From Candidatus Eiseniibacteriota bacterium (GTDB taxonomy: Bacteria; Eisenbacteria; RBG-16-71-46; CAZAMP01), in contig OZ245046.1 of the NCBI GenBank assembly GCA_965224245.1, positions 1,120,001 through 1,184,000 on the forward strand: DNA of 64,000 bases, written 5' to 3'. A program made the translations under genes and the position numbers. Position 1 is the first letter of the stretch. Each line of letters starts with the position of its first letter. Positions 1 to 64,000 of the stretch are shown piece by piece. The notes beneath the pieces were generated by a model. That model had not been told where the DNA came from. It made no database searches and saw nothing but the letters and a program-made list of their open reading frames with translations.

Positions 1-5
1 CCGGG

Positions 6-575
6 ATGAGCCTTCGAGGCGGCTCGATCACGGCGCGAATCCGCGGGAGCAAGGCCACCGGTTCGGCGTCGGCCTACCCGACACCGCCCGAGATACTCGC
101 GGCGCTCGCGGGCTGTGGCGACATCCATGTCCACTTCGAGGGCGGCAACCGCAGCTCGCTCTACCTCTCGTGGAAAGAGTACGAGGAGCAAGACTCGTAT
201 CTCGGCTCCTACGCGAAGAAGGCGATCGGCTTTCTCGGCGACTTCACCGGTGCGGCATTCGAGGGACACGGCGTGAAGGGCCCCAGGGGCGCCGAACGCG
301 AGATGCGCGTGCTGAGCCCGGCGTCGGCGGTGGGAAACCTCGTCGGCTACTTCGTCGGAACCAAGGCACCCGTCCAGTTCGTGATCGGCAACCAGAGCCT
401 GGCCGGCGGGGGCTTCGGGGAGATCAAGAAGCAGCGCACGAGGATCTCGTTTCAGCAGATCGCCGGCATTCTGGCGGGTACGGACTTCACGCAGGAGCGC
501 TCGCACGACGACCTCGACGTTCCCGGGCTCGCCGACGTCGGATCGGACGTCGTGGGCAAGCTCTTCGGGGGATGA
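6..575 (+). CDS. hypothetical protein, probably 5'-truncated by the window edge
   Basis: 189-aa ORF with normal residue composition and GC3-biased codons; no recognisable motif. Confidence 0.55.
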   Translation: MSLRGGSITARIRGSKATGSASAYPTPPEILAALAGCGDIHVHFEGGNRSSLYLSWKEYEEQDSYLGSYAKKAIGFLGDFTGAAFEGHGVKGPRGAEREMRVLSPASAVGNLVGYFVGTKAPVQFVIGNQSLAGGGFGEIKKQRTRISFQQIAGILAGTDFTQERSHDDLDVPGLADVGSDVVGKLFGG

Positions 576-811
576 CGCCGAGGCCGCTTCGGAGGACGAT
601 CCGCCGCACGGCCTGGCGGGTACCGGCGTCCAGCCTGCGGAAGTAGACACCGCTGGCGAGTACGCGGCCCCTGACCTCTGTCAGATGGGCGGCTCTTCGG
701 GCTCCTGTTCCATTCGAGGCCGTCGCGAGGCGTGCTCACATGATTCGATCGCCGATTGGCCCACTCGTCGGTTTACAATCGACGTTCGTTCGACACCGAC
801 GAGGAGGGCCC

Positions 812-2482
812 ATGCTCGCACGATGCCTGCTGTTCTCGACCCTCGCTACGGCGACCGCCACGGCGGCGCCGGTCCTTCCCGACGGGTTCGAACGGACGCC
901 GGCCTACGGCGGCGCGACGTTCTCCGAGCCGGTGGGCATCGCATTCACGCCTGACGGCCGCCACCTGATCGTCGAGCGGGACGGGATCGTCCGCGTCGCG
1001 CTGCCCGACGGGACCCTCCTGCCGACGCCGTTCATCGACCTGTCGGCCGAGGTCTGCGGCGTTCGCGATCTGGGTCTCCTGGGCCTCGCGCTGAGTCCCG
1101 ACTACGAGATCGATCCGTGGGTGTACCTGCTCTACACCGTCGATCCCGAGGGTGGCGGAGAAGATCAGTACCATCATCATTTCTCGCGCCTGACGCGCTA
1201 CCGGCCGTCGGTCGCGAACCCCGACGTCGCCGACATGTGGACGCGCGAGGTCCTGATCGGGTCGACGTGGGGGGACGGCATCCCCTCGCCTCACGAGTCG
1301 CACTCGGTGGGCACGGTCCTGTTCGCGGAGGACGGCTCGCTGATCCTGAGCAGCGGGGAGGGGGCGCACTACGAGTTCGTGGACGCCGGCGGGTTCGATG
1401 CCGAGACGTTTCTGCCCGGGCGCAGCGATCCGATCGAGGACATCGGCGCCTATCGGGCGCGGTCGCTGAACTCGATGGCGGGGAAGATCCTCCGCGTGGA
1501 CCCCGAGACGGGGCTCGGGCTGCCGAGCAACCCGTTCTGGGACGGTGACGGCGACAGCCATGCGTCGCGCATCTGGGCGTACGGTCTCCGGAATCCGTAT
1601 CGTTTCACGCTTCGGCCCGGAACCGGCGCCTCGTCCGCCGGCGACGGCGACCCGGGCACCCTGTACGTCGGTGACGTGGGATGGGACACCTTCGAGGAGC
1701 TGAACATCGTCGAGGTCGGCGGCGTCAACCTGGGGTGGCCCTGCTACGAGGGGATCGAGCCGACCGCCTACGTGGACGTCACCGAGACGTTCACCGGCAA
1801 CGAGAACGTCCTCTGCGACGCGCCGAGCAACCCCGAGAATCCCAGTCCGCCGAGCCCGCCGGCCTACTGGTGGAGCCACGGCGACGGGGCGCTCTCGAAT
1901 CCCGCGGGATGGAGGGGCTGGTCGTCCACCGGCGGCGTGTTCTACACCGGGGGAACGTTTCCGCCGTTCTATCACGGGCTGTACCTGCAGGCCGACTACG
2001 TCGCCCAGTGGATCCGCGCCATCGAGCTGGATGCCGACGACGACATCGTGGGCTGGTCGGAGTTCGGCTCCGGCCTCGGAGGAATCGTGGGGCTGTACGT
2101 GGAGCCCGCCAGCGGGGACCTGATGGTCGTCGACTGGTTCGACTCACGTGTGCACCGGATCGCCTTCGACGGACCGATCGGCGTGGGATCGCCCGGCGAG
2201 GCCGAGGTCACGACGTTCGCGGCCGAGCGGAACCCGTTCCGGGCCACGACGACGCTGTCGTTCACGCTCACGTCGCCGGCGTCGGTGGGGATCCGGGTCT
2301 ACGACGTCGCCGGGCGCGAGGTGCGTCGTCTCGTCGACGCCGAGTATCCCCCGGGCCGTCATCACGTCGTCTGGGACGGCACCGACGACTCCGGCCTCCG
2401 TGTGGCGGCCGGCGCCTACGCGGCGCGTCTCACCCAGGGGCGCACGTCCCGCGTGGTGCGGCTGGTCCGCCGAGGATCCTGA
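812..2482 (+). CDS. secreted glucose/sorbosone dehydrogenase (PQQ-dependent sugar dehydrogenase-like) beta-propeller with C-terminal FlgD-Ig domain
   Basis: GAGGAGG RBS before ATG 812; signal peptide; motifs GLLGLALSPDY, GKILRVDP, WAYGLRNPYRF, LYVGDVGW, NLGWP; C-terminal NPF...VYDVAGREVRRL...WDGTDDSG. Confidence 0.85.
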   Translation: MLARCLLFSTLATATATAAPVLPDGFERTPAYGGATFSEPVGIAFTPDGRHLIVERDGIVRVALPDGTLLPTPFIDLSAEVCGVRDLGLLGLALSPDYEIDPWVYLLYTVDPEGGGEDQYHHHFSRLTRYRPSVANPDVADMWTREVLIGSTWGDGIPSPHESHSVGTVLFAEDGSLILSSGEGAHYEFVDAGGFDAETFLPGRSDPIEDIGAYRARSLNSMAGKILRVDPETGLGLPSNPFWDGDGDSHASRIWAYGLRNPYRFTLRPGTGASSAGDGDPGTLYVGDVGWDTFEELNIVEVGGVNLGWPCYEGIEPTAYVDVTETFTGNENVLCDAPSNPENPSPPSPPAYWWSHGDGALSNPAGWRGWSSTGGVFYTGGTFPPFYHGLYLQADYVAQWIRAIELDADDDIVGWSEFGSGLGGIVGLYVEPASGDLMVVDWFDSRVHRIAFDGPIGVGSPGEAEVTTFAAERNPFRATTTLSFTLTSPASVGIRVYDVAGREVRRLVDAEYPPGRHHVVWDGTDDSGLRVAAGAYAARLTQGRTSRVVRLVRRGS

Positions 2483-2675
2483 CGATCGGCGTGACGATCT
2501 CGCATCCGGGGCCGGCCGTCACGGAGCGATCGCCGGCGCGTCCGGCGACGCCGCCGGCGGGGCGCCGGGTGACGCGCACGTCCGGCGATTGACCCGATCC
2601 GGAGCGGTCGCTACCCTGGGTCCGGGCCGAGCGATCCGAGCCTTCCGCTCGTCACGCCGTCGTCCGCTCCCTCGC

Positions 2676-5600
2676 ATGCCGCGGAGCCCGCCCTCGATGC
2701 TGCTCCTCGAGAAAGCCCAGGTGTTCTTCGCGCCCACCTCGCGGCGGCGCGGGCACGAGTACGCGCGCCAGGGACGGGTGGCGATCACCGAGACCAGCGA
2801 GAACGTCGCCGGCGGCGTCGTGCGGGGAACGGCCGAGTACCGCGTGACGGTGGCCTTCGACGGTCGCGCGCTCCGCGTGCGTTGCACGTGTCGGCACGCC
2901 CGGGCGTTTCGGGACCCGTGCGCGCACATCTGGGCGATGCTCTTGATCGGGGCGCAGAGGGGGATCTTCCCGGAGCTCGCGCACGAGGACGATCTGGACG
3001 CCGGCTGGGCGGCGAGCGACGCCTGGACGGACGACCTCCCCGACTTCCACGATCGCGTGATCCTGACCGACGATCGCGCTCCGGAGGCCCCGCGCCGGCG
3101 CATGCACTGGCGCGCGCTCGTCTCGTCGGCCACCGCCGGATCGTCCCCGTCGGAGCTCGCGCGCGACACCGCCCGCGGAGAGGGCGAGATCCTGTACGTC
3201 GTCGATGCCGCCGGCAGCGCGAGCCGACGCGCGCTCGTGGTGCAGGTCATGCGCCGAAAGCGGGTCGCGAGCGGAGCGTGGGGACGGCCCCGCAGCGTGC
3301 GTATCCGCGCGGGGGACGTCGAGGCGCTCGGGGATGCGGACGATCGCCGCGTACTTGCGGCTCTGGTCGGAGCCCGCCAGGACGACCTGTGGTCGACCCA
3401 GGACACGCGCGGCGACCGCGTGCCGAGCAAGTTCGAGCTCACCGGGGCGCTCTCGGCGTCGCTGGTGCCGATCATGTGTGCGTCGGGACGATGCCGGCTC
3501 CGGCGGCAGCGATCCGATCGCGACCCCGTGCCGCTGACGTGGGATGCCGGCGGCGTCTGGGAGCTGTGGCTCGACGTGACCCGCCTGACCACGGGCACGC
3601 CCGGTCACGGCCGAGCCCGCGTCGAGCACCGTGCCTACGTCGTGGACGCATCCATCCGGCGGGGCGAGGACCGGCTCCACCTCGACGTTCCCGATCTGAT
3701 CGTCGAGGGGCTCGTCGTGATCGATGGACGCGCCGCCGCGCTGGGCGACGGCGGTGCGGTCGCGTGGGCCCACGTGCTCCGGCGCGAGGGCCCCATCGAG
3801 GTTCAGGGGTCCGAGGCAGAGAGCTTCGTCTCCGCGATCCTCGCCGCGCCGAGCCGGCCTCGACTCGACCTCCCCGAGGAGCTTCGCGTCGACGAGGTCC
3901 GGGTCACGCCCCGGCCCCGACTGACCATCGGATCGACCCGCGGGCGCGCGCGGACCGACTGGCTGACGGCGGACCTCGCGTTCGACTACGACGGCGTCAT
4001 CGTCGCGTACGGCTCGAGCGATGCGGACGTCGTGGACATGGCGGCGCGGCGTGTCGTGGTCCGCGACGCCGACGCCGAGCGCCGTGCCGTCCGGCGGCTC
4101 CACGATCTGCCGCTGGGCCGGGCTCGCCGGACCGGGCTCTCGGGCACGGTCCACGGCTTCAAGCTGCGAGCCCGCGATCTGTCCGAGATCGTGCGGGCGC
4201 TCGTGCCCGAGGACTGGCGCGTCGAGGCATCGGGCCGGCGGGTCCGGTCCGGCGGCGCGATGTCGCTCGGCATCTCGTCCGGGATCGACTGGTTCGAGCT
4301 GCGCGGTGAGGTGCGGTTCGGCGAGCAGTCGGCAACGCTTCCCGAGCTGCTCGCGGCCATCCAGCGCGGCGAGCACACGGTCACCCTCGGAGACGGGAGC
4401 GTGGGGCTCCTGCCCGAGCAGTGGCTGCGTCGCCACGCGGTGCTCGCCGACCTGGGCACGCTGGACGGGGACCACGTGCGGTTTCGCCAGTCGCAGGCCG
4501 CGCTCCTGGACGCCCTCCTGGCCGCGCAGCCGGACACCACGTTCGACGAGGGGTTCGACCGGGCGAGACGCGCGCTGGCGGGGTTCGCGGGCGTTCGTGC
4601 CGCCGATGCACCCGCCGGCTTCGTGGGAACGTTGCGCGACTACCAGCGCGAGGGTCTGGGATGGATGGGCTTTCTGGCGGACTTCGGCCTCGGCGGCTGT
4701 CTCGCCGACGACATGGGGCTCGGCAAGACGGTCCAGGTGCTCGCACTGCTCGAATCCCGGCGCCGTCGCGGTCCCGGGGTCGCGCGGAAGCCGTCGCTCG
4801 TGGTCGTTCCGCGTTCGTTGATGTTCAACTGGAAGGACGAGGCCGCGCACTTCACGCCCCAGCTCACGATCCTCGATCACACCGGCACCGATCGTACGCG
4901 GACGATGGAGCGTCTCGCCGATTACGACGTCGTCCTCACCACCTACGGCACCCTCCGGCGCGACGCGGCCCGCCTGATGCGGGTCGAGTTCGACTACGTC
5001 GTTCTCGACGAGGCCCAGGCCATCAAGAACGCGAGCACGGCGTCGGCCAAGGCGGTGCGCCTGCTCCAGGGCGATCATCGTCTGGCGCTCTCGGGAACCC
5101 CCATCGAGAACCACCTCGGGGAGATCTGGAGCCTCTTCGAGTTCCTGAACCCCGGCATCCTCGGCTCGGCGGCGGCGTTTCGCGCCCTGGAGAGCCGCGG
5201 CACGCTGGACGGCGACGCCCGCGAGGTGATCGCGCGCGCCCTCCGCCCGCTCATCCTCAGGCGCACGAAGGCGCAGGTGGCCACCGAGCTCCCCGACAAG
5301 ATCGAGCAGTCGCTCTACTGCGAGCTGCCTCCGAAGCAGCGCAAGCTCTACGACGAGCTCCGCGATCACTATCGTGCGGCGCTCGACGACCGCATCGCCG
5401 CGGCGGGGCTGGGGCGCTCCAAGATCCTGGTCCTGGAGGCGCTGCTTCGTCTCCGGCAGGCGGCCTGTCATCCGGGGCTCGTGGACGGGACGAAGGTCGA
5501 GATGCCCAGCGCCAAGGTCGACCTCCTCCTGGATCAGCTGACGTCGGTGGTGGACGAGGGGCACAAGGCGCTGGTCTTCTCCCAGTTCACGAGCCTCCTG

Positions 5601-6014
5601 GCCATCGTGCGAAAGCGTCTGGACCCGACCGGGATCGCGTATGCGTACCTCGACGGCCGGACCCGGGCCCGCCAGGCCGAGGTGGATCGCTTCCAGACCG
5701 ACCCCGACTGCAAGCTGTTTCTGATCAGCCTCAAGGCGGGAGGGCTCGGTCTCAACCTGACCGCCGCGGAGTACGTGTATCTGCTGGATCCGTGGTGGAA
5801 CCCGGCGGTCGAGGCCCAGGCCATCGATCGCACGCACCGGATCGGGCAGACCCGCCACGTGTTCGCCTACCGCCTGGTGGCCAAGGACACGGTCGAGGAG
5901 AAGATCCTCGAGCTGCAAACCACCAAGCGCGAGCTCGCCGACTCGATCATCCGGGCCGACAACGCGCTCGTGCGCGATCTGGGTCGGGACGATCTCGAGC
6001 TGCTCCTGTCCTGA
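2676..6014 (+). CDS. SWIM zinc-finger SNF2-family helicase/ATPase
   Basis: SWIM CTC...CAH; LRDYQ, LADDMGLGKT, DEAQ, LSGTPIEN, VFSQF, GLGLNLTAA, WWNPAVEAQAIDRTHRIGQ; start may be 2676 or 2697. Confidence 0.92.
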   Translation: MPRSPPSMLLLEKAQVFFAPTSRRRGHEYARQGRVAITETSENVAGGVVRGTAEYRVTVAFDGRALRVRCTCRHARAFRDPCAHIWAMLLIGAQRGIFPELAHEDDLDAGWAASDAWTDDLPDFHDRVILTDDRAPEAPRRRMHWRALVSSATAGSSPSELARDTARGEGEILYVVDAAGSASRRALVVQVMRRKRVASGAWGRPRSVRIRAGDVEALGDADDRRVLAALVGARQDDLWSTQDTRGDRVPSKFELTGALSASLVPIMCASGRCRLRRQRSDRDPVPLTWDAGGVWELWLDVTRLTTGTPGHGRARVEHRAYVVDASIRRGEDRLHLDVPDLIVEGLVVIDGRAAALGDGGAVAWAHVLRREGPIEVQGSEAESFVSAILAAPSRPRLDLPEELRVDEVRVTPRPRLTIGSTRGRARTDWLTADLAFDYDGVIVAYGSSDADVVDMAARRVVVRDADAERRAVRRLHDLPLGRARRTGLSGTVHGFKLRARDLSEIVRALVPEDWRVEASGRRVRSGGAMSLGISSGIDWFELRGEVRFGEQSATLPELLAAIQRGEHTVTLGDGSVGLLPEQWLRRHAVLADLGTLDGDHVRFRQSQAALLDALLAAQPDTTFDEGFDRARRALAGFAGVRAADAPAGFVGTLRDYQREGLGWMGFLADFGLGGCLADDMGLGKTVQVLALLESRRRRGPGVARKPSLVVVPRSLMFNWKDEAAHFTPQLTILDHTGTDRTRTMERLADYDVVLTTYGTLRRDAARLMRVEFDYVVLDEAQAIKNASTASAKAVRLLQGDHRLALSGTPIENHLGEIWSLFEFLNPGILGSAAAFRALESRGTLDGDAREVIARALRPLILRRTKAQVATELPDKIEQSLYCELPPKQRKLYDELRDHYRAALDDRIAAAGLGRSKILVLEALLRLRQAACHPGLVDGTKVEMPSAKVDLLLDQLTSVVDEGHKALVFSQFTSLLAIVRKRLDPTGIAYAYLDGRTRARQAEVDRFQTDPDCKLFLISLKAGGLGLNLTAAEYVYLLDPWWNPAVEAQAIDRTHRIGQTRHVFAYRLVAKDTVEEKILELQTTKRELADSIIRADNALVRDLGRDDLELLLS

Positions 6015-6038
6015 GCCACCTGTGATGGGACGCATCAC

Positions 6039-6060
6039 GCGTGATGCGACTGCATCACGC
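6039..6060. repeat. perfect inverted repeat GCGTGATGC-GACT-GCATCACGC, preceded by an imperfect copy at 6022-6038
   Basis: read directly; core TGATGC-N4-GCATCA recurs at 35604 and 53916. Confidence 0.75.
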
Positions 6061-6180
6061 CTGCACATGTACGTCGGGAACATGGCGGGGCCTTGACGCA
6101 GATGGCTCTCATGCCGGACCGTGGTGTATGGCCCGGCCGCTCTCGCGCGACCGGAGCCGGCCCCAACCGGGAGGATCGCC

Positions 6181-6483
6181 ATGCCACAGTTCGTCTTGAT
6201 GAGCCGCCTGGCTCCGGAAACGATGCACGATGCGGGGAAGCGTCGCACGCGCGGCCGCGAGTGGCTGCAGGCAGTGAAGGAGCACTGTCCCGAGGTGCAG
6301 TGGATCTCGCATCACGCGCTGCTCGGCCGGTACGACTTCATGGACATCTACGAGGCTCCCGACGTCGAGACCGCACAGAAGGTATCGATGATCTCGCGCT
6401 CGCACGGTGCGATCCTGGCCGAGAGCTGGCCGGCCATTCCATACGAGACGTATCTCGGGCTCATGGAGGACGTCGCGGGCTGA
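6181..6483 (+). CDS. GYD domain-containing protein
   Basis: GGAGG RBS; 100 aa with LLGRYDFMDIYEAPD typical of the GYD family. Confidence 0.8.
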   Translation: MPQFVLMSRLAPETMHDAGKRRTRGREWLQAVKEHCPEVQWISHHALLGRYDFMDIYEAPDVETAQKVSMISRSHGAILAESWPAIPYETYLGLMEDVAG

Positions 6484-6647
6484 CCGGCGAGCCGGCCCGT
6501 GCGCGAGCCGGACCGTCGAGCGTCCATCCGCTCCCGGGGGCTCCGCCGGCCACGACGCGCTCGGGCGCACCTGGTAAACTCGTCGACGAGGTCGTCATCA
6601 CGCGTCCGGCGCCGGACGAACGGCGTTCGCATCGGGGAGGTCTCGCC

Positions 6648-8345
6648 ATGTCGACGGCACGCACGCGTGCGTGTTCGCGCGCATCGTTCGGATTCGCCTC
6701 GCTCGGGTTCGTGGTCCTCGTATCGGCGACGGCCGCGGGGGCGCTCACGCCGGTAGGCGTGCCGACCCAGGCGGGCAGCCAGCTCACCATCGCCTCGGAG
6801 ACCGATCTCGGCGCGGTCACGTCGATCACCCACGGTGGTGGGGGAGACGCGGGTATCGCGTCCGCCCCGATCCCGGGTGGGGCGCGGACCGGCACTCTTC
6901 TCTGGTCGCGACATCACGTGGATCCGATCTACACGTCCTGTGGGATCGCCGGGGCCGGCGGCCCCGTCTTCGCCGGCACGTACCTGAATGCGCCCCGTCA
7001 GGTGGAGGCGATTCCAATCGACGGTGACGGGACCCCGGACTGGGTCTCGGGGGGCACCGGGCTGTTCGTGGACGCCTCGCGGAGCGGACTCGTGCTGGCC
7101 GCGATCGACTTCGACGCGTCGGACTCCTCGGCCGTGATCAGCGAGTGGCGGCCCGGTTCGGCGACGCCGCTGTGGTCGTACACGGTTCACCCCTGCCGCT
7201 CGCTGACCTACCAGGGGTGGGCCAGTCGCAAGCCCATCCAGGTCTCCGACGACGGCTCGACCATCGCGGTCGCGGTGACGATGTACGTGGGCCCCGACCA
7301 GGTCGGTCGGCTCTTCGCATTCGAGGCGGGCAGCGGCACGCCGATCGTGGACTGGCCGTTCCCGAGCGGAAACGTGGTGGCCACCGCGATCAGTCCCGAG
7401 GGCGGGTTCGTGGCCATGGCCGGCTGGCCCACTCTGTACGTGTACGACGTCGCCGGAGACGCGCTGCGCTGGAGCGGTCCCATCGGATCCGGAAACGATG
7501 CGCTGGCCATCTCGGCGGCGGGGCAGTACGTCGCCTGGGGCTGGACCACGCTCTCGATCCGCACCTGGAACGGCACCTCGTACGCGCTGCACCACTCGAT
7601 GTCCGCGGGCGCAAGCACGTACGTCGGGCAGGTCGCTTTCTCCCCGGACGATCTCTTCGCCGTGACCTGGGACAACGGCAACACGACGCCCAACGCGGTG
7701 GCCGTGGAGACGTACGACCTGGCGACCCCGGCTCTCCGGTGGCACTACGACTACCAGGGCACGCCGCCGAGCACACACGTGGACATCCCATCCTCGATGC
7801 TCTTCACGGAGAGTGGCGATCACCTCGTGGTCGGATCCTGGGGCGGGAGCTTCCCAGAGGTGCACGTGTTCGACGCGCTCGACCCCGATCCGATCTACAC
7901 GCTGGACACGGCCGGATCGGTGTTCGACGTGGACGTCGTCGACGCCTCCGGAGGCGGGGTGCTCGTCTCCGCCTGCGGCAAGAGCGTCCACGCCGGGACC
8001 GGCGGTCGCGGAGGAGACCTGTATCTGATCGCGGTGACGCCGGTCGTGGCGGTCGAACCGGCTCCGCCCGGCGCTGGTCCCGAGCTCGTCTCCGGCCCGA
8101 ACCCCTTCCGGACCGGAACGACGATGCGATTCACGCTGCCCGCGGCGGTGCACTATACGCTCACGGTCCACGACGCAACCGGTCGTCTGCTCCGGCGCTT
8201 CGATGGTGCGAGCCCGACCGGTACGGGCACCGTGCACTGGGACGGGCGAGACGGATCCGGTCGCGCTGTCGCACCGGGCGTGTACTTCGCCCGGTTCGTG
8301 TCCGGGACCACCGAGCGGACCGAGCGCCTGACGCGGGCCCGGTGA
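6648..8345 (+). CDS. secreted WD40-like beta-propeller protein with C-terminal FlgD-Ig domain
   Basis: GGGGAGG RBS before ATG 6648; hydrophobic signal region; repeated blade-like motifs (VSDDGSTIAV, ISPEGGFVAM, ISAAGQYVAW); C-terminal PNPFR...HDATGRLLRR...WDGRDGSG. Confidence 0.75.
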   Translation: MSTARTRACSRASFGFASLGFVVLVSATAAGALTPVGVPTQAGSQLTIASETDLGAVTSITHGGGGDAGIASAPIPGGARTGTLLWSRHHVDPIYTSCGIAGAGGPVFAGTYLNAPRQVEAIPIDGDGTPDWVSGGTGLFVDASRSGLVLAAIDFDASDSSAVISEWRPGSATPLWSYTVHPCRSLTYQGWASRKPIQVSDDGSTIAVAVTMYVGPDQVGRLFAFEAGSGTPIVDWPFPSGNVVATAISPEGGFVAMAGWPTLYVYDVAGDALRWSGPIGSGNDALAISAAGQYVAWGWTTLSIRTWNGTSYALHHSMSAGASTYVGQVAFSPDDLFAVTWDNGNTTPNAVAVETYDLATPALRWHYDYQGTPPSTHVDIPSSMLFTESGDHLVVGSWGGSFPEVHVFDALDPDPIYTLDTAGSVFDVDVVDASGGGVLVSACGKSVHAGTGGRGGDLYLIAVTPVVAVEPAPPGAGPELVSGPNPFRTGTTMRFTLPAAVHYTLTVHDATGRLLRRFDGASPTGTGTVHWDGRDGSGRAVAPGVYFARFVSGTTERTERLTRAR

Positions 8346-8572
8346 CGGGTCTCACGCGTTTCCCCTAGCCGCATCCGCGATTCCACGTATCGACGGGTGT
8401 CGCTTCCCGCTTGTACCTTCGTTGGCTTTGCCGATGAAGGGTGAGACGGCCGATTCGCTCGCGCCGTGCTCGTTCTCGCGCGGTGCGCGAGTGCCAGGGT
8501 CGAGTCTCGGCGCCTCGGGGCCGCAAACGCCGGCCGTCCGGGCTCCGGGAGGAGATCCCGCGGGGGGCAACG

Positions 8573-11413
8573 ATGGCTCAGGCTGCGACCCGTCCCCGTG
8601 GCGAGGCGGTCGCGGGACGGTTCCTGCGCGTGGTGACGGTCGTCACGTCGGTGATGGTGGTCGTCGTCGCGCTCGCATCCCCGGTGGCCGGTCAGGACGA
8701 CGAGCTTCCACCCGGCGCCGCCGACTGCCTCGACTGCCACGAGCCCGGACCCATGGAGCCGGTGGACGAAGGAGATCCCCCGTCCTTCGCCGCCCGGTCG
8801 TTGCTCGCCTCGCCTCACGCCGACTTCGAGTGCGTGGACTGCCACGCCGACGTCGACGTCGACGATCTTCCCCACGACGATGCGCTGGAAACGGTCGCCT
8901 GCGGCGACTGCCACGACGACGTCCAGGAGCAGTACGACGAGAGCCTCCATGGCGTCGCGGCCACCCGCGGCGATGCGCTGGCGCCCTCGTGCGCCGAATG
9001 CCACGGCAAGCACGACATCCTGCCCAGCCGCATCGTCGAGTCGCGGACATCCGCGATCAACGTGCCCGCCCTGTGCGGGGGCTGCCATCGCGAGGGATCC
9101 GAGGTGACCCGCACCCACGCGATCCCGGCCGATAGCATCCTCGCGAACTATAGCCAGTCCATCCACGGCGAGGGGCTGTTCAAGAAGGGTCTGGTGGTCA
9201 CGGCCGTCTGCTCCAGCTGTCACACGTCGCACTTCGTGCTGCCGCACGACGACCCGCGCTCGTCCATCTCCAAGGATCGCATCGCCGACACCTGTACGCA
9301 GTGCCACGCCCGGATCGAGGATGTGCACCGCAAGACGATCCGGGGCGAGCTGTGGGAGAAGCAGCCGCACATGATCCCGGCCTGCGTGGACTGCCACTCG
9401 CCCCACAAGATCCGCAAGGTCTTCTACACCCAGGGCATGGCCGACCGCGACTGCATGCGCTGCCACTCGCGGCACGACCTGGCATCGGAGACGGGCCTGG
9501 AGCCGGACGATCTGTGGGTGGACGCGACCGAGCTGTCGGCCTCCCGACACTCGCGCATCGCGTGCGTGCAGTGCCACACGGGCGGCACGCCGTCCATGGA
9601 TCGGCCGTGCGCCACCGTGGCCGAGGAGGTGGACTGCTCGGTCTGTCACAGTGAGGTCGTCGCGAACTACCAGACCAGCGTTCACGGGACGCTGGCGACG
9701 GAGGGCAGTCCTGACGCTCCACTCTGTGCCGACTGTCACGGGACGCACGGGACGAGAGGTCCCAACGACTCGGAGTCCCCGATCTTCTCTCGCAACATCC
9801 CCGAGCTCTGCGGGCATTGCCACCGGGTGGGGCAGAAGGCGGCCGTTCGCTACGCCGGCGCCGAAACCGAGGTGGTCGAGCACTACACCGAGTCGATCCA
9901 CGGCAAGGGGCTCCTCGAGAGCGGGCTGACCGTCACCGCTACCTGCGCCGACTGCCACACGGCACACGCCGAGCGACCCGCCGCCGACTCGGCCTCGACC
10001 GTGAACCGGGACAACATCGCTGCCACCTGTGGGCAGTGCCACCGCGGCATCTTCGAGCTGTTCTCCGAGAGCATTCACTCGCCGACCGTCTCCGAGACGA
10101 GCGAGAAGCTCCCCGTCTGCAGCGACTGCCACTCGGCGCACACGATCGAACGCACCGACGTGACCGACTTCCAGCTCCACATCATGGATCAGTGCGGCAA
10201 CTGCCACGAGGACATCGCCGAGAGCTACTTCGAGACCTACCACGGCAAGGTGTCGAAGCTGGGCTACGTGAAGACCGCCAAGTGCTACGATTGCCACGGA
10301 GCGCACGAGATCCTGCCCACGTGGGACTCCCGCTCGTATCTGAGCCGGGACAACATCGTGGCCACCTGCGGTCAGTGTCACCCTGGGTCGAACCGTCGCT
10401 TCGCGGGCTACCTGACCCACGCGACGCATCACGACCCGGACAAGTACCCGTTCCTGTTCTACACGTTCTGGGCGATGACGACGCTCCTGGTGGGAACGCT
10501 GACCATCGCCGGCGTGCACACCCTGCTGTGGGTGCCTCGCTCGATGCAGTTCCGCAGGAAGATCAAGGCCGTGGAGGCCGTCGGCGAGCATCGGTACATC
10601 CGGCGCTTCACCCGCTACAACTCGAAGCTGCACTTGATGGTCATCACGAGCTTCTTCGCGCTGGCCCTGACCGGCATGACGCTCAAGTTCTCGTACACGG
10701 GCTGGGCGCGCGTCCTGGCGAAGCTGTTCGGCGGCTTCGAGACCGCGGGCACGATCCACCGGGTGGCCGCGATCGTGACCTTCCTGTACTTCTTCCTTCA
10801 CGTCTGGGATCTGGTGCGCCGCAAGCGCGTCGAGGCCGGGGGCATGAAGCCGCTGCTTCGGGGCACGAACAGCATGCTCTTCAACAAGACCGACGTCCGC
10901 GAGTTCGTCGGGTCGCTGAAGTGGTTCTTCGGCCTGGGCCCGCGTCCGGACTACGGCCGCTGGACGTACTGGGAGAAGTTCGACTACTTCGCCGTGTTCT
11001 GGGGTGTGACCGTGATCGGGTGGACGGGTCTGCTCCTGTGGTTCCCCGAGCTGTTCACCCGGATCCTGCCCGGGTGGGCGCTCAACGTGGCCACGATCAT
11101 CCACTCCGACGAGGCGCTTCTGGCGGTCGGGTTCATCTTCACCATTCACTTCTTCAACACGCACTTCCGTCCCGAGAAGTTTCCGATGGATCCGGTGATC
11201 TTCACCGGTCGCATCCCGCTCGAGGAGTTCAAGCTGGATCGTCCACGCGAGTACCGGGAGCTCGTCCAGTCCGGCCGCCTCGAGAGCATGCTCGTCCCGC
11301 CGCCGTCCGAGGACTCGCTACGCATGTGGCGCACGTTCGGCTTCACCGCGCTCGCGATCGGGCTCACGTTGATCGCCCTGATCGTCTACGCGGAGGTCTT
11401 CGCGTACCGCTGA
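8573..11413 (+). CDS. multiheme cytochrome c (19 CXXCH) fused to a FdnI/HydC-type diheme cytochrome b domain (CbcL-like)
   Basis: 19 CXXCH motifs counted by hand; C-terminal transmembrane region with LHLMV, IHRVAA, YWEKFDYFAVFWG, IIHSDEALLA, IHFFNTH. Confidence 0.9.
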   Translation: MAQAATRPRGEAVAGRFLRVVTVVTSVMVVVVALASPVAGQDDELPPGAADCLDCHEPGPMEPVDEGDPPSFAARSLLASPHADFECVDCHADVDVDDLPHDDALETVACGDCHDDVQEQYDESLHGVAATRGDALAPSCAECHGKHDILPSRIVESRTSAINVPALCGGCHREGSEVTRTHAIPADSILANYSQSIHGEGLFKKGLVVTAVCSSCHTSHFVLPHDDPRSSISKDRIADTCTQCHARIEDVHRKTIRGELWEKQPHMIPACVDCHSPHKIRKVFYTQGMADRDCMRCHSRHDLASETGLEPDDLWVDATELSASRHSRIACVQCHTGGTPSMDRPCATVAEEVDCSVCHSEVVANYQTSVHGTLATEGSPDAPLCADCHGTHGTRGPNDSESPIFSRNIPELCGHCHRVGQKAAVRYAGAETEVVEHYTESIHGKGLLESGLTVTATCADCHTAHAERPAADSASTVNRDNIAATCGQCHRGIFELFSESIHSPTVSETSEKLPVCSDCHSAHTIERTDVTDFQLHIMDQCGNCHEDIAESYFETYHGKVSKLGYVKTAKCYDCHGAHEILPTWDSRSYLSRDNIVATCGQCHPGSNRRFAGYLTHATHHDPDKYPFLFYTFWAMTTLLVGTLTIAGVHTLLWVPRSMQFRRKIKAVEAVGEHRYIRRFTRYNSKLHLMVITSFFALALTGMTLKFSYTGWARVLAKLFGGFETAGTIHRVAAIVTFLYFFLHVWDLVRRKRVEAGGMKPLLRGTNSMLFNKTDVREFVGSLKWFFGLGPRPDYGRWTYWEKFDYFAVFWGVTVIGWTGLLLWFPELFTRILPGWALNVATIIHSDEALLAVGFIFTIHFFNTHFRPEKFPMDPVIFTGRIPLEEFKLDRPREYRELVQSGRLESMLVPPPSEDSLRMWRTFGFTALAIGLTLIALIVYAEVFAYR

Positions 11414-11717
11414 TCGTCGGTACGGACCCGACAGGACCCATCCGTCCAGACCCCGATCCGCCGCACGACCGGCGGCGGACGACACTGGGAGGATGCGTCG
11501 GCCCGGCTGCCCGCGGGCGAGCGGGCAGGTCACGAGGTCGACCTCCGGTCGCTCGCGCGGAGTTCACGCCGCACCGCGAACCCGGCACGTCGATGCTCGT
11601 CCGTCGGATGATGCGTGCGCGGACTTCGGGAAGTACCTAGATCGAAGCACGTACGACAACCGTTAGGATCGTCGCGCACACGACGAGATGACCCGTCGCC
11701 CACGATGGAGGGTCGGT

Positions 11718-12461
11718 GTGAGGATCTGGCGGTTTCCCGATCAAGTGCTCCGCTTGGGGATCGTACTCTCCATCCTCGTCGCCGCTCTGATCGCCGCCCG
11801 GATGTACTTCGTACCTCCCTCGTTCGGCGAGATCGGGCACTACCGCGCGGACGCCATCACGACCATCAAATCGCAGCCCATCCGATATGCCGGCACGCAG
11901 GTCTGTGCCGAGTGCCACGAGGACGAGGCCGAGACCAAGAATGCCTCGTACCACCGCACACTCTCCTGCGAGGTGTGTCACGGACCCGCCGCCGTCCATG
12001 CCGACGACCAGGACGCGCAGACCCCGATCATCCCGCGCGCGCGCGGTGAAGCCTGCCTCGCGTGTCACGAGTACCTCGAGTCTCGTCCGACGGGGTTCCC
12101 GCAGATCATCGAGGCGCGACACAATCCGCTGGAGCCGTGCATCGAGTGTCACGACCCGCACGATCCCACGCCGCCCGACGTGCCGAGCGCTTGCTCGGCG
12201 TGCCACGCGCAGATCGCACGCACGAAGTCGGTCTCGCACCACGTCTCGCTGGAGTGCGAGACGTGTCACGAGGTTCCGGCCGAACACCGGACCGAGCCGC
12301 GCGCGAATCTCCCGAGGAAGCCGACCACACGGGAGTTCTGCGGACAGTGTCATGGTCGGGACGCCGATCGGCGCTCGGACGTGCCCCGGATCGACCTGGC
12401 GACGCACGGCGGGCGGTATCTGTGCTGGCAGTGTCACTATCCCCACTTCCCGGAGAGCTAG
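11718..12461 (+). CDS. membrane-anchored octaheme cytochrome c
   Basis: GGAGG RBS before GTG 11718; N-terminal TM helix; 8 CXXCH motifs. Confidence 0.88.
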   Translation: MRIWRFPDQVLRLGIVLSILVAALIAARMYFVPPSFGEIGHYRADAITTIKSQPIRYAGTQVCAECHEDEAETKNASYHRTLSCEVCHGPAAVHADDQDAQTPIIPRARGEACLACHEYLESRPTGFPQIIEARHNPLEPCIECHDPHDPTPPDVPSACSACHAQIARTKSVSHHVSLECETCHEVPAEHRTEPRANLPRKPTTREFCGQCHGRDADRRSDVPRIDLATHGGRYLCWQCHYPHFPES

Positions 12462-12464
12462 CCC

Positions 12465-13223
12465 ATGAGCACCGACACCGAGCGGCGTGAGTTCATCCGC
12501 AAGATGGTGGAGCTGCAGGGCTCCATGGTGCTGCTGGCGACATGCGGCCCGCTGGCCTCCTCCGCCGCGGAGGGTGGGGAGTCGGCGGAGGCCGGGACCA
12601 CGTACGGCATGGGGGTCCAGGTCGACAAGTGCATCGGCTGCGGCAGATGCGTTCAAGCCTGCAAGGCCGAGAACGACGTGCCGGCCGAGCCGTTCTTCTT
12701 CCGGACCTGGATCGAGCGATACGTGCTGCACGCAGACGGCGAGGTGACCGTCGACAGCCCGAACGGAGGGGCGAACGGATTCAGGCCGCTGGAGGAGAGT
12801 GCCGACATCCTGCGCTCGTTCTTCGTGCCCAAGCTCTGCAATCAGTGCGACAAGCCGCCCTGCGTGCAGGTGTGTCCGGTCGGGGCCACGTTCAAGACCG
12901 AGGATGGGGTGATTCTGGTCGACAGCGACTATTGCATCGGTTGCCGCTACTGCATCCAGGCGTGTCCGTACGGCGCACGCTACCTGGATCCTCGGACGAA
13001 GACGGCCGACAAGTGCACGTTCTGCTACCACCGCGTGAAGGACGGGCTCCTGCCGGCCTGCGTGGAGGTGTGTCCGACCGGTGCGCGCGTCTTCGGGGAT
13101 CTGAACGCGTCGGCGAGCCCCCTTCGCCGATTGAAGCGCATGAGCGAGCTTCAGGTCCTGAAGCCGTCGCTCAACACCGAGCCGAAGGTCGAGTACTCGG
13201 GTCTGGACGGAGAGGTGATCTGA
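12465..13223 (+). CDS. NrfC/DmsB/PsrB-like 4Fe-4S electron-transfer subunit with Tat signal
   Basis: ERREFIRK twin-arginine motif; CIGCGRCVQAC, CNQCDKPPCVQVCP, CIGCRYCIQACP, KCTFC...CVEVCP. Confidence 0.92.
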   Translation: MSTDTERREFIRKMVELQGSMVLLATCGPLASSAAEGGESAEAGTTYGMGVQVDKCIGCGRCVQACKAENDVPAEPFFFRTWIERYVLHADGEVTVDSPNGGANGFRPLEESADILRSFFVPKLCNQCDKPPCVQVCPVGATFKTEDGVILVDSDYCIGCRYCIQACPYGARYLDPRTKTADKCTFCYHRVKDGLLPACVEVCPTGARVFGDLNASASPLRRLKRMSELQVLKPSLNTEPKVEYSGLDGEVI

Positions 13224-13225
13224 GC

Positions 13226-14455
13226 ATGACCGAGCACCTGGAGCATCTCCAAGCCGTCGCGGGTCAGGTGACCGGCTACATCTACCCGAACGAGGTCGAG
13301 CTCCACTGGAGCCTCCTCGTGGTCCTGTATCCGTACATCACGGGGCTCGTGGCCGGGGCGTTCATCCTGGCGTCGCTGGAGAAGGTCTTCCGCGTGAAGG
13401 AGGTCGAGCCCACGTATCGCCTGGCCATGCTCACCGCCCTGGCCTTCCTCCTGGTGGCGCCGCTGCCGTTGCTCGCGCACCTCGGCCACCCCGAGCGGTC
13501 GTTCGCCATCTTCTTGACCCCGCATCTGCGCTCGGCGATGGCGATGTTCGGGTTCGTGTACGCGTGGTACCTGATGGTCGTGCTGCTGCTGGAGATCTGG
13601 TTCGAGTACCGGGCCGATCTCGTACGCTGGAGCGATCAGGGATCGGGTGCGCTCAAGTGGATACGCTGGATCCTCACGCTGGGGTCGCGCGATCTCTCCC
13701 CGAGCTCGGTGGCCTTCGACAAGAAGGCCGTGCACGTGATCACGCTCGTCGGTATCCCCTCGGCGTTCCTCCTGCACGGATACGTGGGGTTCATCTTCGG
13801 GTCGGTGAAGGCGAATCCGTGGTGGTCGAGCGTCCTGATGCCGATCGTGTTCCTCTTCTCGGCGATCGTCTCGGGCATCGCGCTGGTCCTGATCCTGTAC
13901 TACTTCTCGACGCTCATCCGGCGCAAGAAGCCCGACATGGCGTGTCTCGACAAGCTCGCGTCGTTCCTGTTCTACATGTTGATCATCGATCTCTCGCTGG
14001 AAACGCTCGACTTCATCCATCGCCTCTACGAATCCGAGGAGTCGATCGGCATCCTGTCGTCGTTGATCGTGAACAAGCTCCGGGTGAGTCTGACCATCGT
14101 GCAGATTCTCCTGGGTACGCTGACGCCGCTGGTGCTCCTGGCCATCGCGCGGTTCTCCCAGCTGCCCGCCGAGCTCAAGCGCGTGGGGTACTTCATCGCG
14201 GCGCTCCTGGTGCAGGTCGGCATCTTCAGCACGCGCTGGAACGTCGTCATCGGGGGGCAGCTGTTCTCGAAGAGCCTTCGCGGTCTCACCGAGTACAAGA
14301 TGGAGCTGGGGGGCATCGAAGGGCTCTTCACCGCGATCGGGCTGTTCATCCTGCCGTTCCTGATCCTGGTGGTGCTGATCAAGCTCCTGCCCCCGTGGGG
14401 GGATGAGGGCGAGGAGTCGGCCGCAGACGCCGTTCGCTCCGCTCCGGCGAGCTGA
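13226..14455 (+). CDS. NrfD/PsrC-family quinol-interacting membrane subunit
   Basis: WSLLVVLYPYITGLVAG, HLGHPER, SAMAMFG, RWNVVIGGQ; many TM helices; directly follows the NrfC-like gene. Confidence 0.9.
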   Translation: MTEHLEHLQAVAGQVTGYIYPNEVELHWSLLVVLYPYITGLVAGAFILASLEKVFRVKEVEPTYRLAMLTALAFLLVAPLPLLAHLGHPERSFAIFLTPHLRSAMAMFGFVYAWYLMVVLLLEIWFEYRADLVRWSDQGSGALKWIRWILTLGSRDLSPSSVAFDKKAVHVITLVGIPSAFLLHGYVGFIFGSVKANPWWSSVLMPIVFLFSAIVSGIALVLILYYFSTLIRRKKPDMACLDKLASFLFYMLIIDLSLETLDFIHRLYESEESIGILSSLIVNKLRVSLTIVQILLGTLTPLVLLAIARFSQLPAELKRVGYFIAALLVQVGIFSTRWNVVIGGQLFSKSLRGLTEYKMELGGIEGLFTAIGLFILPFLILVVLIKLLPPWGDEGEESAADAVRSAPAS

Positions 14456-14537
14456 GGCGGAACGACTTCGGCCCCGGGCTCGGCCTCGATCGCCGGCTCC
14501 ACGACGATCCCCGAGGCCGATCGCGTCGCGCCTCGCC

Positions 14538-15602
14538 TCAAAGCGGCTTGGGCGGTCGGACGCCGGACCGGTCGCCGTCCCGATGGCCCTGCTCGATGCG
14601 TCCGATCTCGGTGACCGAGCCGTCCGCCCGTGCCGATCGCCGTGCGTGTCTCTGGAACGCCGCCGCCACGAGCTGCCGCGTGAAGCCGACGTGACCGGCC
14701 GGATCGTTCAGGAGGCAGAGATCGGCACTCCCGGCATCCGCCGGGGGATAGTAAACCCCGCAGTTCGGGTTGATCTCCAGCATGTGCGGGGCACCCGAGG
14801 CGTCGACGCGGAGATCGCAGCGACCGAAGCTCGCGCCATCCAGTGCCACGAAGAACCGCGCCGAGGTGTCCCGGAGGCGACGGTCGAGCACGTGGTCGGT
14901 CACCGGCCGCGCGTGCATCCGGTCGTAGCTCACCCATTTGAGGTTCGCGTGCTTGAAGTGCTCGCCGGGTGGGAACGCGTACTGGATCGGCTGGTACGTC
15001 GTGGGGTGCCGGGGGTCGTCGGGGCTCTCGGCCACGAGCACCGTGCACTCGATGCCGTCGACGTACTCCTCGATCAGGGCGGTGCCGTGGCGGGACATGA
15101 TCTTCCGCGCCTGACGGCGAAGGCCGGCGGGCGAACGGACCCGCGACGCCCGGCTCAGATCGACGCTGGCGTAGCTGCTGTGGTGCTTCACGAAGAGGGG
15201 AAACCGCAAGGACTCCGCGGCACGCTCGACGTCGGCGTCGTCGTGGGCGAAGACGTATCGCGGCGTGGCGATCCCGACGTCGCGGCAGGCGCGCTTCATC
15301 GCCTCGCGCGAGGGCTCGTAGAACGCCGAGGTGGCTCCCACGAAGGGAACGCCGGCCGCCTCCAGGGTGTGGACGACCTCGATGCCCGGGATCTTCTGGT
15401 CCGCGGCACCGTCACACAGATTGAAGAAGAGGTCGTGGCCCCGGGCGAGCTGCCGGGTGACCTGCTCGACGGCGCTCCGGTACCGGAGCGTCTCCAGGTG
15501 CCAGCTCGCCTCGGGTAGATAGGGCCGCGGATCGCAGGGCCAGTCGTCGGCGGGAAACGGGTCGGCGTCCAGATGCTGGGTCGTCAGCAGGCAGATTCGC
15601 AT
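14538..15602 (-). CDS. ATP-grasp ligase, D-Ala-D-Ala ligase-like (atypical)
   Basis: FFNLCDGA, FPLFVK, LIEEYVDGIECTV, GRCDLRVD...LEINPNCG; lacks the canonical Ddl N-terminal GGxSxEH. Confidence 0.8.
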   Translation of the reverse strand: MRICLLTTQHLDADPFPADDWPCDPRPYLPEASWHLETLRYRSAVEQVTRQLARGHDLFFNLCDGAADQKIPGIEVVHTLEAAGVPFVGATSAFYEPSREAMKRACRDVGIATPRYVFAHDDADVERAAESLRFPLFVKHHSSYASVDLSRASRVRSPAGLRRQARKIMSRHGTALIEEYVDGIECTVLVAESPDDPRHPTTYQPIQYAFPPGEHFKHANLKWVSYDRMHARPVTDHVLDRRLRDTSARFFVALDGASFGRCDLRVDASGAPHMLEINPNCGVYYPPADAGSADLCLLNDPAGHVGFTRQLVAAAFQRHARRSARADGSVTEIGRIEQGHRDGDRSGVRPPKPL

Positions 15603-15794
15603 GCGCGGGGTCCGAGCTCCGTTTCCGCGTTCTCGCCAGGCGCCGTTCCGACGCCCGTCGGCGCCGAGCATCGCACGACTCGACTGACCACCGTGATCGC
15701 ACCCGGATGCCGGTGCTTCGATTGATGACGTTCTGCATCTTTGCCCGATGATGCAAAACGAGTCAAGGGATCGAAGACGATGCTGCGCGATGGC

Positions 15795-18089
15795 TCAGTC
15801 GCGGCCGGGGTCGTGCCCGGCGGGGCGTGCCGGGTCGGCGTCCGATGAGGCCTCGTCGCGGGAAGGCGTGGCGGCGATCTCGGCGTCGGTCTGAACGAGC
15901 TGCCCCACGAACACGCTCGAGTTCTTCACGAAGAAGACCGTCCGTAGCGGCTCGGCCAGATCGACCATGCGGGTGGCGTACGCGGGGAGGTCGCCCGGGT
16001 CGTCGGGCGGATCGAGGCCGAGAAACACCACGTCCGCTTCCTCGCTCTTGTCGTGGATGATGTCGCGAATCGCACGATCCGCCGGCCGGATCATGACCTC
16101 GACGTCCGCGGTGATCCGGATGGCGGGGACCAGCTGCGCGAGGTACGCCTCGGTGGATTCTTTCATGTGGGCGTTCGAGGCCACGCTCAGGATGCGGATG
16201 CGGGCGCTGCGCCACTCGGTGTTGCGCGTGATCAGATGGGCCAACAGGAGCATGAGATCCCCGTTGTGCTTGAGCCCACCCCACCAGACGTGGATCACGC
16301 GCTCCTCTTCCTCGCGGGGGATCAGTCCGGGCTGCACCCGGCCCATGATCACCGACTTCTCGATCCTCTCGAGCCGGTTCACGACCTCCAGGAGCTCGAC
16401 CGTCCGCTCCGGCGCGCGAGGCCAGCCCAGGAGGATCGTGTTGCTGTTGAGTCCGGCCAGGCCGTTGGCCTGGGCGACGTCGGTGATGCCGGAGATGACG
16501 TCGCGCACGACGTCGACCTCACCGAATGCGACCAGCCGCTCACGCTTGAGCGTCCGCTGGATCTTGTGCCTGAGCTCGGCCACCGGGATCTCGTCGGTCA
16601 GGAGGTTGCCGACGACGAGCTCGGTCACCGTCACCACGCCCCGGCCCTGGCTGAACCAGGTGCCGAAGCGGATCAGATCGAGGCGCTTCTCCGCGGAGTC
16701 CACGAATGTCAGGACATGGGGGCGCCAGTTGCGTGGGGTCATGGGCCGCTTCGCGAGGCGGACGAGGGTCCACCGGATGAGCGCCTCGTAGACGTCGCGG
16801 CGGAGGTCGCCCCATCCGGCCTGCCGCTCGCGCCGGGCCAGGAACGTCCACAGGGCGATCACGATCACGATCGCGGACACGGCCGCGACGGTGTTGATCA
16901 GGAACATGACGGCCAGACAGGCCAGCCCGCCGACGAAGCAGAGCGCCCAGTGCACACGGAGCCGCGGTCGCCACGACGGATCGCCCGAGAGCGTCTCCAC
17001 CGCGGCCACGAGGTTGACCATGCCGTAGACGGTGAGAAAGAACATCGTGACCACCGGCGCCACCGCGTCCAGGTCGCCGAGCATCACCGCCGCGAGCGCG
17101 ATGGTCAGAGACACGATCAAGCCGACCACCGGCTGGCGGCTCTTGCCGGTCACGCGGGCCAGAAAGCTCGGCGCCAGACCGTCGGCCGCCAGCGCCTGGA
17201 GCGTGCGGGGTGCGCCGAGGATCGAGCCGACGGCGGACGAGAAGATCGCCCCCCAGAGCCCGGGGAAGATCAGCCACACGCCGAGCGGCGCGATCGAGGT
17301 CCAGACCAGGGGATCGGCCCGAAGGGCCGAGGGCGTGGCCCCCGTGATCAGCACGAACGGAACGGCCAGGTAGACCACGAACCCGGTCAGCATCGCCGCG
17401 ATCGCCCCGCGCGGGATCGATCGGATGGGATCGCGGATGTCGCCCGAGAGACCGAGGCCGGCCATGACGCCGGTGACGGCGGGGAAGAACACCGCGAACA
17501 CGACCCAGAAGTCGGTTCCTGCGACGGGCGCGTGGACCGGTGTCGAGACCTGGGGGCGGAACAGCGCGCCCGAGGCCAGCGCGGCCAGCGAGAGCGCGAT
17601 CAGGAACAGAATCGGAACCTGGGTGCGCAGCGCCATCTGGGAGCCCCGGAGGGCCAGTGCGCCCACGGCGACCACCACGCCGAACGCGAAGGCCTGGATC
17701 GGCACCTCGGGCCACAGGATGCGCACGGACTCGGCCAGGCCGAACGCGTAGAGCGTGACCGAGAACACCTGCGACAGGTACAGCGGAAGGCCGATTGCGC
17801 CACCGAACTCCAGGCCCAGGCTCCGGGAGATGATGTAGTAGGCGCCGCCGGCGCCGAGTCGAATGTTGGTCGCGATGGCCGAGAACGAGAGCGTCGTGAT
17901 CAGCGTGATCAGATTCGCGAGCACGACGATGGCGATCGTCTTGCCGATGCCGACCTCGCCGGTGACCCATCCGAGCCGCAGGTACAGGATGACGCCGAGG
18001 ATGGTCAGGACGGTCGGGGTGTAGACGCCGGTGAAGGTGCCGAGCTTGCCGTCGGCCGCGCGGCCGAGCCGATCCGGTCGCTTGATCAT
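15795..18089 (-). CDS. cation-chloride cotransporter (SLC12/CCC family, APC superfamily)
   Basis: GTFTGVYTPTVLTILGVILYLRLGW, GGAYYIISRSLGLEFGGAIG, FFPAVTGVMAG...SGD, RNWRPH, C-terminal HVWWGG...NGDLMLLLAHL. Confidence 0.9.
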   Translation of the reverse strand: MIKRPDRLGRAADGKLGTFTGVYTPTVLTILGVILYLRLGWVTGEVGIGKTIAIVVLANLITLITTLSFSAIATNIRLGAGGAYYIISRSLGLEFGGAIGLPLYLSQVFSVTLYAFGLAESVRILWPEVPIQAFAFGVVVAVGALALRGSQMALRTQVPILFLIALSLAALASGALFRPQVSTPVHAPVAGTDFWVVFAVFFPAVTGVMAGLGLSGDIRDPIRSIPRGAIAAMLTGFVVYLAVPFVLITGATPSALRADPLVWTSIAPLGVWLIFPGLWGAIFSSAVGSILGAPRTLQALAADGLAPSFLARVTGKSRQPVVGLIVSLTIALAAVMLGDLDAVAPVVTMFFLTVYGMVNLVAAVETLSGDPSWRPRLRVHWALCFVGGLACLAVMFLINTVAAVSAIVIVIALWTFLARRERQAGWGDLRRDVYEALIRWTLVRLAKRPMTPRNWRPHVLTFVDSAEKRLDLIRFGTWFSQGRGVVTVTELVVGNLLTDEIPVAELRHKIQRTLKRERLVAFGEVDVVRDVISGITDVAQANGLAGLNSNTILLGWPRAPERTVELLEVVNRLERIEKSVIMGRVQPGLIPREEEERVIHVWWGGLKHNGDLMLLLAHLITRNTEWRSARIRILSVASNAHMKESTEAYLAQLVPAIRITADVEVMIRPADRAIRDIIHDKSEEADVVFLGLDPPDDPGDLPAYATRMVDLAEPLRTVFFVKNSSVFVGQLVQTDAEIAATPSRDEASSDADPARPAGHDPGRD

Positions 18090-18300
18090 GAAACGCTCTC
18101 CAGCTCGGGCGCATCCCCCGCACCGCGCGCGCGCACCACGGCGGGCCGGCCGGGAGTCGATGCGGCGCCGGGCCGTGAGGCTATCGCAAGTGACGGTTCG
18201 ATGAAACGGTCGACTCCGACACGAGCCGAGCTCCTCCTTCGGCCCGGACTCGTTGCCTGGGTGATGCCCGGTGCCGGTCGCGCCGGGGGAGCAGAAATGC

Positions 18301-18330
18301 TTGACGTCCGGTTCCGACCGGGCGTAGCGT
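18301..18330 (+). promoter_or_regulatory. putative sigma70 promoter for the speD operon
   Basis: TTGACG-N18-TAGCGT about 125 nt upstream of the speD start. Confidence 0.45.
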
Positions 18331-18385
18331 TTTCCGTTCTCGGTCCCGTCACGGGTCGAGGTCGCTCAATTGCCGTCCCCAAGCC

Positions 18386-18450
18386 TGAGCCCCCCTTTGG
18401 CCGAAGCGTAAGGCGGCGATCCACTGAAAACGACCTGTATGGGGGGTTCA
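18386..18450 (+). promoter_or_regulatory. structured 5' leader that sequesters the speD ribosome-binding site
   Basis: TGAGCCCCCC (18386-18395) pairs with GGGGGGTTCA (18441-18450), 10 bp with one GU; the G-run is the SD 8 nt before the TTG start. Confidence 0.55.
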
Positions 18451-18454
18451 TGAG

Positions 18455-18853
18455 TTGCACAAAGGACAGCATCTCCTCGTAGACTGCCGGGACGTCCCGC
18501 GCGAGCTGTGTGTCGACGACCAGCGGCTTCTGGCCACGCTCGCCGAAGCGGCGTCCGCGAGCGGCGCCACGGTCATCTCGCAGGTCCGGTACCGCTTCGG
18601 GGCCGACTCGGCACCCGGCTGTACGGCGGTCGTCATGCTGGACGAGAGTCACTGCTCGGTGCACACGTACGCCGATCCCGGCCTGGCGGCATTCGACTTC
18701 TTCACCTGCGGCACGACCGATCCGAACGAGATCTGGGAGCGCGTTCGCGACGCGCTCGGGTTGGCCAGCGTCTCCACGCGCGAGGTCCCACGCTTCGAGA
18801 CCCGGCCGCCGGCGGGAGCGACGCTCGAGCCGATGCAGGCGGCGGTGGGGTAA
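18455..18853 (+). CDS. speD: pyruvoyl-dependent S-adenosylmethionine decarboxylase family protein
   Basis: GQHLLVD, LDESHCSVHTY (ES self-cleavage site), DFFTCG; TTG start. Confidence 0.88.
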   Translation: MHKGQHLLVDCRDVPRELCVDDQRLLATLAEAASASGATVISQVRYRFGADSAPGCTAVVMLDESHCSVHTYADPGLAAFDFFTCGTTDPNEIWERVRDALGLASVSTREVPRFETRPPAGATLEPMQAAVG

Positions 18854-18866
18854 AGGGGGTGCTGCG

Positions 18867-19100
18867 GTGGTCCCGCGTGATGACGACGACCCGTTCGTCG
18901 ACCCCAAGCGGCCGCGCCGGCGCAAGCCGGAGCCACGCGGCTCCGACGACGACTTCGATCGTGACGACGACGAGCGACCCAGGCGTCGCCGGCGGGTCGA
19001 TCAGGAAGACGACTTCGATGACGACTGGCTCGACGACGAGGATCTCGACTCGGACGGCGAGTTCGATCCGGACGAGGAGTTCGACGATGCCGAGGAGTGA
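18867..19100 (+). CDS. 77-aa highly charged Asp/Glu- and Arg-rich disordered microprotein
   Basis: AGGGGG RBS 7 nt before GTG; fills the gap between speD and the DHS gene and its 3' end carries the next gene's GAGGAG RBS. Confidence 0.65.
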   Translation: MVPRDDDDPFVDPKRPRRRKPEPRGSDDDFDRDDDERPRRRRRVDQEDDFDDDWLDDEDLDSDGEFDPDEEFDDAEE

Positions 19101-19103
19101 GCA

Positions 19104-20186
19104 ATGACCAGGCTCTCATCGCCGCCGGTGAACGCGGGCCCGAGGACGCGCTCGGGGCGCAAGGCCGAGCTCTTGCGGCGTGAGGTTCGTCACGTCGACG
19201 TGGAAGCGTTCGACGCCCGGCCGATCGTGCGCGCGTATCGGGACATGTCGTTCCAGGCCCGCAATCTCGCGTCGGCGGCCGACACGCTCGATCTGATGCT
19301 GGCCGACGAGGGCTGCGGTGTGATTCTGACGATCGCGGGCTCGCTGTGCAGCGCGGGCCTGAAGGACGCGATCGCCCTGATGATCGAGAACGGCATGGTC
19401 GACGTGATCGTGTCGACGGGCGCCAACATCGTGGACCAGGACTTCTTCGAGGCGCTCGGGTACCGGCACTACCACGGTCGCCCGGATCTGAACGATGACG
19501 AGCTGCGCGAGCTCGGCATCGATCGCATCTACGACACCCTCATCGACGAGGATGAGCTTCGCGTGTGCGACATGACGATCTCGGAGATCGCGGGAACGCT
19601 CGAGCCCAGGGCGCACTCGTCGCGCGAGTTCATCGCCGCCATGGGCGCCTGGTTGAACGAACGCGGCGTGAAGGCCGATCGATCGATCGTGCACGCGGCG
19701 TACGCGAACGACGTCCCGATCTACTGTCCGGCGTTCAGCGATTGCTCGGCCGGCTTCGGTCTGGTTCACCATCAGTGGAACAGGACGTCCTACGTCACGA
19801 TCGACTCGGTGGCCGACTTCCGCGAGCTCACCCGGCTGAAGCTGCACCTGGCCGACACCGGCATCCTGATGCTGGGAGGCGGCGTACCGAAGAACTTCAC
19901 GCAGGACATCGTCGTGGCGGCCGAGATCGTCGGCGAGAGCCGTCCCATGCACAAGTACGCGATCCAGATCACGGTCGCCGACGAGCGCGACGGCGCCCTG
20001 TCCGGGTCCACGCTCGAGGAAGCGTGCTCGTGGGGCAAGGTCGATCGCGCCCACGAGCAGATGGTGTACGGCGAGGCCACGATGATCGTCCCGATCCTGG
20101 TCAGCGATGCCTGGCATCGAGGCACGTGGCGGAAGCGCGAGCCCAAGCGGCTCTCGGCCGTGCTCGACGGCTCACCGCCGCGGTGA
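19104..20186 (+). CDS. deoxyhypusine synthase-like protein (homospermidine biosynthesis, SpeY-like)
   Basis: VSTGAN, IDRIYD, CPAFSDCS, GGGVPKNF, DGALSGSTLEEACSWGK (catalytic Lys), GEATM. Confidence 0.92.
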   Translation: MTRLSSPPVNAGPRTRSGRKAELLRREVRHVDVEAFDARPIVRAYRDMSFQARNLASAADTLDLMLADEGCGVILTIAGSLCSAGLKDAIALMIENGMVDVIVSTGANIVDQDFFEALGYRHYHGRPDLNDDELRELGIDRIYDTLIDEDELRVCDMTISEIAGTLEPRAHSSREFIAAMGAWLNERGVKADRSIVHAAYANDVPIYCPAFSDCSAGFGLVHHQWNRTSYVTIDSVADFRELTRLKLHLADTGILMLGGGVPKNFTQDIVVAAEIVGESRPMHKYAIQITVADERDGALSGSTLEEACSWGKVDRAHEQMVYGEATMIVPILVSDAWHRGTWRKREPKRLSAVLDGSPPR

Positions 20187-20765
20187 GATGTCGATGGCCA
20201 TTTCCGGGTAGAGCATCCGGACGCGCAAGTTCGCCTCGTCCACGAGCCGGTCGAAGAACGCCCAGTCGAAGCCGCGTGGATCCTGCCTCGAAGCCGCGAT
20301 GCTCGCGTGGGAGATCACCGACGAGCGGGGGATCCCCCGGCGGCGCATGATGTCGTACACGAGCTGGGAGACGACGTTGTACTGGTACGACGTGAAGTCA
20401 CCGCGGTCGCTCGCCAGCTTGTAGAGCTCGATGCCGATGGATCGGTTGTTGTACGACCGGCTCGGGATCTCCGACCCGGCGTGATTCGCGCGCTTCTCCT
20501 CGGGCACCATCCCGTAGAACTGACCGAACTCGCGGCCGATCAGATAGTGGATCGAGACGCTGCGCCCGTCCTTCGGGTCGGCGAGGTACCGGAGCGCCTC
20601 GTCGAACGGCCGGCCGCTGGACGTGTCGTGGAGCACGACGGTGTCGATCTTCACGCCCGGCTTTCGCGGCTTCTGGTACTTCGCGGGGTAGAACTTCATC
20701 GGCATCAGCGCCGGCAGACAGAGCTGGACCATGACGGCGTAGTCGGGATCGGCGTAGACGGCCAC
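20172..20765 (-). CDS. N-acetylmuramoyl-L-alanine amidase (Amidase_2)
   Basis: VVLHDT, VSIHYLI, RANHAG, NNRSIGIE, ISH...RQDP zinc-ligand pattern; GGAGG RBS. Confidence 0.85.
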   Translation of the reverse strand: MAVYADPDYAVMVQLCLPALMPMKFYPAKYQKPRKPGVKIDTVVLHDTSSGRPFDEALRYLADPKDGRSVSIHYLIGREFGQFYGMVPEEKRANHAGSEIPSRSYNNRSIGIELYKLASDRGDFTSYQYNVVSQLVYDIMRRRGIPRSSVISHASIAASRQDPRGFDWAFFDRLVDEANLRVRMLYPEMAIDISPRR

Positions 20766-20897
20766 CGAGGCACCTCCGGGTTCGAGAGAGCGCGGGATCG
20801 TGGGTCGGGCACGATCGGGCGGGGTTCATCCGGAAGACGGATCTCGCCCGTGAAACCGCACGGATAATCTCGCGACCGGGGTACGGGGGCGGGGGCG

Positions 20898-21476
20898 CTA
20901 GTGCTGCGCGAAGAGGCCGGCGAAGCCCATGAACGCCATGGACAGGATGCCCGCGATGATCAGGTTGACCGCCGTCCCCTTCATCAGCGCCGGAACGTTC
21001 GAGAGCTCGGCCTCCACCCGGATGCCGGCCATCAGGACGAGCGCCAGCGTGAACCCGGCGCCGGCGCCGAGTGCGAAGAAGATGCCCTCGACCAGATCGT
21101 ATCCGCGGTTCGTCTGGAAGAGCGCCAGCGCCAGGATCGCGCAGTTGGTGGTGATCAGCGGGAGGAAGATCCCGAGGGCACGGAAGAGGACCGGGCTCAG
21201 CCGGCGGATGGCCATCTCCACGAACTGCACCGTGCTGGCGATCACGGCGATGAACGCGATCAGGCGCAGGTACGGCGCGTGGACGAGCACGAACGAGTTC
21301 AGAGCCCACGCGCAGAGCGACGTGATCAGCATCACGAACGTGGTCGCGAGCCCCAGCCGGAGCGCGGTGTCGAGGCGGCCGGACACGCCGAAGAACGGGC
21401 ACAGTCCGAGAAAGTAAGCGAGGGTGAAGTTGTTGATCACCATCGCGCTCACGAAGATCCAGAGCCAGTCGCCCAT
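20898..21476 (-). CDS. rnfA: Rnf complex subunit A
   Basis: NNFTLAYFLGLCPFFGVS, LGIFLPLITTNCAIL, MAFMGFAG. Confidence 0.95.
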   Translation of the reverse strand: MGDWLWIFVSAMVINNFTLAYFLGLCPFFGVSGRLDTALRLGLATTFVMLITSLCAWALNSFVLVHAPYLRLIAFIAVIASTVQFVEMAIRRLSPVLFRALGIFLPLITTNCAILALALFQTNRGYDLVEGIFFALGAGAGFTLALVLMAGIRVEAELSNVPALMKGTAVNLIIAGILSMAFMGFAGLFAQH

Positions 21477-22126
21477 CACGCCGCCGTCCGTTTCCGGGCC
21501 TCGGCCGCTTCTCGCCGCCGGGCTCCCATCGCGTTGAAGGCGAGCAGGATGAGCCCCAGCATCAGGAACCCGCCCGGGGGCAGGATCATGATCACCCACG
21601 GCTCGAAGTCGGGTCCGAAGAGCGACACCCCGAAGAGGCTGCCGCTGCCCAGGATCTCGCGGACGCCTCCCAGGCACAGGAGCGCGAACGCGAATCCCAC
21701 CGCCATCCCGCTCGCGTCCGCCAGCGCGCGTCGGGGGGTGTTGCGCGACGCGAACGCCTCCTGACGGCCCAGAATCAGGCAGTTCACGACGATCAGGGGG
21801 ATGAACGCACCGAGCTGCTTGTGCACCGGCGGGGCCACCGCCAGGATCGTGAAGTCCGCGACGGTCACGAACGTGGCGATGATGACGATGTAGGTCGAGA
21901 TGCGGACCTGCTTGGGGATGTGACGGCGCAGGAGCGAGATGATGAGGCTCGACGCGACCAGCACGAACGCGGTCGCGGCCCCCATCGTCACCGCGTTGAC
22001 CGCCGAGTTCGTGACCGCCAGCATCGGGCACATGCCGAGCACCTGCACGAACACCGGGTTCTCCCGCCAGAGGCCCTTGGCGAACTCGGCGCCCAGTGAG
22101 CGCGGCGGACCGGCGATCGGCGTCAT
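21476..22126 (-). CDS. rnfE: Rnf complex subunit E
   Basis: GLWRENPVFVQVLGMCPMLAVT, FIPLIVVNCLILGR, ILPPGGF. Confidence 0.95.
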   Translation of the reverse strand: MTPIAGPPRSLGAEFAKGLWRENPVFVQVLGMCPMLAVTNSAVNAVTMGAATAFVLVASSLIISLLRRHIPKQVRISTYIVIIATFVTVADFTILAVAPPVHKQLGAFIPLIVVNCLILGRQEAFASRNTPRRALADASGMAVGFAFALLCLGGVREILGSGSLFGVSLFGPDFEPWVIMILPPGGFLMLGLILLAFNAMGARRREAAEARKRTAA

Positions 22127-22827
22127 GGCGTGCCCCCGCCGTCCGGCGCGGCCCGCGTTCCGGTGGGTGGGGCCGACTCCAGCCGAGGGCGCCACGTGTC
22201 GAGCGCGCGCTGGATGATCCCCAGCACGGCGCGCGAGGAGATCGTGGCTCCGGTGATCGCGTCGATCTCGTTCGGAGCGCTGGCGCCGCCCTTGGTCACG
22301 ACCAGCTCTCCGTCGGCGGCGAGCGCGTCGAACTGGGCCACGAACGCGGGATCGCGGTAGATCTTGTCGCCGAGCCCGGGCGTCTCCCGGCTCTCCAGAA
22401 CACGCATGCCGGTCACGCGCTTCGTCGCGGGGTCGTACCCGAAGATCAGCTCGATCGCGTCCTGGTAGCCGGGACCCTCGCCTTCGATCGCGTAGCCGAG
22501 GACGCGCCCGGACGCGTCCGTGGCGGCATACACCACCTCCACCTCGTCTCCGGCCGGGATGTCGCCGGCGTCCGCCGCGTCCCCGGTGGCGCCGGGGTCG
22601 ATCCAGGCCCCGTTCGCAAAGCGGCGGTTCTCCATCGCGGCCGCCCCGGGAACGACCTCGAACACCGAGGCGCGGAGCTCGCGCGCCCGGTTCGCCTCGA
22701 TCGTGGGCAACGTCAGCTCGTAGATGCCCGCGATGGCCACGCCCGACAGGAGCGCGGTCACCGTGAGCGTGCCCACGAGTCGCGGCGTGCCGGCCTCCTC
22801 GCGCCGGATCAGCGGGGTCGTGGTCAC
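22123..22827 (-). CDS. rnfG: Rnf complex subunit G (covalent FMN)
   Basis: N-terminal TM helix, ETPGLGDKI, DAITGATISS flavinylation motif; GAGGAG RBS before GTG. Confidence 0.92.
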   Translation of the reverse strand: MTTTPLIRREEAGTPRLVGTLTVTALLSGVAIAGIYELTLPTIEANRARELRASVFEVVPGAAAMENRRFANGAWIDPGATGDAADAGDIPAGDEVEVVYAATDASGRVLGYAIEGEGPGYQDAIELIFGYDPATKRVTGMRVLESRETPGLGDKIYRDPAFVAQFDALAADGELVVTKGGASAPNEIDAITGATISSRAVLGIIQRALDTWRPRLESAPPTGTRAAPDGGGTP

Positions 22828-23837
22828 GCTCCGCTCCTCTCGTGGCCGAACGCACGGGGCTGGTCCACGCGTTCCAGCAGCGGTGTGGCCGCGTTCATCA
22901 GCAGGATGGCGTACATGACGCCCTCGGGCATCCCGCCGAAGCGACGGATGAGGACGACCAGAAAGCCGATCCCGAGCCCGAAGACCCATGCGCCCCGGGG
23001 CTCGAGCGGTGACGTGACGGGGTCGGTGGCCATGAAGACCGCACCGAAGAGCACGCCGCCGGACAGGAGCATGAACGCCCCCGACGGATGCTGGGCCGGG
23101 GCGATCAGGTGGAGCACGGTCGAGAACACCGCGACCGACGCGAGGACGCCGAGCGGGATGCGCCAGTCGAACGCGCGGCGCAGGAGAAGCCATCCCCCCA
23201 CGAGGACCAGGATCGCGGCGCTCGTCTCGCCGAGCGAGCCCGACGTGTGTCCCCAGAAGAGATCGGTGATCGGGGTCGGGTCGTGATCGAACTTCATGCG
23301 GGACAGCGGAGTCGCGGACGTGACGGCATCCACGTCTCCCCGCATGAACGGCAGCGCGAGGTTCTGTCCCCGGAGCGCGAGGAACTCGCCGGCGCCCCCG
23401 GACGGGGACCAGGTCGTGAGCGTCGTCGGAAAAGAGGCCTGCAGGAACGCCCGGCCCACGAGCGCCGGGTTGAAGAGGTTGTGCCCGAGCCCGCCCCACA
23501 CGAGCTTCCCGAGCGCGATCGCCGCGACGCCGCCCACGAAGGCCATCCAGAGCGGGATTCCCGGCGGCAGCGTGAGCCCCAGGAGAAGACCCGTCAGCGC
23601 CGCGCTGCCGTCGCCGAGCGTGCGCCCGCGCGGTGTCGTGAACACGGCCTCGGTCGCCACCGCGCCCAGGGTGGCGGCGGCCAGCACGAGCAGGGCGCTC
23701 AGGCCGAAGTACCACGTCGCGGCCGCCACCACCGGCACGAGCGCGATGAGCACGTCGACCATGAGGCGCGGCGTCGTGATCTCGCGCTTCAGATGGGGAC
23801 CCGTGTGCAGCAGCAGACGCGGGTCGGTGCGGCTCAT
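22824..23837 (-). CDS. rnfD: Rnf complex subunit D
   Basis: GGLGHNLFNPALVGRAFL, DAVTSATPL FMN motif, GSLGETS, FMATDPVTSP. Confidence 0.95.
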   Translation of the reverse strand: MSRTDPRLLLHTGPHLKREITTPRLMVDVLIALVPVVAAATWYFGLSALLVLAAATLGAVATEAVFTTPRGRTLGDGSAALTGLLLGLTLPPGIPLWMAFVGGVAAIALGKLVWGGLGHNLFNPALVGRAFLQASFPTTLTTWSPSGGAGEFLALRGQNLALPFMRGDVDAVTSATPLSRMKFDHDPTPITDLFWGHTSGSLGETSAAILVLVGGWLLLRRAFDWRIPLGVLASVAVFSTVLHLIAPAQHPSGAFMLLSGGVLFGAVFMATDPVTSPLEPRGAWVFGLGIGFLVVLIRRFGGMPEGVMYAILLMNAATPLLERVDQPRAFGHERSGA

Positions 23838-25159
23838 GGGCGCTTCCTCTCGCGGATGACGCCCTTGGCCACGCGAATCAGATGAACGATGGGGATGTTC
23901 GACGGACACGTGTACGAGCACGAGCCGCACTCCATGCAGTCCAGCGCGAAGTACGAGTCCATCTCCTCGTATCGCCCTGCGCGCGCGAGCCGGGCGAGCC
24001 GTGAGGGGTTCAGGAAGGCCGGACACGCCTCCAGGCACCGGCCGCACCGGACGCATGCGTACTCGGTATGGCGCTCGACCTCGGCGGCCGTGAACGCCAG
24101 CACGCCGGACGTCCCCTTCAGGATCGGGACGTCGAGGCTGGCGATCGGGCGGCCCATCATCGGCCCGCCGAGGAGCACCTCGCGGGTCTCGGGGGTCAGG
24201 CCGCCGCAGTGGTCGATCAGATCGCGAACCGGGGTCCCGATCGGCACCAGGAGGTTCGCGGGACGCTGGATGCCGGGACCGGCCACGGTGACGACACGTT
24301 CGATGAGCGGGCGTCCGTGATCGAACCAGTCGGCGATGCCGGCCATCGTGCCCACGTTGTTGACGATCATGCCCACGTCGATGGGCAGCTTGCCCGCGGG
24401 CACCTCCAGGTCGAAGAGCGACTTGATCAGCATCTTCTCGGCACCCTGCGGGTACTTCGTCTCCAGCGCGACCACGTCGATCTCGGAATCACGGCCGACG
24501 GCGCGCGTCAATGCCTCGATCGCGTCGGGCTTGTTGCGTTCCACGCCGATGGTCGTGCGGTGGACGCCGAGGAAGTGCGCCGTGACGTGGATGCCGCGCA
24601 CGATTGCGTCGGCCCGTTCGACCATCAGCCGATGATCACAGGTCAGGAAGGGCTCGCACTCGCAGCCGTTCACGAGCAGGCGGTCCACACGTTTGCCCTC
24701 GGGGACCGCGTACTTCACGTGCGACGGGAACGCGGCGCCGCCGAGCCCCACGAGTCCCGCACGCTGGACCTCGGCGATGAAGGTCTCGATCGTCAGCGAG
24801 TTCAGATCGGGCGGCGGCGTGCTGCCGAGCCGCTGGGGAGCGAAGGGGTCGGTGACCAGCTCCAGCGCGGGTGCGATCGTTCCGTCCGGATGGCGAAAGC
24901 GCCCGATCGACGCGATCTCGCCCGCGGCCGGCGCATGCAGCGTTGTCGACATGAATCCGTCGGCCGTCGCCAGTGTCTGGCCGCGCTCGACGCGATCCCC
25001 GACGCTCACGATCGGCACCGACGGCTTTCCCGCGTGCTGGCCGAGGAGCAGCACGTAGCGGGGCACGAACGGCATGCGCGTGATCGCGAGGTGACCGGTC
25101 TCCTTGTGCTCGCTCGGGTGCACGCCGTGGGCGAACGTGGGGGGAAAGGAGGGGGTCAT
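23834..25159 (-). CDS. rnfC: Rnf complex subunit C (short form)
   Basis: GVHP, GLVGLGGAAFPSHVK, NGCECEPFLTCD, YPQGAEK, GGPMMG, CVRCGRCLEACP, CMECGSCSYTCP. Confidence 0.95.
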   Translation of the reverse strand: MTPSFPPTFAHGVHPSEHKETGHLAITRMPFVPRYVLLLGQHAGKPSVPIVSVGDRVERGQTLATADGFMSTTLHAPAAGEIASIGRFRHPDGTIAPALELVTDPFAPQRLGSTPPPDLNSLTIETFIAEVQRAGLVGLGGAAFPSHVKYAVPEGKRVDRLLVNGCECEPFLTCDHRLMVERADAIVRGIHVTAHFLGVHRTTIGVERNKPDAIEALTRAVGRDSEIDVVALETKYPQGAEKMLIKSLFDLEVPAGKLPIDVGMIVNNVGTMAGIADWFDHGRPLIERVVTVAGPGIQRPANLLVPIGTPVRDLIDHCGGLTPETREVLLGGPMMGRPIASLDVPILKGTSGVLAFTAAEVERHTEYACVRCGRCLEACPAFLNPSRLARLARAGRYEEMDSYFALDCMECGSCSYTCPSNIPIVHLIRVAKGVIRERKRP

Positions 25160-28100
25160 GCCGGCGTCTCCTCGTCGGAGGTGTCGGCCGGCGGGTCGGC
25201 CGCGCGCTCGATCGCCGGGTCGGACGGCACGTGCGCCATCGCGCTCGCCATGAGGTTGGCGGCCAGCCGGTCGGCCAGCTCGAGCTCGACGTCGGTCCGG
25301 AGCGCGGCCAGCTTCGCCTCGTACTCGGTGCGCAGCGTGTCGAGCGCCTGCGCGTGACGCTCCGCATCGGCCCGGCGGACCTCGTCGGCCGTGCGATCGG
25401 CCACGGCGGTGATCAGGCCGGCTCGCTCGGTGAGGATCGCGCCGGCGCGATCGGGATCGGGGTTGCCGTCGAGAGACAGGCGCGTCCCGTCGGCCCCGGG
25501 TCGAAACACGTACAGCGGTACGTCGCCCCGGGACACGGCGCCGCGGGCCTCGTCGAGGACGGTGTCGATCGTGACGTCGCCGTCCGGTACCGGGGCCAGC
25601 ACGCGAACGACGCCGGATCCGCCGCCGGCGAGCACCGAGCGGATGCCGGCGACGAGGTGATCGGCATGCGCGATCGTGGACTGCACGACGGTCGCGCCAC
25701 CCAGCGCCAGCAGCGCCAGGCCCGGGTCGTGTCCGGTGTCGGGTGCCTGACGACCGAGGAGCAGGACCAGCACCGGCGTGTCGGTGCGCACGAGCGCGAG
25801 GAGATCGCCCCACGTGCCGGGGGACATCTCGTCCTCGTCGGCGAGGAGGACGAGCGGCGCCAGGGCACGGCGATCCTCGTCGGACAGCTTCTCCAGCGGG
25901 TCCTCGGGACCGGCGCTCGGGCGTGCGGTGGCCAGCGTCTCGGCCCGGTGCACGGTCCGCGCGTCGTCGAGGGCCGCGCGAGCACGCGCCGACGCCAGCC
26001 CTGCCACGAGCGGGATGCTCGTGCCCGTCATGTCGACGACCACCGGCTGGGGAAACGGGTTGATCGGGAAGCGCGTCATCGAGGCGAAGCGAGGGCTGGA
26101 TGCCACCACCAGGCCGGCCCGCGCGCGGCCCAGTCCGGTGGGAGCGGTCTCGAGTCGCCACCGAAGGTCGGCCAGGTCCCGTGCGGTGGTGACCAGCCGC
26201 TGGATCACACCGGCGTCGAGCCTCCCCGCGCTGGAGGCGCCTTCGATGCTCGCGGCCAGCTTGGAGATCGTCAGCTCGGCGTCGGCGAACGCCGCCACGC
26301 CGTCCTCGAGCGCGGCCAGGTCGTCGGTGGGCAACGCGTCGGCGAGCGTTCCCCGGAGTCGTGTGCCGAGCGCGTCCTCCATCGAGCGGATGCGGCTCAC
26401 GAGATCGCGAACGGCGGGCTGGACCTGCGACTCGATCGCGCCCAGTACGAGCCGCAGCGCGATCCGCGCCGAGGCGGACGCCTCGTCGGTCGACCCCGGA
26501 CCGAACGCGCGCAGGCAGTGTCGGGTCAGGAACGTCCCCGCGGCCTCACCGACGTCGTCGCGCTCGCGCGCGGCCGCGATGGTCGCGCCGCTCGTGTCGG
26601 GCAGCCACTCCCATCGGGACCAGGCGCGCGCGAGGGCATCCTGCGCGGACGGCCCGGCCTCGGGGCCCGGAGCGACCAGCGCATCCTCGGGACACTCCGC
26701 GATGCACAGCCCGCAGCCCGTACACGCGCCGGGGTCGATCGCGAGCGTGAGGAGCTCTCCGGCTCCGGGCGCACGCGCGTCCGGGTCATCAAAGAACGCC
26801 CGCGTCCGCGCGATCGGCAGGTCTCCGACCTCGGCCAGAAGCGCCTCGAACGCCCCGACCAGCGCATCCCGCCGCTCGGCGCTCGGGGCCATCTTCTCCA
26901 CGAGCCACCCGAACGCGCCGGCCAGCGCTGGACCGAACGTGCCGGCGGCCTCGCGTCCGGATCTGTTCGTGTCGGACGTCTCGGCCGGCTGCCCGGTCGT
27001 GCCGCCCGCGTCGATCGCGCGATGGGTCCGATCGGCGAGCTTGCCGAGAACCGGCTGCAGAACGCTGACGTCGTGGCCGCGCGCGGCCAGCCGCGCGATC
27101 GCCGCGTCGAGGATCCGTCGGACACCGAGGGCGACCGGACCGATGGCGCCCTCGGGACAGGCGATCCAGCAGATGCCGCACCCGGTACACGCGGTCGGGA
27201 CGAACCGGGGCACGTCCTCCGGCGGCGTGCCACCGGCCACCAGCGCACCCGAGAGTGCCGGGATCGTGCCCGCCGCCAGATGGGGATCGGGCGACAGCGT
27301 CACGCCGCGCTGCTCGGCGATCGGCAGACCCACCTCGCCCCAGAAGCGGGGCAGGCTGTCGTGGTAATCGTCGGTCCGCCGCATCGCCGCGAGGGAGTAC
27401 GGCCGCTCCGATCGGACCGCCGTTCGTGGCGGGACCGTCACCGGCCCGGATCCGGTCGCGTCGGGCGTCCCGACGATCGCGCGGGCGGCCGCATCGGGAT
27501 GATCGCCGAGAACGCGCTCGACCAGAATCCGCCGCTTCGGGTCGGTGGACGCGTCGACGCCGAACGACACGCCCAGGTAGAGAGGTCCATCGGGCAGGCT
27601 GTCGGCCCGACACAGCGCGGCCACGTCCTCGAGGCGCACGGGACGTCCCCCGAGCCCGACGTAGACCGACCGAATGGTGGGGATCGGTCTGCGTCCGCGG
27701 GAGAGCGTTCGCGATGGAGCGCTCTCGAGTGCGCGCACGAAGGCGTCGAGGATCTCGCGGGTGAGCGGTCCCGGTCCCGTGCGGGTCGGCGCCGCCTGCT
27801 CCAGCACGCAGACCTCGTTCGCGTCGCGAAGCGCGTCGGCCAGGTCGGGAAGCGGCGAGAGGCTCTTCAGCGCCAGCACGTGGGCCCGGTTCTCGCGTGC
27901 CGCCGCCACGACGGTGTCGGTGGCGTCACCGAGCACGATGAGCGTCCGGCGCGCACGGCGAACGCGCTCGGTCCGGACGAGGCTCGGCGCCCATCCCATC
28001 GCCCCGGTCAGGTGATCCCGCGCGCGCTCGACGAGCGACGCCAGTGGCGCGAGCTGGAAGAGATCCCGTCCGACCGCGCCCAGTGCCCACGTCTCGGCGT

Positions 28101-28776
28101 CGTAGGTGGGTCCGACGAGCACCGGTCGGTCGGGATCGAACCATCTCGGAACCCGCCGTCGCGTCGCACCGAGGGTCATCCTCTGCGCCGGCGTGGGCGC
28201 ACCGACGGCGTCGGCGGGTGTCCCGGCCAGCTCGCGCACCAGCGCCGGCGTGGGCACGCGAACGTCCGCCGTCCGGTGGGCGGTCGTCTCGTCCATGGCC
28301 ACCACGACCGGGACGAGCGCCGACTCGGCCACGATCAGTCCCAGGAGTGCGAGATCGACCGCGTCCTGAGGGTCGGCCGCGGAGAACACGATCGCGCCCG
28401 CGTCCGCGGCCAGATGCGCCGCCTCGTGTCCGGTACCCGTGGCGGCTCCGTGCGCGGCGAGCGCCCGGTTCTCGAGCACGATCAGAAGCGGCAGCGACCG
28501 ACCCGCGGCCACGCGCAGGAGATCGATCGAGGCCGCGAGCTCGCCGGCTCCGACCCCGACCGCGACCCGGTCGCCGGCGAGGGCTCGACCGATCGCGCGC
28601 GCGAACGTCGACTCGCCGGTCGCGGCGGTGTGCGCACCGTCACGCTCGACGGCGACGTCGGCGCGATCCAGGAACGTGTCCACCGCGCCCCGGCCGTCGA
28701 GCGACTCCTCGCTCCACTGGGCCCGGGGGCGCGACCGGGTCTCGGGCGTGTCGCGGCGCCCACGTCCGAAGCTCAT
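25156..28776 (-). CDS. degenerate pyruvate:ferredoxin oxidoreductase-like protein retaining two 4Fe-4S motifs (putative pseudoenzyme)
   Basis: PFOR domain-I-like segment (NRALAAHG...GHE...FSAADPQDAVDLAL...VVVAMD); CTGCGICWIACP and CTGCGLCIAECP; no YPITP, CxGC or GDG; 4-bp overlaps with rnfB and rnfC. Confidence 0.75.
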   Translation of the reverse strand: MSFGRGRRDTPETRSRPRAQWSEESLDGRGAVDTFLDRADVAVERDGAHTAATGESTFARAIGRALAGDRVAVGVGAGELAASIDLLRVAAGRSLPLLIVLENRALAAHGAATGTGHEAAHLAADAGAIVFSAADPQDAVDLALLGLIVAESALVPVVVAMDETTAHRTADVRVPTPALVRELAGTPADAVGAPTPAQRMTLGATRRRVPRWFDPDRPVLVGPTYDAETWALGAVGRDLFQLAPLASLVERARDHLTGAMGWAPSLVRTERVRRARRTLIVLGDATDTVVAAARENRAHVLALKSLSPLPDLADALRDANEVCVLEQAAPTRTGPGPLTREILDAFVRALESAPSRTLSRGRRPIPTIRSVYVGLGGRPVRLEDVAALCRADSLPDGPLYLGVSFGVDASTDPKRRILVERVLGDHPDAAARAIVGTPDATGSGPVTVPPRTAVRSERPYSLAAMRRTDDYHDSLPRFWGEVGLPIAEQRGVTLSPDPHLAAGTIPALSGALVAGGTPPEDVPRFVPTACTGCGICWIACPEGAIGPVALGVRRILDAAIARLAARGHDVSVLQPVLGKLADRTHRAIDAGGTTGQPAETSDTNRSGREAAGTFGPALAGAFGWLVEKMAPSAERRDALVGAFEALLAEVGDLPIARTRAFFDDPDARAPGAGELLTLAIDPGACTGCGLCIAECPEDALVAPGPEAGPSAQDALARAWSRWEWLPDTSGATIAAARERDDVGEAAGTFLTRHCLRAFGPGSTDEASASARIALRLVLGAIESQVQPAVRDLVSRIRSMEDALGTRLRGTLADALPTDDLAALEDGVAAFADAELTISKLAASIEGASSAGRLDAGVIQRLVTTARDLADLRWRLETAPTGLGRARAGLVVASSPRFASMTRFPINPFPQPVVVDMTGTSIPLVAGLASARARAALDDARTVHRAETLATARPSAGPEDPLEKLSDEDRRALAPLVLLADEDEMSPGTWGDLLALVRTDTPVLVLLLGRQAPDTGHDPGLALLALGGATVVQSTIAHADHLVAGIRSVLAGGGSGVVRVLAPVPDGDVTIDTVLDEARGAVSRGDVPLYVFRPGADGTRLSLDGNPDPDRAGAILTERAGLITAVADRTADEVRRADAERHAQALDTLRTEYEAKLAALRTDVELELADRLAANLMASAMAHVPSDPAIERAADPPADTSDEETPA

Positions 28777-29621
28777 GCGTCACCTCGTCTGTGCAAAGGG
28801 ACCGGCTCGTCGTCGAACTGATCGCCGGGCACCCAGCGGATCGCGCCGGTCGGACAGCGAAACGTGGCCGCGGGGCCGATGACCTCGGACCGGACGTAGT
28901 CCACGATCGGCAGACCGTCTCGCATGACGATGGCGCCCGACGGCGCATCCTGGGCACACCGCCCGCACGCGTCGCACGCCACGCGGCACAGGGCGACCGC
29001 GTCCTCGCCGGCGAGCGGGATGCTGCATTGCACGAGCACGGGCTGATCGACCGGAAGCAGCTCGAACAGATCGCGCGGACACTCGACGACGCAGTCGTTG
29101 CACGCCGTGCAGCGCTCGACGCTGACCACCGGCAGGCCGTTGGCGTTCATCCGGATCGCGTCGAAGGTGCACACGCGCTCGCAGTCCCCGAGCCCGAGAC
29201 ATCCCCAGGCGCAGCCCTTGCCGCCACCGGAGACGAGCGACGCGGCCCGGCACGACTCGTACCCCTCGTACGCGGCGATCTGGGTGGCCTGGGCGCGTCC
29301 GCCGGCGCAGTGGAGCCGGGCGACCCGCTTCACCTGGGTGCCGGCCTCGACCCCGAGAAACTCGGCGATCGCCGCGACGGCGTCCGGGCTGGAGACGGTG
29401 CACGAGCTGGGCTGAACGGCACCGGCCACCAGGCGCGTCGCGAACGCCTGACAGCCCGGCTCGCCGCACGCGCCGCAGTTCGTGCCCGGCAGCATCTGCT
29501 CGACCGCCTCGAGGCGCGGGTCCTCCTCGACCTTCAGGTAGCGGTAGGCGACGGCCAGAATGGTGCCGAACACGAGGCCCAGCCCCGTCATGATCGTCGC
29601 CGCGATCAGCACGCTGCCCAT
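28773..29621 (-). CDS. rnfB: Rnf complex subunit B
   Basis: N-terminal TM, LPGTNCGACGEPGC, CLGLGDCERVC, CTACNDCVVECP. Confidence 0.93.
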   Translation of the reverse strand: MGSVLIAATIMTGLGLVFGTILAVAYRYLKVEEDPRLEAVEQMLPGTNCGACGEPGCQAFATRLVAGAVQPSSCTVSSPDAVAAIAEFLGVEAGTQVKRVARLHCAGGRAQATQIAAYEGYESCRAASLVSGGGKGCAWGCLGLGDCERVCTFDAIRMNANGLPVVSVERCTACNDCVVECPRDLFELLPVDQPVLVQCSIPLAGEDAVALCRVACDACGRCAQDAPSGAIVMRDGLPIVDYVRSEVIGPAATFRCPTGAIRWVPGDQFDDEPVPLHRRGDA

Positions 29622-29629
29622 CGTCCGCC

Positions 29630-32110
29630 TCACTGATTGAACGGGGCCGCCCGCGCGACGAGCTCCTCGAGCCCCGGCTCGTCGGGATTCACCGGCTGAC
29701 CCGGGTGAATGCACCGCGCCGGGCACTTCTCGGCGGCCTGCACGAGCTGCGAGTACGTTCCCGCGTGGATGTCGCCGATGTGCGCCTGCTTGTTCTGGTC
29801 GTACACGAAGAGCTTCGGATTGATCGCCGTGCAATCGTTGCAGCTCGTGCAGAGGGGCGTGTTGATCCACGCCTCCTCGAAGACGAGCGCGTCGTCGTCC
29901 TCGTCCGCCTCGCTCTCGCCGGCAGCGGATGCGTCGGCCGGGGTCGCTCCGGCATCGACCGCGTCCGGAGCAGCCGGCGGCGCGCTGTCGGGCGCCGGCG
30001 GCGCGGCGGCGCCGGGAGACCCGACAGGCGGCGGAGCCGTAGTGGACGCCGCAGTGATGGACCCGGTCGCGAGCCCGCCGGGGTCGAGGCCGAGCAGCAT
30101 GCGGGCCAGGCCCTGCATGGCCAGGCCCGCGGCGTCACGGCGCACGCGGTCGAGATCCGAGGCGTGCTCGCGCTCGAGACGGGCGCGGTCCGCGGCGGCG
30201 ACCGCCTCGGCCTCGGTCCGGGCGCGAGCGGCCGCGGACTCCGCGTACGCGTTGTGTATCCCGCCGAACTCCTGCAGCGTCCGCCAGAAGTCGTGCCGGG
30301 CGCGTGCCTCCAGCGCCAGCTCGCGCGTGACCGCCAGACGCACCGTGCGCCCCTCGGCGTCGGCGGCGATCACGAACGGAACGCCGCTCGGGGCCTCGTC
30401 GGGCGCCTCGTTCAGATGCTCGGCCAGGGGGACCAGCGCGTCGTCGGGAACGGCGTCGGGGATGACGGCGAACGCTCCGGCGAAGCGGGACTCCAGGAGG
30501 GCGTAGTCGGCGAACGTGAACGCGAGCGAGAGGTCCTCGTGGTCCGGCATCGAGTAGGTGGGCCAGTCCATCTCGGGCTCGGGATTGCCGCCCAGGTCGA
30601 ACCGCTCGGCCCACGTCTCGCCTCCGGTCGGATCGTAGCGGAAGACCGGATGCGCACGCCCCTCCAATGCGCTGGCCGCGTGCAGCCAGACGCCAAGCGG
30701 CGGCGTGTCGAGCCCCGTGCCGGGGTCGACGACGTGGACGGCCGGCGCGGCGCTCCGGATGGCGTCGCGGAAGCCCTCGCACATCGATACCGGGCTGGCG
30801 ATCGAGCACTGATGGACGAAGACGTCCCGGTGGGCGATGGCCATGTATCCGAGGTCGAGCCGGGACTCGGTACCCGCGTCGTCACCGGGATGCGCGGCCG
30901 GTGCGACCGTCGTCATCACGTGGATCGGTCGCGACGATCGCAAGGCTCGCGAGTAGCTGGCCAGCCGATCCCCGGCCAGACGCCAGGCGGTCTCCAGCGC
31001 GACCACCGGTGGCACGAGGCGGCGCTCGTCGGCGGAGAAACGGCGCCACCCGAAGGCATCGAGCCACGCATCGTGCTGCTCGGGGCGATAGCGGTGCGCG
31101 ACCTCCAGCTCGGCGATCCGGGCCGCCACGAACACCTCGGCGACACGCGCCGCCCATCGATCGAACTCGGTCTCGGCCGCGGTCAGAGGCTCGTCGGACC
31201 GCACCCATTCCACACCGAGCTCGGCGGGGAGCCCTTCGGGCTCGCCGCTCTCGTACACGATCACGAGCGAGGACCTGCCGGACCGGGAGAGGTGCGTCTC
31301 GAGCGTGGAGAGCGCGAGCTCGACCCGCGTGCGCTCGACGGGGTCCATCCGCTGGCTACCGCGCCACTGCCCGAGGGTCTCGGAGAACGCGGCGGGGTTC
31401 ACGTACTGTGCAGCACCCCCGATCGCGCCGGCAATCGCATCGCCCTCGCGATGCTCGGCGTCCTTGGCTCGTTCCACCTCGACGATGGACGTGAGCTTGA
31501 CCACCAGCTCGCGCGCGCGCGCGTCGAATCTCGCCCACCGCACCCGCTGCTCGTGCGCGGCGACGATCACGAACGCGCGCAACGCGGCATCGGCGTCCAG
31601 GTCCAGGAACCACCCCGACTCCGGCCACGCGGCCCGCAGCGTGCGATAGTCGGCGTCCAGCGAGGAGTCGTGCGGCTCGGTGAGCCCCAGCTCGGAGCGC
31701 AGCGCCGTGCCGGCTTCGTCGAAGAGCGTGGAGGCGTCGACGAGTCCGGCGCTCCGGCTCGCGCGCCTCCGGATGGCGCGTTCGAGTCGGAGGCGGTTGT
31801 CGTGGAGGACGCGCGCGTTCTCGGCGGAGAGGCCCGCGCGGTCGAGCCCGTCGTCGATCAGGGCCGCTACCGGGACCGCATCGACGTCGGGACCATCGCC
31901 GTCGGCCAGGAAGATCGGAAAGTCGTGTCGCACCGCGTCCGGCTGGCGCATCCCGCTCAAGAGGGCCGGATACGTTCCATCGGCCGGAGCGGTCAGGACG
32001 TTGTCCCGTTCCCCGCGCAGATGAAACCGGCGGAGCGTCCGGACGAGGTCGTCGGGCACGCCGGGAGCGTTGCTGGGGCTGCGGTCGGACGTCGTGTTCT
32101 CGGTCGGCAT
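29630..32110 (-). CDS. large protein with degenerate PFOR TPP-domain-like region, coiled coil, Pro/Ala linker and C-terminal ferredoxin
   Basis: ALEGRAHPVFRYDP, GNPEPEMDWP, FTFADYALLESRF resemble the PFOR C-terminus; C-terminal CTSCNDC...AEKCPARCIHPG; start 32110 (GGAG RBS) or 32125. Confidence 0.75.
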   Translation of the reverse strand: MPTENTTSDRSPSNAPGVPDDLVRTLRRFHLRGERDNVLTAPADGTYPALLSGMRQPDAVRHDFPIFLADGDGPDVDAVPVAALIDDGLDRAGLSAENARVLHDNRLRLERAIRRRASRSAGLVDASTLFDEAGTALRSELGLTEPHDSSLDADYRTLRAAWPESGWFLDLDADAALRAFVIVAAHEQRVRWARFDARARELVVKLTSIVEVERAKDAEHREGDAIAGAIGGAAQYVNPAAFSETLGQWRGSQRMDPVERTRVELALSTLETHLSRSGRSSLVIVYESGEPEGLPAELGVEWVRSDEPLTAAETEFDRWAARVAEVFVAARIAELEVAHRYRPEQHDAWLDAFGWRRFSADERRLVPPVVALETAWRLAGDRLASYSRALRSSRPIHVMTTVAPAAHPGDDAGTESRLDLGYMAIAHRDVFVHQCSIASPVSMCEGFRDAIRSAAPAVHVVDPGTGLDTPPLGVWLHAASALEGRAHPVFRYDPTGGETWAERFDLGGNPEPEMDWPTYSMPDHEDLSLAFTFADYALLESRFAGAFAVIPDAVPDDALVPLAEHLNEAPDEAPSGVPFVIAADAEGRTVRLAVTRELALEARARHDFWRTLQEFGGIHNAYAESAAARARTEAEAVAAADRARLEREHASDLDRVRRDAAGLAMQGLARMLLGLDPGGLATGSITAASTTAPPPVGSPGAAAPPAPDSAPPAAPDAVDAGATPADASAAGESEADEDDDALVFEEAWINTPLCTSCNDCTAINPKLFVYDQNKQAHIGDIHAGTYSQLVQAAEKCPARCIHPGQPVNPDEPGLEELVARAAPFNQ

Positions 32111-32147
32111 CGTCGTGTTCTCCACGCGGTCGTGTTGCGGCTCGCGC

Positions 32148-33101
32148 CTACACGGCGAAGCGCCCGAGCTCCTCGTGCAGCGCCGCCACCTTCTCCTTCA
32201 CCGGCATCTCGAGCCCCATCGTCGTGAACGACTCGTAGCGCGGCCGGTCCGGATCGCGGTAGAACAGCCCGATGGGTACCACGTCGGTGCGATCGGCGAG
32301 AGCGCGCGCGCCGGCCATGTCACGCGGATCGTGTTCGGTCTGCGTGGGAAGCGTCTTCTGGATCACCGGATCGAGCTGCACGCCGTCGGCGTGATTCAAC
32401 ACGAGCAGCCGCGACGGATCCCGCTGGAGCTCGTCGAAGATCTGGGGCGTGTACGTCGGACAGCGCTGGAAGATCCGGACGAAGCTGAGCCCCCGATGCG
32501 CGTGCGCGAGCTTCAGCGTGGCCTGAAGGTGGGCGGGGTTCCAGTCCACCGTCTGCGCGACGAACGACACGTTGGTGAAGCCGAGCGTCGACTGCGTCGG
32601 ATTCAACGGCGGTAGCGGCGCACCCGACGGATGCGTGTTGCTCTTCCATCCCAGCGGCGACGTGGGCGACGTCTGGTTCTTGGTGAGGCCGTAGATCGCG
32701 TTGTCGAACAGCATCACCACGATGTCCATGTTGTACCGGATGGCGTGGACCCAGTGTCCGGCGCCGATCGAGCAGCAGTCGCCGTCGCCGGTCGCCACCC
32801 AGACGTCGAGATCGGGGCGCCGGGCCTTGATGCCACACGCGACGGGAAGTGGCCGTCCGTGCAGCCCGTGGAAGCCGTAGGTCTTCATGTAGTGCGGGAA
32901 GCGACTCGAGCAGCCGATGCCCGAGACCGCCACCGTCTTCTCGGGTGTGAGCTGCTCGTCGCGACAGATCTTCTGAACCGCGGTCAGCACCGCGAGGTCG
33001 CCGCAGCCCGGACACCACCGGGCCGTGCCGCCCTCGTAGTCCTCCATCGTGAAGTAGCGGGGCGATACGTCTACTTCCCAATCGTCTTTCAGGCCGAACA
33101 C
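32148..33101 (-). CDS. korB: 2-oxoacid:ferredoxin oxidoreductase beta subunit (TPP-binding)
   Basis: WCPGCGD, SGIGCSSR, HGLHGR, TGDGDC, FDNAIYGLTKNQTSPT; AAGGAG RBS before GTG 33101; substrate not determinable. Confidence 0.9.
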   Translation of the reverse strand: MFGLKDDWEVDVSPRYFTMEDYEGGTARWCPGCGDLAVLTAVQKICRDEQLTPEKTVAVSGIGCSSRFPHYMKTYGFHGLHGRPLPVACGIKARRPDLDVWVATGDGDCCSIGAGHWVHAIRYNMDIVVMLFDNAIYGLTKNQTSPTSPLGWKSNTHPSGAPLPPLNPTQSTLGFTNVSFVAQTVDWNPAHLQATLKLAHAHRGLSFVRIFQRCPTYTPQIFDELQRDPSRLLVLNHADGVQLDPVIQKTLPTQTEHDPRDMAGARALADRTDVVPIGLFYRDPDRPRYESFTTMGLEMPVKEKVAALHEELGRFAV

Positions 33102-34981
33102 GCGACTTCTCCTTTGCGCGAGCCGAGACGACGTGCGATCTCGTCGTAGATCTGACCGGGACGCAGCGGCTGACCGTGTACGTTCGACCACGAGTCGATG
33201 TCCACGAGCGTGCGGTTCCTGAGGAGCTTTGCGAGCTGTGCGTGCCGGCGCGCTTCGGGCGTCATGTGCGGGGCGTCCGGCGCGTCACTGTAGTTGATCT
33301 CCACCGTCAGCACCTGCTTGAAGCGTGAGAACATCTTGCCGAGCCCCTCGGGGAGCGGCGACACGAAGCGCAGGTGCGTGCTCGAGACGCGGTAGCCATC
33401 GGCCCGCGCCCGGTCGATCGCCTCGTCGATCGCGCCCAGCGTCGAGCCCCAGCCCACGACGAGGAGATCTCCCTCGGGGTCGCCGTGGATCTCGGGCAGG
33501 GTCAGGGTCCGGCGAAGCGCGGCGAGCTTCCGGCTCCGCATGTCGCAGCCGGTCTGGTTGGACTCGGGGTCGTAGGCCACCTTGCTCTGTCGCGTGTGGG
33601 CGAGTCCGGTCAACACGTATTCGCCACCGGCCTGTCCCGGGATCGGACGGGGGGACAGTCCGGTCTGGGGATCCCAGTCGTACGGCGGCGTGCCGGGCGT
33701 CCACGGCGACTGGTCGATCGGCGGGGCCATCCACTCCGATTTGAGCTCGGGACGCGGAAACGGTGCCACGCCGGTGGCGAGGTTCGCGTCGGTGAGGACC
33801 ACGACCGGTCCCCGGAACTCCTCGGCCAGGCGTCGGGCCAGGATCGCGAAGTGGAAGCACTCCTCGATCGTGGCCGCCGCGATCACGACCTTCGGCGCGT
33901 CACCGGGCTCACCGAAGATCGACGGCAAGAGCTCGCCCTGCTCGACCTTCGTGGGGAGACCGGTGGACGGCCCGCCCCGCTGGACGACGACGATCACGAG
34001 CGGGATCTCGGCCATGACCGCGAGCCCGACGAACTCCGTCTTCAGGGCCAGTCCCGGTCCCGAGGTGATCGTGCACGCGGTCTTGCCCGCGTAGGACGCG
34101 CCGATCGCGAAGCCGATCGCGGCGATCTCGTCCTCGGCCTGATGCACGACGCCGCCGACCTTGTGGAAGACGCCGGCCAGGTAGTGCGACGCCGACGTGG
34201 CGGGCGTGATCGGGTACATCGAGACCAGCTCGATCCCGGCCGCCATGATGCCGGCCGCCACGGCCTGGTTCCCGTTCATGACGATCATCTCGCGCTCGTG
34301 CGGCCACGGCGGGATCTCGTACGAGAAGGGGAGGTTCTCCCGCGCGAACTGAACGCCGTGCTCCAGGAGCTTCTCGTTTCGCGCGATGACCTCCTCGCCC
34401 TTGCGCGCGAAGAGGAAACGGATCTCCTCCTTGGCCTTCTGCACGTCCCGCTGGTAGAGCTGACAGAGCAGGCCCAGCACGAACATGTTCTTGCCGAGTC
34501 GAGGGTTCGTCGTGATCTCCTCGCAAGCCTTCTCCATCTCGAGCTCGTACACCACGAGCCCCTGCGCGCGGAACTCCTCGACCGCGGTCGTGTACTGGCT
34601 CCGGATCGACTCCTGGACGTCGTCCTTCCACTTGCTCTCGAGCAGAATGATCGTGCCGGGTCGGTAGGATCGCTGCTCGATCCGGCCGTACAACACCTGG
34701 TCGTTGAATGCGACCACGAGATCGGCCTCGTCGCCCATGTTGGTCACTTCGTCCGAGCCGATGCGGATCCGGATCCCACTGGCGCCGGCGCGCGAGCGCG
34801 AGGGCGGCTTGATCTCGGCCGGGATGATCTCCACGGTCCACACCCCGTTGCCCATCTTCGCGCACACGGCACCGAAGGACTGACCGGCCTTCTGCGCGCC
34901 CTCACCCGAGTCGCTGACGATCTCGACGATGTGTCCGTCCACCCGCTGGGGCACGCCCTCGCCGCTCATGTTCTCTCCCAT
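33089..34981 (-). CDS. korA: 2-oxoacid:ferredoxin oxidoreductase alpha subunit (gamma-alpha fusion)
   Basis: SGEGAQ, MNGNQA, YPITPAT, QAEDEIAA, TSGPG, QRGGPSTGLPT; start 34981 or 34969. Confidence 0.92.
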   Translation of the reverse strand: MGENMSGEGVPQRVDGHIVEIVSDSGEGAQKAGQSFGAVCAKMGNGVWTVEIIPAEIKPPSRSRAGASGIRIRIGSDEVTNMGDEADLVVAFNDQVLYGRIEQRSYRPGTIILLESKWKDDVQESIRSQYTTAVEEFRAQGLVVYELEMEKACEEITTNPRLGKNMFVLGLLCQLYQRDVQKAKEEIRFLFARKGEEVIARNEKLLEHGVQFARENLPFSYEIPPWPHEREMIVMNGNQAVAAGIMAAGIELVSMYPITPATSASHYLAGVFHKVGGVVHQAEDEIAAIGFAIGASYAGKTACTITSGPGLALKTEFVGLAVMAEIPLVIVVVQRGGPSTGLPTKVEQGELLPSIFGEPGDAPKVVIAAATIEECFHFAILARRLAEEFRGPVVVLTDANLATGVAPFPRPELKSEWMAPPIDQSPWTPGTPPYDWDPQTGLSPRPIPGQAGGEYVLTGLAHTRQSKVAYDPESNQTGCDMRSRKLAALRRTLTLPEIHGDPEGDLLVVGWGSTLGAIDEAIDRARADGYRVSSTHLRFVSPLPEGLGKMFSRFKQVLTVEINYSDAPDAPHMTPEARRHAQLAKLLRNRTLVDIDSWSNVHGQPLRPGQIYDEIARRLGSRKGEVACSA

Positions 34982-34982
34982 G

Positions 34983-35417
34983 TCAGGCGCCTCGCCCGAT
35001 GTCGGTCATGACCGAGTCGATGAACAGGTCGTTCTCGCGGCCCTCGTGCTCACGCAGTTCGGTCGCGAGCTCGGCGGCCCGCTGCTGGGCCTCGGGCCAG
35101 ATGTCCCGCCGTGCCGTGTCCACCAGCTCGGCCACGAGGTCGCGCAGGCGGGTGTGCTCGTTCAGCACCGCGTCCACGTGGGGGATGTGGTGCGGCGCGA
35201 TGTCCCGCACCGCCGAGTGGAGGCCGTCCTCGGCTTCCTCCGATGCAAAATGTTGTTCCAGAACGGTTTGAAGCTTCTCGGCGACCGGCAAGAGCGTCTC
35301 GCAGTCCGCGGCCTGCTCCATCGTCTCGAGGAGCCCGGCCAGCATGCGGTGCTCGGCGTCGATCCGGTCGCGGGCCTCGCTCTCGGGAGCGCCCGAAGGC
35401 TCATCGGCGTTGGACAC
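34983..35417 (-). CDS. hemerythrin (HHE) domain protein
   Basis: EH...HFASEE...EH...HEGRE di-iron ligand pattern; GGAGG RBS before GTG. Confidence 0.85.
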   Translation of the reverse strand: MSNADEPSGAPESEARDRIDAEHRMLAGLLETMEQAADCETLLPVAEKLQTVLEQHFASEEAEDGLHSAVRDIAPHHIPHVDAVLNEHTRLRDLVAELVDTARRDIWPEAQQRAAELATELREHEGRENDLFIDSVMTDIGRGA

Positions 35418-35603
35418 GGGGTACCTCCCAGTTCGCTAAGTCGTAGCGGGACGGGCCTTTCGAGCCGTTCGAAAATACACGGTGTGACGCTATCAGGTGC
35501 TCCACCCGACGGGTATACGTTCCATCCGAAGCGGCCCTTCGGGTTTGCGAAGGCGCCCATCCGACGCGCTGGCCCGAAGTTGCGAGCACGGCGCCGAGCC
35601 GAT

Positions 35604-35619
35604 TGATGCCGATGCATCA
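35604..35619. promoter_or_regulatory. palindrome TGATGC-CGAT-GCATCA upstream of the hemerythrin-kor-rnf operon
   Basis: read directly; same core as the sites at 6042 and 53916. Confidence 0.5.
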
Positions 35620-35701
35620 TTGCCTCGACTGCGCCCTTTTCGACACCGTCATCGTATCCAAATCCGGGACCCGATCCACGATCGAACGAGGGAGTCCGTC
35701 C

Positions 35702-36940
35702 GTGACCGCGACCTCCTTCCCGCCGGCGGAAGGCCGCGCCTGGATCGCCGGCTGCGCGGCCATCCGGCGGGGCATCCTGTTCGTGTACGCGGCGATGCTC
35801 GTGGTGGGCATCTCGGGCGTCACCGATGGCACGTATCCGCTGCCGCTGCTCACCGAGGCGCGCACGGCCGAGCTCGCCGCCGCACTCGACGCCGAGGGCC
35901 AGGCCCCGCTCGACTACGTCGTCCGAACGTTCGCCGATCACGATGCCGTGTTTCTGGGGGAGGTACACTGCATCGCCCACGTGGGACAGTTCGTTCAGGA
36001 CCTCCTGCCGCGGCTCCACGAAGCCGGCGTGAACGTGCTGGCGACGGAGCTCGCCCGGCGGGAGGACCAGCCGCTCGTGGACGAGCTTCTCGCCTCGCCG
36101 GTGTACGACGAGTCGCTCGCCCGGGAGATCGTGTTCCGCCAGTATCTGCACCACGGGCTTCGCGAGTACGTCGACGTGTTTCGCGCGGCCTGGGAGCTGA
36201 ACGCATCGCTCGCGCCCTCGGAGCCGCGCTTCCGCATCGTGGGCGTGAACGACTCCCCCGACTGGTCGATCGTGCGAACCCTCGCCGACCGCGACGACGC
36301 AGCCGTCGAGAGGGCCGTCTGGCGTGGACAGAGCGAGCGCGACTGGGCCGACGTCGTCCTGCGCGAGGTCGAGGCCGGTGAGAAGGTCCTCGTCTACTGC
36401 GGCATTCACCACGCGTTCACGGCCTACGTGATGCCCGTCGCGGACGCACGCACCGGCGAGTTCCGACCGCCGTTCCCCCGGCGCATGGGCAACTACGTGT
36501 ACGCCGAGATCGGCGAGCGCGCCTACACGATCGCGCTCCATGCGCCGTGGCTGGACCGTACGGGTCGCTCGCTGAGCGAGTACGCGGCCGGTGGCGTGAT
36601 CGACGCGCTCATGAGCACGCTCGGGCCGGGCGCGTATCCGATCGGCTTCGACACGCGCGGTACCCTCTTCGGCGACATCGGGGTGCCCGAGAGCTGCCTG
36701 TACGCGCAAGGGCGCGACGCGCTGACACTCGGTGACTGGTGCGACGGCTACGTCTTCCATCGCCCGCTACACCATTTCGAGGGGATGACGGTGATCCCCG
36801 ACTTCGTGACCGCGGCCAACGTCGAGCGTGCGCGCCGGATCACCTGGGACCCGCGTTTTCGCGACGCGACCCCCGCCGAGTTCCAGTGGTCCATCCTGGG
36901 CGAGGCCAGCGTCGAGTTCCGGCTCCGCGCGTTCCGCTGA
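35702..36940 (+). CDS. exported protein, ChaN/erythromycin-esterase-like superfamily
   Basis: GAGGGAG RBS before GTG; N-terminal hydrophobic stretch; VFLGEVH, VLATE, VLVYCGIHHA. Confidence 0.6.
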   Translation: MTATSFPPAEGRAWIAGCAAIRRGILFVYAAMLVVGISGVTDGTYPLPLLTEARTAELAAALDAEGQAPLDYVVRTFADHDAVFLGEVHCIAHVGQFVQDLLPRLHEAGVNVLATELARREDQPLVDELLASPVYDESLAREIVFRQYLHHGLREYVDVFRAAWELNASLAPSEPRFRIVGVNDSPDWSIVRTLADRDDAAVERAVWRGQSERDWADVVLREVEAGEKVLVYCGIHHAFTAYVMPVADARTGEFRPPFPRRMGNYVYAEIGERAYTIALHAPWLDRTGRSLSEYAAGGVIDALMSTLGPGAYPIGFDTRGTLFGDIGVPESCLYAQGRDALTLGDWCDGYVFHRPLHHFEGMTVIPDFVTAANVERARRITWDPRFRDATPAEFQWSILGEASVEFRLRAFR

Positions 36941-37026
36941 CGCGTGCGCGGCCGCCCGGTTGCCGCCGCGGGAGCCAGCTGGTAAGTTGCCGACCTCTCC
37001 TCGTCGCTCCCAGGAGACCGCCAGGC

Positions 37027-38997
37027 ATGATCCCGTTTCCCGCCTCCGAGGGCGCACCACGAGACGGTGCCACGCGCGCCGGTCGCGTGACCGGCGTCGT
37101 CCGGCCCGATCTGGATGCCGGGCTGAAGATGCTCGGCTTCGACACGTTTCGACCCGGGCAGCGGGAGTCGATCGAGACCCTGCTGGACGTGGGGCGTTTG
37201 CTTCTCGTCGCGCCCACGGGCGGGGGGAAGAGCCTCATCTACCAGCTTCCGGCGGCCGTCCTGCCCGGCACCACCTTGGTCATCTCGCCCCTGATCTCGC
37301 TGATGAACGACCAGGTCAGCGCGCTGGCCGAGAGGGGCGTCCCGGCCACGTATCTCGCGTCCACGCTGTCGCCCGAGGAGATGCGTGCTCGCCTGTCCCG
37401 GACGGGGAACGGCGCATACAAGCTCGTCTACGTGGCGCCCGAACGTCTACGGCTCTCCAGCTTCCGGACGCTGGCGGCCGATCTCGACTGCCCGCTGGTC
37501 GCGGTCGACGAGGCGCACTGCATCAGCGAGTGGGGACATGACTTTCGCCGCGAGTACCTCGAGATCGGTGACTTCGTGGCCACGATGCCGTCGGCTCGGC
37601 TTCTGGCATGCACGGCCACGGCGACCCCGATCGTGCGTGACGAGATCCTCTCGCGTCTCGGCATGGAGGCCGACACCCCGCAGATCGTCCGGGGCTTCGC
37701 CCGACCGAACCTCGCGCTTCGGGTGGTGGAGACGCGCACGCGCCAGGAACGGCTGCGATGCGTGGACCGCGTCCTCGCCGAGGCGCTGGGAGCGCCGGGG
37801 GCCGGTCGCGGAACCGCCATCGTGTACGCGCCGACGCGCAAGGCCACCGAGGAAGAGGCGGCCCGCCTCACCGCATCCGGCTGGGCCTCGGCAGCCTACC
37901 ATGCCGGGATGTCCGGCCCCGTGCGCGAGTCGGTGCAGGACGACTTCCTCACGGGTGCGGTCGAGGTGACCGTGGCCACCAACGCGTTCGGCATGGGAAT
38001 CGATCGCGCCGACGTGCGCGCGGTCGTGCACCTCGCGCCGCCCGGCTCGATCGAGTCGTACTACCAGGAGGTGGGGCGTGCGGGCCGAGACGGGGACGAC
38101 GCCATCGGGCTGCTCGTGATCTCCCCGGGAGACCTGCCGCTCCGGCGACGCCTCATCGAAGGCGACGGTGCGAGCGGTGGCAACGGGCCGGACGTGATCG
38201 CGCACAAGTGGAATCTGTTCCTGGAGCTCATGCGCTGGGCCGAGGGGGGGAGCTGCCGGCACGATGCGATCCTCCGCTACTTCGGCGACGAGGCCGAGAC
38301 CCTGTCCGGATGCGGCCGGTGCGACGTCTGCCTGGATCTGAACGCGCCCGATGCACCCGGCGGGGAGGACGTCTCCATCGTGGTCCGGAAGGCGCTCAGC
38401 GCCGTCGCGCGCCTGCGCGGCCGCTTCGGGCTCACGATGGCGGTCAAGCTTCTCAGGGGCGTCTCGGACGATCGGCTCCGGCGCGCCGGGCTCGACCGGA
38501 CGAAGACGTTCGGCACGCTGGCCGATCGCAGCGACGACTGGCTCACGCGACTGCTGCGCCGCTGCGTCACCGCCGGCTGGGTCGACTTCGCGGGCGGCGA
38601 CCGGCCGGTGGTCATCCTCACCGAGGCCGGCCGTGCGACCGTGCTGGGCGATCACCCGGTGCGGCTGAAGCTGCCCTCCGAGCACGTCGGACGCGGGGTC
38701 ACCCGGGCGCGGGCGGCGGCCCGGCGCGCCGGATCGGCGGCCGAGTCCGAGGAGGCGCTCGACGAGCGGGCACAGCGCGTGTTCGACGCGCTTCGCGCGC
38801 ACCGGCTGGCGCTGGCCACGGCCGGAAACGTGCCGCCGTACGTGATCGCGTCCGATCGCGCGCTACGCGATCTCGCACGCCTTCGCCCTCGAACCCCCGA
38901 GGAGATGCTCGTCGCGCACGGGATCGGCCCCGCGAAGGTCGAGCGCTACGCAGAGGGCTTTCTTCAGGTGATCGAGCGCGCGTCGACCGACGCGTGA
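37027..38997 (+). CDS. recQ: ATP-dependent DNA helicase RecQ (helicase, Zn/RQC, HRDC)
   Basis: FRPGQ, PTGGGKS, VDEAHCISEWGHDFR, ATNAFGMGID, YYQEVGRAGRDG, CRH...CGRCDVC, HRDC VPPYVI; start uncertain (37027-37129). Confidence 0.93.
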   Translation: MIPFPASEGAPRDGATRAGRVTGVVRPDLDAGLKMLGFDTFRPGQRESIETLLDVGRLLLVAPTGGGKSLIYQLPAAVLPGTTLVISPLISLMNDQVSALAERGVPATYLASTLSPEEMRARLSRTGNGAYKLVYVAPERLRLSSFRTLAADLDCPLVAVDEAHCISEWGHDFRREYLEIGDFVATMPSARLLACTATATPIVRDEILSRLGMEADTPQIVRGFARPNLALRVVETRTRQERLRCVDRVLAEALGAPGAGRGTAIVYAPTRKATEEEAARLTASGWASAAYHAGMSGPVRESVQDDFLTGAVEVTVATNAFGMGIDRADVRAVVHLAPPGSIESYYQEVGRAGRDGDDAIGLLVISPGDLPLRRRLIEGDGASGGNGPDVIAHKWNLFLELMRWAEGGSCRHDAILRYFGDEAETLSGCGRCDVCLDLNAPDAPGGEDVSIVVRKALSAVARLRGRFGLTMAVKLLRGVSDDRLRRAGLDRTKTFGTLADRSDDWLTRLLRRCVTAGWVDFAGGDRPVVILTEAGRATVLGDHPVRLKLPSEHVGRGVTRARAAARRAGSAAESEEALDERAQRVFDALRAHRLALATAGNVPPYVIASDRALRDLARLRPRTPEEMLVAHGIGPAKVERYAEGFLQVIERASTDA

Positions 38998-39028
38998 TCG
39001 CACGGGGTCGGTCGGTGGACGGGCACGA

Positions 39029-39484
39029 TCACCGGCCGCGGTCGTTCAGCCGGTCGGAGAGCGCGTCGATCGCCCGCTCGAGCGTCTCGCGCTCGGCGGC
39101 GCCCAGGGCCGACAGGAGACTCTCCTCGAAGGCCCGGGCCAGCGGTACGATCTCGCGGTAGACGCGATGTCCCTTGCGGGTCAGTGCCAGCTCCACGAGC
39201 CGTCGGTCGGCTCGATTGACCGTCTTCGCCACGAGCCCCAGTGCCTCGAGCCGGGACACGGCCCGGCTGATCTTGGCCTTGTCGAGATCGGCACGCTCGT
39301 GGATGTCCCGGACCGAGATCCTCGCCGAGGCGGCGAGGTGGGCGATGACCCGCCACTCCGAGGGCGAGAGCCCGGCGCGCTGGCCGTAAACGGCTGCAAG
39401 TCGGTTGCTTACGTCGGAGGCCAGGCGTGCGATCCGGTAGGGAAAGAACCGCTCCAGCTCCAGGGTCTCGGCGGGGTCGCTCAT
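39029..39484 (-). CDS. MarR-family transcriptional regulator divergent from hmgA
   Basis: LERFFPYR, EWRVIAHL, DKAKISRAV, DRRLVELALTRKG. Confidence 0.9.
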   Translation of the reverse strand: MSDPAETLELERFFPYRIARLASDVSNRLAAVYGQRAGLSPSEWRVIAHLAASARISVRDIHERADLDKAKISRAVSRLEALGLVAKTVNRADRRLVELALTRKGHRVYREIVPLARAFEESLLSALGAAERETLERAIDALSDRLNDRGR

Positions 39485-39499
39485 GTTCCGCTCGACTTC

Positions 39500-39513
39500 G
39501 TTTCATGTGAAAT
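39500..39513. promoter_or_regulatory. probable MarR operator GTTTCATGTGAAAT
   Basis: AT-rich near-palindrome TTTCA-TG-TGAAA in the marR/hmgA divergent spacer. Confidence 0.55.
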
Positions 39514-39584
39514 GATATGGTCCGCCGATAGGAAAGCACGGCGCCCCGGATCGGCGCAAGCGTTCTCGACTCCGAAGAGCGGAG

Positions 39585-40907
39585 GTGACGATGGATCTCA
39601 GATACATGCCGGGCTTCGGTAACGACTTCGAGACCGAGGCGCTGGAAGGCGCCCTGCCCCAGGGACAGAACTCCCCGCAGCGCTGCGCGTACGGGCTCTA
39701 CGCCGAGCAGCTCTCGGGCTCACCGTTCACCGCGCCGCGCGGCACCAACGAGCGCTCGTGGCTCTATCGCATGCGGCCGTCGGTCCGGCACACCAATCGC
39801 TTCACGGCGATCGCACACGATCTCTGGAAGACCGCGCCGCACGTCCATCAGAGCTCGCTCCCGCTGGGGCAGCTCCGGTGGGATCCCGCGCCGGTCCCCG
39901 ACGAGCCGCTGACGTTCGTGACCGGCTTGCGCACGATGACGACCGCCGGCGACGTCAACACCCAGGCGGGCATGGCCGTCCACGTGATGAACGTCACGCG
40001 CTCGATGGTGGACGAGTACTTCTACGACGCCGACGGCGAGCTCCTCGTCGTGCCCGAGGTGGGACGGCTGGTGTTCTTCACCGAGCTGGGCAAGATGGAG
40101 GTGGCGCCGGGCGACATCTGTCTGATCCCGCGCGGCATGAAGTTCAAGGTCGAGCTCGTCGAGGGGCCGGCCCGTGGGTACGTGTGCGAGAACTACGGCG
40201 CGAAGTTCACGCTGCCCGATCGGGGTCCGATCGGCGCCAACTGCCTGGCCAACCCCCGCGACTTCAAGACCCCGGTCGCGGCTTACGAGGAGAAGGACGC
40301 CCCGTGCACGCTCACGGTCAAGTGGTGCGGAGGATTCCACGTGACCGAGATCGACTGGTCACCGCTCGACGTGGTGGCGTGGCACGGGAACTACGCGCCC
40401 TACAAGTACGACCTCCGGACCTACAGCCCGGTGGGCGCGATCCAGTTCGATCACCCCGATCCGTCGATCTTCACGGTGCTCACGGCGCCCAGCGAGACGG
40501 CCGGGACCGCCAACATCGACTTCGTGATCTTCCCCGAGCGCTGGCTCGTGGCCGAGCACACGTTCCGTCCGCCGTGGTACCACCTGAACATCATGTCGGA
40601 GTTCATGGGGCTCGTGCACGGCGTTTACGACGCGAAGCCCGAGGGGTTCGTGCCCGGCGGCATGAGCCTCCACAACTGCATGCTCCCGCACGGACCGGAC
40701 ACCGACGCGTTCTACGGGGCGTCGAATCAGGACCTCGGACCGCAGAAGCTCGCGAACACGCTCGCATTCATGTTCGAGACCCGGTTCCCGCAGCACCTGA
40801 CGCGGTACGCCGGCGAGCTGCCCACGCTGCAGGACGGCTACCTCGACTGCTGGAAGGGGCTCGAGAAGCACTTCGATCCCACCAAGCGCGAGTGGGACGG
40901 CCAGTAG
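39585..40907 (+). CDS. hmgA: homogentisate 1,2-dioxygenase
   Basis: [60 protein letters not shown]...SEFMG, PHGPD. Confidence 0.97.
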
Positions 40908-40937
40908 GCGGCCGGCCCGACACCGCTCGCCGCCGCC

Positions 40938-40959
40938 CGCCGAGCCGGAAGGCTCGGCG
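40938..40959. terminator. GC hairpin with GGAA tetraloop between convergent genes
   Basis: CGCCGAGCC-GGAA-GGCTCGGCG; no U-tract, so terminator function is uncertain. Confidence 0.4.
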
Positions 40960-40965
40960 CGGCGG

Positions 40966-41355
40966 TCACGCGTAGTCGATGCTCCCGGATGCGTCGCCCA
41001 GCTTCCCCATGAGGGCGTCCTCGGTGTCCGCGCAGTCGATCACGCCCAGGAGCCCGACCACCTGGAGCACCGCCATCGCGCGGTGCTGGACGGCGGCCAG
41101 ACAGAGCCGTCCCCCGGCGTTGGTCACCGTCGTGTAGCACGCCGCCAGCACGCCGACGCCGCCGCTGTTGATGTGATCGATGTTCTCCAGGTTGAAGATG
41201 ACGCCCTTGATGGGCTTCAGTGCGCTGATCTCCTCGCGGAAGTCCTTCAGAAACCGATACGCGTCGCGGGAGTCGGTCAGATTTCCGCTCAGCCGGTAGA
41301 TCGGAACGCCGCTCTGCTCGTTCCGCTCGACGGTGAGATGTGTCCAGGACGTCAT
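40966..41355 (-). CDS. STAS domain anti-sigma-factor antagonist
   Basis: LSGNL, NLENIDHINSGGVGVL (phospho-Ser motif), GGRLCL. Confidence 0.85.
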   Translation of the reverse strand: MTSWTHLTVERNEQSGVPIYRLSGNLTDSRDAYRFLKDFREEISALKPIKGVIFNLENIDHINSGGVGVLAACYTTVTNAGGRLCLAAVQHRAMAVLQVVGLLGVIDCADTEDALMGKLGDASGSIDYA

Positions 41356-41516
41356 CGTGAACTCCGATCAGGCTCCAAGGAGGGGCGAGCCGTGGCGACC
41401 GGCTCCGCCGAGTCCGTGCCGGTCCATTGTAGCGCGAATCCGATGCGATGCGCGGCGACTCTGGCAGACCTCGGCCGGATTTGCCGGGTCGACGCGGATC
41501 CGGTGTCGCGTCCCCG

Positions 41517-42095
41517 TCACCCCTCCGCGCCGTCGCCGGCGAGCTCGGCCCGCAGCCACATCGCCGCCACCCGCCAGTCGTCGGCGACCGTCTTGCGCGA
41601 GACGCCGAGCTCGGCGCCGATCTCGGCCCCCGTGAGTCCGCCGAACACGCGGAGCTCCACGACGCGCGCCATCCGCGCGTGGCGCGCCGCGAGCTTGGAG
41701 AGCGCGTCCTCCAGCTCCACGGTGTCCAGGTCGCGGCCGGGCGATGCCAGCGCGTCTTCCTCGATCAGCACGCGCTGGCGGGACCCGCCGCGCTTCTCGG
41801 CGCCGTGCTTGCGGGCGTGATCGATCAGGACCTGACGCATCGCGCGGGCGGCGATCGCGAAGAAGTGGGCGCGATCGTTCCACTGAATCTCCGTCGGATC
41901 GATCAGCCGCAGGTAGGCCTCGTTCAGCAGCGCGGTGGGCTGGAGCGTGTGGTCCTCGCGTTCGCCGCGGATCCGGTTGGCCGCGATTGCGCGGAGCGCG
42001 TCGTAGCTGGCCGCGAACACGCGATCGGCATCGTCCCGCGAGAGGTGCTCGCCGTTCGAGGACGCGAGTATCCGCGTGATGTCGGCGTCGGCCAT
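41517..42095 (-). CDS. ECF sigma factor, TIGR02999-like (usually kinase-associated)
   Basis: GGAGGT RBS; HTLQPTALLNEAYLRL, WNDRAHFFAIAARAMRQVLIDHAR, VVELRVFGGLT, DWRVAAMWL. Confidence 0.9.
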   Translation of the reverse strand: MADADITRILASSNGEHLSRDDADRVFAASYDALRAIAANRIRGEREDHTLQPTALLNEAYLRLIDPTEIQWNDRAHFFAIAARAMRQVLIDHARKHGAEKRGGSRQRVLIEEDALASPGRDLDTVELEDALSKLAARHARMARVVELRVFGGLTGAEIGAELGVSRKTVADDWRVAAMWLRAELAGDGAEG

Positions 42096-42244
42096 CCGGG
42101 ACCTCCCCACGGCATCGCTCTCCGTACCAGGTTACACCTCGGACCGCGATTGCGCCTCTCCAGATGAGGACCGAGGCGCCCGGTGTGTCTTCCGAGCTCA
42201 TCTCCTACCCGGCAGCTTCGCGTCGTACTGGAGGTCGATGTACG

Positions 42245-42269
42245 TAAAATATTGAAAATCAACATCTTG
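42245..42269 (+). promoter_or_regulatory. IHF-like binding site
   Basis: AATCAACATCTTG matches WATCAANNNNTTR and is preceded by an A/T tract, conspicuous in high-GC DNA. Confidence 0.55.
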
Positions 42270-42456
42270 GGGTGCTCGAAAGCCCGAGCGACGCCGATCT
42301 CCACGGGCCCCGACTCGCCGAACGGGATCGACGCGCCCGCATTCGAGTCGAGCCACCGCACACGGTTTCCGTATCATGCCGTGATCGAACAGGAGCAGGG
42401 CGGGCCGGCAGCGGGGTGGGGTGCCGGGGACGCCGCGGGCCGAGAGGAGAGATCGC

Positions 42457-42861
42457 ATGACCGACGCGGATCGATTCGAGATCGTCGGGCTCGACTACGT
42501 GAGCATGTACGTGCAGGACTACGAGGCCGCGCTGGCCTGGTACACCCGCCTGTTCGGCGAGCCGGTGGGCACGATGGACAGGATCCGGGGCTGGAAGCTC
42601 GGAAGCACCTACCTGACGCTCCTCGACGCCAGCCGCGGTACCCACCCCGGCAGCAACCCGCGAAACGCCGAGTACGGCATCCGGGTAGCGAGCCCCGGCG
42701 CGGTGGATCGGCTCTACGACGCGCTGCTGGACGCCGGAGCCACGTCCTGCATGGCACCCGAGGACGGCGAGATGTACGAGCCGATGCGATTCGCCGCCGT
42801 GGACGATCCGTTCGGCATGCGAATCGACGTCTTCTGCCCGATCGGAAGCGCGGTCACCTGA
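42457..42861 (+). CDS. VOC/glyoxalase family protein
   Basis: GAGGAG RBS; VQDYEAALAWYTRLFG, VDRLYDAL, DDPFG. Confidence 0.85.
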   Translation: MTDADRFEIVGLDYVSMYVQDYEAALAWYTRLFGEPVGTMDRIRGWKLGSTYLTLLDASRGTHPGSNPRNAEYGIRVASPGAVDRLYDALLDAGATSCMAPEDGEMYEPMRFAAVDDPFGMRIDVFCPIGSAVT

Positions 42862-42927
42862 CCCGGCGGCGGACGGGCCGACCTGCGAGGTCTGCCACGA
42901 GTCGCCGGACCGCGGCCGGCGTCGCCC

Positions 42928-43599
42928 TCACGGCGACTTCGCAGCGGCTCTCGCCGCGGCCAGGATCACGTCCGGATCGCAGCGGATCTTGTAGTTCGGG
43001 TTCACGTAGCTGAACGTGATCGTGCCGCTCTCGTCGACCACGAACACCGACGGCACCGGCAGGGCCTGGGTGACGCTGGCGCTGTTGCCCTCGATGTCCA
43101 GACCGAAGTCGCCCAGTCGCTTGATGTAGCTCTCGGCCACGCGAAACGCGAGACCGAACGCTTCCGCGGCATGCAGATCGAAGTCGGACAGAAGCGTGTA
43201 GTCGATCTCCCCACTCTCGCGCGTGACGCGCAGGCGCTCGGGGGAGTCCCCGCCGACGGCCACCAGGTCTACCCCGAGCTCCGCGAGTGGTCCCGCGATG
43301 TCGCGAAGCCCGGCCAGCTGGGTGTCGCAGAACGGGCACCAGCCGCCGCGGAAGAACACGAGCACCGTCACCCGTCCCGCCACCGCGTCGGCGATCGAGA
43401 GGGCGTCGCCGTCGATCGTGCGCACCTCGGCGTCGGGCACCGGAGACCCGATCAGAATCGGTCGGATGGACTCGGCGTTGGGCGCGATCTCGGCCCGGGC
43501 GGACGGCGCGCTCACCGCGGCTGCGAGTGCAGTGATGGCGCAGATCCGGACGATCGCGCCGATCGTGCCGATCGGGTCGAAGCCGAACAGAAACGACAT
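42928..43599 (-). CDS. exported peroxiredoxin-like AhpC/TSA family protein
   Basis: FFRGGWCPFC, LLSD, LPVPSVFVVD, NPNYKIR. Confidence 0.85.
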   Translation of the reverse strand: MSFLFGFDPIGTIGAIVRICAITALAAAVSAPSARAEIAPNAESIRPILIGSPVPDAEVRTIDGDALSIADAVAGRVTVLVFFRGGWCPFCDTQLAGLRDIAGPLAELGVDLVAVGGDSPERLRVTRESGEIDYTLLSDFDLHAAEAFGLAFRVAESYIKRLGDFGLDIEGNSASVTQALPVPSVFVVDESGTITFSYVNPNYKIRCDPDVILAAARAAAKSP

Positions 43600-43654
43600 C
43601 GTAGGGTCCTCCGATGCTCGGCGAGGCGACGCGGCGGGCCGGCCGCATTCGACG

Positions 43655-46600
43655 TCAGCTCGCGCTCGCCATCTCCTCGATCTCGGCGTGACGGTCGCGT
43701 ATGCGCGTGAAGCGGGACATGGCCGCGTATACCGCCGGCACCAGGATCAGCGTCAGGAACGTGGACACGAACATGCCTCCCACGATCGCGACGCCGAGCG
43801 GCTGCCGTGACTCGGCGCCGGCGCCGAGCCCGAGCGCGATCGGCAGAACGCCCACGATCGTCGAGAAGGACGTCATCAGGATCGGTCGGAGCCGGATCCG
43901 GGCCGCCTCCTGCACCGCCTCGGCCGGCTCGCGACCCCGTGCGCGCAGCTGGTTGGCGAACTCGACGATCAGGATGGAGTTCTTGGTGACCAGCCCGATG
44001 AGGATCACGAGCCCGATCTGCGAGTAGATGTTGAGCGAGAGCCCGAACAGGCCGAGCGAGAAGATCGCCCCGACCACGGCCAGCGGAACCGACAAGAGGA
44101 TCGACAGCGGATGCACGAAGCTCTCGAACTGCGCGCTCAGCACGAGGAAGATGAACACGACGGCCAGGATGAACATGAAGTACAGCTTCGAGCTCGACTC
44201 GCGAAACTCGCGCGACTGCCCGGCGAGGTCGGTTCGAACGCCGGGGGGCAGGGACTCGCGCGCGATCGCGTCGAGCGCATCGAGCGCGCTGCCGACGCTG
44301 GTTCCCGGGGCGAGATTGGCGGTGAGCGTGGCCGAGCGGACGCGGTTGTAGTGGTTGAGTTCCTTCGGTGACACGGACTCCCGCACGCTGATCACGTTGG
44401 CCAGCTGGATGAGCCCGCCGGTCTCCGAGCGCAGGTAGATCTCGTCGATGACGTCGGGCGTCGCGCGCTCGCGGGGGCGCAGCTGCACGATGACGTCGTA
44501 TTGCTTGGTCCCGCGCTTGAACTCCGAGGCGACGCGTCCGCCCAGGAGCGTCTCCAGCGTCGTGCCGATGTCCGTCACCGAGACCCCCAGGCGCGCCGCG
44601 CGCTCCCGGTCGATCCGGATGTCGAGCTCGGGCTTGTTCAGTCTCAGATCGGAGTCGAGGTTGATCAGGTAGCCGAGCTCGGACGCCTTCGCCATCATCG
44701 TGGAGACCGCCGTCTGCAGCGTGGCATAGCTGTCGGCGAGCAGCACGTACTCGATCGGACTGGACGAGAAGCGTCCCCCGAGGCTGGGTGGGTTGATCAG
44801 GAACGCCAGCACGCCGGGGATGGAGAAGGTCTGCGGAAAGAGCTCCTGCACGACCTGCTGCTGTGACTTCTCACGCTGGTCGCGCGGCTTCAGTCGAAAG
44901 AAGATGAACCCGTTGGTCACGCGGCCCGGTCCGCCGAAGCCGAGGCCGGTTGCGGTGAAGAGTCCCTGGTGCTCGGGTCGCGACAGCAGGATCTGCTCGA
45001 GTTGTCGCATGTAACGATCGGTGTAATCGAGGGTTGCGCCCTCGGGTGCGATGACCACTCCGAACGCGATCGACCGATCCTCGGTGGGGATCAGCTCCCG
45101 CGGCAGCGACCGGAAGACCACGATGCTTCCCGCGAATACCGCGAGCGCGATCGCGAACGCGATGAGCCGGTGCCGGACCACGACCCCCAGCGTCCGGGCG
45201 TAGATGTGGTCGAGCCCGTCGAAGAACCGGTCGAAGCTCCGGTTCGCCCAGTTCTGCCGCTCGGCCGTGGACGGCTTCAGGAGCTTCGAGCAGAGCATCG
45301 GCGTCAGTGTCAGCGCCACGAAGCTCGAGATGGCCACGGCCACGGCCAGCGAGATCCCGAACTCGTTGAACAGCCGCCCCACGGTTCCGGTCAGGAACGC
45401 GAGGGGGAGGAATACGGCCACCAACGCCAGCGTCGTGGCCACGATGGCGAACCCGACCTCGCGTGCGCCGTCCCAGGCCGCGCGGAGCGGGGGCTTGCCC
45501 ATCTCGACGTGGCGATACACGTTCTCGAGCATCACGATCGCGTCGTCCACCACGAGCCCGATGGCCAGCACGAAGGCCAGGAGCGTCAGGATGTTGATCG
45601 TGAACCCCATGAAGTACATCATGGCGAAGGCGCCGATGATCGAGATCGGAATCGTGGCCGCCGGCATCAGCGTGGCGCGTACGCTCTTCAGAAACGCGAG
45701 CACGACGAGGAGCACGAGACAGACCGCGAACACGATCGTCTTGACCACCTCGTTGATCGAGTCGCGGATGAACACCGACGAATCGTATGCGGTCGTCAGC
45801 AGGGTCGCTTCCGGCAGGAGCGACCGGAGCTCGGGCAGCGCGCGCTGGATCTCGTCCGCCACCTCGACCGTACTGGCCTTGGTTTGCTTGACGATTCCGA
45901 GGCCGATGGACGGGATGCCGTTGAACCGCGTGATCGTGCGATCGTCCTCGGGGCCCACCACGACGTCGGCCACGTCGCCCAGGCGAACCTTGTAGTCGCC
46001 CTCCTGGCTGACGATGATGGCGGAGAACTCGTCCGCGGTGGACAGGTCGCCGCGGGTGCGAACCGAGAACTCGCGCTCGGCGCCCTCGACCCGGCCGCCG
46101 GGGATCTCGGCGTTCTCCTCCCGGATCGCTCGCTCGACGTCGCCCGTGGTGAGGCCGTGGGCGGTGAGCCGTGCGGGGTCGAGCCACACGCGCATCGCGT
46201 AGCGCCGCTCGCCGCCGATGAACACCGAGCCCACGCCGGGCAGCCGCTGAAGACGGTCCTTCAACACCACATCGGCGAACTCGCTCAGGTCCAGCGTCGA
46301 CAGCCGCTCGCTGGACAGGGCCAGCCAGATGATCGGCTGCGCGTTGACGTCGACCTTCGCGATGATCGGGTCGTCCGACTCGCTCGGGAGTCGGCCCTTG
46401 ATTCGGGACACGCGATCGCGGACGTCGTTGGCCGCCTCGTCGACGTCCCGGCTCAGCTCGAACTCGATCGTGATCGACGAGCCCTGCTCCTGGCTGGACG
46501 ACGTGATCGTCTTGACGCCGTCCAGCGTCGACAGCGACTCCTCGATCACGTCGGTGATCTCGGTCTCCACGACGGTGGGGCTCGCACCGCGATAGAACGT

Positions 46601-46744
46601 GGTGATCGACACGATGGGCGGGTCGATGTCCGGATACTCCCGAACCGGCAGCCGCGAGAAGCCGATGACGCCGAAGATGATGATGACGAGGCTCATGACG
46701 GTCGCGAAGACCGGTCGCGCGATCGAGACCTCGCTGAGCTTCAT
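43655..46744 (-). CDS. RND efflux permease (AcrB/MdtB-like)
   Basis: SIARPVFA, LPVREYPDIDPP, AIGLVVDDAIVMLEN, GLVTKNSILIVEFA, RLRPILMT. Confidence 0.95.
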   Translation of the reverse strand: MKLSEVSIARPVFATVMSLVIIIFGVIGFSRLPVREYPDIDPPIVSITTFYRGASPTVVETEITDVIEESLSTLDGVKTITSSSQEQGSSITIEFELSRDVDEAANDVRDRVSRIKGRLPSESDDPIIAKVDVNAQPIIWLALSSERLSTLDLSEFADVVLKDRLQRLPGVGSVFIGGERRYAMRVWLDPARLTAHGLTTGDVERAIREENAEIPGGRVEGAEREFSVRTRGDLSTADEFSAIIVSQEGDYKVRLGDVADVVVGPEDDRTITRFNGIPSIGLGIVKQTKASTVEVADEIQRALPELRSLLPEATLLTTAYDSSVFIRDSINEVVKTIVFAVCLVLLVVLAFLKSVRATLMPAATIPISIIGAFAMMYFMGFTINILTLLAFVLAIGLVVDDAIVMLENVYRHVEMGKPPLRAAWDGAREVGFAIVATTLALVAVFLPLAFLTGTVGRLFNEFGISLAVAVAISSFVALTLTPMLCSKLLKPSTAERQNWANRSFDRFFDGLDHIYARTLGVVVRHRLIAFAIALAVFAGSIVVFRSLPRELIPTEDRSIAFGVVIAPEGATLDYTDRYMRQLEQILLSRPEHQGLFTATGLGFGGPGRVTNGFIFFRLKPRDQREKSQQQVVQELFPQTFSIPGVLAFLINPPSLGGRFSSSPIEYVLLADSYATLQTAVSTMMAKASELGYLINLDSDLRLNKPELDIRIDRERAARLGVSVTDIGTTLETLLGGRVASEFKRGTKQYDVIVQLRPRERATPDVIDEIYLRSETGGLIQLANVISVRESVSPKELNHYNRVRSATLTANLAPGTSVGSALDALDAIARESLPPGVRTDLAGQSREFRESSSKLYFMFILAVVFIFLVLSAQFESFVHPLSILLSVPLAVVGAIFSLGLFGLSLNIYSQIGLVILIGLVTKNSILIVEFANQLRARGREPAEAVQEAARIRLRPILMTSFSTIVGVLPIALGLGAGAESRQPLGVAIVGGMFVSTFLTLILVPAVYAAMSRFTRIRDRHAEIEEMASAS

Positions 46745-47844
46745 GGTGCGGGCTCCGTCGCACCGCCGCTCTGGATGGGCATCACCCGTGCGCCCGGGAA
46801 GAGCTTCTGGTGACCGGCCCGAACCACCCGCTGGCCCGCGGTCAGTCCGTCCAGCACCTCGACGTCGGCCTCGAGCCGCGTGCCCAGGCGGACAGCCGCC
46901 CGCGCCACGGTGCTGTCGGGATTCACCACGAACACCAGCGTCTGGTCGCCCTCGGCGAACACCGCCTCGGACGGGATGGTCAGGGCGTCGAGGCGCTGAC
47001 TCAGGATGGCCGACACGTCGGCCGACATGCCCGGTCGCAGGCGCTCGCCGGTATTCTCGGCCACCGCGATGACCTCGACGCTCCGGGTCTCGGGATCGAG
47101 CACGGGATCCACCACCTGCACGGTGCCGGACACCGGGTCGTCGGGGTAGGCGGTCGTCGAGATTCGCACCGGAGCGCCCGGCGCCAGCTTCGGCACGAAG
47201 CGCTCGGGGGCGGTGAATACGACCTTGACCACGCCGATGTCCGACAGCTCCGTGATCGGCGTGCCGGGCTGGACGAACGCGCCGGGGCTGATCAGCTTGG
47301 TGCTCGTGCGCCCCGCGAACGGCGCTAGAATGCGTGTCTTGGCCAGCCGGGCCCGCGCGAGTGCGATGTCGGCCTCGGCGATCGCCAGCTCGGCCACGGC
47401 GTCGTCGAGATCCTGCGCGCTACCCGCTCCCTGTCCCGCGATGCGCTCGACGCGCTCGTAGGCGGCCTTCTTCTGGGCGCCGATCGCCTCGGCGCGGCTG
47501 AGCGCCGCGCGCAGCTCGGCGTCGTCGAGCTGGGCCAGGAGCGCGCCCTCCGCCACGCGGGATCCCTCTTCGAACGGCATCCGCGCGATCTTTCCCGGCA
47601 CCTCCGAGACGACGGTGATCTCCTCGTTGGCCGTGATCGTGCCGACGGCGTCGAACCGGTCGGCGACCGGGCCCTGCCGGACCTCGGCGATCTCGACCGG
47701 TGTGGGCGGGCGCCGAAAGCCGCCGGCAGCGGCGCCTCCGGCCGCGTCGTCGCCCGAGCAGCCGGCGGCCGTCGTCGCGATCGCGATCACGCCGGCGGTC
47801 ACGGCGTCGCCGATGCGCGGACCTGTGCGTGGACGTCTCCGCAT
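46741..47844 (-). CDS. RND membrane fusion protein
   Basis: lipobox-like AAGC, APFAG, LRPGMSA, GLTAGQRVV; overlaps the permease start. Confidence 0.92.
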   Translation of the reverse strand: MRRRPRTGPRIGDAVTAGVIAIATTAAGCSGDDAAGGAAAGGFRRPPTPVEIAEVRQGPVADRFDAVGTITANEEITVVSEVPGKIARMPFEEGSRVAEGALLAQLDDAELRAALSRAEAIGAQKKAAYERVERIAGQGAGSAQDLDDAVAELAIAEADIALARARLAKTRILAPFAGRTSTKLISPGAFVQPGTPITELSDIGVVKVVFTAPERFVPKLAPGAPVRISTTAYPDDPVSGTVQVVDPVLDPETRSVEVIAVAENTGERLRPGMSADVSAILSQRLDALTIPSEAVFAEGDQTLVFVVNPDSTVARAAVRLGTRLEADVEVLDGLTAGQRVVRAGHQKLFPGARVMPIQSGGATEPAP

Positions 47845-47851
47845 CTGATCC

Positions 47852-49468
47852 CTACTCCTGTGACGCGGGGTCGGGGAAACCCGCCGTGAGGTAATCCAGC
47901 TCGGCCGCGGCCCGGGCACTTCTGACCAGTGCCTGCGAGTGGCGCTGCTGCGCCGACGCGAGGTCGGCGCCGAGGCGAACGAGCTCGAACGCGGTCGAGC
48001 GACCGTTGTCATACTCGATCAGTCCGATGCGAACCTGCTCGAAGGCGGCGGCGACGCCTTCCTGAGCGATCTCGAGCCGCTCCCGGCTGTTCACCACCGC
48101 CCGGTGGGCGGCGCGCAGCCGAGTCTCGATCGAGTCCTCCAGCGCCGCCAGTCGAGCCTGGGCACGATTCACCTCGGCCCCGAGACGTGCGCGCTCGCCG
48201 CGGCCCTCGTTCATCATCAGCGGCCACGAGAGCTCGAGCCCGACCGACCAGCTCGGGAAGTCGCGTGCGAGGCTCTGATCGATCGCCTCGCCGTAGCCAC
48301 CGTCGGCGCCCACGCGCAGCGTGTCGCCGCCGAAGATCACCTCGCGCGTTGATCCGGCGAGCCCGGTGCCGCCCAGCGTGCCGACCAGATCGAGGCTGGG
48401 CAGCGCCTCCAGTGCAGCCCCTCGGGCATCCGCTTCGGCGGACGCGAGCATCAGCCGGGCGGCGCGGATCGAGGCGTTCCGATCGAGCGCGCGCTCCAGC
48501 AGCACCTCGATCGGCTCGAGCCCCTCACGCTCGGGGGGAGTGGTGGTCGGCCGGTAGCGCACCGCCTGGCCGGGGCGAGCTCCGATCAGGGCCGCGAGCC
48601 GATCCGAGACCGCGTCGAGGGCTTCCTCGCGGTCCATCGCCGAGAGCTTCTGGTCGGCCAGGAAGACGCGCGCGCTCGCGACGTCGGCCGGACCGACGAG
48701 CCCGGCGTCGCGTCGCAGACGCGCCTCGTCCAGAAGCGCCTCGGCCCGATCCACGATCACGCGCTGGACCGCGAGATCCCGCTCGGCCGCATAGAGCTCC
48801 CAGTACGTGGTCTCGACCTGCATGCGCACGAGATGGCGCGCGTCCCTGAGCGCTTCCGCCGCCGATCGCGCCCGCCGCCGGGCCGCCGTCCGGGGCGCCG
48901 AGGTGCCGGCCCCCAGCCCGCGCAGGAGCGGCTGGCGCAGCTCGAGACGGGCGTTGGCCCGATACTCCGGATCGATCGACGCGAACTCCGAGTTCGTGTC
49001 CAGACGTTGCGCGTCGAGAGCGGCTTCGAGCTCGGTCCCGATGGGGAGACGGAGGCGTAGGCCGGCACGACTCTCGGTCAGCTCGTCCTCGATGACGTCG
49101 GGTCGGGAGAATGGCGACGAGGAGGGCGTCTCCGACCCCGAGCGCGTGATCTCGGCGAAGAGCTCGGGGTCGAACGTACCTCGCTCTCGCTGAGCGGCGC
49201 CTTCGGCGGCGGCGGCGGCGGCCAGGGCCTCACGCACGTCGGTCGCGTTGGCCAGCGCCAGCGACACGGCCGTCTCCAGAGACAGCGGCTCGCCGACGAT
49301 GGCCTGGAGCTCGACGGTCAGGAAGCTGTCCGGATCGGCCGGCAGCGGCGCCACGTCGGCCACCGCGGGGGCGGCGGTCAGGATGGGGAAGGCGCCGACG
49401 AACGCGAGACTCACGAGCCCGCCTCGAGCACCGGGAACGCGCGAACGACGCGGGACGAAGCATGCCAT
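47852..49468 (-). CDS. TolC-family outer membrane factor
   Basis: LSLETAVSLALAN, LRQPLLRG, LPSLDL, YDNGRST; first gene of the RND operon. Confidence 0.88.
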   Translation of the reverse strand: MACFVPRRSRVPGARGGLVSLAFVGAFPILTAAPAVADVAPLPADPDSFLTVELQAIVGEPLSLETAVSLALANATDVREALAAAAAAEGAAQRERGTFDPELFAEITRSGSETPSSSPFSRPDVIEDELTESRAGLRLRLPIGTELEAALDAQRLDTNSEFASIDPEYRANARLELRQPLLRGLGAGTSAPRTAARRRARSAAEALRDARHLVRMQVETTYWELYAAERDLAVQRVIVDRAEALLDEARLRRDAGLVGPADVASARVFLADQKLSAMDREEALDAVSDRLAALIGARPGQAVRYRPTTTPPEREGLEPIEVLLERALDRNASIRAARLMLASAEADARGAALEALPSLDLVGTLGGTGLAGSTREVIFGGDTLRVGADGGYGEAIDQSLARDFPSWSVGLELSWPLMMNEGRGERARLGAEVNRAQARLAALEDSIETRLRAAHRAVVNSRERLEIAQEGVAAAFEQVRIGLIEYDNGRSTAFELVRLGADLASAQQRHSQALVRSARAAAELDYLTAGFPDPASQE

Positions 49469-49520
49469 GTGGGCTCGCGCTCTCCTGAGTGACGGGACGG
49501 CGGACGTTCGAAGTGGGGTA

Positions 49521-49548
49521 ACGGTACCGGCCGGTCGGCGGGTGTCAA
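49521..49548 (-). promoter_or_regulatory. sigma70 promoter for the tolC-MFP-RND operon
   Basis: TTGACA-N16-TACCGT on the minus strand. Confidence 0.55.
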
Positions 49549-49725
49549 GGACCATCCGGCGGCGCGAGGACGTGCCAGCCGTCGCCGGTGGGTAAATGGC
49601 TCACGAGCTGGAGTTGCGAGCCGGCGCGAGAGGTCGGGCGGTCGGCGCCCGGGAGCGCCGCGCGGTCGCGACGCCGCGGCCTCCCGACCCCGGACGCGCG
49701 CGAGGTACCGCGGGTGCGGCGTCAC

Positions 49726-49938
49726 TCACTGCGCGTCGTCGTCGTCCCGGTCGTCGTCGTCGTCGTCGTACTCGTCCGCGTCCCTGTCGTCGGCGTCGCC
49801 GTCGGCGGGCTCGGCGTTCTCGCCCAGGGCGGCGCGCTCCTTCTTCAGTCGCTTCTTCTCGAGCTTGGCTTCCTGCTTCTTCTTGCGCTTGAGCTCCTTC
49901 TGACGTTTCTCGAAACCATAGTGGCCGCGCTTCGCCAT
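49726..49938 (-). CDS. small protein with basic N-terminal half and acidic tail
   Basis: GAGAGGTG RBS; MAKRGHYGFEKRQKELKRKKKQEAK followed by poly-Asp. Confidence 0.75.
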   Translation of the reverse strand: MAKRGHYGFEKRQKELKRKKKQEAKLEKKRLKKERAALGENAEPADGDADDRDADEYDDDDDDRDDDDAQ

Positions 49939-50115
49939 GACACCTCTCTTCGATGATGGACAGGATCGCTGCCTGGCGAGCGGCCGGTGCGACCCGGGGA
50001 GTGAACGCCGGGCATGTCGGGCGCTGGAACGTCGCCCGAGCCCGGGTTCGGTGTGACGACCCGCGAGGCGGATCGTACGTCGATCGACGCGACGGGCGCC
50101 GATCGAACGGGTGAG

Positions 50116-50144
50116 ACCGTACCATCGCGGGCCAGCGTCTTCAA
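50116..50144 (-). promoter_or_regulatory. sigma70 promoter with extended -10
   Basis: TTGAAG-N17-TACGGT with TG at the extended position, upstream of the 70-aa gene. Confidence 0.5.
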
Positions 50145-50145
50145 C

Positions 50146-50841
50146 TCACCGGCCATCGGGGCACGCGCGTCCCGTGTGTGCGTCGTTCCGTGACAGCACG
50201 ACCCAGAATGCGGCCGCCGACGCGACGTAGAAGAGCCAGTGCGCGGACAGGCTCCAGACGATGCCGTCCCGGAGGTGCAGGATGAGGACCGGGAACACGA
50301 TGGCCGCGACCAGCGAGCTGATCAGGTAGTACCACCCGAAGAGGCGTCCGACGAGCCGGAACAGGAGCACGTGGCTGGCCCCGAATAGGGTCATGCACCC
50401 GAGCACGATGGCCACCGTGGACGCGCCGCGGGCGTCGAGCAGGCACACGAGCGACACCAGCAGGGTCTGCTGAAACAGGATCTCGAACGGCTTCGAGACC
50501 AGGTACCGATCGTCGAGGCGGAGCCAGTAGATGTGCGGATGTGCGGCGATGAACGCCGACGGTCGTCGCAGGCGTGCCCGGAGGAAGGCGTGCACGGCCA
50601 CCGCGACACCCGCCACGCCGAGGACGGCGAGGCCGGTCACCGGTGCCGTACTCGTGACGCGCGTGCGCACGAGGGGCCAGAACGGCTGGACGGCGATCAG
50701 CGTGAGGACGACGAACGTCGCGGCCACGCGCACGGGACGCGTGACGTAGTCGATCCCGCGTCGCACCAGGATCACGAACGAGGCTCCTCCCGCGAGCCAC
50801 AGGACGAGCCACAAGGCGAGCTGTCCGCTCAACGACGTCAT
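50146..50841 (-). CDS. integral membrane protein, CPBP (Abi/CAAX protease)-like
   Basis: several TM helices; FEILFQQ, LFGASH, SAHWLFY resemble degenerate CPBP motifs; GGAG RBS. Confidence 0.55.
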   Translation of the reverse strand: MTSLSGQLALWLVLWLAGGASFVILVRRGIDYVTRPVRVAATFVVLTLIAVQPFWPLVRTRVTSTAPVTGLAVLGVAGVAVAVHAFLRARLRRPSAFIAAHPHIYWLRLDDRYLVSKPFEILFQQTLLVSLVCLLDARGASTVAIVLGCMTLFGASHVLLFRLVGRLFGWYYLISSLVAAIVFPVLILHLRDGIVWSLSAHWLFYVASAAAFWVVLSRNDAHTGRACPDGR

Positions 50842-51119
50842 CGCGACACTCCGTCTCCGCCGGTCGCCCGGCCGACCCGATCCGAGTATCGCATCATTGG
50901 GACTGGAACGTCGGTGCATCCCGGATGGCGCCGCATCCGGGCGACGTCCGCGTGCGGGGTGAATGCCCACCCCGGCCGTGACCTGGCGGGACTCGGCCGG
51001 TGCCGCCGCTTCAGAGGCTCGTATCCGCCGCGGCCACATCGGCCACGGCGAGCCCTGCTATGCTCGTTGCGTCGGATTTCACCTCAGGTCCCCGCAACAC
51101 CACTCTTTCGGAGGGACGA

Positions 51120-52583
51120 ATGCGTCAAGCGCATCATGCACTCACCGGTCGTCACCGGACACACCTCGCCACGGCCGCCGCGATCACGGTGGCGGCGGCC
51201 CTGTTCGGATGCGAGACCGGCTCGCCGCTCTCGGATCTGGATCGGGCCCGGAACGGGTTCTCGTGGGACACCGATCTGCAGGCGCGCGGCACGTTCGAGA
51301 CGATCGACTACGAGTCGCTCGACCCCGGAACCATCGTGTCCGAGGTCTTCGGGAGCGGCGGCAGCGGACCGATCGCCGTACACGGGACGAACCCGTTCTT
51401 CGCCGACGGCGTGAATGCGGCCGTCGTCTTCGACTCCAGCAACCCGACCGGCGGCGACAGCGATCTCGGCACGCCCGCCGGGAGCTGCGGCGGACCGGGT
51501 GACGGCGGAGCCGACGTCGGTCTGGGGACGCCGTACGAGAACTGCGAGGCGCTCGGCCACATCATCATGGTCGCGGCCGATCTGGTCGACGGAAACGGCG
51601 ACAGTCTCGTGGACGATCCGGACGACATCGACGTCGTGGCTGCCGATGGGGTGACGATCGCGTACGACTTCTCGGCGATCGGCACGGTCACGGTGAGCAG
51701 CATCACGGTCATCGACATCGACGGCAACAATCCCGATCCGCGCGTCGAGCTCTTCGACGGCGACGACGTGCTCCTGGCCACGTTCCCGATCCCGAACGAC
51801 ATGCCCGAGAACGGCGTCGCCACGGTCAGCCTCGGGAACACGGCCGGCGTGGTCAAGATGGTCGTGTGGCTCCAGGGCTCCGGCGGCTTCGACACGATCC
51901 TGTTCACGCCCGACCGCGACGAAGAGCCGGTCGGCTGCCGCGTGACCGGCGGCGGCGTCGACTCGTTCGACACTCAGGGCGCCGGCGGCGAGCTCTTCCG
52001 CGGTGGGACGCCGGACGGCGCCAACCGCTACCAGTTCGGCGGCCAGGCGGGTGCGCCCACCGGCTCGCAGCCGCAGCCGTGGGGCGAGTGGACGCACCAC
52101 CAGCAGCAGGGACCCGACGGCAGCTTCATCTTCCACGCCGGTACCGCATCGGCCCCGGAGACGACGGAGATCGACTGGATCTCGTGCTCGGACCCCGGAT
52201 TCTGCTTCCCGGCCCGACCGGCGCCGACCAAGCAGATCGACTTCGAGGGTCTCGGGACGTTCCGCAACATTCGCAACCCGTCGGCCGCGCTCGCGGACGT
52301 CGTGCCGGGTGAGACGTTCCACTGGTTCGAGGTGCACATCGAGGACCTCGGCGAGCCGGGGCCGGGCGGCGAGCACGGAGAGCTCGACGACGCGCTCTGC
52401 CCGCCCGCCGGTCGTGACGGTCTGTCCGGCGACTACGCGAGCTGCGAGTGCGACGACTTCTACCGCATCACGATCTATGCGGGCGTTCCGCAGTTCGAGG
52501 AGCCGAACAAGACCGACGTGATCTACGAGGTCTACGGCTATCTCGACGGCGGCAACCTTCAGATCCACCCGCCGATCGACTAG
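51120..52583 (+). CDS. hypothetical acidic, Cys-containing lipoprotein
   Basis: GGAGGG RBS; lipobox LFG|C; Asp/Gly-rich; CRVTGGG...GGNLQIH C-terminal module. Confidence 0.7.
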   Translation: MRQAHHALTGRHRTHLATAAAITVAAALFGCETGSPLSDLDRARNGFSWDTDLQARGTFETIDYESLDPGTIVSEVFGSGGSGPIAVHGTNPFFADGVNAAVVFDSSNPTGGDSDLGTPAGSCGGPGDGGADVGLGTPYENCEALGHIIMVAADLVDGNGDSLVDDPDDIDVVAADGVTIAYDFSAIGTVTVSSITVIDIDGNNPDPRVELFDGDDVLLATFPIPNDMPENGVATVSLGNTAGVVKMVVWLQGSGGFDTILFTPDRDEEPVGCRVTGGGVDSFDTQGAGGELFRGGTPDGANRYQFGGQAGAPTGSQPQPWGEWTHHQQQGPDGSFIFHAGTASAPETTEIDWISCSDPGFCFPARPAPTKQIDFEGLGTFRNIRNPSAALADVVPGETFHWFEVHIEDLGEPGPGGEHGELDDALCPPAGRDGLSGDYASCECDDFYRITIYAGVPQFEEPNKTDVIYEVYGYLDGGNLQIHPPID

Positions 52584-52667
52584 ACTCCCCGCCGGGCGGC
52601 AACGCGCCGCCCGGCGTTCTCTCCCCGAGACGCGCCCGCTCATCGAACTGATCCGAGGCGCTCCGTC

Positions 52668-53603
52668 GTGGCCACCCGACTTGCCCGATCCGACGAGCTC
52701 GACGCGATCGCGCAGCTGATCGTGGCCGAGAATGCCCATCCGGAGCGGCACTGCATCCAGAGCGAGACCGGCCCCGACGTCACCACCACGGCGGGCGAGA
52801 TGCGGCGACGGCTCGACGCCGACGAGCTCGTGGTCGTGATCGCGCGCGACGAGCCCGATCCCCGCCATGCCCACGGACCCGATCCCACCACCGGGCCGGA
52901 GCTCGACTCCGGCGGCATCCTGGGCGCATTCGCGTGCGAGGTGTATCCGCCGTCCGGGCGCGGCTGGCTCCGGGGACCCTTCGTGCGACCGGGCGTCGAT
53001 CCCGAGCCCATCTTCCACGAGCTCCTGTGCAGACTGCTGCGCGGACTGCCCGACCCCGTGCGACGCGTCGACGCGTTTCTGAACGTCGCCAACGAGCGGG
53101 CGGCGGCGTTCTATCGAGCGATGGGTTTCCAGCCCGTCCGACACGTTCACGTGTACTGGGCGAAGGCGGAGGACGTCGACCTCGGCGCGGCCCGTGACGG
53201 CGTCGAGCCGCCGCCCGAGCTCTGGGCCTCCGCCGCCGCTCTCCACGACGAGATCTTCCCCGACACGTACGTCTCGGGTGAGGGCGTTCTGGCCCAGCGC
53301 GACGAGGACCATCGCCTGTTCGTCCGCACCGACGAACGGGGCGTCGTGGGTAGCGTGTACGTCGAGGCCGATCACGACGCGTCGGAGGCGTTCGTCTCGT
53401 TCCTCGGCGTGCGTGCCGACGCGCGAGGCCGGGGCGTGGGAGAGGATCTCCTCCGGAGCGCGCTTCGCTGGGGGCTCGTGACGAAGGGATTCCCCGCGGT
53501 GGCGCTCAGCGTGCACGACGAGCTGGCCAACGCCCGGTCGCTGTACGAGCGCGTCGGCTTCCGGCTCCGCTACACCGGGCTGCACCTCCGCCGCGATCTC
53601 TGA
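52668..53603 (+). CDS. tandem GNAT N-acetyltransferase
   Basis: NERAAAFYRAMGF and LGVRADARGRGVG...ARSLYERVGF. Confidence 0.85.
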   Translation: MATRLARSDELDAIAQLIVAENAHPERHCIQSETGPDVTTTAGEMRRRLDADELVVVIARDEPDPRHAHGPDPTTGPELDSGGILGAFACEVYPPSGRGWLRGPFVRPGVDPEPIFHELLCRLLRGLPDPVRRVDAFLNVANERAAAFYRAMGFQPVRHVHVYWAKAEDVDLGAARDGVEPPPELWASAAALHDEIFPDTYVSGEGVLAQRDEDHRLFVRTDERGVVGSVYVEADHDASEAFVSFLGVRADARGRGVGEDLLRSALRWGLVTKGFPAVALSVHDELANARSLYERVGFRLRYTGLHLRRDL

Positions 53604-53913
53604 TCGCCTCGCGACGTCCAGCCGGTGGTCCGCCGTGTGAGCAGCGCCTCGGTCCTCGCGGAGGCGCCCCGGCGGACGCACTCGCCCGTGACGCGCTGGA
53701 GGACCGTCGCCGGTGGGGGGAAGTACGGTTCGGGCGACGCGGTGCGAGGTCGATCTGGGACCAGGCTCGAGCTGGTGGAGTCGAATGTCGAGCAGAGCCC
53801 GGCAGGTGCCTCCTGGGGCACTGGAGCACGGGGGTCGACCAGGGGCGAGCCGGTCGACCGTACGGTCACCCGAACCGTCGCTCGAAATCCTGCGTGGCCA
53901 GGGGTGGGGACAC

Positions 53914-53933
53914 AATGATGCGATCGCATCATT
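53914..53933. repeat. perfect 20-bp palindrome AATGATGCGATCGCATCATT
   Basis: read directly; lies between convergent genes. Confidence 0.75.
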
Positions 53934-53976
53934 TTCCGGTCCGAGGCGGGGCCGATCCGAGGCGCAGCGCCGCGGG

Positions 53977-54777
53977 TCAGAAGCGGAGCGAGAGCCCGAA
54001 CCCGATTCCGGTGCCCGAGCCGGTCACCCCGAGCGTGCTCGTGTCGGTGACCATCCGCCCCACCACGAGGCCGACCGCCGCGCCGACCAGCACATCGGCG
54101 AGATAGTGCCGGTTCTCCTCGAGGCGTCCGAGCCCCGTCAAGGCCGCGAGTGCGATCGCCACCGGGGTGGCCGCGGGCGCGTGTCGCTCCACGACCGGGA
54201 CCGCGGCGAAGGCGGTGGCGGTGTGTCCGGACGGAAACGAGTAGTGGCCGCCGTTCGGGCGACGCGCATCGATCGCGACCTTCAGCATCCACGTCGCCGC
54301 CCACGTGCCGATGAGCGACGACGTGAGATCGGTTCCGGCTCGGGTCAACGCGGCGTGTTCGGACGCGTGGCCCAGCGCGATCAGCACGAGCGCCGCTCCC
54401 CCCAGCACCGCTCCATCGCCGTACACGTTGCCCACGTCCGCCGCGGTGTCCAGAGGGGAGCGGCCGACGAGCGCGCCGAGATCGGCGTGGTTCTCGAACG
54501 CGGCGCCGACGAGCGCGGTCCCGGCCAGGGCGCCGAAGGTGATGGCGTCACGCCGATCCGGCCATGAACGCGCCGCGCGCGGCATCGACGCCCTTGTCGC
54601 GAGATCGGTGTGCACGCGTGCGCGCGGCATCGTGGTAGCGTGGTCGTTCGAGTCGCGGGCGCCGCGCGGAGGCGGTGCCGTCGACGCATCCGATCGCCGG
54701 GCCTCGGATGGGGACGAGACGGCCACGACGAGGAGCAGAAGCCATGCGATGCGATCTACCGCGTGTCGTCGGTTCAT
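53977..54777 (-). CDS. PAP2-family phosphatase
   Basis: KVAIDARRP, SFPSGH, GRLEENRHYLADV; signal-like N-terminus. Confidence 0.88.
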   Translation of the reverse strand: MNRRHAVDRIAWLLLLVVAVSSPSEARRSDASTAPPPRGARDSNDHATTMPRARVHTDLATRASMPRAARSWPDRRDAITFGALAGTALVGAAFENHADLGALVGRSPLDTAADVGNVYGDGAVLGGAALVLIALGHASEHAALTRAGTDLTSSLIGTWAATWMLKVAIDARRPNGGHYSFPSGHTATAFAAVPVVERHAPAATPVAIALAALTGLGRLEENRHYLADVLVGAAVGLVVGRMVTDTSTLGVTGSGTGIGFGLSLRF

Positions 54778-55412
54778 GTGCAGCGTTTCTCCTCGTGCTG
54801 TCGTCGATTCCCGGCACCGGCTGCGATGCCGGCGTCAGCCTCGAGCTCCTCGTCGGGGCCCCGGTGAATGCCGGGACGTCGCTCGAGATCCGCCAGCGCG
54901 GTCACCCGCGGATCCGCCTCGACGCGCGGTTTCGCAGCGAGCCGCTCGACGCCCCGATCTACTGGACCCTTCGCGTCGCGATGACCGGCACCGCGTCCGG
55001 CTGGTGCGTCGAGCTCATGCACGACAAGGTCCACCTCGACACGTCGCACCCGGACGTCCAGGCGTTCTCCATCTCGCACGGCCTGAACTTCGTCACGGTC
55101 CAGCGCCGCTGGATTCGCCGGGCTCTGGAGCTGCACGCCGGCGCCGGCATCCTCGTGGCACACCCCGAGAACACGATCCGATTCCACGAGCTGGATCCCG
55201 ACTCCGGCGTCTGGGGAACCGGCTATCACCCGACGGGACCGGCCGCACTCCTGTCCGCCGCCTACCGGATCTCGCTCGGGGCCGATCTGTCCGCACTGGC
55301 CGAGCTTCGCGCGAGCATCGCGCGCGTGCGCGTTCCGGTGGACCGCGGCGACGCCCGGTTCGTCCACGTCGCGGGGCACCTGCTCGTCGGCGTGGCCGCC
55401 GTCGTCTTCTGA
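54744..55412 (+). CDS. hypothetical protein, possible outer-membrane beta-barrel
   Basis: GAGGAG RBS; signal-like N-terminus; alternating strands; C-terminal Phe; start overlaps the PAP2 start. Confidence 0.6.
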   Translation: MRCDLPRVVGSCAAFLLVLSSIPGTGCDAGVSLELLVGAPVNAGTSLEIRQRGHPRIRLDARFRSEPLDAPIYWTLRVAMTGTASGWCVELMHDKVHLDTSHPDVQAFSISHGLNFVTVQRRWIRRALELHAGAGILVAHPENTIRFHELDPDSGVWGTGYHPTGPAALLSAAYRISLGADLSALAELRASIARVRVPVDRGDARFVHVAGHLLVGVAAVVF

Positions 55413-55425
55413 CGCGTCCGTCATC

Positions 55426-55459
55426 AGCGTAGCCGGCTCCGATGAGAGAGCCATGAGAG
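55426..55459 (-). promoter_or_regulatory. OmpR/PhoB-type direct repeat plus -10 element
   Basis: minus strand CTCTCAT-GGCT-CTCTCAT (11-bp period), 10 nt, then TACGCT, the geometry of a pho box. Confidence 0.55.
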
Positions 55460-55530
55460 GGGTGTGGCCGATCTCATGCGATCGGCGAATCGCGTCGACC
55501 GATCGCCGCGGCGACACCTACAATCACGTC

Positions 55531-56205
55531 ATGCGAGTACTCGTGGTCGAGGACTACGCGCCGCTGCGACGTTCGCTGGAGCGCGGGCTGCGCGAGGCGG
55601 GGTATGCGGTCGATGCCGTCGCCGACGGCGCCGACGGGCTCGCGTACGCGCGCTGCGACGTCTACGACGTCGTCGTGCTCGACGTCATGCTGCCGTCGAT
55701 GGACGGGCTCACCGTCCTGGAGCGCCTGCGCGGCGACGGCAACGCGGCCCGCGTGCTGCTCCTGACGGCGCGCGACACTGTCGATGATCGCGTGAACGGA
55801 CTCGACCGCGGCGCCGACGACTATCTCGTGAAGCCGTTCGCGTTCGAGGAGCTCCTGGCCCGCGTGCGCGCGCTCGTTCGCCGGCGCCATCGGCAGGCGC
55901 GCCCCACGATCACGATCGACGATCTGGAGATCGACACGTCCGCGCGCGCCGTGCGCCGCGGCGGTGAGCCGGTGGAGCTGACCGCGCGCGAGTACAGCAT
56001 CCTCGAGGTGCTCGCGCGGCGTGTGGACCAGGTCGTGACGCGCGACGAGATCTGGGACGCGATCTACGACTTCGACGCCGAGCGTGGCAGCAACGTGGTC
56101 GACGTGTACGTGGGGTACATTCGCCGCAAGCTCGAACGCAACGGCAGGCGGCGGCTCCTGCACACACGACGGGGGATCGGGTACGTGCTGAGCGGTGCAC
56201 CGTGA
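55531..56205 (+). CDS. OmpR-family response regulator
   Basis: MRVLVVED, LDVMLP, LLLTARD, GADDYLVKPF, winged helix SNVVDVYVGYIRRKL. Confidence 0.95.
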   Translation: MRVLVVEDYAPLRRSLERGLREAGYAVDAVADGADGLAYARCDVYDVVVLDVMLPSMDGLTVLERLRGDGNAARVLLLTARDTVDDRVNGLDRGADDYLVKPFAFEELLARVRALVRRRHRQARPTITIDDLEIDTSARAVRRGGEPVELTAREYSILEVLARRVDQVVTRDEIWDAIYDFDAERGSNVVDVYVGYIRRKLERNGRRRLLHTRRGIGYVLSGAP

Positions 56206-57659
56206 TGCGGTCGATTCGCCGATCACTTCTGACCACGAGTGCGCTCGGGACCGCCGCTCTCGTGGTGCTCGCGGGGGCGGCGCTGGATCGCGGCGCCGTG
56301 GCGGTCCTCACCGGCGAGCTGGATCTCGGGCTCACCGAGACGGCGCGCCTCCTGGCCTCCACGATCGAGAAGACACCCAAGGGCATCGAGCTGGCCATCG
56401 AGGACGACGACCTCCGTGGCATCACGAGCGCCGGCGACGGCGCCTGCCTCTGGATCTGGCTGGAGAGTGACTCGCTGCTCCGCGCGATTCCGGACACCCT
56501 CGACGTCACGATGAGCCCCCGAGCGGGACACGCCGTCGGCACGACGTTTCGGAGCGGGACGGTGGGAGAGTCGGTGCCCGTCCGCGTGATCGAGCACACC
56601 TTCGCCGCGCGCGTCGATCTCGAGGAGGACGACGACGACGAGCCGGCCGGGGTGAGGGTGGAGCACGAGGACGCGCCCCTCGTGACGGTGCTTCTCGCTC
56701 GTCCCACGGAGCGGCTGAACGCGCTGATCGGGCGATTGCGCCTCCTGATCGCGGGCGTGGGGGCCAGTGTCGTGCTGCTCGGCGCCGCGGTGCTCCTGGG
56801 CAGTGTCGGGCGCGGTCTCCGACCTCTCGAGCGACTGGGGGCGGAGATCGCGCACCTCGACGAGCGAACGCTCTCGTCGCGCGTCGAGGTACCGGACGCC
56901 CCGGTCGAGATCCGGCCCATCGTCGGCCGGCTGAACGAGCTCCTGGCGCGTCTGGAAGGCGCGTTCGTGCGGGAACGACGCTTCAGCGCCGACGTCGCCC
57001 ACGAGCTCCGGACGCCTCTGACGGGTCTTCGGACGGCGATCGAGGTCGAGCTGACCCGTCCCAGGACCGCCGAGGAGTACCGGCGTGTGCTCGTCGAGTC
57101 GCTCGGGATCGTGACCCGGATGCAGGTACTCGTGCAGCGCATGCTGACGCTCTCCCGGCTCGACGCCGGATCGTTCCAGGTGGACGAGACCCGGATGGAT
57201 CTGGCCGACCTCGTCCGGTCGACCTGGAACATGGTGTCCGCGGACGCCAGCGCCAAGCGTTTGACGGTCGACCGATCGGTGACGGAGGCGATCCCGGTCC
57301 AGACCGACCCGGCGCTGATGGAGATGATCGTTCGCAACCTGATCGAGAACGCCGTCATGCACGCCGACGCGGGAGGGACGCTGACGCTGTCACTGAACGG
57401 GGACGAGCGACGGGCCGTGCTCCGCGTCTCGAACACCGGCTGCACGCTCTCGCAGGCGGACGTACCGCCCCTCTTCGACCGGTTCACGCGCGCGGACCTG
57501 GCGCGTCGGGCCGACGACGGGCACGTCGGGCTGGGCCTGGCCCTCGTGCGGCAGGCCGCCGATGCCCTCGGCCTCGAGGTGGACGTGAGCGCGGCTCCGG
57601 GTGGGGAGTTCTCCGCGACGCTCCGGATCGACCGGCCGGCTCCCCGCTCGGCGGGCTGA
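56202..57659 (+). CDS. sensor histidine kinase (HAMP, HisKA, HATPase), CusS/QseC-like
   Basis: two TM helices; FSADVAHELRTPL, NLIENA, LFDRF, GLGLALV. Confidence 0.93.
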   Translation: MMRSIRRSLLTTSALGTAALVVLAGAALDRGAVAVLTGELDLGLTETARLLASTIEKTPKGIELAIEDDDLRGITSAGDGACLWIWLESDSLLRAIPDTLDVTMSPRAGHAVGTTFRSGTVGESVPVRVIEHTFAARVDLEEDDDDEPAGVRVEHEDAPLVTVLLARPTERLNALIGRLRLLIAGVGASVVLLGAAVLLGSVGRGLRPLERLGAEIAHLDERTLSSRVEVPDAPVEIRPIVGRLNELLARLEGAFVRERRFSADVAHELRTPLTGLRTAIEVELTRPRTAEEYRRVLVESLGIVTRMQVLVQRMLTLSRLDAGSFQVDETRMDLADLVRSTWNMVSADASAKRLTVDRSVTEAIPVQTDPALMEMIVRNLIENAVMHADAGGTLTLSLNGDERRAVLRVSNTGCTLSQADVPPLFDRFTRADLARRADDGHVGLGLALVRQAADALGLEVDVSAAPGGEFSATLRIDRPAPRSAG

Positions 57660-57755
57660 CCGACCCCGCGCGGCCGCCGTCTTGCGGGCCCCGCCGGGCC
57701 TCGCTACTCTGCCCCCTCGCCACGAAGGACCCCCACGGAAGAGAGAACGGCTCAC

Positions 57756-60221
57756 GTGTCACTCGATGAGAAGCGCTCGATCTGGGATCGCCTGATCTAC
57801 GGCGCGGCGCTCGTGTTCGGTCTCGCGGCGCCGTGGTCCATCGCGCTGGCGCAGACCGGCATCGTGAGCCTGGCACTGTTCGCGATTGCCCGGCGGCTCT
57901 CGCGTCGATCGGCGCCACCGCCGTGGCCCTGGACGCTGATCGCGGTGGCGGCCTATCTTGTGGTTCAGGCGCTCTCGATCCCGCTCGGGATCCACCCGGG
58001 ACACTCTCTCTCCTGCTATCGCGGCTCGTGGGTGCTCCTGTTCCCGTTCGTGTTCTGGGACGTGTTGCAGGACGCGCGCGTCCGGCGGACGGCGAGCGTT
58101 GCCCTTCTCGTCAGCGGCACGCTGGCGGCCGCGTACGGCGTCCTTCAATACGTGCAGGGCGTCGACTGGCTGCACGATCGCGAGACGCTCGAGCGGGTCG
58201 GCAACGGCTACATGGCGGTCGGCAACCTGAGCAGTCACCTGACCTACGCGGGAGTCCAGCTCCCGATCTTCTTCCTCGCCATCGGGACCGCGCTCGCGAC
58301 GTGCGGCCGCCGCCGGGCGATCGCCGGGCTGGCGGCGGCCGTTCTGGGCGCGAGCGTGCTGCTGAGCTTCACGCGGTCGGCCTGGGTGGGGGCGGCCGCC
58401 GGCGTCGCGTTCGTCGTGATCGGCCTCGGATGGAGACGGGCCGCCGTCGTCGTCGGGGCGCTGGTCATTCTGGTGGGCGGGGTCGCGCTGAGCGACTCGG
58501 CGCTCGTCTCGCGATTCACGTCGATCCTGGACGTCACCGATCGGCCGCGGTGGCGACTCTGGCAGACCGCGCTCCGGATCCTGGCCGAGCATCCGGTGCT
58601 CGGGGCGGGCCTCGGGTCGTTTCCCGCGCTGTTCCCCGTCTACAAGGTGGCCGGCGTCTACAAGTCCACGATCCATCCGCACAGCGACGTGCTGAACGCG
58701 GCGGTGGAGACCGGGCTCGTGGGGGCGTCGGTATGGATCGGGATCTGGGTCGCGTTCTTCCGGGAGAGCCGCGTCGTGCGCGCGCTCGGGGCCCGGGCGT
58801 GGATCCCACGCGGGATCGCGGCCGGGGTGTTCGCCCTCCTCGTCGCGGGGCTGGGTCAGTGCTACTCGACCGACGAGGAGGTGGCCCAGGTCTGGTTCTT
58901 CCTGATGATCGTCGCGCTCGTCGAGAGCGGCCTCGACACCGAGGGCGGGCGAGCACCGCTCAAGCGCCTGCGGCGGAAGGCAAAGGCGTGGTCGTTGCCG
59001 CTGGCGAGGCGGCTCTTCGCGAGGCGCGGCGAGGTACCGGCGACGTCGCCGTCACCCGGTCCCCCGACGGCGTCCCGGCGATCGTCGTGGCCCGGTGACC
59101 TCGCCGGGCCCGGATCCGTCCTCGTCGTGCGCCCCGACGATCGTCTCGGCAACCTGATTCTGATGACCCCGTTCCTGGCCCGGCTCCGCGACGCGCTTCC
59201 CGGGGCCCGCATCGGCATGCTCGTGGGCAGCGTGTACGCCCCGCTCCTTCGCGCCTGGCCGTGGGTCGACACGCTGATCGTGCAGGACAAGCGGGCACAC
59301 ATCCGGGCTCCCTGGACGTTCGGCACCTGGCTGGCCGGAATCCGGAGCGCGCGCTGGGACGTCGCGTTCGAGATGTCGAATCACAACACCCACTCGTACT
59401 ACAGCTGCCTCCTGGCGCTCGCGTCCGGCGCGTCCGAGCGAGTGGGCTTCGACGAGCCCCGGAACCAGGACGTGCTCACGCGCCCGGTGCCGGCGCCGGA
59501 CGCGACGATGCACTTCTCGCTCACGCCGCTGACGCTGCTCGGGTCGATGGGCTGGCCGGCCGAGCCGCTCGCGATCTCGTGCCCGCTCGCGGATGGGGAT
59601 GACGGGGCGACGCCGGCGATGTCACCGCCCCTCGACGGGCCGTACGTGATCGTCCACGTCGGCGGCCGCGGCACCAAGAGCCTCGACGACGAGGCGTGGA
59701 GCGCCTTTCTCGATGCGGCGACCAATCTCTTCGATGGGACGATCGTGCTGATCGCCGGGCCGGGCGAGCGGGATCGGCTGCGCTTCCTCCGTGCCATGGC
59801 CAGCGAGGCGGGGTCCGATGGCGACCGCGTGCGCGTGGCGCCTCCGCTGGAGCCGGTCGCGCTCGCGAGGCTGATCCGGGGGGCGGCGTGCTACGTCGGA
59901 TGCGATACGGGGGTCATGCACCTCGCGGTCGCGCTCGGGACCCCGACGGCTGCCCTCTTCTTTCGATCAAACCCCTATCATTACGCCCCTCTGGGGCGGC
60001 AACATGCCACCGTGCTCCTGGCCAATCCGTACGGCGTGGAGCCCGAGATCTGGAAGGGCGCCTCGGCGCTCGACCGCAGTCGTCTGGTGATCGCCCACGG
60101 GGACTCGCCGCGCTCGGCGGCCGGCGTCCCCGAGACCGGGGCGCGGGCGAACGCGGCCATGCTCGATGCGTTCTCGTTCACGCTGTCGAGCGGGACCGGA
60201 ACCCTCGACGTTCGGACCTGA
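57756..60221 (+). CDS. fusion of O-antigen ligase (WaaL-like) and GT9 heptosyltransferase-like domain
   Basis: N-half multi-TM with SFTRSAW, RWRLW, HPVLGAG, HPHSDVL...ETGLVG; C-half RPDDRLGNLILMTP, GCDTGVMHLAVALGTPT; one uninterrupted frame. Confidence 0.8.
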   Translation: MSLDEKRSIWDRLIYGAALVFGLAAPWSIALAQTGIVSLALFAIARRLSRRSAPPPWPWTLIAVAAYLVVQALSIPLGIHPGHSLSCYRGSWVLLFPFVFWDVLQDARVRRTASVALLVSGTLAAAYGVLQYVQGVDWLHDRETLERVGNGYMAVGNLSSHLTYAGVQLPIFFLAIGTALATCGRRRAIAGLAAAVLGASVLLSFTRSAWVGAAAGVAFVVIGLGWRRAAVVVGALVILVGGVALSDSALVSRFTSILDVTDRPRWRLWQTALRILAEHPVLGAGLGSFPALFPVYKVAGVYKSTIHPHSDVLNAAVETGLVGASVWIGIWVAFFRESRVVRALGARAWIPRGIAAGVFALLVAGLGQCYSTDEEVAQVWFFLMIVALVESGLDTEGGRAPLKRLRRKAKAWSLPLARRLFARRGEVPATSPSPGPPTASRRSSWPGDLAGPGSVLVVRPDDRLGNLILMTPFLARLRDALPGARIGMLVGSVYAPLLRAWPWVDTLIVQDKRAHIRAPWTFGTWLAGIRSARWDVAFEMSNHNTHSYYSCLLALASGASERVGFDEPRNQDVLTRPVPAPDATMHFSLTPLTLLGSMGWPAEPLAISCPLADGDDGATPAMSPPLDGPYVIVHVGGRGTKSLDDEAWSAFLDAATNLFDGTIVLIAGPGERDRLRFLRAMASEAGSDGDRVRVAPPLEPVALARLIRGAACYVGCDTGVMHLAVALGTPTAALFFRSNPYHYAPLGRQHATVLLANPYGVEPEIWKGASALDRSRLVIAHGDSPRSAAGVPETGARANAAMLDAFSFTLSSGTGTLDVRT

Positions 60222-60224
60222 GAC

Positions 60225-62240
60225 ATGCGATTCGTGCAAGCCCGACTCTACGGACGCCTCCTGACGTTCCTGCGACCCCACCTGGGGACGCTCGTGGCGT
60301 CGGTGATCTTCATGATGGGATTCGCCGCGCTGAGCGGGTTCTCGCTCGCCATGATCGTGCCGTTCACCGAGATCGTCCTGTCCGGTGACGGTCCGGCCGA
60401 GCTGGCGACGCGCCACGATCGCACGTCCGGCGACGTGACTCTCCCCCCGGGAGTGGCCACGCCGGGCGACGACGGTGCGAGCGTCGCGGGGGACGAGGCG
60501 AGCACGAGTGGCGGCGGCGTGCGAGGCGTGGAGGCCGGCGGCAACCCGACATCCGGCGGCGAACGGCTCGATCTCCGCGCCGAGGTGGAGCGGCGTTTCT
60601 ACGACGCGATAAGCGGATCCACGCGGCGTTCCACCGTGAGTCGCTTCTGTCTCGCGGTGCTCCTGATCTTTCTGGCCAAGAACCTCTTCTGGTACGCGCA
60701 GAGCTTCCTGATCGTGAAGGTCGAACAGAACGTCATTCGCGACATCCGGAACCGCGTGTTCCGGCACTATCAGACGCTCTCGCTCGACTACTTCTCCGCC
60801 CACAACACCGGCACGCTGATCTCGCGCGTGACGAACGACATCGATCTGATCCGGGGCGCGATCGCCAACGGATTCGCCAACCTCATCCGCCAGAGCTTGC
60901 TCCTCTGCGTGTATCTGATCACGGTGCTCCTGGCCAACTGGCAGCTCTTTCTACTGGCCGTGCTCGTGCTGCCGCCGAACCTGTGGCTGATCGATCGGAT
61001 CGGGAGCACGCTGCGCCGGTCCAGCCGCGTCTCGCAGTCGAAGATGGCGCGGCTCACCGCGGTGCTGGACGAAGCGATCGGCGGCATGCGCATCGTCAAG
61101 GCGTTCGGGCTGGAGCGAAACCGGATCGAGCACTTCGGCGACGCCACCGAGAGCTACGCGCGTGTGATGATCCGGATGACACGCATCGGATCCCTCGCGT
61201 CGCCGTTGACCGAGATGCTGGGAGTGCTCGTGGCCGTCGGGATCCTCTGGTGGGTGGGAACGCGCGTGACCGACGGCAGCGCCACGTCCGGGCGCTTCCT
61301 AGTGTTCCTCGTCGGCATGTTGTCGATGATGCAGCCGATCAAGCAGCTCTCCCAGGTGAACATGCGCGTGCAGCAGGGGCTCGCGGCCGCCCGGCGGGTG
61401 TTCGACGTCATCGACACCGTGCCCACCGTGCGTGAGCGAGCAGACGCGCGCCGGGTCACCGGCGTCGAGGACGCGGTCCGGTTCGAGGGCGTCGAGTTCC
61501 GCTACCGCGAGGACAGCGCCGTGCTCCGAGGCATCGACCTCGAGATCCCCAGGGGGTCGGTCGTGGCGCTCGTGGGACCGTCGGGCGCGGGAAAGTCCAC
61601 GATGGCAGACCTGGTGCCGCGCTTCCACGATCCGACCGGGGGGCGCCTGACGCTCGACGGCGTGGACCTGCGCGATCTCCGCCTGGCCGATCTCCGCCGC
61701 AACATCGGCATCGTCACCCAGGACACGATCCTGTTCGAGGGGAGCGTCCGCGAGAACGTCGCCATGGGGCGAGAGGGCGCCAGCGACGCCGAGGTCGAGG
61801 CGGCCTGCCGCGCGGCCAATGCGCACGAGTTCATCGTGAAGATGTCGGACGGGTACGACACGTGGATCGGCGAACGGGGTCGCCTGCTCTCGGGAGGACA
61901 GCGGCAGCGTCTGTCCATCGCCCGCGCGCTGTTGCGCAATCCGCCGATCCTGATCCTGGACGAGGCGACGTCGTCACTCGACTCGGAGTCCGAGGCGCTC
62001 GTCCAGGAGGCGATCCTGCACTTGCTCCGGGACCGCACGTCGATCGTCGTCGCGCACCGGCTCTCGACGGTCCGCCACGCCGACAAGATCGTCGTCCTGT
62101 CGGAAGGGCGCATCGTGCAGACGGGCACCCACGACGAGCTGATGGCCACGCCGGGGCTGTACCGCAAGCTGTACGAGATGCAGCAGCTCGAAAGCCAGAC
62201 CCCGTCGCGGGACTGGGTGGTGGCACCGGAGGAATCGTGA
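60225..62240 (+). CDS. msbA: MsbA-like ABC exporter (TMD plus NBD)
   Basis: GTLISRVTND, GPSGAGKST, LSGGQRQR, ILDEATS, AHRLST; adjacent to an LPS glycosyltransferase. Confidence 0.85.
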   Translation: MRFVQARLYGRLLTFLRPHLGTLVASVIFMMGFAALSGFSLAMIVPFTEIVLSGDGPAELATRHDRTSGDVTLPPGVATPGDDGASVAGDEASTSGGGVRGVEAGGNPTSGGERLDLRAEVERRFYDAISGSTRRSTVSRFCLAVLLIFLAKNLFWYAQSFLIVKVEQNVIRDIRNRVFRHYQTLSLDYFSAHNTGTLISRVTNDIDLIRGAIANGFANLIRQSLLLCVYLITVLLANWQLFLLAVLVLPPNLWLIDRIGSTLRRSSRVSQSKMARLTAVLDEAIGGMRIVKAFGLERNRIEHFGDATESYARVMIRMTRIGSLASPLTEMLGVLVAVGILWWVGTRVTDGSATSGRFLVFLVGMLSMMQPIKQLSQVNMRVQQGLAAARRVFDVIDTVPTVRERADARRVTGVEDAVRFEGVEFRYREDSAVLRGIDLEIPRGSVVALVGPSGAGKSTMADLVPRFHDPTGGRLTLDGVDLRDLRLADLRRNIGIVTQDTILFEGSVRENVAMGREGASDAEVEAACRAANAHEFIVKMSDGYDTWIGERGRLLSGGQRQRLSIARALLRNPPILILDEATSSLDSESEALVQEAILHLLRDRTSIVVAHRLSTVRHADKIVVLSEGRIVQTGTHDELMATPGLYRKLYEMQQLESQTPSRDWVVAPEES

Positions 62241-62821
62241 CGTTGCCGTTCGGCCTGCTCGTCGCGGGCGGGATCCTGGCCGCCGCGGCCGCGGCCGCGG
62301 TCGAGGGCGATGTCGAGTCGCGCGTGCTGCAAGGCATGGTGGTGGCGTGCCCCGGCGCCGAGATCGTGACCCTCGGGGCGCCCGACGTGGCAGCCCTCTC
62401 GCTGGATGACATGGCGCCGGGAGGTCCTCCGATCGGGGAGGAAGGCCAGCCGCCGTGTGTGATCTGGTCGCCCGACAGCGCGGCGCGCGTCGTGCTCACG
62501 TTCATCGACTCACCACCCCAGTGCTTCGTTCGGTCGTCGCGACACGGGATCGGAAGCGCCGTCCTCCACGACTTCACCGGACGCGATCTGCTATCGGCGG
62601 AGTGGATCGATCCCGATCGCTTTCTCACGATCACGTCTCCTCGTGACTCTCTCTTCGCCGAGCTCGATGGTCCATTGCGCGCGACGCTCGACGACTTCGC
62701 CCGTCACGAGCGAACGACGTGGGAGCCCGTCTTTCGCGGAGAGCTTCCGGAGTCGTCGGCGCTGGCGGACACCGTCCGTCGGCGGGAATCGCACGACGCT
62801 TGCGGCGCCGAGCACCCCTGA
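62237..62821 (+). CDS. hypothetical exported protein
   Basis: GGAGG RBS, GTGA overlap with the msbA stop, signal-like N-terminus. Confidence 0.55.
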   Translation: MTLPFGLLVAGGILAAAAAAAVEGDVESRVLQGMVVACPGAEIVTLGAPDVAALSLDDMAPGGPPIGEEGQPPCVIWSPDSAARVVLTFIDSPPQCFVRSSRHGIGSAVLHDFTGRDLLSAEWIDPDRFLTITSPRDSLFAELDGPLRATLDDFARHERTTWEPVFRGELPESSALADTVRRRESHDACGAEHP

Positions 62822-62926
62822 GCTCGCTCCGGCGGGCGTCTCTGCCCGAGGCGTTCGCGCCCTCGGGATGTGCTAGAGTCGATCTCTCGATCCCTCGAAG
62901 ACCCCGCGGCTCTGCCGGAGACGCCC

Positions 62927-64000
62927 GTGAAACCGTCCATGCTCTGTCTCGTCCCGCTCGTCATCGGCTGGGCCGCCGCCGATGCCCACGCCCAGATCGA
63001 CGTCCGGGACGAGATCTTCTACCAGATCATGCCGATCGCGTGGCGCGACGCCGACGGTGACACGTACCGGTTCGGGGACTTCGGCGGAATGACCGCGTCG
63101 CTCGGCTACCTCGGCGACCTCGGCGTGACCGCGATCTGGCTGAACCCGATCTTTCCATCGCCGGCGTATCACGGCTATCAGCACGGCCGCGCCGACGAGC
63201 TGAACGCCTGGTTCGGCACCGACTCCGACTTCGTCGCCTTCGTGGAGGCGGCGCACGCCGCCGGGATCAAGGTCTTCGTGGATCTCGTGTGCTACGGGAT
63301 CAGTCACGATTCTCCGTGGTTCGCCGACGCGTACGGCAACCCGGCGAGCCCGTACGACACGTGGCTGGCGTTCGAGAACCCGGCGAACACCGAGTACCTC
63401 GGCAGCGTCTACACGACGTGGAACGGATCGACGGTGGGCTTCATCCACTGGGACCTGCGCGATTCGAACCCCGTGTCGCTGGTCACCGGCTGGGCCGAGA
63501 AGTGGCTCGACCCCGACGGCAACGGCGACTTCACCGACGGGATCGACGGCTACCGCCTCGATCACGTCTGGCGCACGTATCCCTACGGACCCGACGGCTG
63601 GGGCTACCACCTCGACACGTTCTGGGCGCCCTGGCGCGATGCGCTTCGGGCCGTGAATCCCGACGTGTTCGTCTTCGCCGAGCAGGCCGACTGGGGCTCG
63701 CACGGCTCGGAGCTCCTGTCCGGGCTGGACGCCGCGTTCACCAAGCCCTTCGAGTTCGCCGCACGCCATGCGCTCCAGATCGAGGAGTCCGGTCCGCTGT
63801 ACGGAGAGATGGCCACCACCCTGGCCACGCTGAACGGCGTGACCGAGGGCACGTACCTGTGCACGATCGGCAATCACGACGTGGATCGTCTGGCCACGTC
63901 GATCGGGGACGACTTCGAGAAAGGCAAGGCCGCGGCGGCGGTCCTCTTGACCCAGCCGCTGCCGCCGGTCATCTACCACGGCGACGAGATCGGAATGCGC
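62927..64000 (+). CDS. secreted GH13 alpha-amylase family protein, 3'-truncated (absent from the ORF track)
   Basis: translated by hand: signal peptide, IFYQIMP, GDFGG, LGVTAIWLNPIF, YHGY, DGYRLDHV, AEQ, NHD. Confidence 0.88.
   Translation, partial: MKPSMLCLVPLVIGWAAADAHAQIDVRDEIFYQIMPIAWRDADGDTYRFGDFGGMTASLGYLGDLGVTAIWLNPIFPSPAYHGYQHGRADELNAWFGTDSDFVAFVEAAHAAGIKVFVDLVCYGISHDSPWFADAYGNPASPYDTWLAFENPANTEYLGSVYTTWNGSTVGFIHWDLRDSNPVSLVTGWAEKWLDPDGNGDFTDGIDGYRLDHVWRTYPYGPDGWGYHLDTFWAPWRDALRAVNPDVFVFAEQADWGSHGSELLSGLDAAFTKPFEFAARHALQIEESGPLYGEMATTLATLNGVTEGTYLCTIGNHDVDRLATSIGDDFEKGKAAAAVLLTQPLPPVIYHGDEIGMR

Follow-up and report, generated by a model that had tools for sequence, protein, structure and literature searches.

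The solved PFOR and OGOR enzymes use free ferredoxin. For the Rnf complex, the gene order BCDGEA is a known variant (PMC3534657, in the part covered here). In the Escarpia laminata symbiont, 'rTCA cycle cluster 2' was tabulated as one transcribed cluster of korA, korB, a por-like gene, rnfB, por, sucC and sucD, with no other rnf gene (Rubin-Blum et al. 2019, PMC6315080 Table S1); the sections of that paper drawn on here treat por as a functional PFOR that Rnf supplies and mention neither scaffold nor tether. In Endoriftia, korAB(3) and a 'PFOR-like ferredoxin' were called a 'possible PFOR', with no mechanism proposed in the sections covered, and when sulfide or oxygen is low the adjacent tags RS16060, RS16065, RS16070 and RS16080 drop in concert (Mitchell et al. 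2024, PMC11636981). In tubeworm symbionts, then, these genes are transcribed and change in step with one another (PMC6315080, PMC11636981). For the Solemya velum symbiont, one sentence in the covered part of Dmytrenko et al. 2014 (PMC4287430) places PFOR gene(s) between rnfB2 and rnfC2 of rnf2. The excerpt of PMC6593406 reports for Kentron only that it has several PFOR copies with high expression, and the excerpts of 10.64898/2026.01.22.701106 and PMC4914600 held nothing bearing on the operon. A literature search covering text rather than figures, and few subscription papers, found no paper that describes the two large PFOR-like proteins as dead, reports the tether or proposes a complex. What is already in print is the gene order and its transcription in tubeworm symbionts, where the larger protein is taken for a working PFOR; an earlier note mentions similar gene orders in other genomes and knows of no characterisation, but the order had already been printed (PMC6315080 Table S1).

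We analyzed a window of 64,000 nt (the whole stretch of DNA examined) from a Candidatus Eiseniibacteriota genome, in which the earlier note had described an 11-gene operon. All 11 genes lie on the reverse strand in the order claimed: hemerythrin, korA, korB, P831 (family Y), rnfB, P1206 (family X), rnfC, rnfD, rnfG, rnfE and rnfA. The junctions are also as close as described, either overlapping or at most 22 nt apart, with a 1-nt gap at hemerythrin/korA, a 13-nt overlap at korA/korB, an 8-nt gap at P831/rnfB and a 1-nt overlap at rnfE/rnfA; the widest gap, korB/P831, is 22 nt if P831 begins at its GTG codon and grows to 37 nt if, as in public gene call P0001, it begins at the ATG at 32110. Five junctions overlap by 4 nt (rnfB/P1206, P1206/rnfC, C/D, D/G and G/E), including the two that set the 1206-aa gene between rnfB and rnfC as had been noted. 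Positions 20800-32787 recur without a single different letter in one assembled contig of run X1, which is probably the source sample, so that the match is not independent. A promoter and terminator scan gave no signal above chance. The operon is real and widely conserved.

All six Rnf subunits were found. RnfB (28773..29621, reverse strand, as are all features below; 282 aa, with an N-terminal membrane anchor and Fe-S domains; TIGR01944), RnfC (23834..25159; TIGR01945, 506.7 bits), RnfD (22824..23837; TIGR01946) and RnfE (21476..22126; TIGR01948) score above their NCBIfam cut-offs, and RnfA (20898..21476; TIGR01943, 228.9 bits against 229.3) and RnfG (22123..22827; TIGR01947, 100 bits against 102; PF04205) fall short of theirs by 0.4 and 2 bits, with rnfA and rnfG as best matches. 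The rnfC of the operon is the sole rnfC in the genome.

Upstream of these, KorA (33089..34981), the alpha(gamma) subunit of a two-subunit 2-oxoacid:ferredoxin oxidoreductase (TIGR03710, 517 bits, cut-off 482.75), is catalytically complete in its motifs (YPITP at 256, QAEDE at 281, RGGPSTG at 334), and has Magnetococcus OGOR 6n2n_A as its best PDB match (E 4.8e-85). KorB (32148..33101; beta subunit, 317 aa, GTG start behind an AGGAG site; 234 against a TIGR02177 cut-off of 261.9) carries the TPP and proximal-cluster ligands C30, C33, C64, C214, GDGD at 105 and N134, so that KorAB has every residue of the two-subunit OFOR test (YPITP and Glu in alpha; the GDG/Asn TPP motif and four proximal-cluster Cys in beta). 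KorA is nearest to OGOR 6n2n and KorB to the broad-range Sulfolobus OFOR 5b46, and in gammaproteobacteria sucCD-like and fumarate-reductase-like genes flank the block; these neighbors, present in some loci, point to 2-oxoglutarate, which would most likely be the KorAB substrate.

The gene after korB, P831 (29630..32125), encodes a dead PFOR-derived adaptor composed of domain V-insert helices, a domain VI fold, a C-terminal extension, a linker and a ferredoxin. Domains I-III are gone, together with the cluster and TPP residues of the active-PFOR test, and its relation to PFOR is seen in fold (6cin, E 2.9e-7, Foldseek; AF2 model pLDDT 89.8) and in alignment to the X family (hhalign, prob 100 over 653 columns). 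The linker is 71 aa of disordered, Ala/Pro sequence (AF2 pLDDT <50 at residues 682-745), and it leads to a C-terminal single-[4Fe-4S] ferredoxin (PF13370 at residues 758-807, 30.5 bits, cut-off 24.5) with ligands C759, C762, C765 and C801 (CxxCxxC plus a distal CP) and a close structural match to ferredoxin I 1fxr (TM 0.84, rmsd 1.2, Foldseek). Among 157 Y homologues, the catalytic Glu occurs in 1 and domain-V cysteines in 0, and the tethered ferredoxin is kept in 148. The observation that no small ferredoxin gene is present thus stood for the locus, but the carrier itself is there, fused to P831 by the linker. Nor is the operon indispensable, since a free FdxA-type ferredoxin, a second korAB, a standard PFOR and sucA are encoded elsewhere in the genome; a search of the genome with PF00148 found no nitrogenase.

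The earlier note had proposed multimer predictions of both large proteins, and KorB with P831 was modeled here beside controls. The complex model of KorB with P831(20-680) scored 0.72, against 0.00 for the best of 3 controls, and its runs share at least 96% of contacts with partner pLDDT of at least 86; in the benchmark, the mark for a complex was reached by 116/157 solved and 2/215 mismatched pairs, a rough guide with our own alignments. The modeled interface is the KorB N-terminal arm (residues 1-20), which had been singled out before modeling. Its residues F2, G3, D7 and W8 are conserved in long-Y loci, and by a pattern drawn up after sight of the sequences the arm is present in 35/35 long-Y and 0/17 short-Y loci; no alignment to it was found in solved OFOR beta chains. 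On the P831 side, conservation at the interface is 0.57, above the average of 0.46 (39 of 10000 random sets). Collectively, the modeling supports binding of KorB to P831 through the N-terminal arm.

P1206 (25156..28776; PF01855 and 2x Fer4) is likewise a dead PFOR paralogue, bearing out the claim that both large genes are PFOR-derived and catalytically dead, which residue tables, alignments and fold matches agree on (P1206 vs. PFOR: E 6e-27, Foldseek; AF2 pLDDT 87.7). It consists of domains I, II, V and VI and a C-terminal helix, with no tethered ferredoxin, and with domain III deleted it is more eroded than most X proteins. Both CxxCxxCxxxC motifs that mark domain V of active PFOR are present (530-540 and 685-695), whereas the YPITP motif, Glu, TPP/Mg motif, Asn and four proximal-cluster Cys of the catalytic test are all replaced or deleted. 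Across 205 X homologues, the catalytic Glu is found in 3, the four proximal-cluster Cys positions in 0, 0, 1 and 2, and a tethered ferredoxin in 0, while the individual domain-V Cys are kept in 192-203. A 'GGDGA' string in X was considered as a sign of activity and rejected, its position being the former CxGC site rather than the TPP motif. Proteins of this family that are annotated as PFOR from E. laminata, Riftia, Ridgeia and Endoriftia also have no YPITP, catalytic Glu, TPP motif or proximal-cluster cysteines; that the compared sequences are the genes tabulated in PMC6315080 we infer from gene order, not locus tags.

In other genomes, the slot between rnfB and rnfC holds an intact long PFOR of ~1650 aa whose C-terminal end is a tethered ferredoxin. 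Catalytic sites are complete in 32/32 of these, a count that is circular for YPITP, on which they were chosen. To judge from their sequences, X and Y both descend from this specific long PFOR. In the family tree (53 rows, FastTree), long PFORs are sister to X+Y (0.955), a placement that long branches could produce, and we therefore claim no order of events.

We next consider how widely this arrangement is shared. Because a locus scan with P1206 alone was empty (45 pattern matches, 0 confirmed relatives) and the X alignment was too divergent for searching, RnfB was taken as anchor, giving 80 loci ranked by likeness to this RnfB. An X, Y or long-PFOR family gene occurs in 77 of these 80, a count which, like those below, is not one of independent events since the loci are kin ranked by RnfB likeness. 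The Y-rnfB-X arrangement recurs in 28/80 across several phyla and is thus not chance, and a Y-family gene stands right after korB in 43/43. Exactly one tethered ferredoxin, on long PFOR or on Y, is found in each of the 54 loci complete to rnfC; in L022 and L065, the two loci where X, Y and a long PFOR co-occur, Y has no ferredoxin. Within the phylum, a profile of the RnfB subtype gave at least 457 bits in 13/201 genomes (10 of which had built the profile) and at most 274 in the other 75 RnfB-bearing genomes, and the RnfB of the operon is a distinct subtype; the RnfB tree is a quick version in which three cut loci (L093, L109 and similar) are mislabelled. The large genes had been predicted to be co-conserved with kor and rnf and to be under purifying selection, and both expectations held, the former in RnfB-anchored loci and phylum genomes alike. 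In relatives, rather than in this copy, dN/dS is 0.12-0.52 for X and 0.09-0.47 for Y (6 estimable of 9 distinct close pairs), so X and Y are under purifying selection there; decaying pseudogenes were rejected on these values and on the intact frames. Within the length limits of the searches, none of 252 proteins checked joins X or Y to an Rnf or Kor subunit in one chain.

Several loci show that the tie to the membrane subunits is not always tight: L045 and L046 have X with no rnfC after it, L047 has sucCD between X and rnfC, in L052 and L054 this rnfB stands by itself, and in L119 a distance of 4.8 kb separates rnfB from korAB-Y-ferredoxin, with no X in the vicinity. These split or loosened loci would suit a soluble complex of KorAB, Y and X with its own ferredoxin, in which contact with Rnf is transient and the shared operon reflects co-regulation and history, as would the facts that the model support covers KorB-Y binding, not Rnf, and that the X and Y models have no clear membrane anchor. 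We nonetheless consider such a complex unlikely. X or long PFOR lies directly before rnfC in 52/54 complete loci, even with rnfB at the operon end (the exceptions being L047 and L051, where X is in two pieces); strong P831 matches track the RnfB subtype, occurring in 12/13 genomes that have it and 0/75 with ordinary RnfB; and it is difficult to see why a dead protein of 1200-1500 aa would be kept if it had no docking role.

Instead, we think it fairly probable that the 11 genes specify an Rnf pump into which a 2-oxoacid oxidoreductase module is built, with KorAB as the only catalyst, P831 as an adaptor bearing a leashed ferredoxin and P1206 as a second adaptor. The KorB N-terminal arm would dock into P831, whose ferredoxin, on its ~70-residue flexible linker, would swing between the KorB cluster and RnfB, with electrons possibly passing via both P1206 clusters. 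P1206 would stand in for the ancestral long PFOR, keeping its place at RnfB/RnfC and holding P831-KorAB at the pump; its binding to P831, its binding to Rnf and the swinging transfer are all presumed. The net reaction would be 2-oxoacid + CoA + NAD+ <-> acyl-CoA + CO2 + NADH, coupled to Na+/H+ movement, and free ferredoxin would not be needed. Our guess, tilted only slightly to that side, is an oxidative, ion-exporting use in this genome, and reductive carboxylation is plausible in sulfur-oxidising symbionts.

The dead PFORs had been proposed as both scaffold and Fe-S wire; an obligatory fixed wire through both proteins is unlikely, since P831 has no wire-type clusters and ~6% of X homologues have lost the inner cysteines of both motifs. 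A rigid chain from KorB through both pseudoenzymes to RnfB, with obligatory X clusters, would fit the retention of all eight domain-V cysteines in ~94% of X homologues and the exit path of the ancestral enzyme, which from general PFOR chemistry runs through these clusters. Such a chain is very unlikely given that both motifs are missing in 11/94 X homologues, including complete operons (L056, L058, L066), that Y has no domain-V clusters and its sole cluster sits on a disordered linker, and that the rule of one ferredoxin per operon points to a mobile carrier. With clusters absent from some X, a carrier that swings is the better fit.

The first gene of the operon (34983..35417) encodes a 144-aa hemerythrin/HHE-domain protein that scores above the PF01814 cut-off (34.9 bits, cut-off 25.3) and far below the cut-offs of bacteriohemerythrin models, with no hemerythrin among its PDB matches. 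By BLAST, which divergent copies may escape, the gene occurs in 5/80 RnfB-anchored loci, and in 7/12 own-phylum loci or their extensions; it is an accessory, lineage-limited part. Its leading position here, the aerobes and microaerophiles among the hosts, the two haem-copper oxidases of this genome, and the conserved Glu (189/205) and Ser (198/205) that replace X proximal-cluster cysteines and could form a new ligand site are all compatible with X and Y acting as regulators or oxygen shields of KorAB rather than as pump links, with hemerythrin as an oxygen or iron buffer. We give this scarcely any chance, as most loci have no hemerythrin and it leaves the conserved tethered ferredoxin and the position inside the rnf genes unexplained.

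Beyond this operon, the pump with its built-in module may be one case of a modular membrane supercomplex, with a PFOR-fold hub (long PFOR, X, Y) on Rnf, OFORs plugging in by short peptide arms and one leashed ferredoxin shuttling between these and the pump, a generalization that we hold tentatively and at somewhat under an even chance. If true, the built-in module would couple 2-oxoacid chemistry to an ion pump in a new way and account for how aerobes and microaerophiles keep low-potential carboxylase chemistry. Published metabolic models are also concerned, as one of the genes taken for pyruvate synthase in the tubeworm symbionts and Kentron has no active site, and hundreds of database entries stand under the same misleading name (of 8000 proteins scored, 433 reach E 1e-100 or better). 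The parts open to bench work are the 20-residue KorB arm, the deletable ferredoxin domain and cultured carriers, such as Endothiovibrio diazotrophicus with an X-type protein and Sedimenticola strains with the intact long form.

Compared with described systems, the E. laminata cluster has the order of locus L045 and of the core of this window, and Solemya velum rnf2 has PFOR gene(s), of either the intact long or the dead form, in the same slot. All six subunits are shared with the Rnf complex RnfABCDGE (A. woodii 9ERI and C. tetanomorphum 7ZC6, both among the PDB matches), but here a 1206-aa gene lies between rnfB and rnfC, the ferredoxin is tethered and RnfB is of its own subtype. X and Y share the fold of homodimeric PFOR (M. 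thermoacetica 6CIN, D. africanus 1B0P), but have no active site and carry added helical insertions and a C-terminal extension, and KorAB matches two-subunit OGOR/OFOR (M. marinus 6N2N OGOR), with KorB adding a docking arm. Were the hub generalization to hold, these operons would encode an ion-pumping, ferredoxin-independent counterpart of 2-oxoacid dehydrogenase complexes in at least 10 phyla; in the reverse direction it would be a carboxylase driven by the proton-motive force and screened from oxygen and from the pool of free ferredoxin. In pyruvate dehydrogenase, the part of the leashed ferredoxin is played by the lipoyl swinging arm. The likeness would be one of analogy, each system having a small carrier on an Ala/Pro-rich flexible linker and a 2-oxoacid:NAD+ reaction; there is no homology, and here an Fe-S domain would do the carrying and an ion pump take the last step.

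We recovered from the window sequence and family matches all eleven genes claimed for the operon at 20898..35417 on the minus strand (hemerythrin, korA, korB, P831, rnfB, P1206, rnfC, D, G, E and A), with the order and tight junctions described in the earlier note. Every residue expected of a functional two-subunit 2-oxoacid:ferredoxin oxidoreductase is present in KorA and KorB, all six rnf genes have family matches, and this rnfC is the sole copy in the genome. The statement that a small ferredoxin gene is missing needed amendment: a single-cluster ferredoxin domain forms the C-terminus of P831, and outside the operon the genome also has a gene for a free FdxA-type ferredoxin. Divergent from the operon (35603-36940, plus strand) lies a gene for a 445-aa ChaN/Tiki-superfamily protein, with a weak, below-cut-off match to HopBA1.

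Related loci encode a long PFOR of 1630-1700 aa with the motifs YPITP, CxGC, NxTGC, GGDGA and YSNTGGQ, the catalytic Glu, two domain-V motifs and the last cluster Cys. It also contains helical insertions and a long C-terminal helix, and ends in a ferredoxin carried on an Ala/Pro linker. P1206 (25156..28776; family X) and P831 (29630..32125; family Y) both align to this enzyme and with one another (hhalign probability of 100, 653 columns), their structure models both match the PFOR fold, and their catalytic residues are lost, bearing out the proposal that both are PFOR-derived pseudoenzymes. We mapped residues onto a long-enzyme profile using 205 X proteins, 157 Y proteins and 32 long forms selected for YPITP, excluding the long-like P0102 and P0103 and the X-like P0009. 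By this mapping, X proteins keep the catalytic Glu in 3/205, the four proximal-cluster Cys in 0, 0, 1 and 2 of 205, the ferredoxin in 0/205 and the eight domain-V Cys in 192-203 of 205, and Y proteins keep the ferredoxin Cys in 148/157 and the domain-V Cys in 0/157, so the electron carriers of the ancestor have been split between two dead paralogues. Since P1206 itself is partly trimmed in the profile mapping, its losses were read from an alignment (A3) and a list of its Cys. The ferredoxin linker of P831 spans 71 residues, is 45% Ala+Pro and is disordered in the model.

Where the proximal-cluster loop CxGC used to be, the X family has a conserved E-x-G-S (E in 189/205, S in 198/205), weaker in P1206 itself (residues 764-770); this is possibly a structural feature or a new ligand site. 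Some Y proteins (P0164, P0170, P0188, P0195, P0203 and others) are 1260-1565 aa long with degenerate N-terminal PFOR domains and are apparent intermediates in Y shortening.

An RnfB-anchored scan of GTDB genomes, from which the best 80 of at least 593 stretches were kept (L042 duplicating L018), yielded 28 loci with the window arrangement korAB-Y+Fd-rnfB-X (type II; Fd, tethered ferredoxin), 26 with rnfB-long PFOR-rnfC or long PFOR-rnfCDGEAB (type I), 18 with korAB-short Y-rnfB-long PFOR (type Ib), one with korAB-Y-long PFOR-rnfB-X (type III, to which the own-phylum set adds L022), 4 partial loci, and 3 with no family gene seen, one of them ending at a contig end. Within these 80, a Y-family gene directly follows korB in all 43 korB-bearing loci, and exactly one tethered ferredoxin is found in each of the 54 loci complete to rnfC; because the loci are kin, such counts show conservation and not independent events. 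In the phylum of the window genome, 88 of 201 genomes have an RnfB match and 13 score as the window RnfB subtype; the 12 strong P831 matches all fall within those 13, 10 of which had contributed to the profile. At the 50%-identity level there are 1981 relatives of P831, of which 867 reach E 1e-30 or better. Estimated dN/dS is 0.12-0.52 for X, 0.09-0.47 for Y and 0.02-0.16 for KorB (6 estimable of 9 distinct close pairs of relatives). The large genes are thus co-conserved with rnf and kor and, in relatives, under purifying selection, as anticipated. Two genomes hold both an intact long-PFOR operon and a KorAB/dead-paralogue operon (L025 with L024 in G050; L067 with L102), and in another (G046, L029:1-5532) korAB is followed by Y-gene pieces with a ferredoxin at the contig end, possibly a decaying remnant, with an RnfB of ordinary type.

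KorB of long-Y operons bears a conserved N-terminal arm that is not seen in ordinary KorB and is unaligned in solved beta chains, and because of this arm we chose KorB and P831 residues 20-680 for complex modelling. The model scored 0.72 (three runs: 0.71, 0.72, 0.72) vs. 0.00 for the best of three controls, with contact agreement of at least 96% between runs and partner pLDDT of at least 86; the calibration mark is reached by 116/157 solved and 2/215 mismatched pairs, and is only rough with the alignments used here. KorB 1-20 is modelled against P831 55-68, 105-119, 146-152, 443-444, 481-488 and 515-524, a site conserved above random residue sets (39/10000). The arm is present in 35/35 long-Y and 0/17 short-Y loci, and short Y lacks the N-terminal part of the site that meets it. 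Both folds have solved relatives, among which we found no counterpart of this interface. As a model, this supports rather than proves that KorB binds P831 through its N-terminal arm. At L077, L078, L101 and other Gemmatimonadota loci, a short Y (~335 aa, no Pfam match) accompanies a different KorB N-terminus with C-x-L-L, a pairing that suggests a second docking code.

We consider it fairly probable that KorAB, Y, X and Rnf assemble around a leashed ferredoxin into an ion-coupled 2-oxoacid:NAD+ oxidoreductase that does not need free ferredoxin. KorAB would dock on Y, as modelled; going by gene order, Y would bind X, and X would take the ancestral long PFOR's place at RnfB/RnfC; the leashed ferredoxin would carry electrons between KorB and RnfB. 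The earlier note had cast the dead PFORs as both scaffold and Fe-S wire. X is less likely to serve as a fixed wire that electrons must pass through, because 11/94 X homologues, including those of the complete operons L056, L058 and L066, lack both Fe-S motifs. In such planctomycete-type X (these three loci; P0016, P0025, P0046, P0070, P0073 and others), the inner Cys of both motifs are lost and the outer mostly kept; the latter could pair as disulfides. Loosened loci (L045, L046, L047, L052, L054, L119) argue against the operon proteins being stably attached to the pump.

KorAB probably acts on 2-oxoglutarate, judging by the fumarate-reductase-like and NuoF-like genes found upstream of korA at five loci (checked against Pfam for L061 and L070) and by genes downstream of X at two loci whose N-termini look sucCD-like. 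These flanking genes, at L045:302-3211 and 15485-17620, at L047:3050-4297 and 15573-18034, and upstream of korA in L061, L063, L070 and L079, encode Fe-S and FAD fumarate-reductase-like proteins and a NuoF-like flavoprotein before korA, and sucC/sucD-like proteins after X; an NADH-dependent fumarate reductase may be joined to the same block. Besides sucA, the window genome encodes a further korAB, a standard PFOR and two haem-copper oxidases, and a search of it for nitrogenase found none; we lean toward oxidative, ion-exporting use there. It also holds four HGD-D family genes with activator-like ATPases, resembling benzoyl-CoA reductase (G000:C1:1713683-1728735), presumably of Bzd type and a possible sink for reduced ferredoxin.

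Elsewhere in the window, three plus-strand genes at 11688-14406 probably form a redox module linked to quinol: one encodes a multihaem cytochrome c, another a four-cluster Fe-S protein, and the third has no Pfam match. The genes at 14538-20186, an ATP-grasp ligase and an SLC12-like transporter on the minus strand and a SAM decarboxylase and a deoxyhypusine-synthase-like gene on the plus strand, have polyamine-type functions. Three long ORFs (1198, 629 and 1003 aa) at 2652-11164 on the minus strand had no Pfam match when minus frames were scanned; plus frames of similar length overlap them.

The gene order is already in print: Table S1 of PMC6315080 gives, for the E. laminata symbiont, sucD, sucC, por, rnfB, por-like, korB, korA, nuoF, frd, ferredoxin and gltA, all transcribed. 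PMC11636981 shows korA(3), korB(3), a 'PFOR-like ferredoxin' and RS16080 dropping together at low sulfide or oxygen, and PMC4287430 mentions a PFOR between rnfB2 and rnfC2. In the text of the literature covered, mostly open-access papers, we found no account of dead subunits, a tether or a complex. The active site is missing from the symbiont members of this family that are annotated as PFOR (WP_240991974.1, RLJ19057.1, USF87612.1 and others); WP_006475424.1 is assigned to X by position only, being absent among the 15 listed of 18 cluster members. The operon is real and mis-annotated; it is conserved over numerous phyla, and relatives express it. The notes to the PMC6315080 table regard por as an active PFOR that Rnf feeds, whereas the X-family symbiont proteins have no active site; the operon is a variation on Rnf and OFOR, and not a new type of chemistry.
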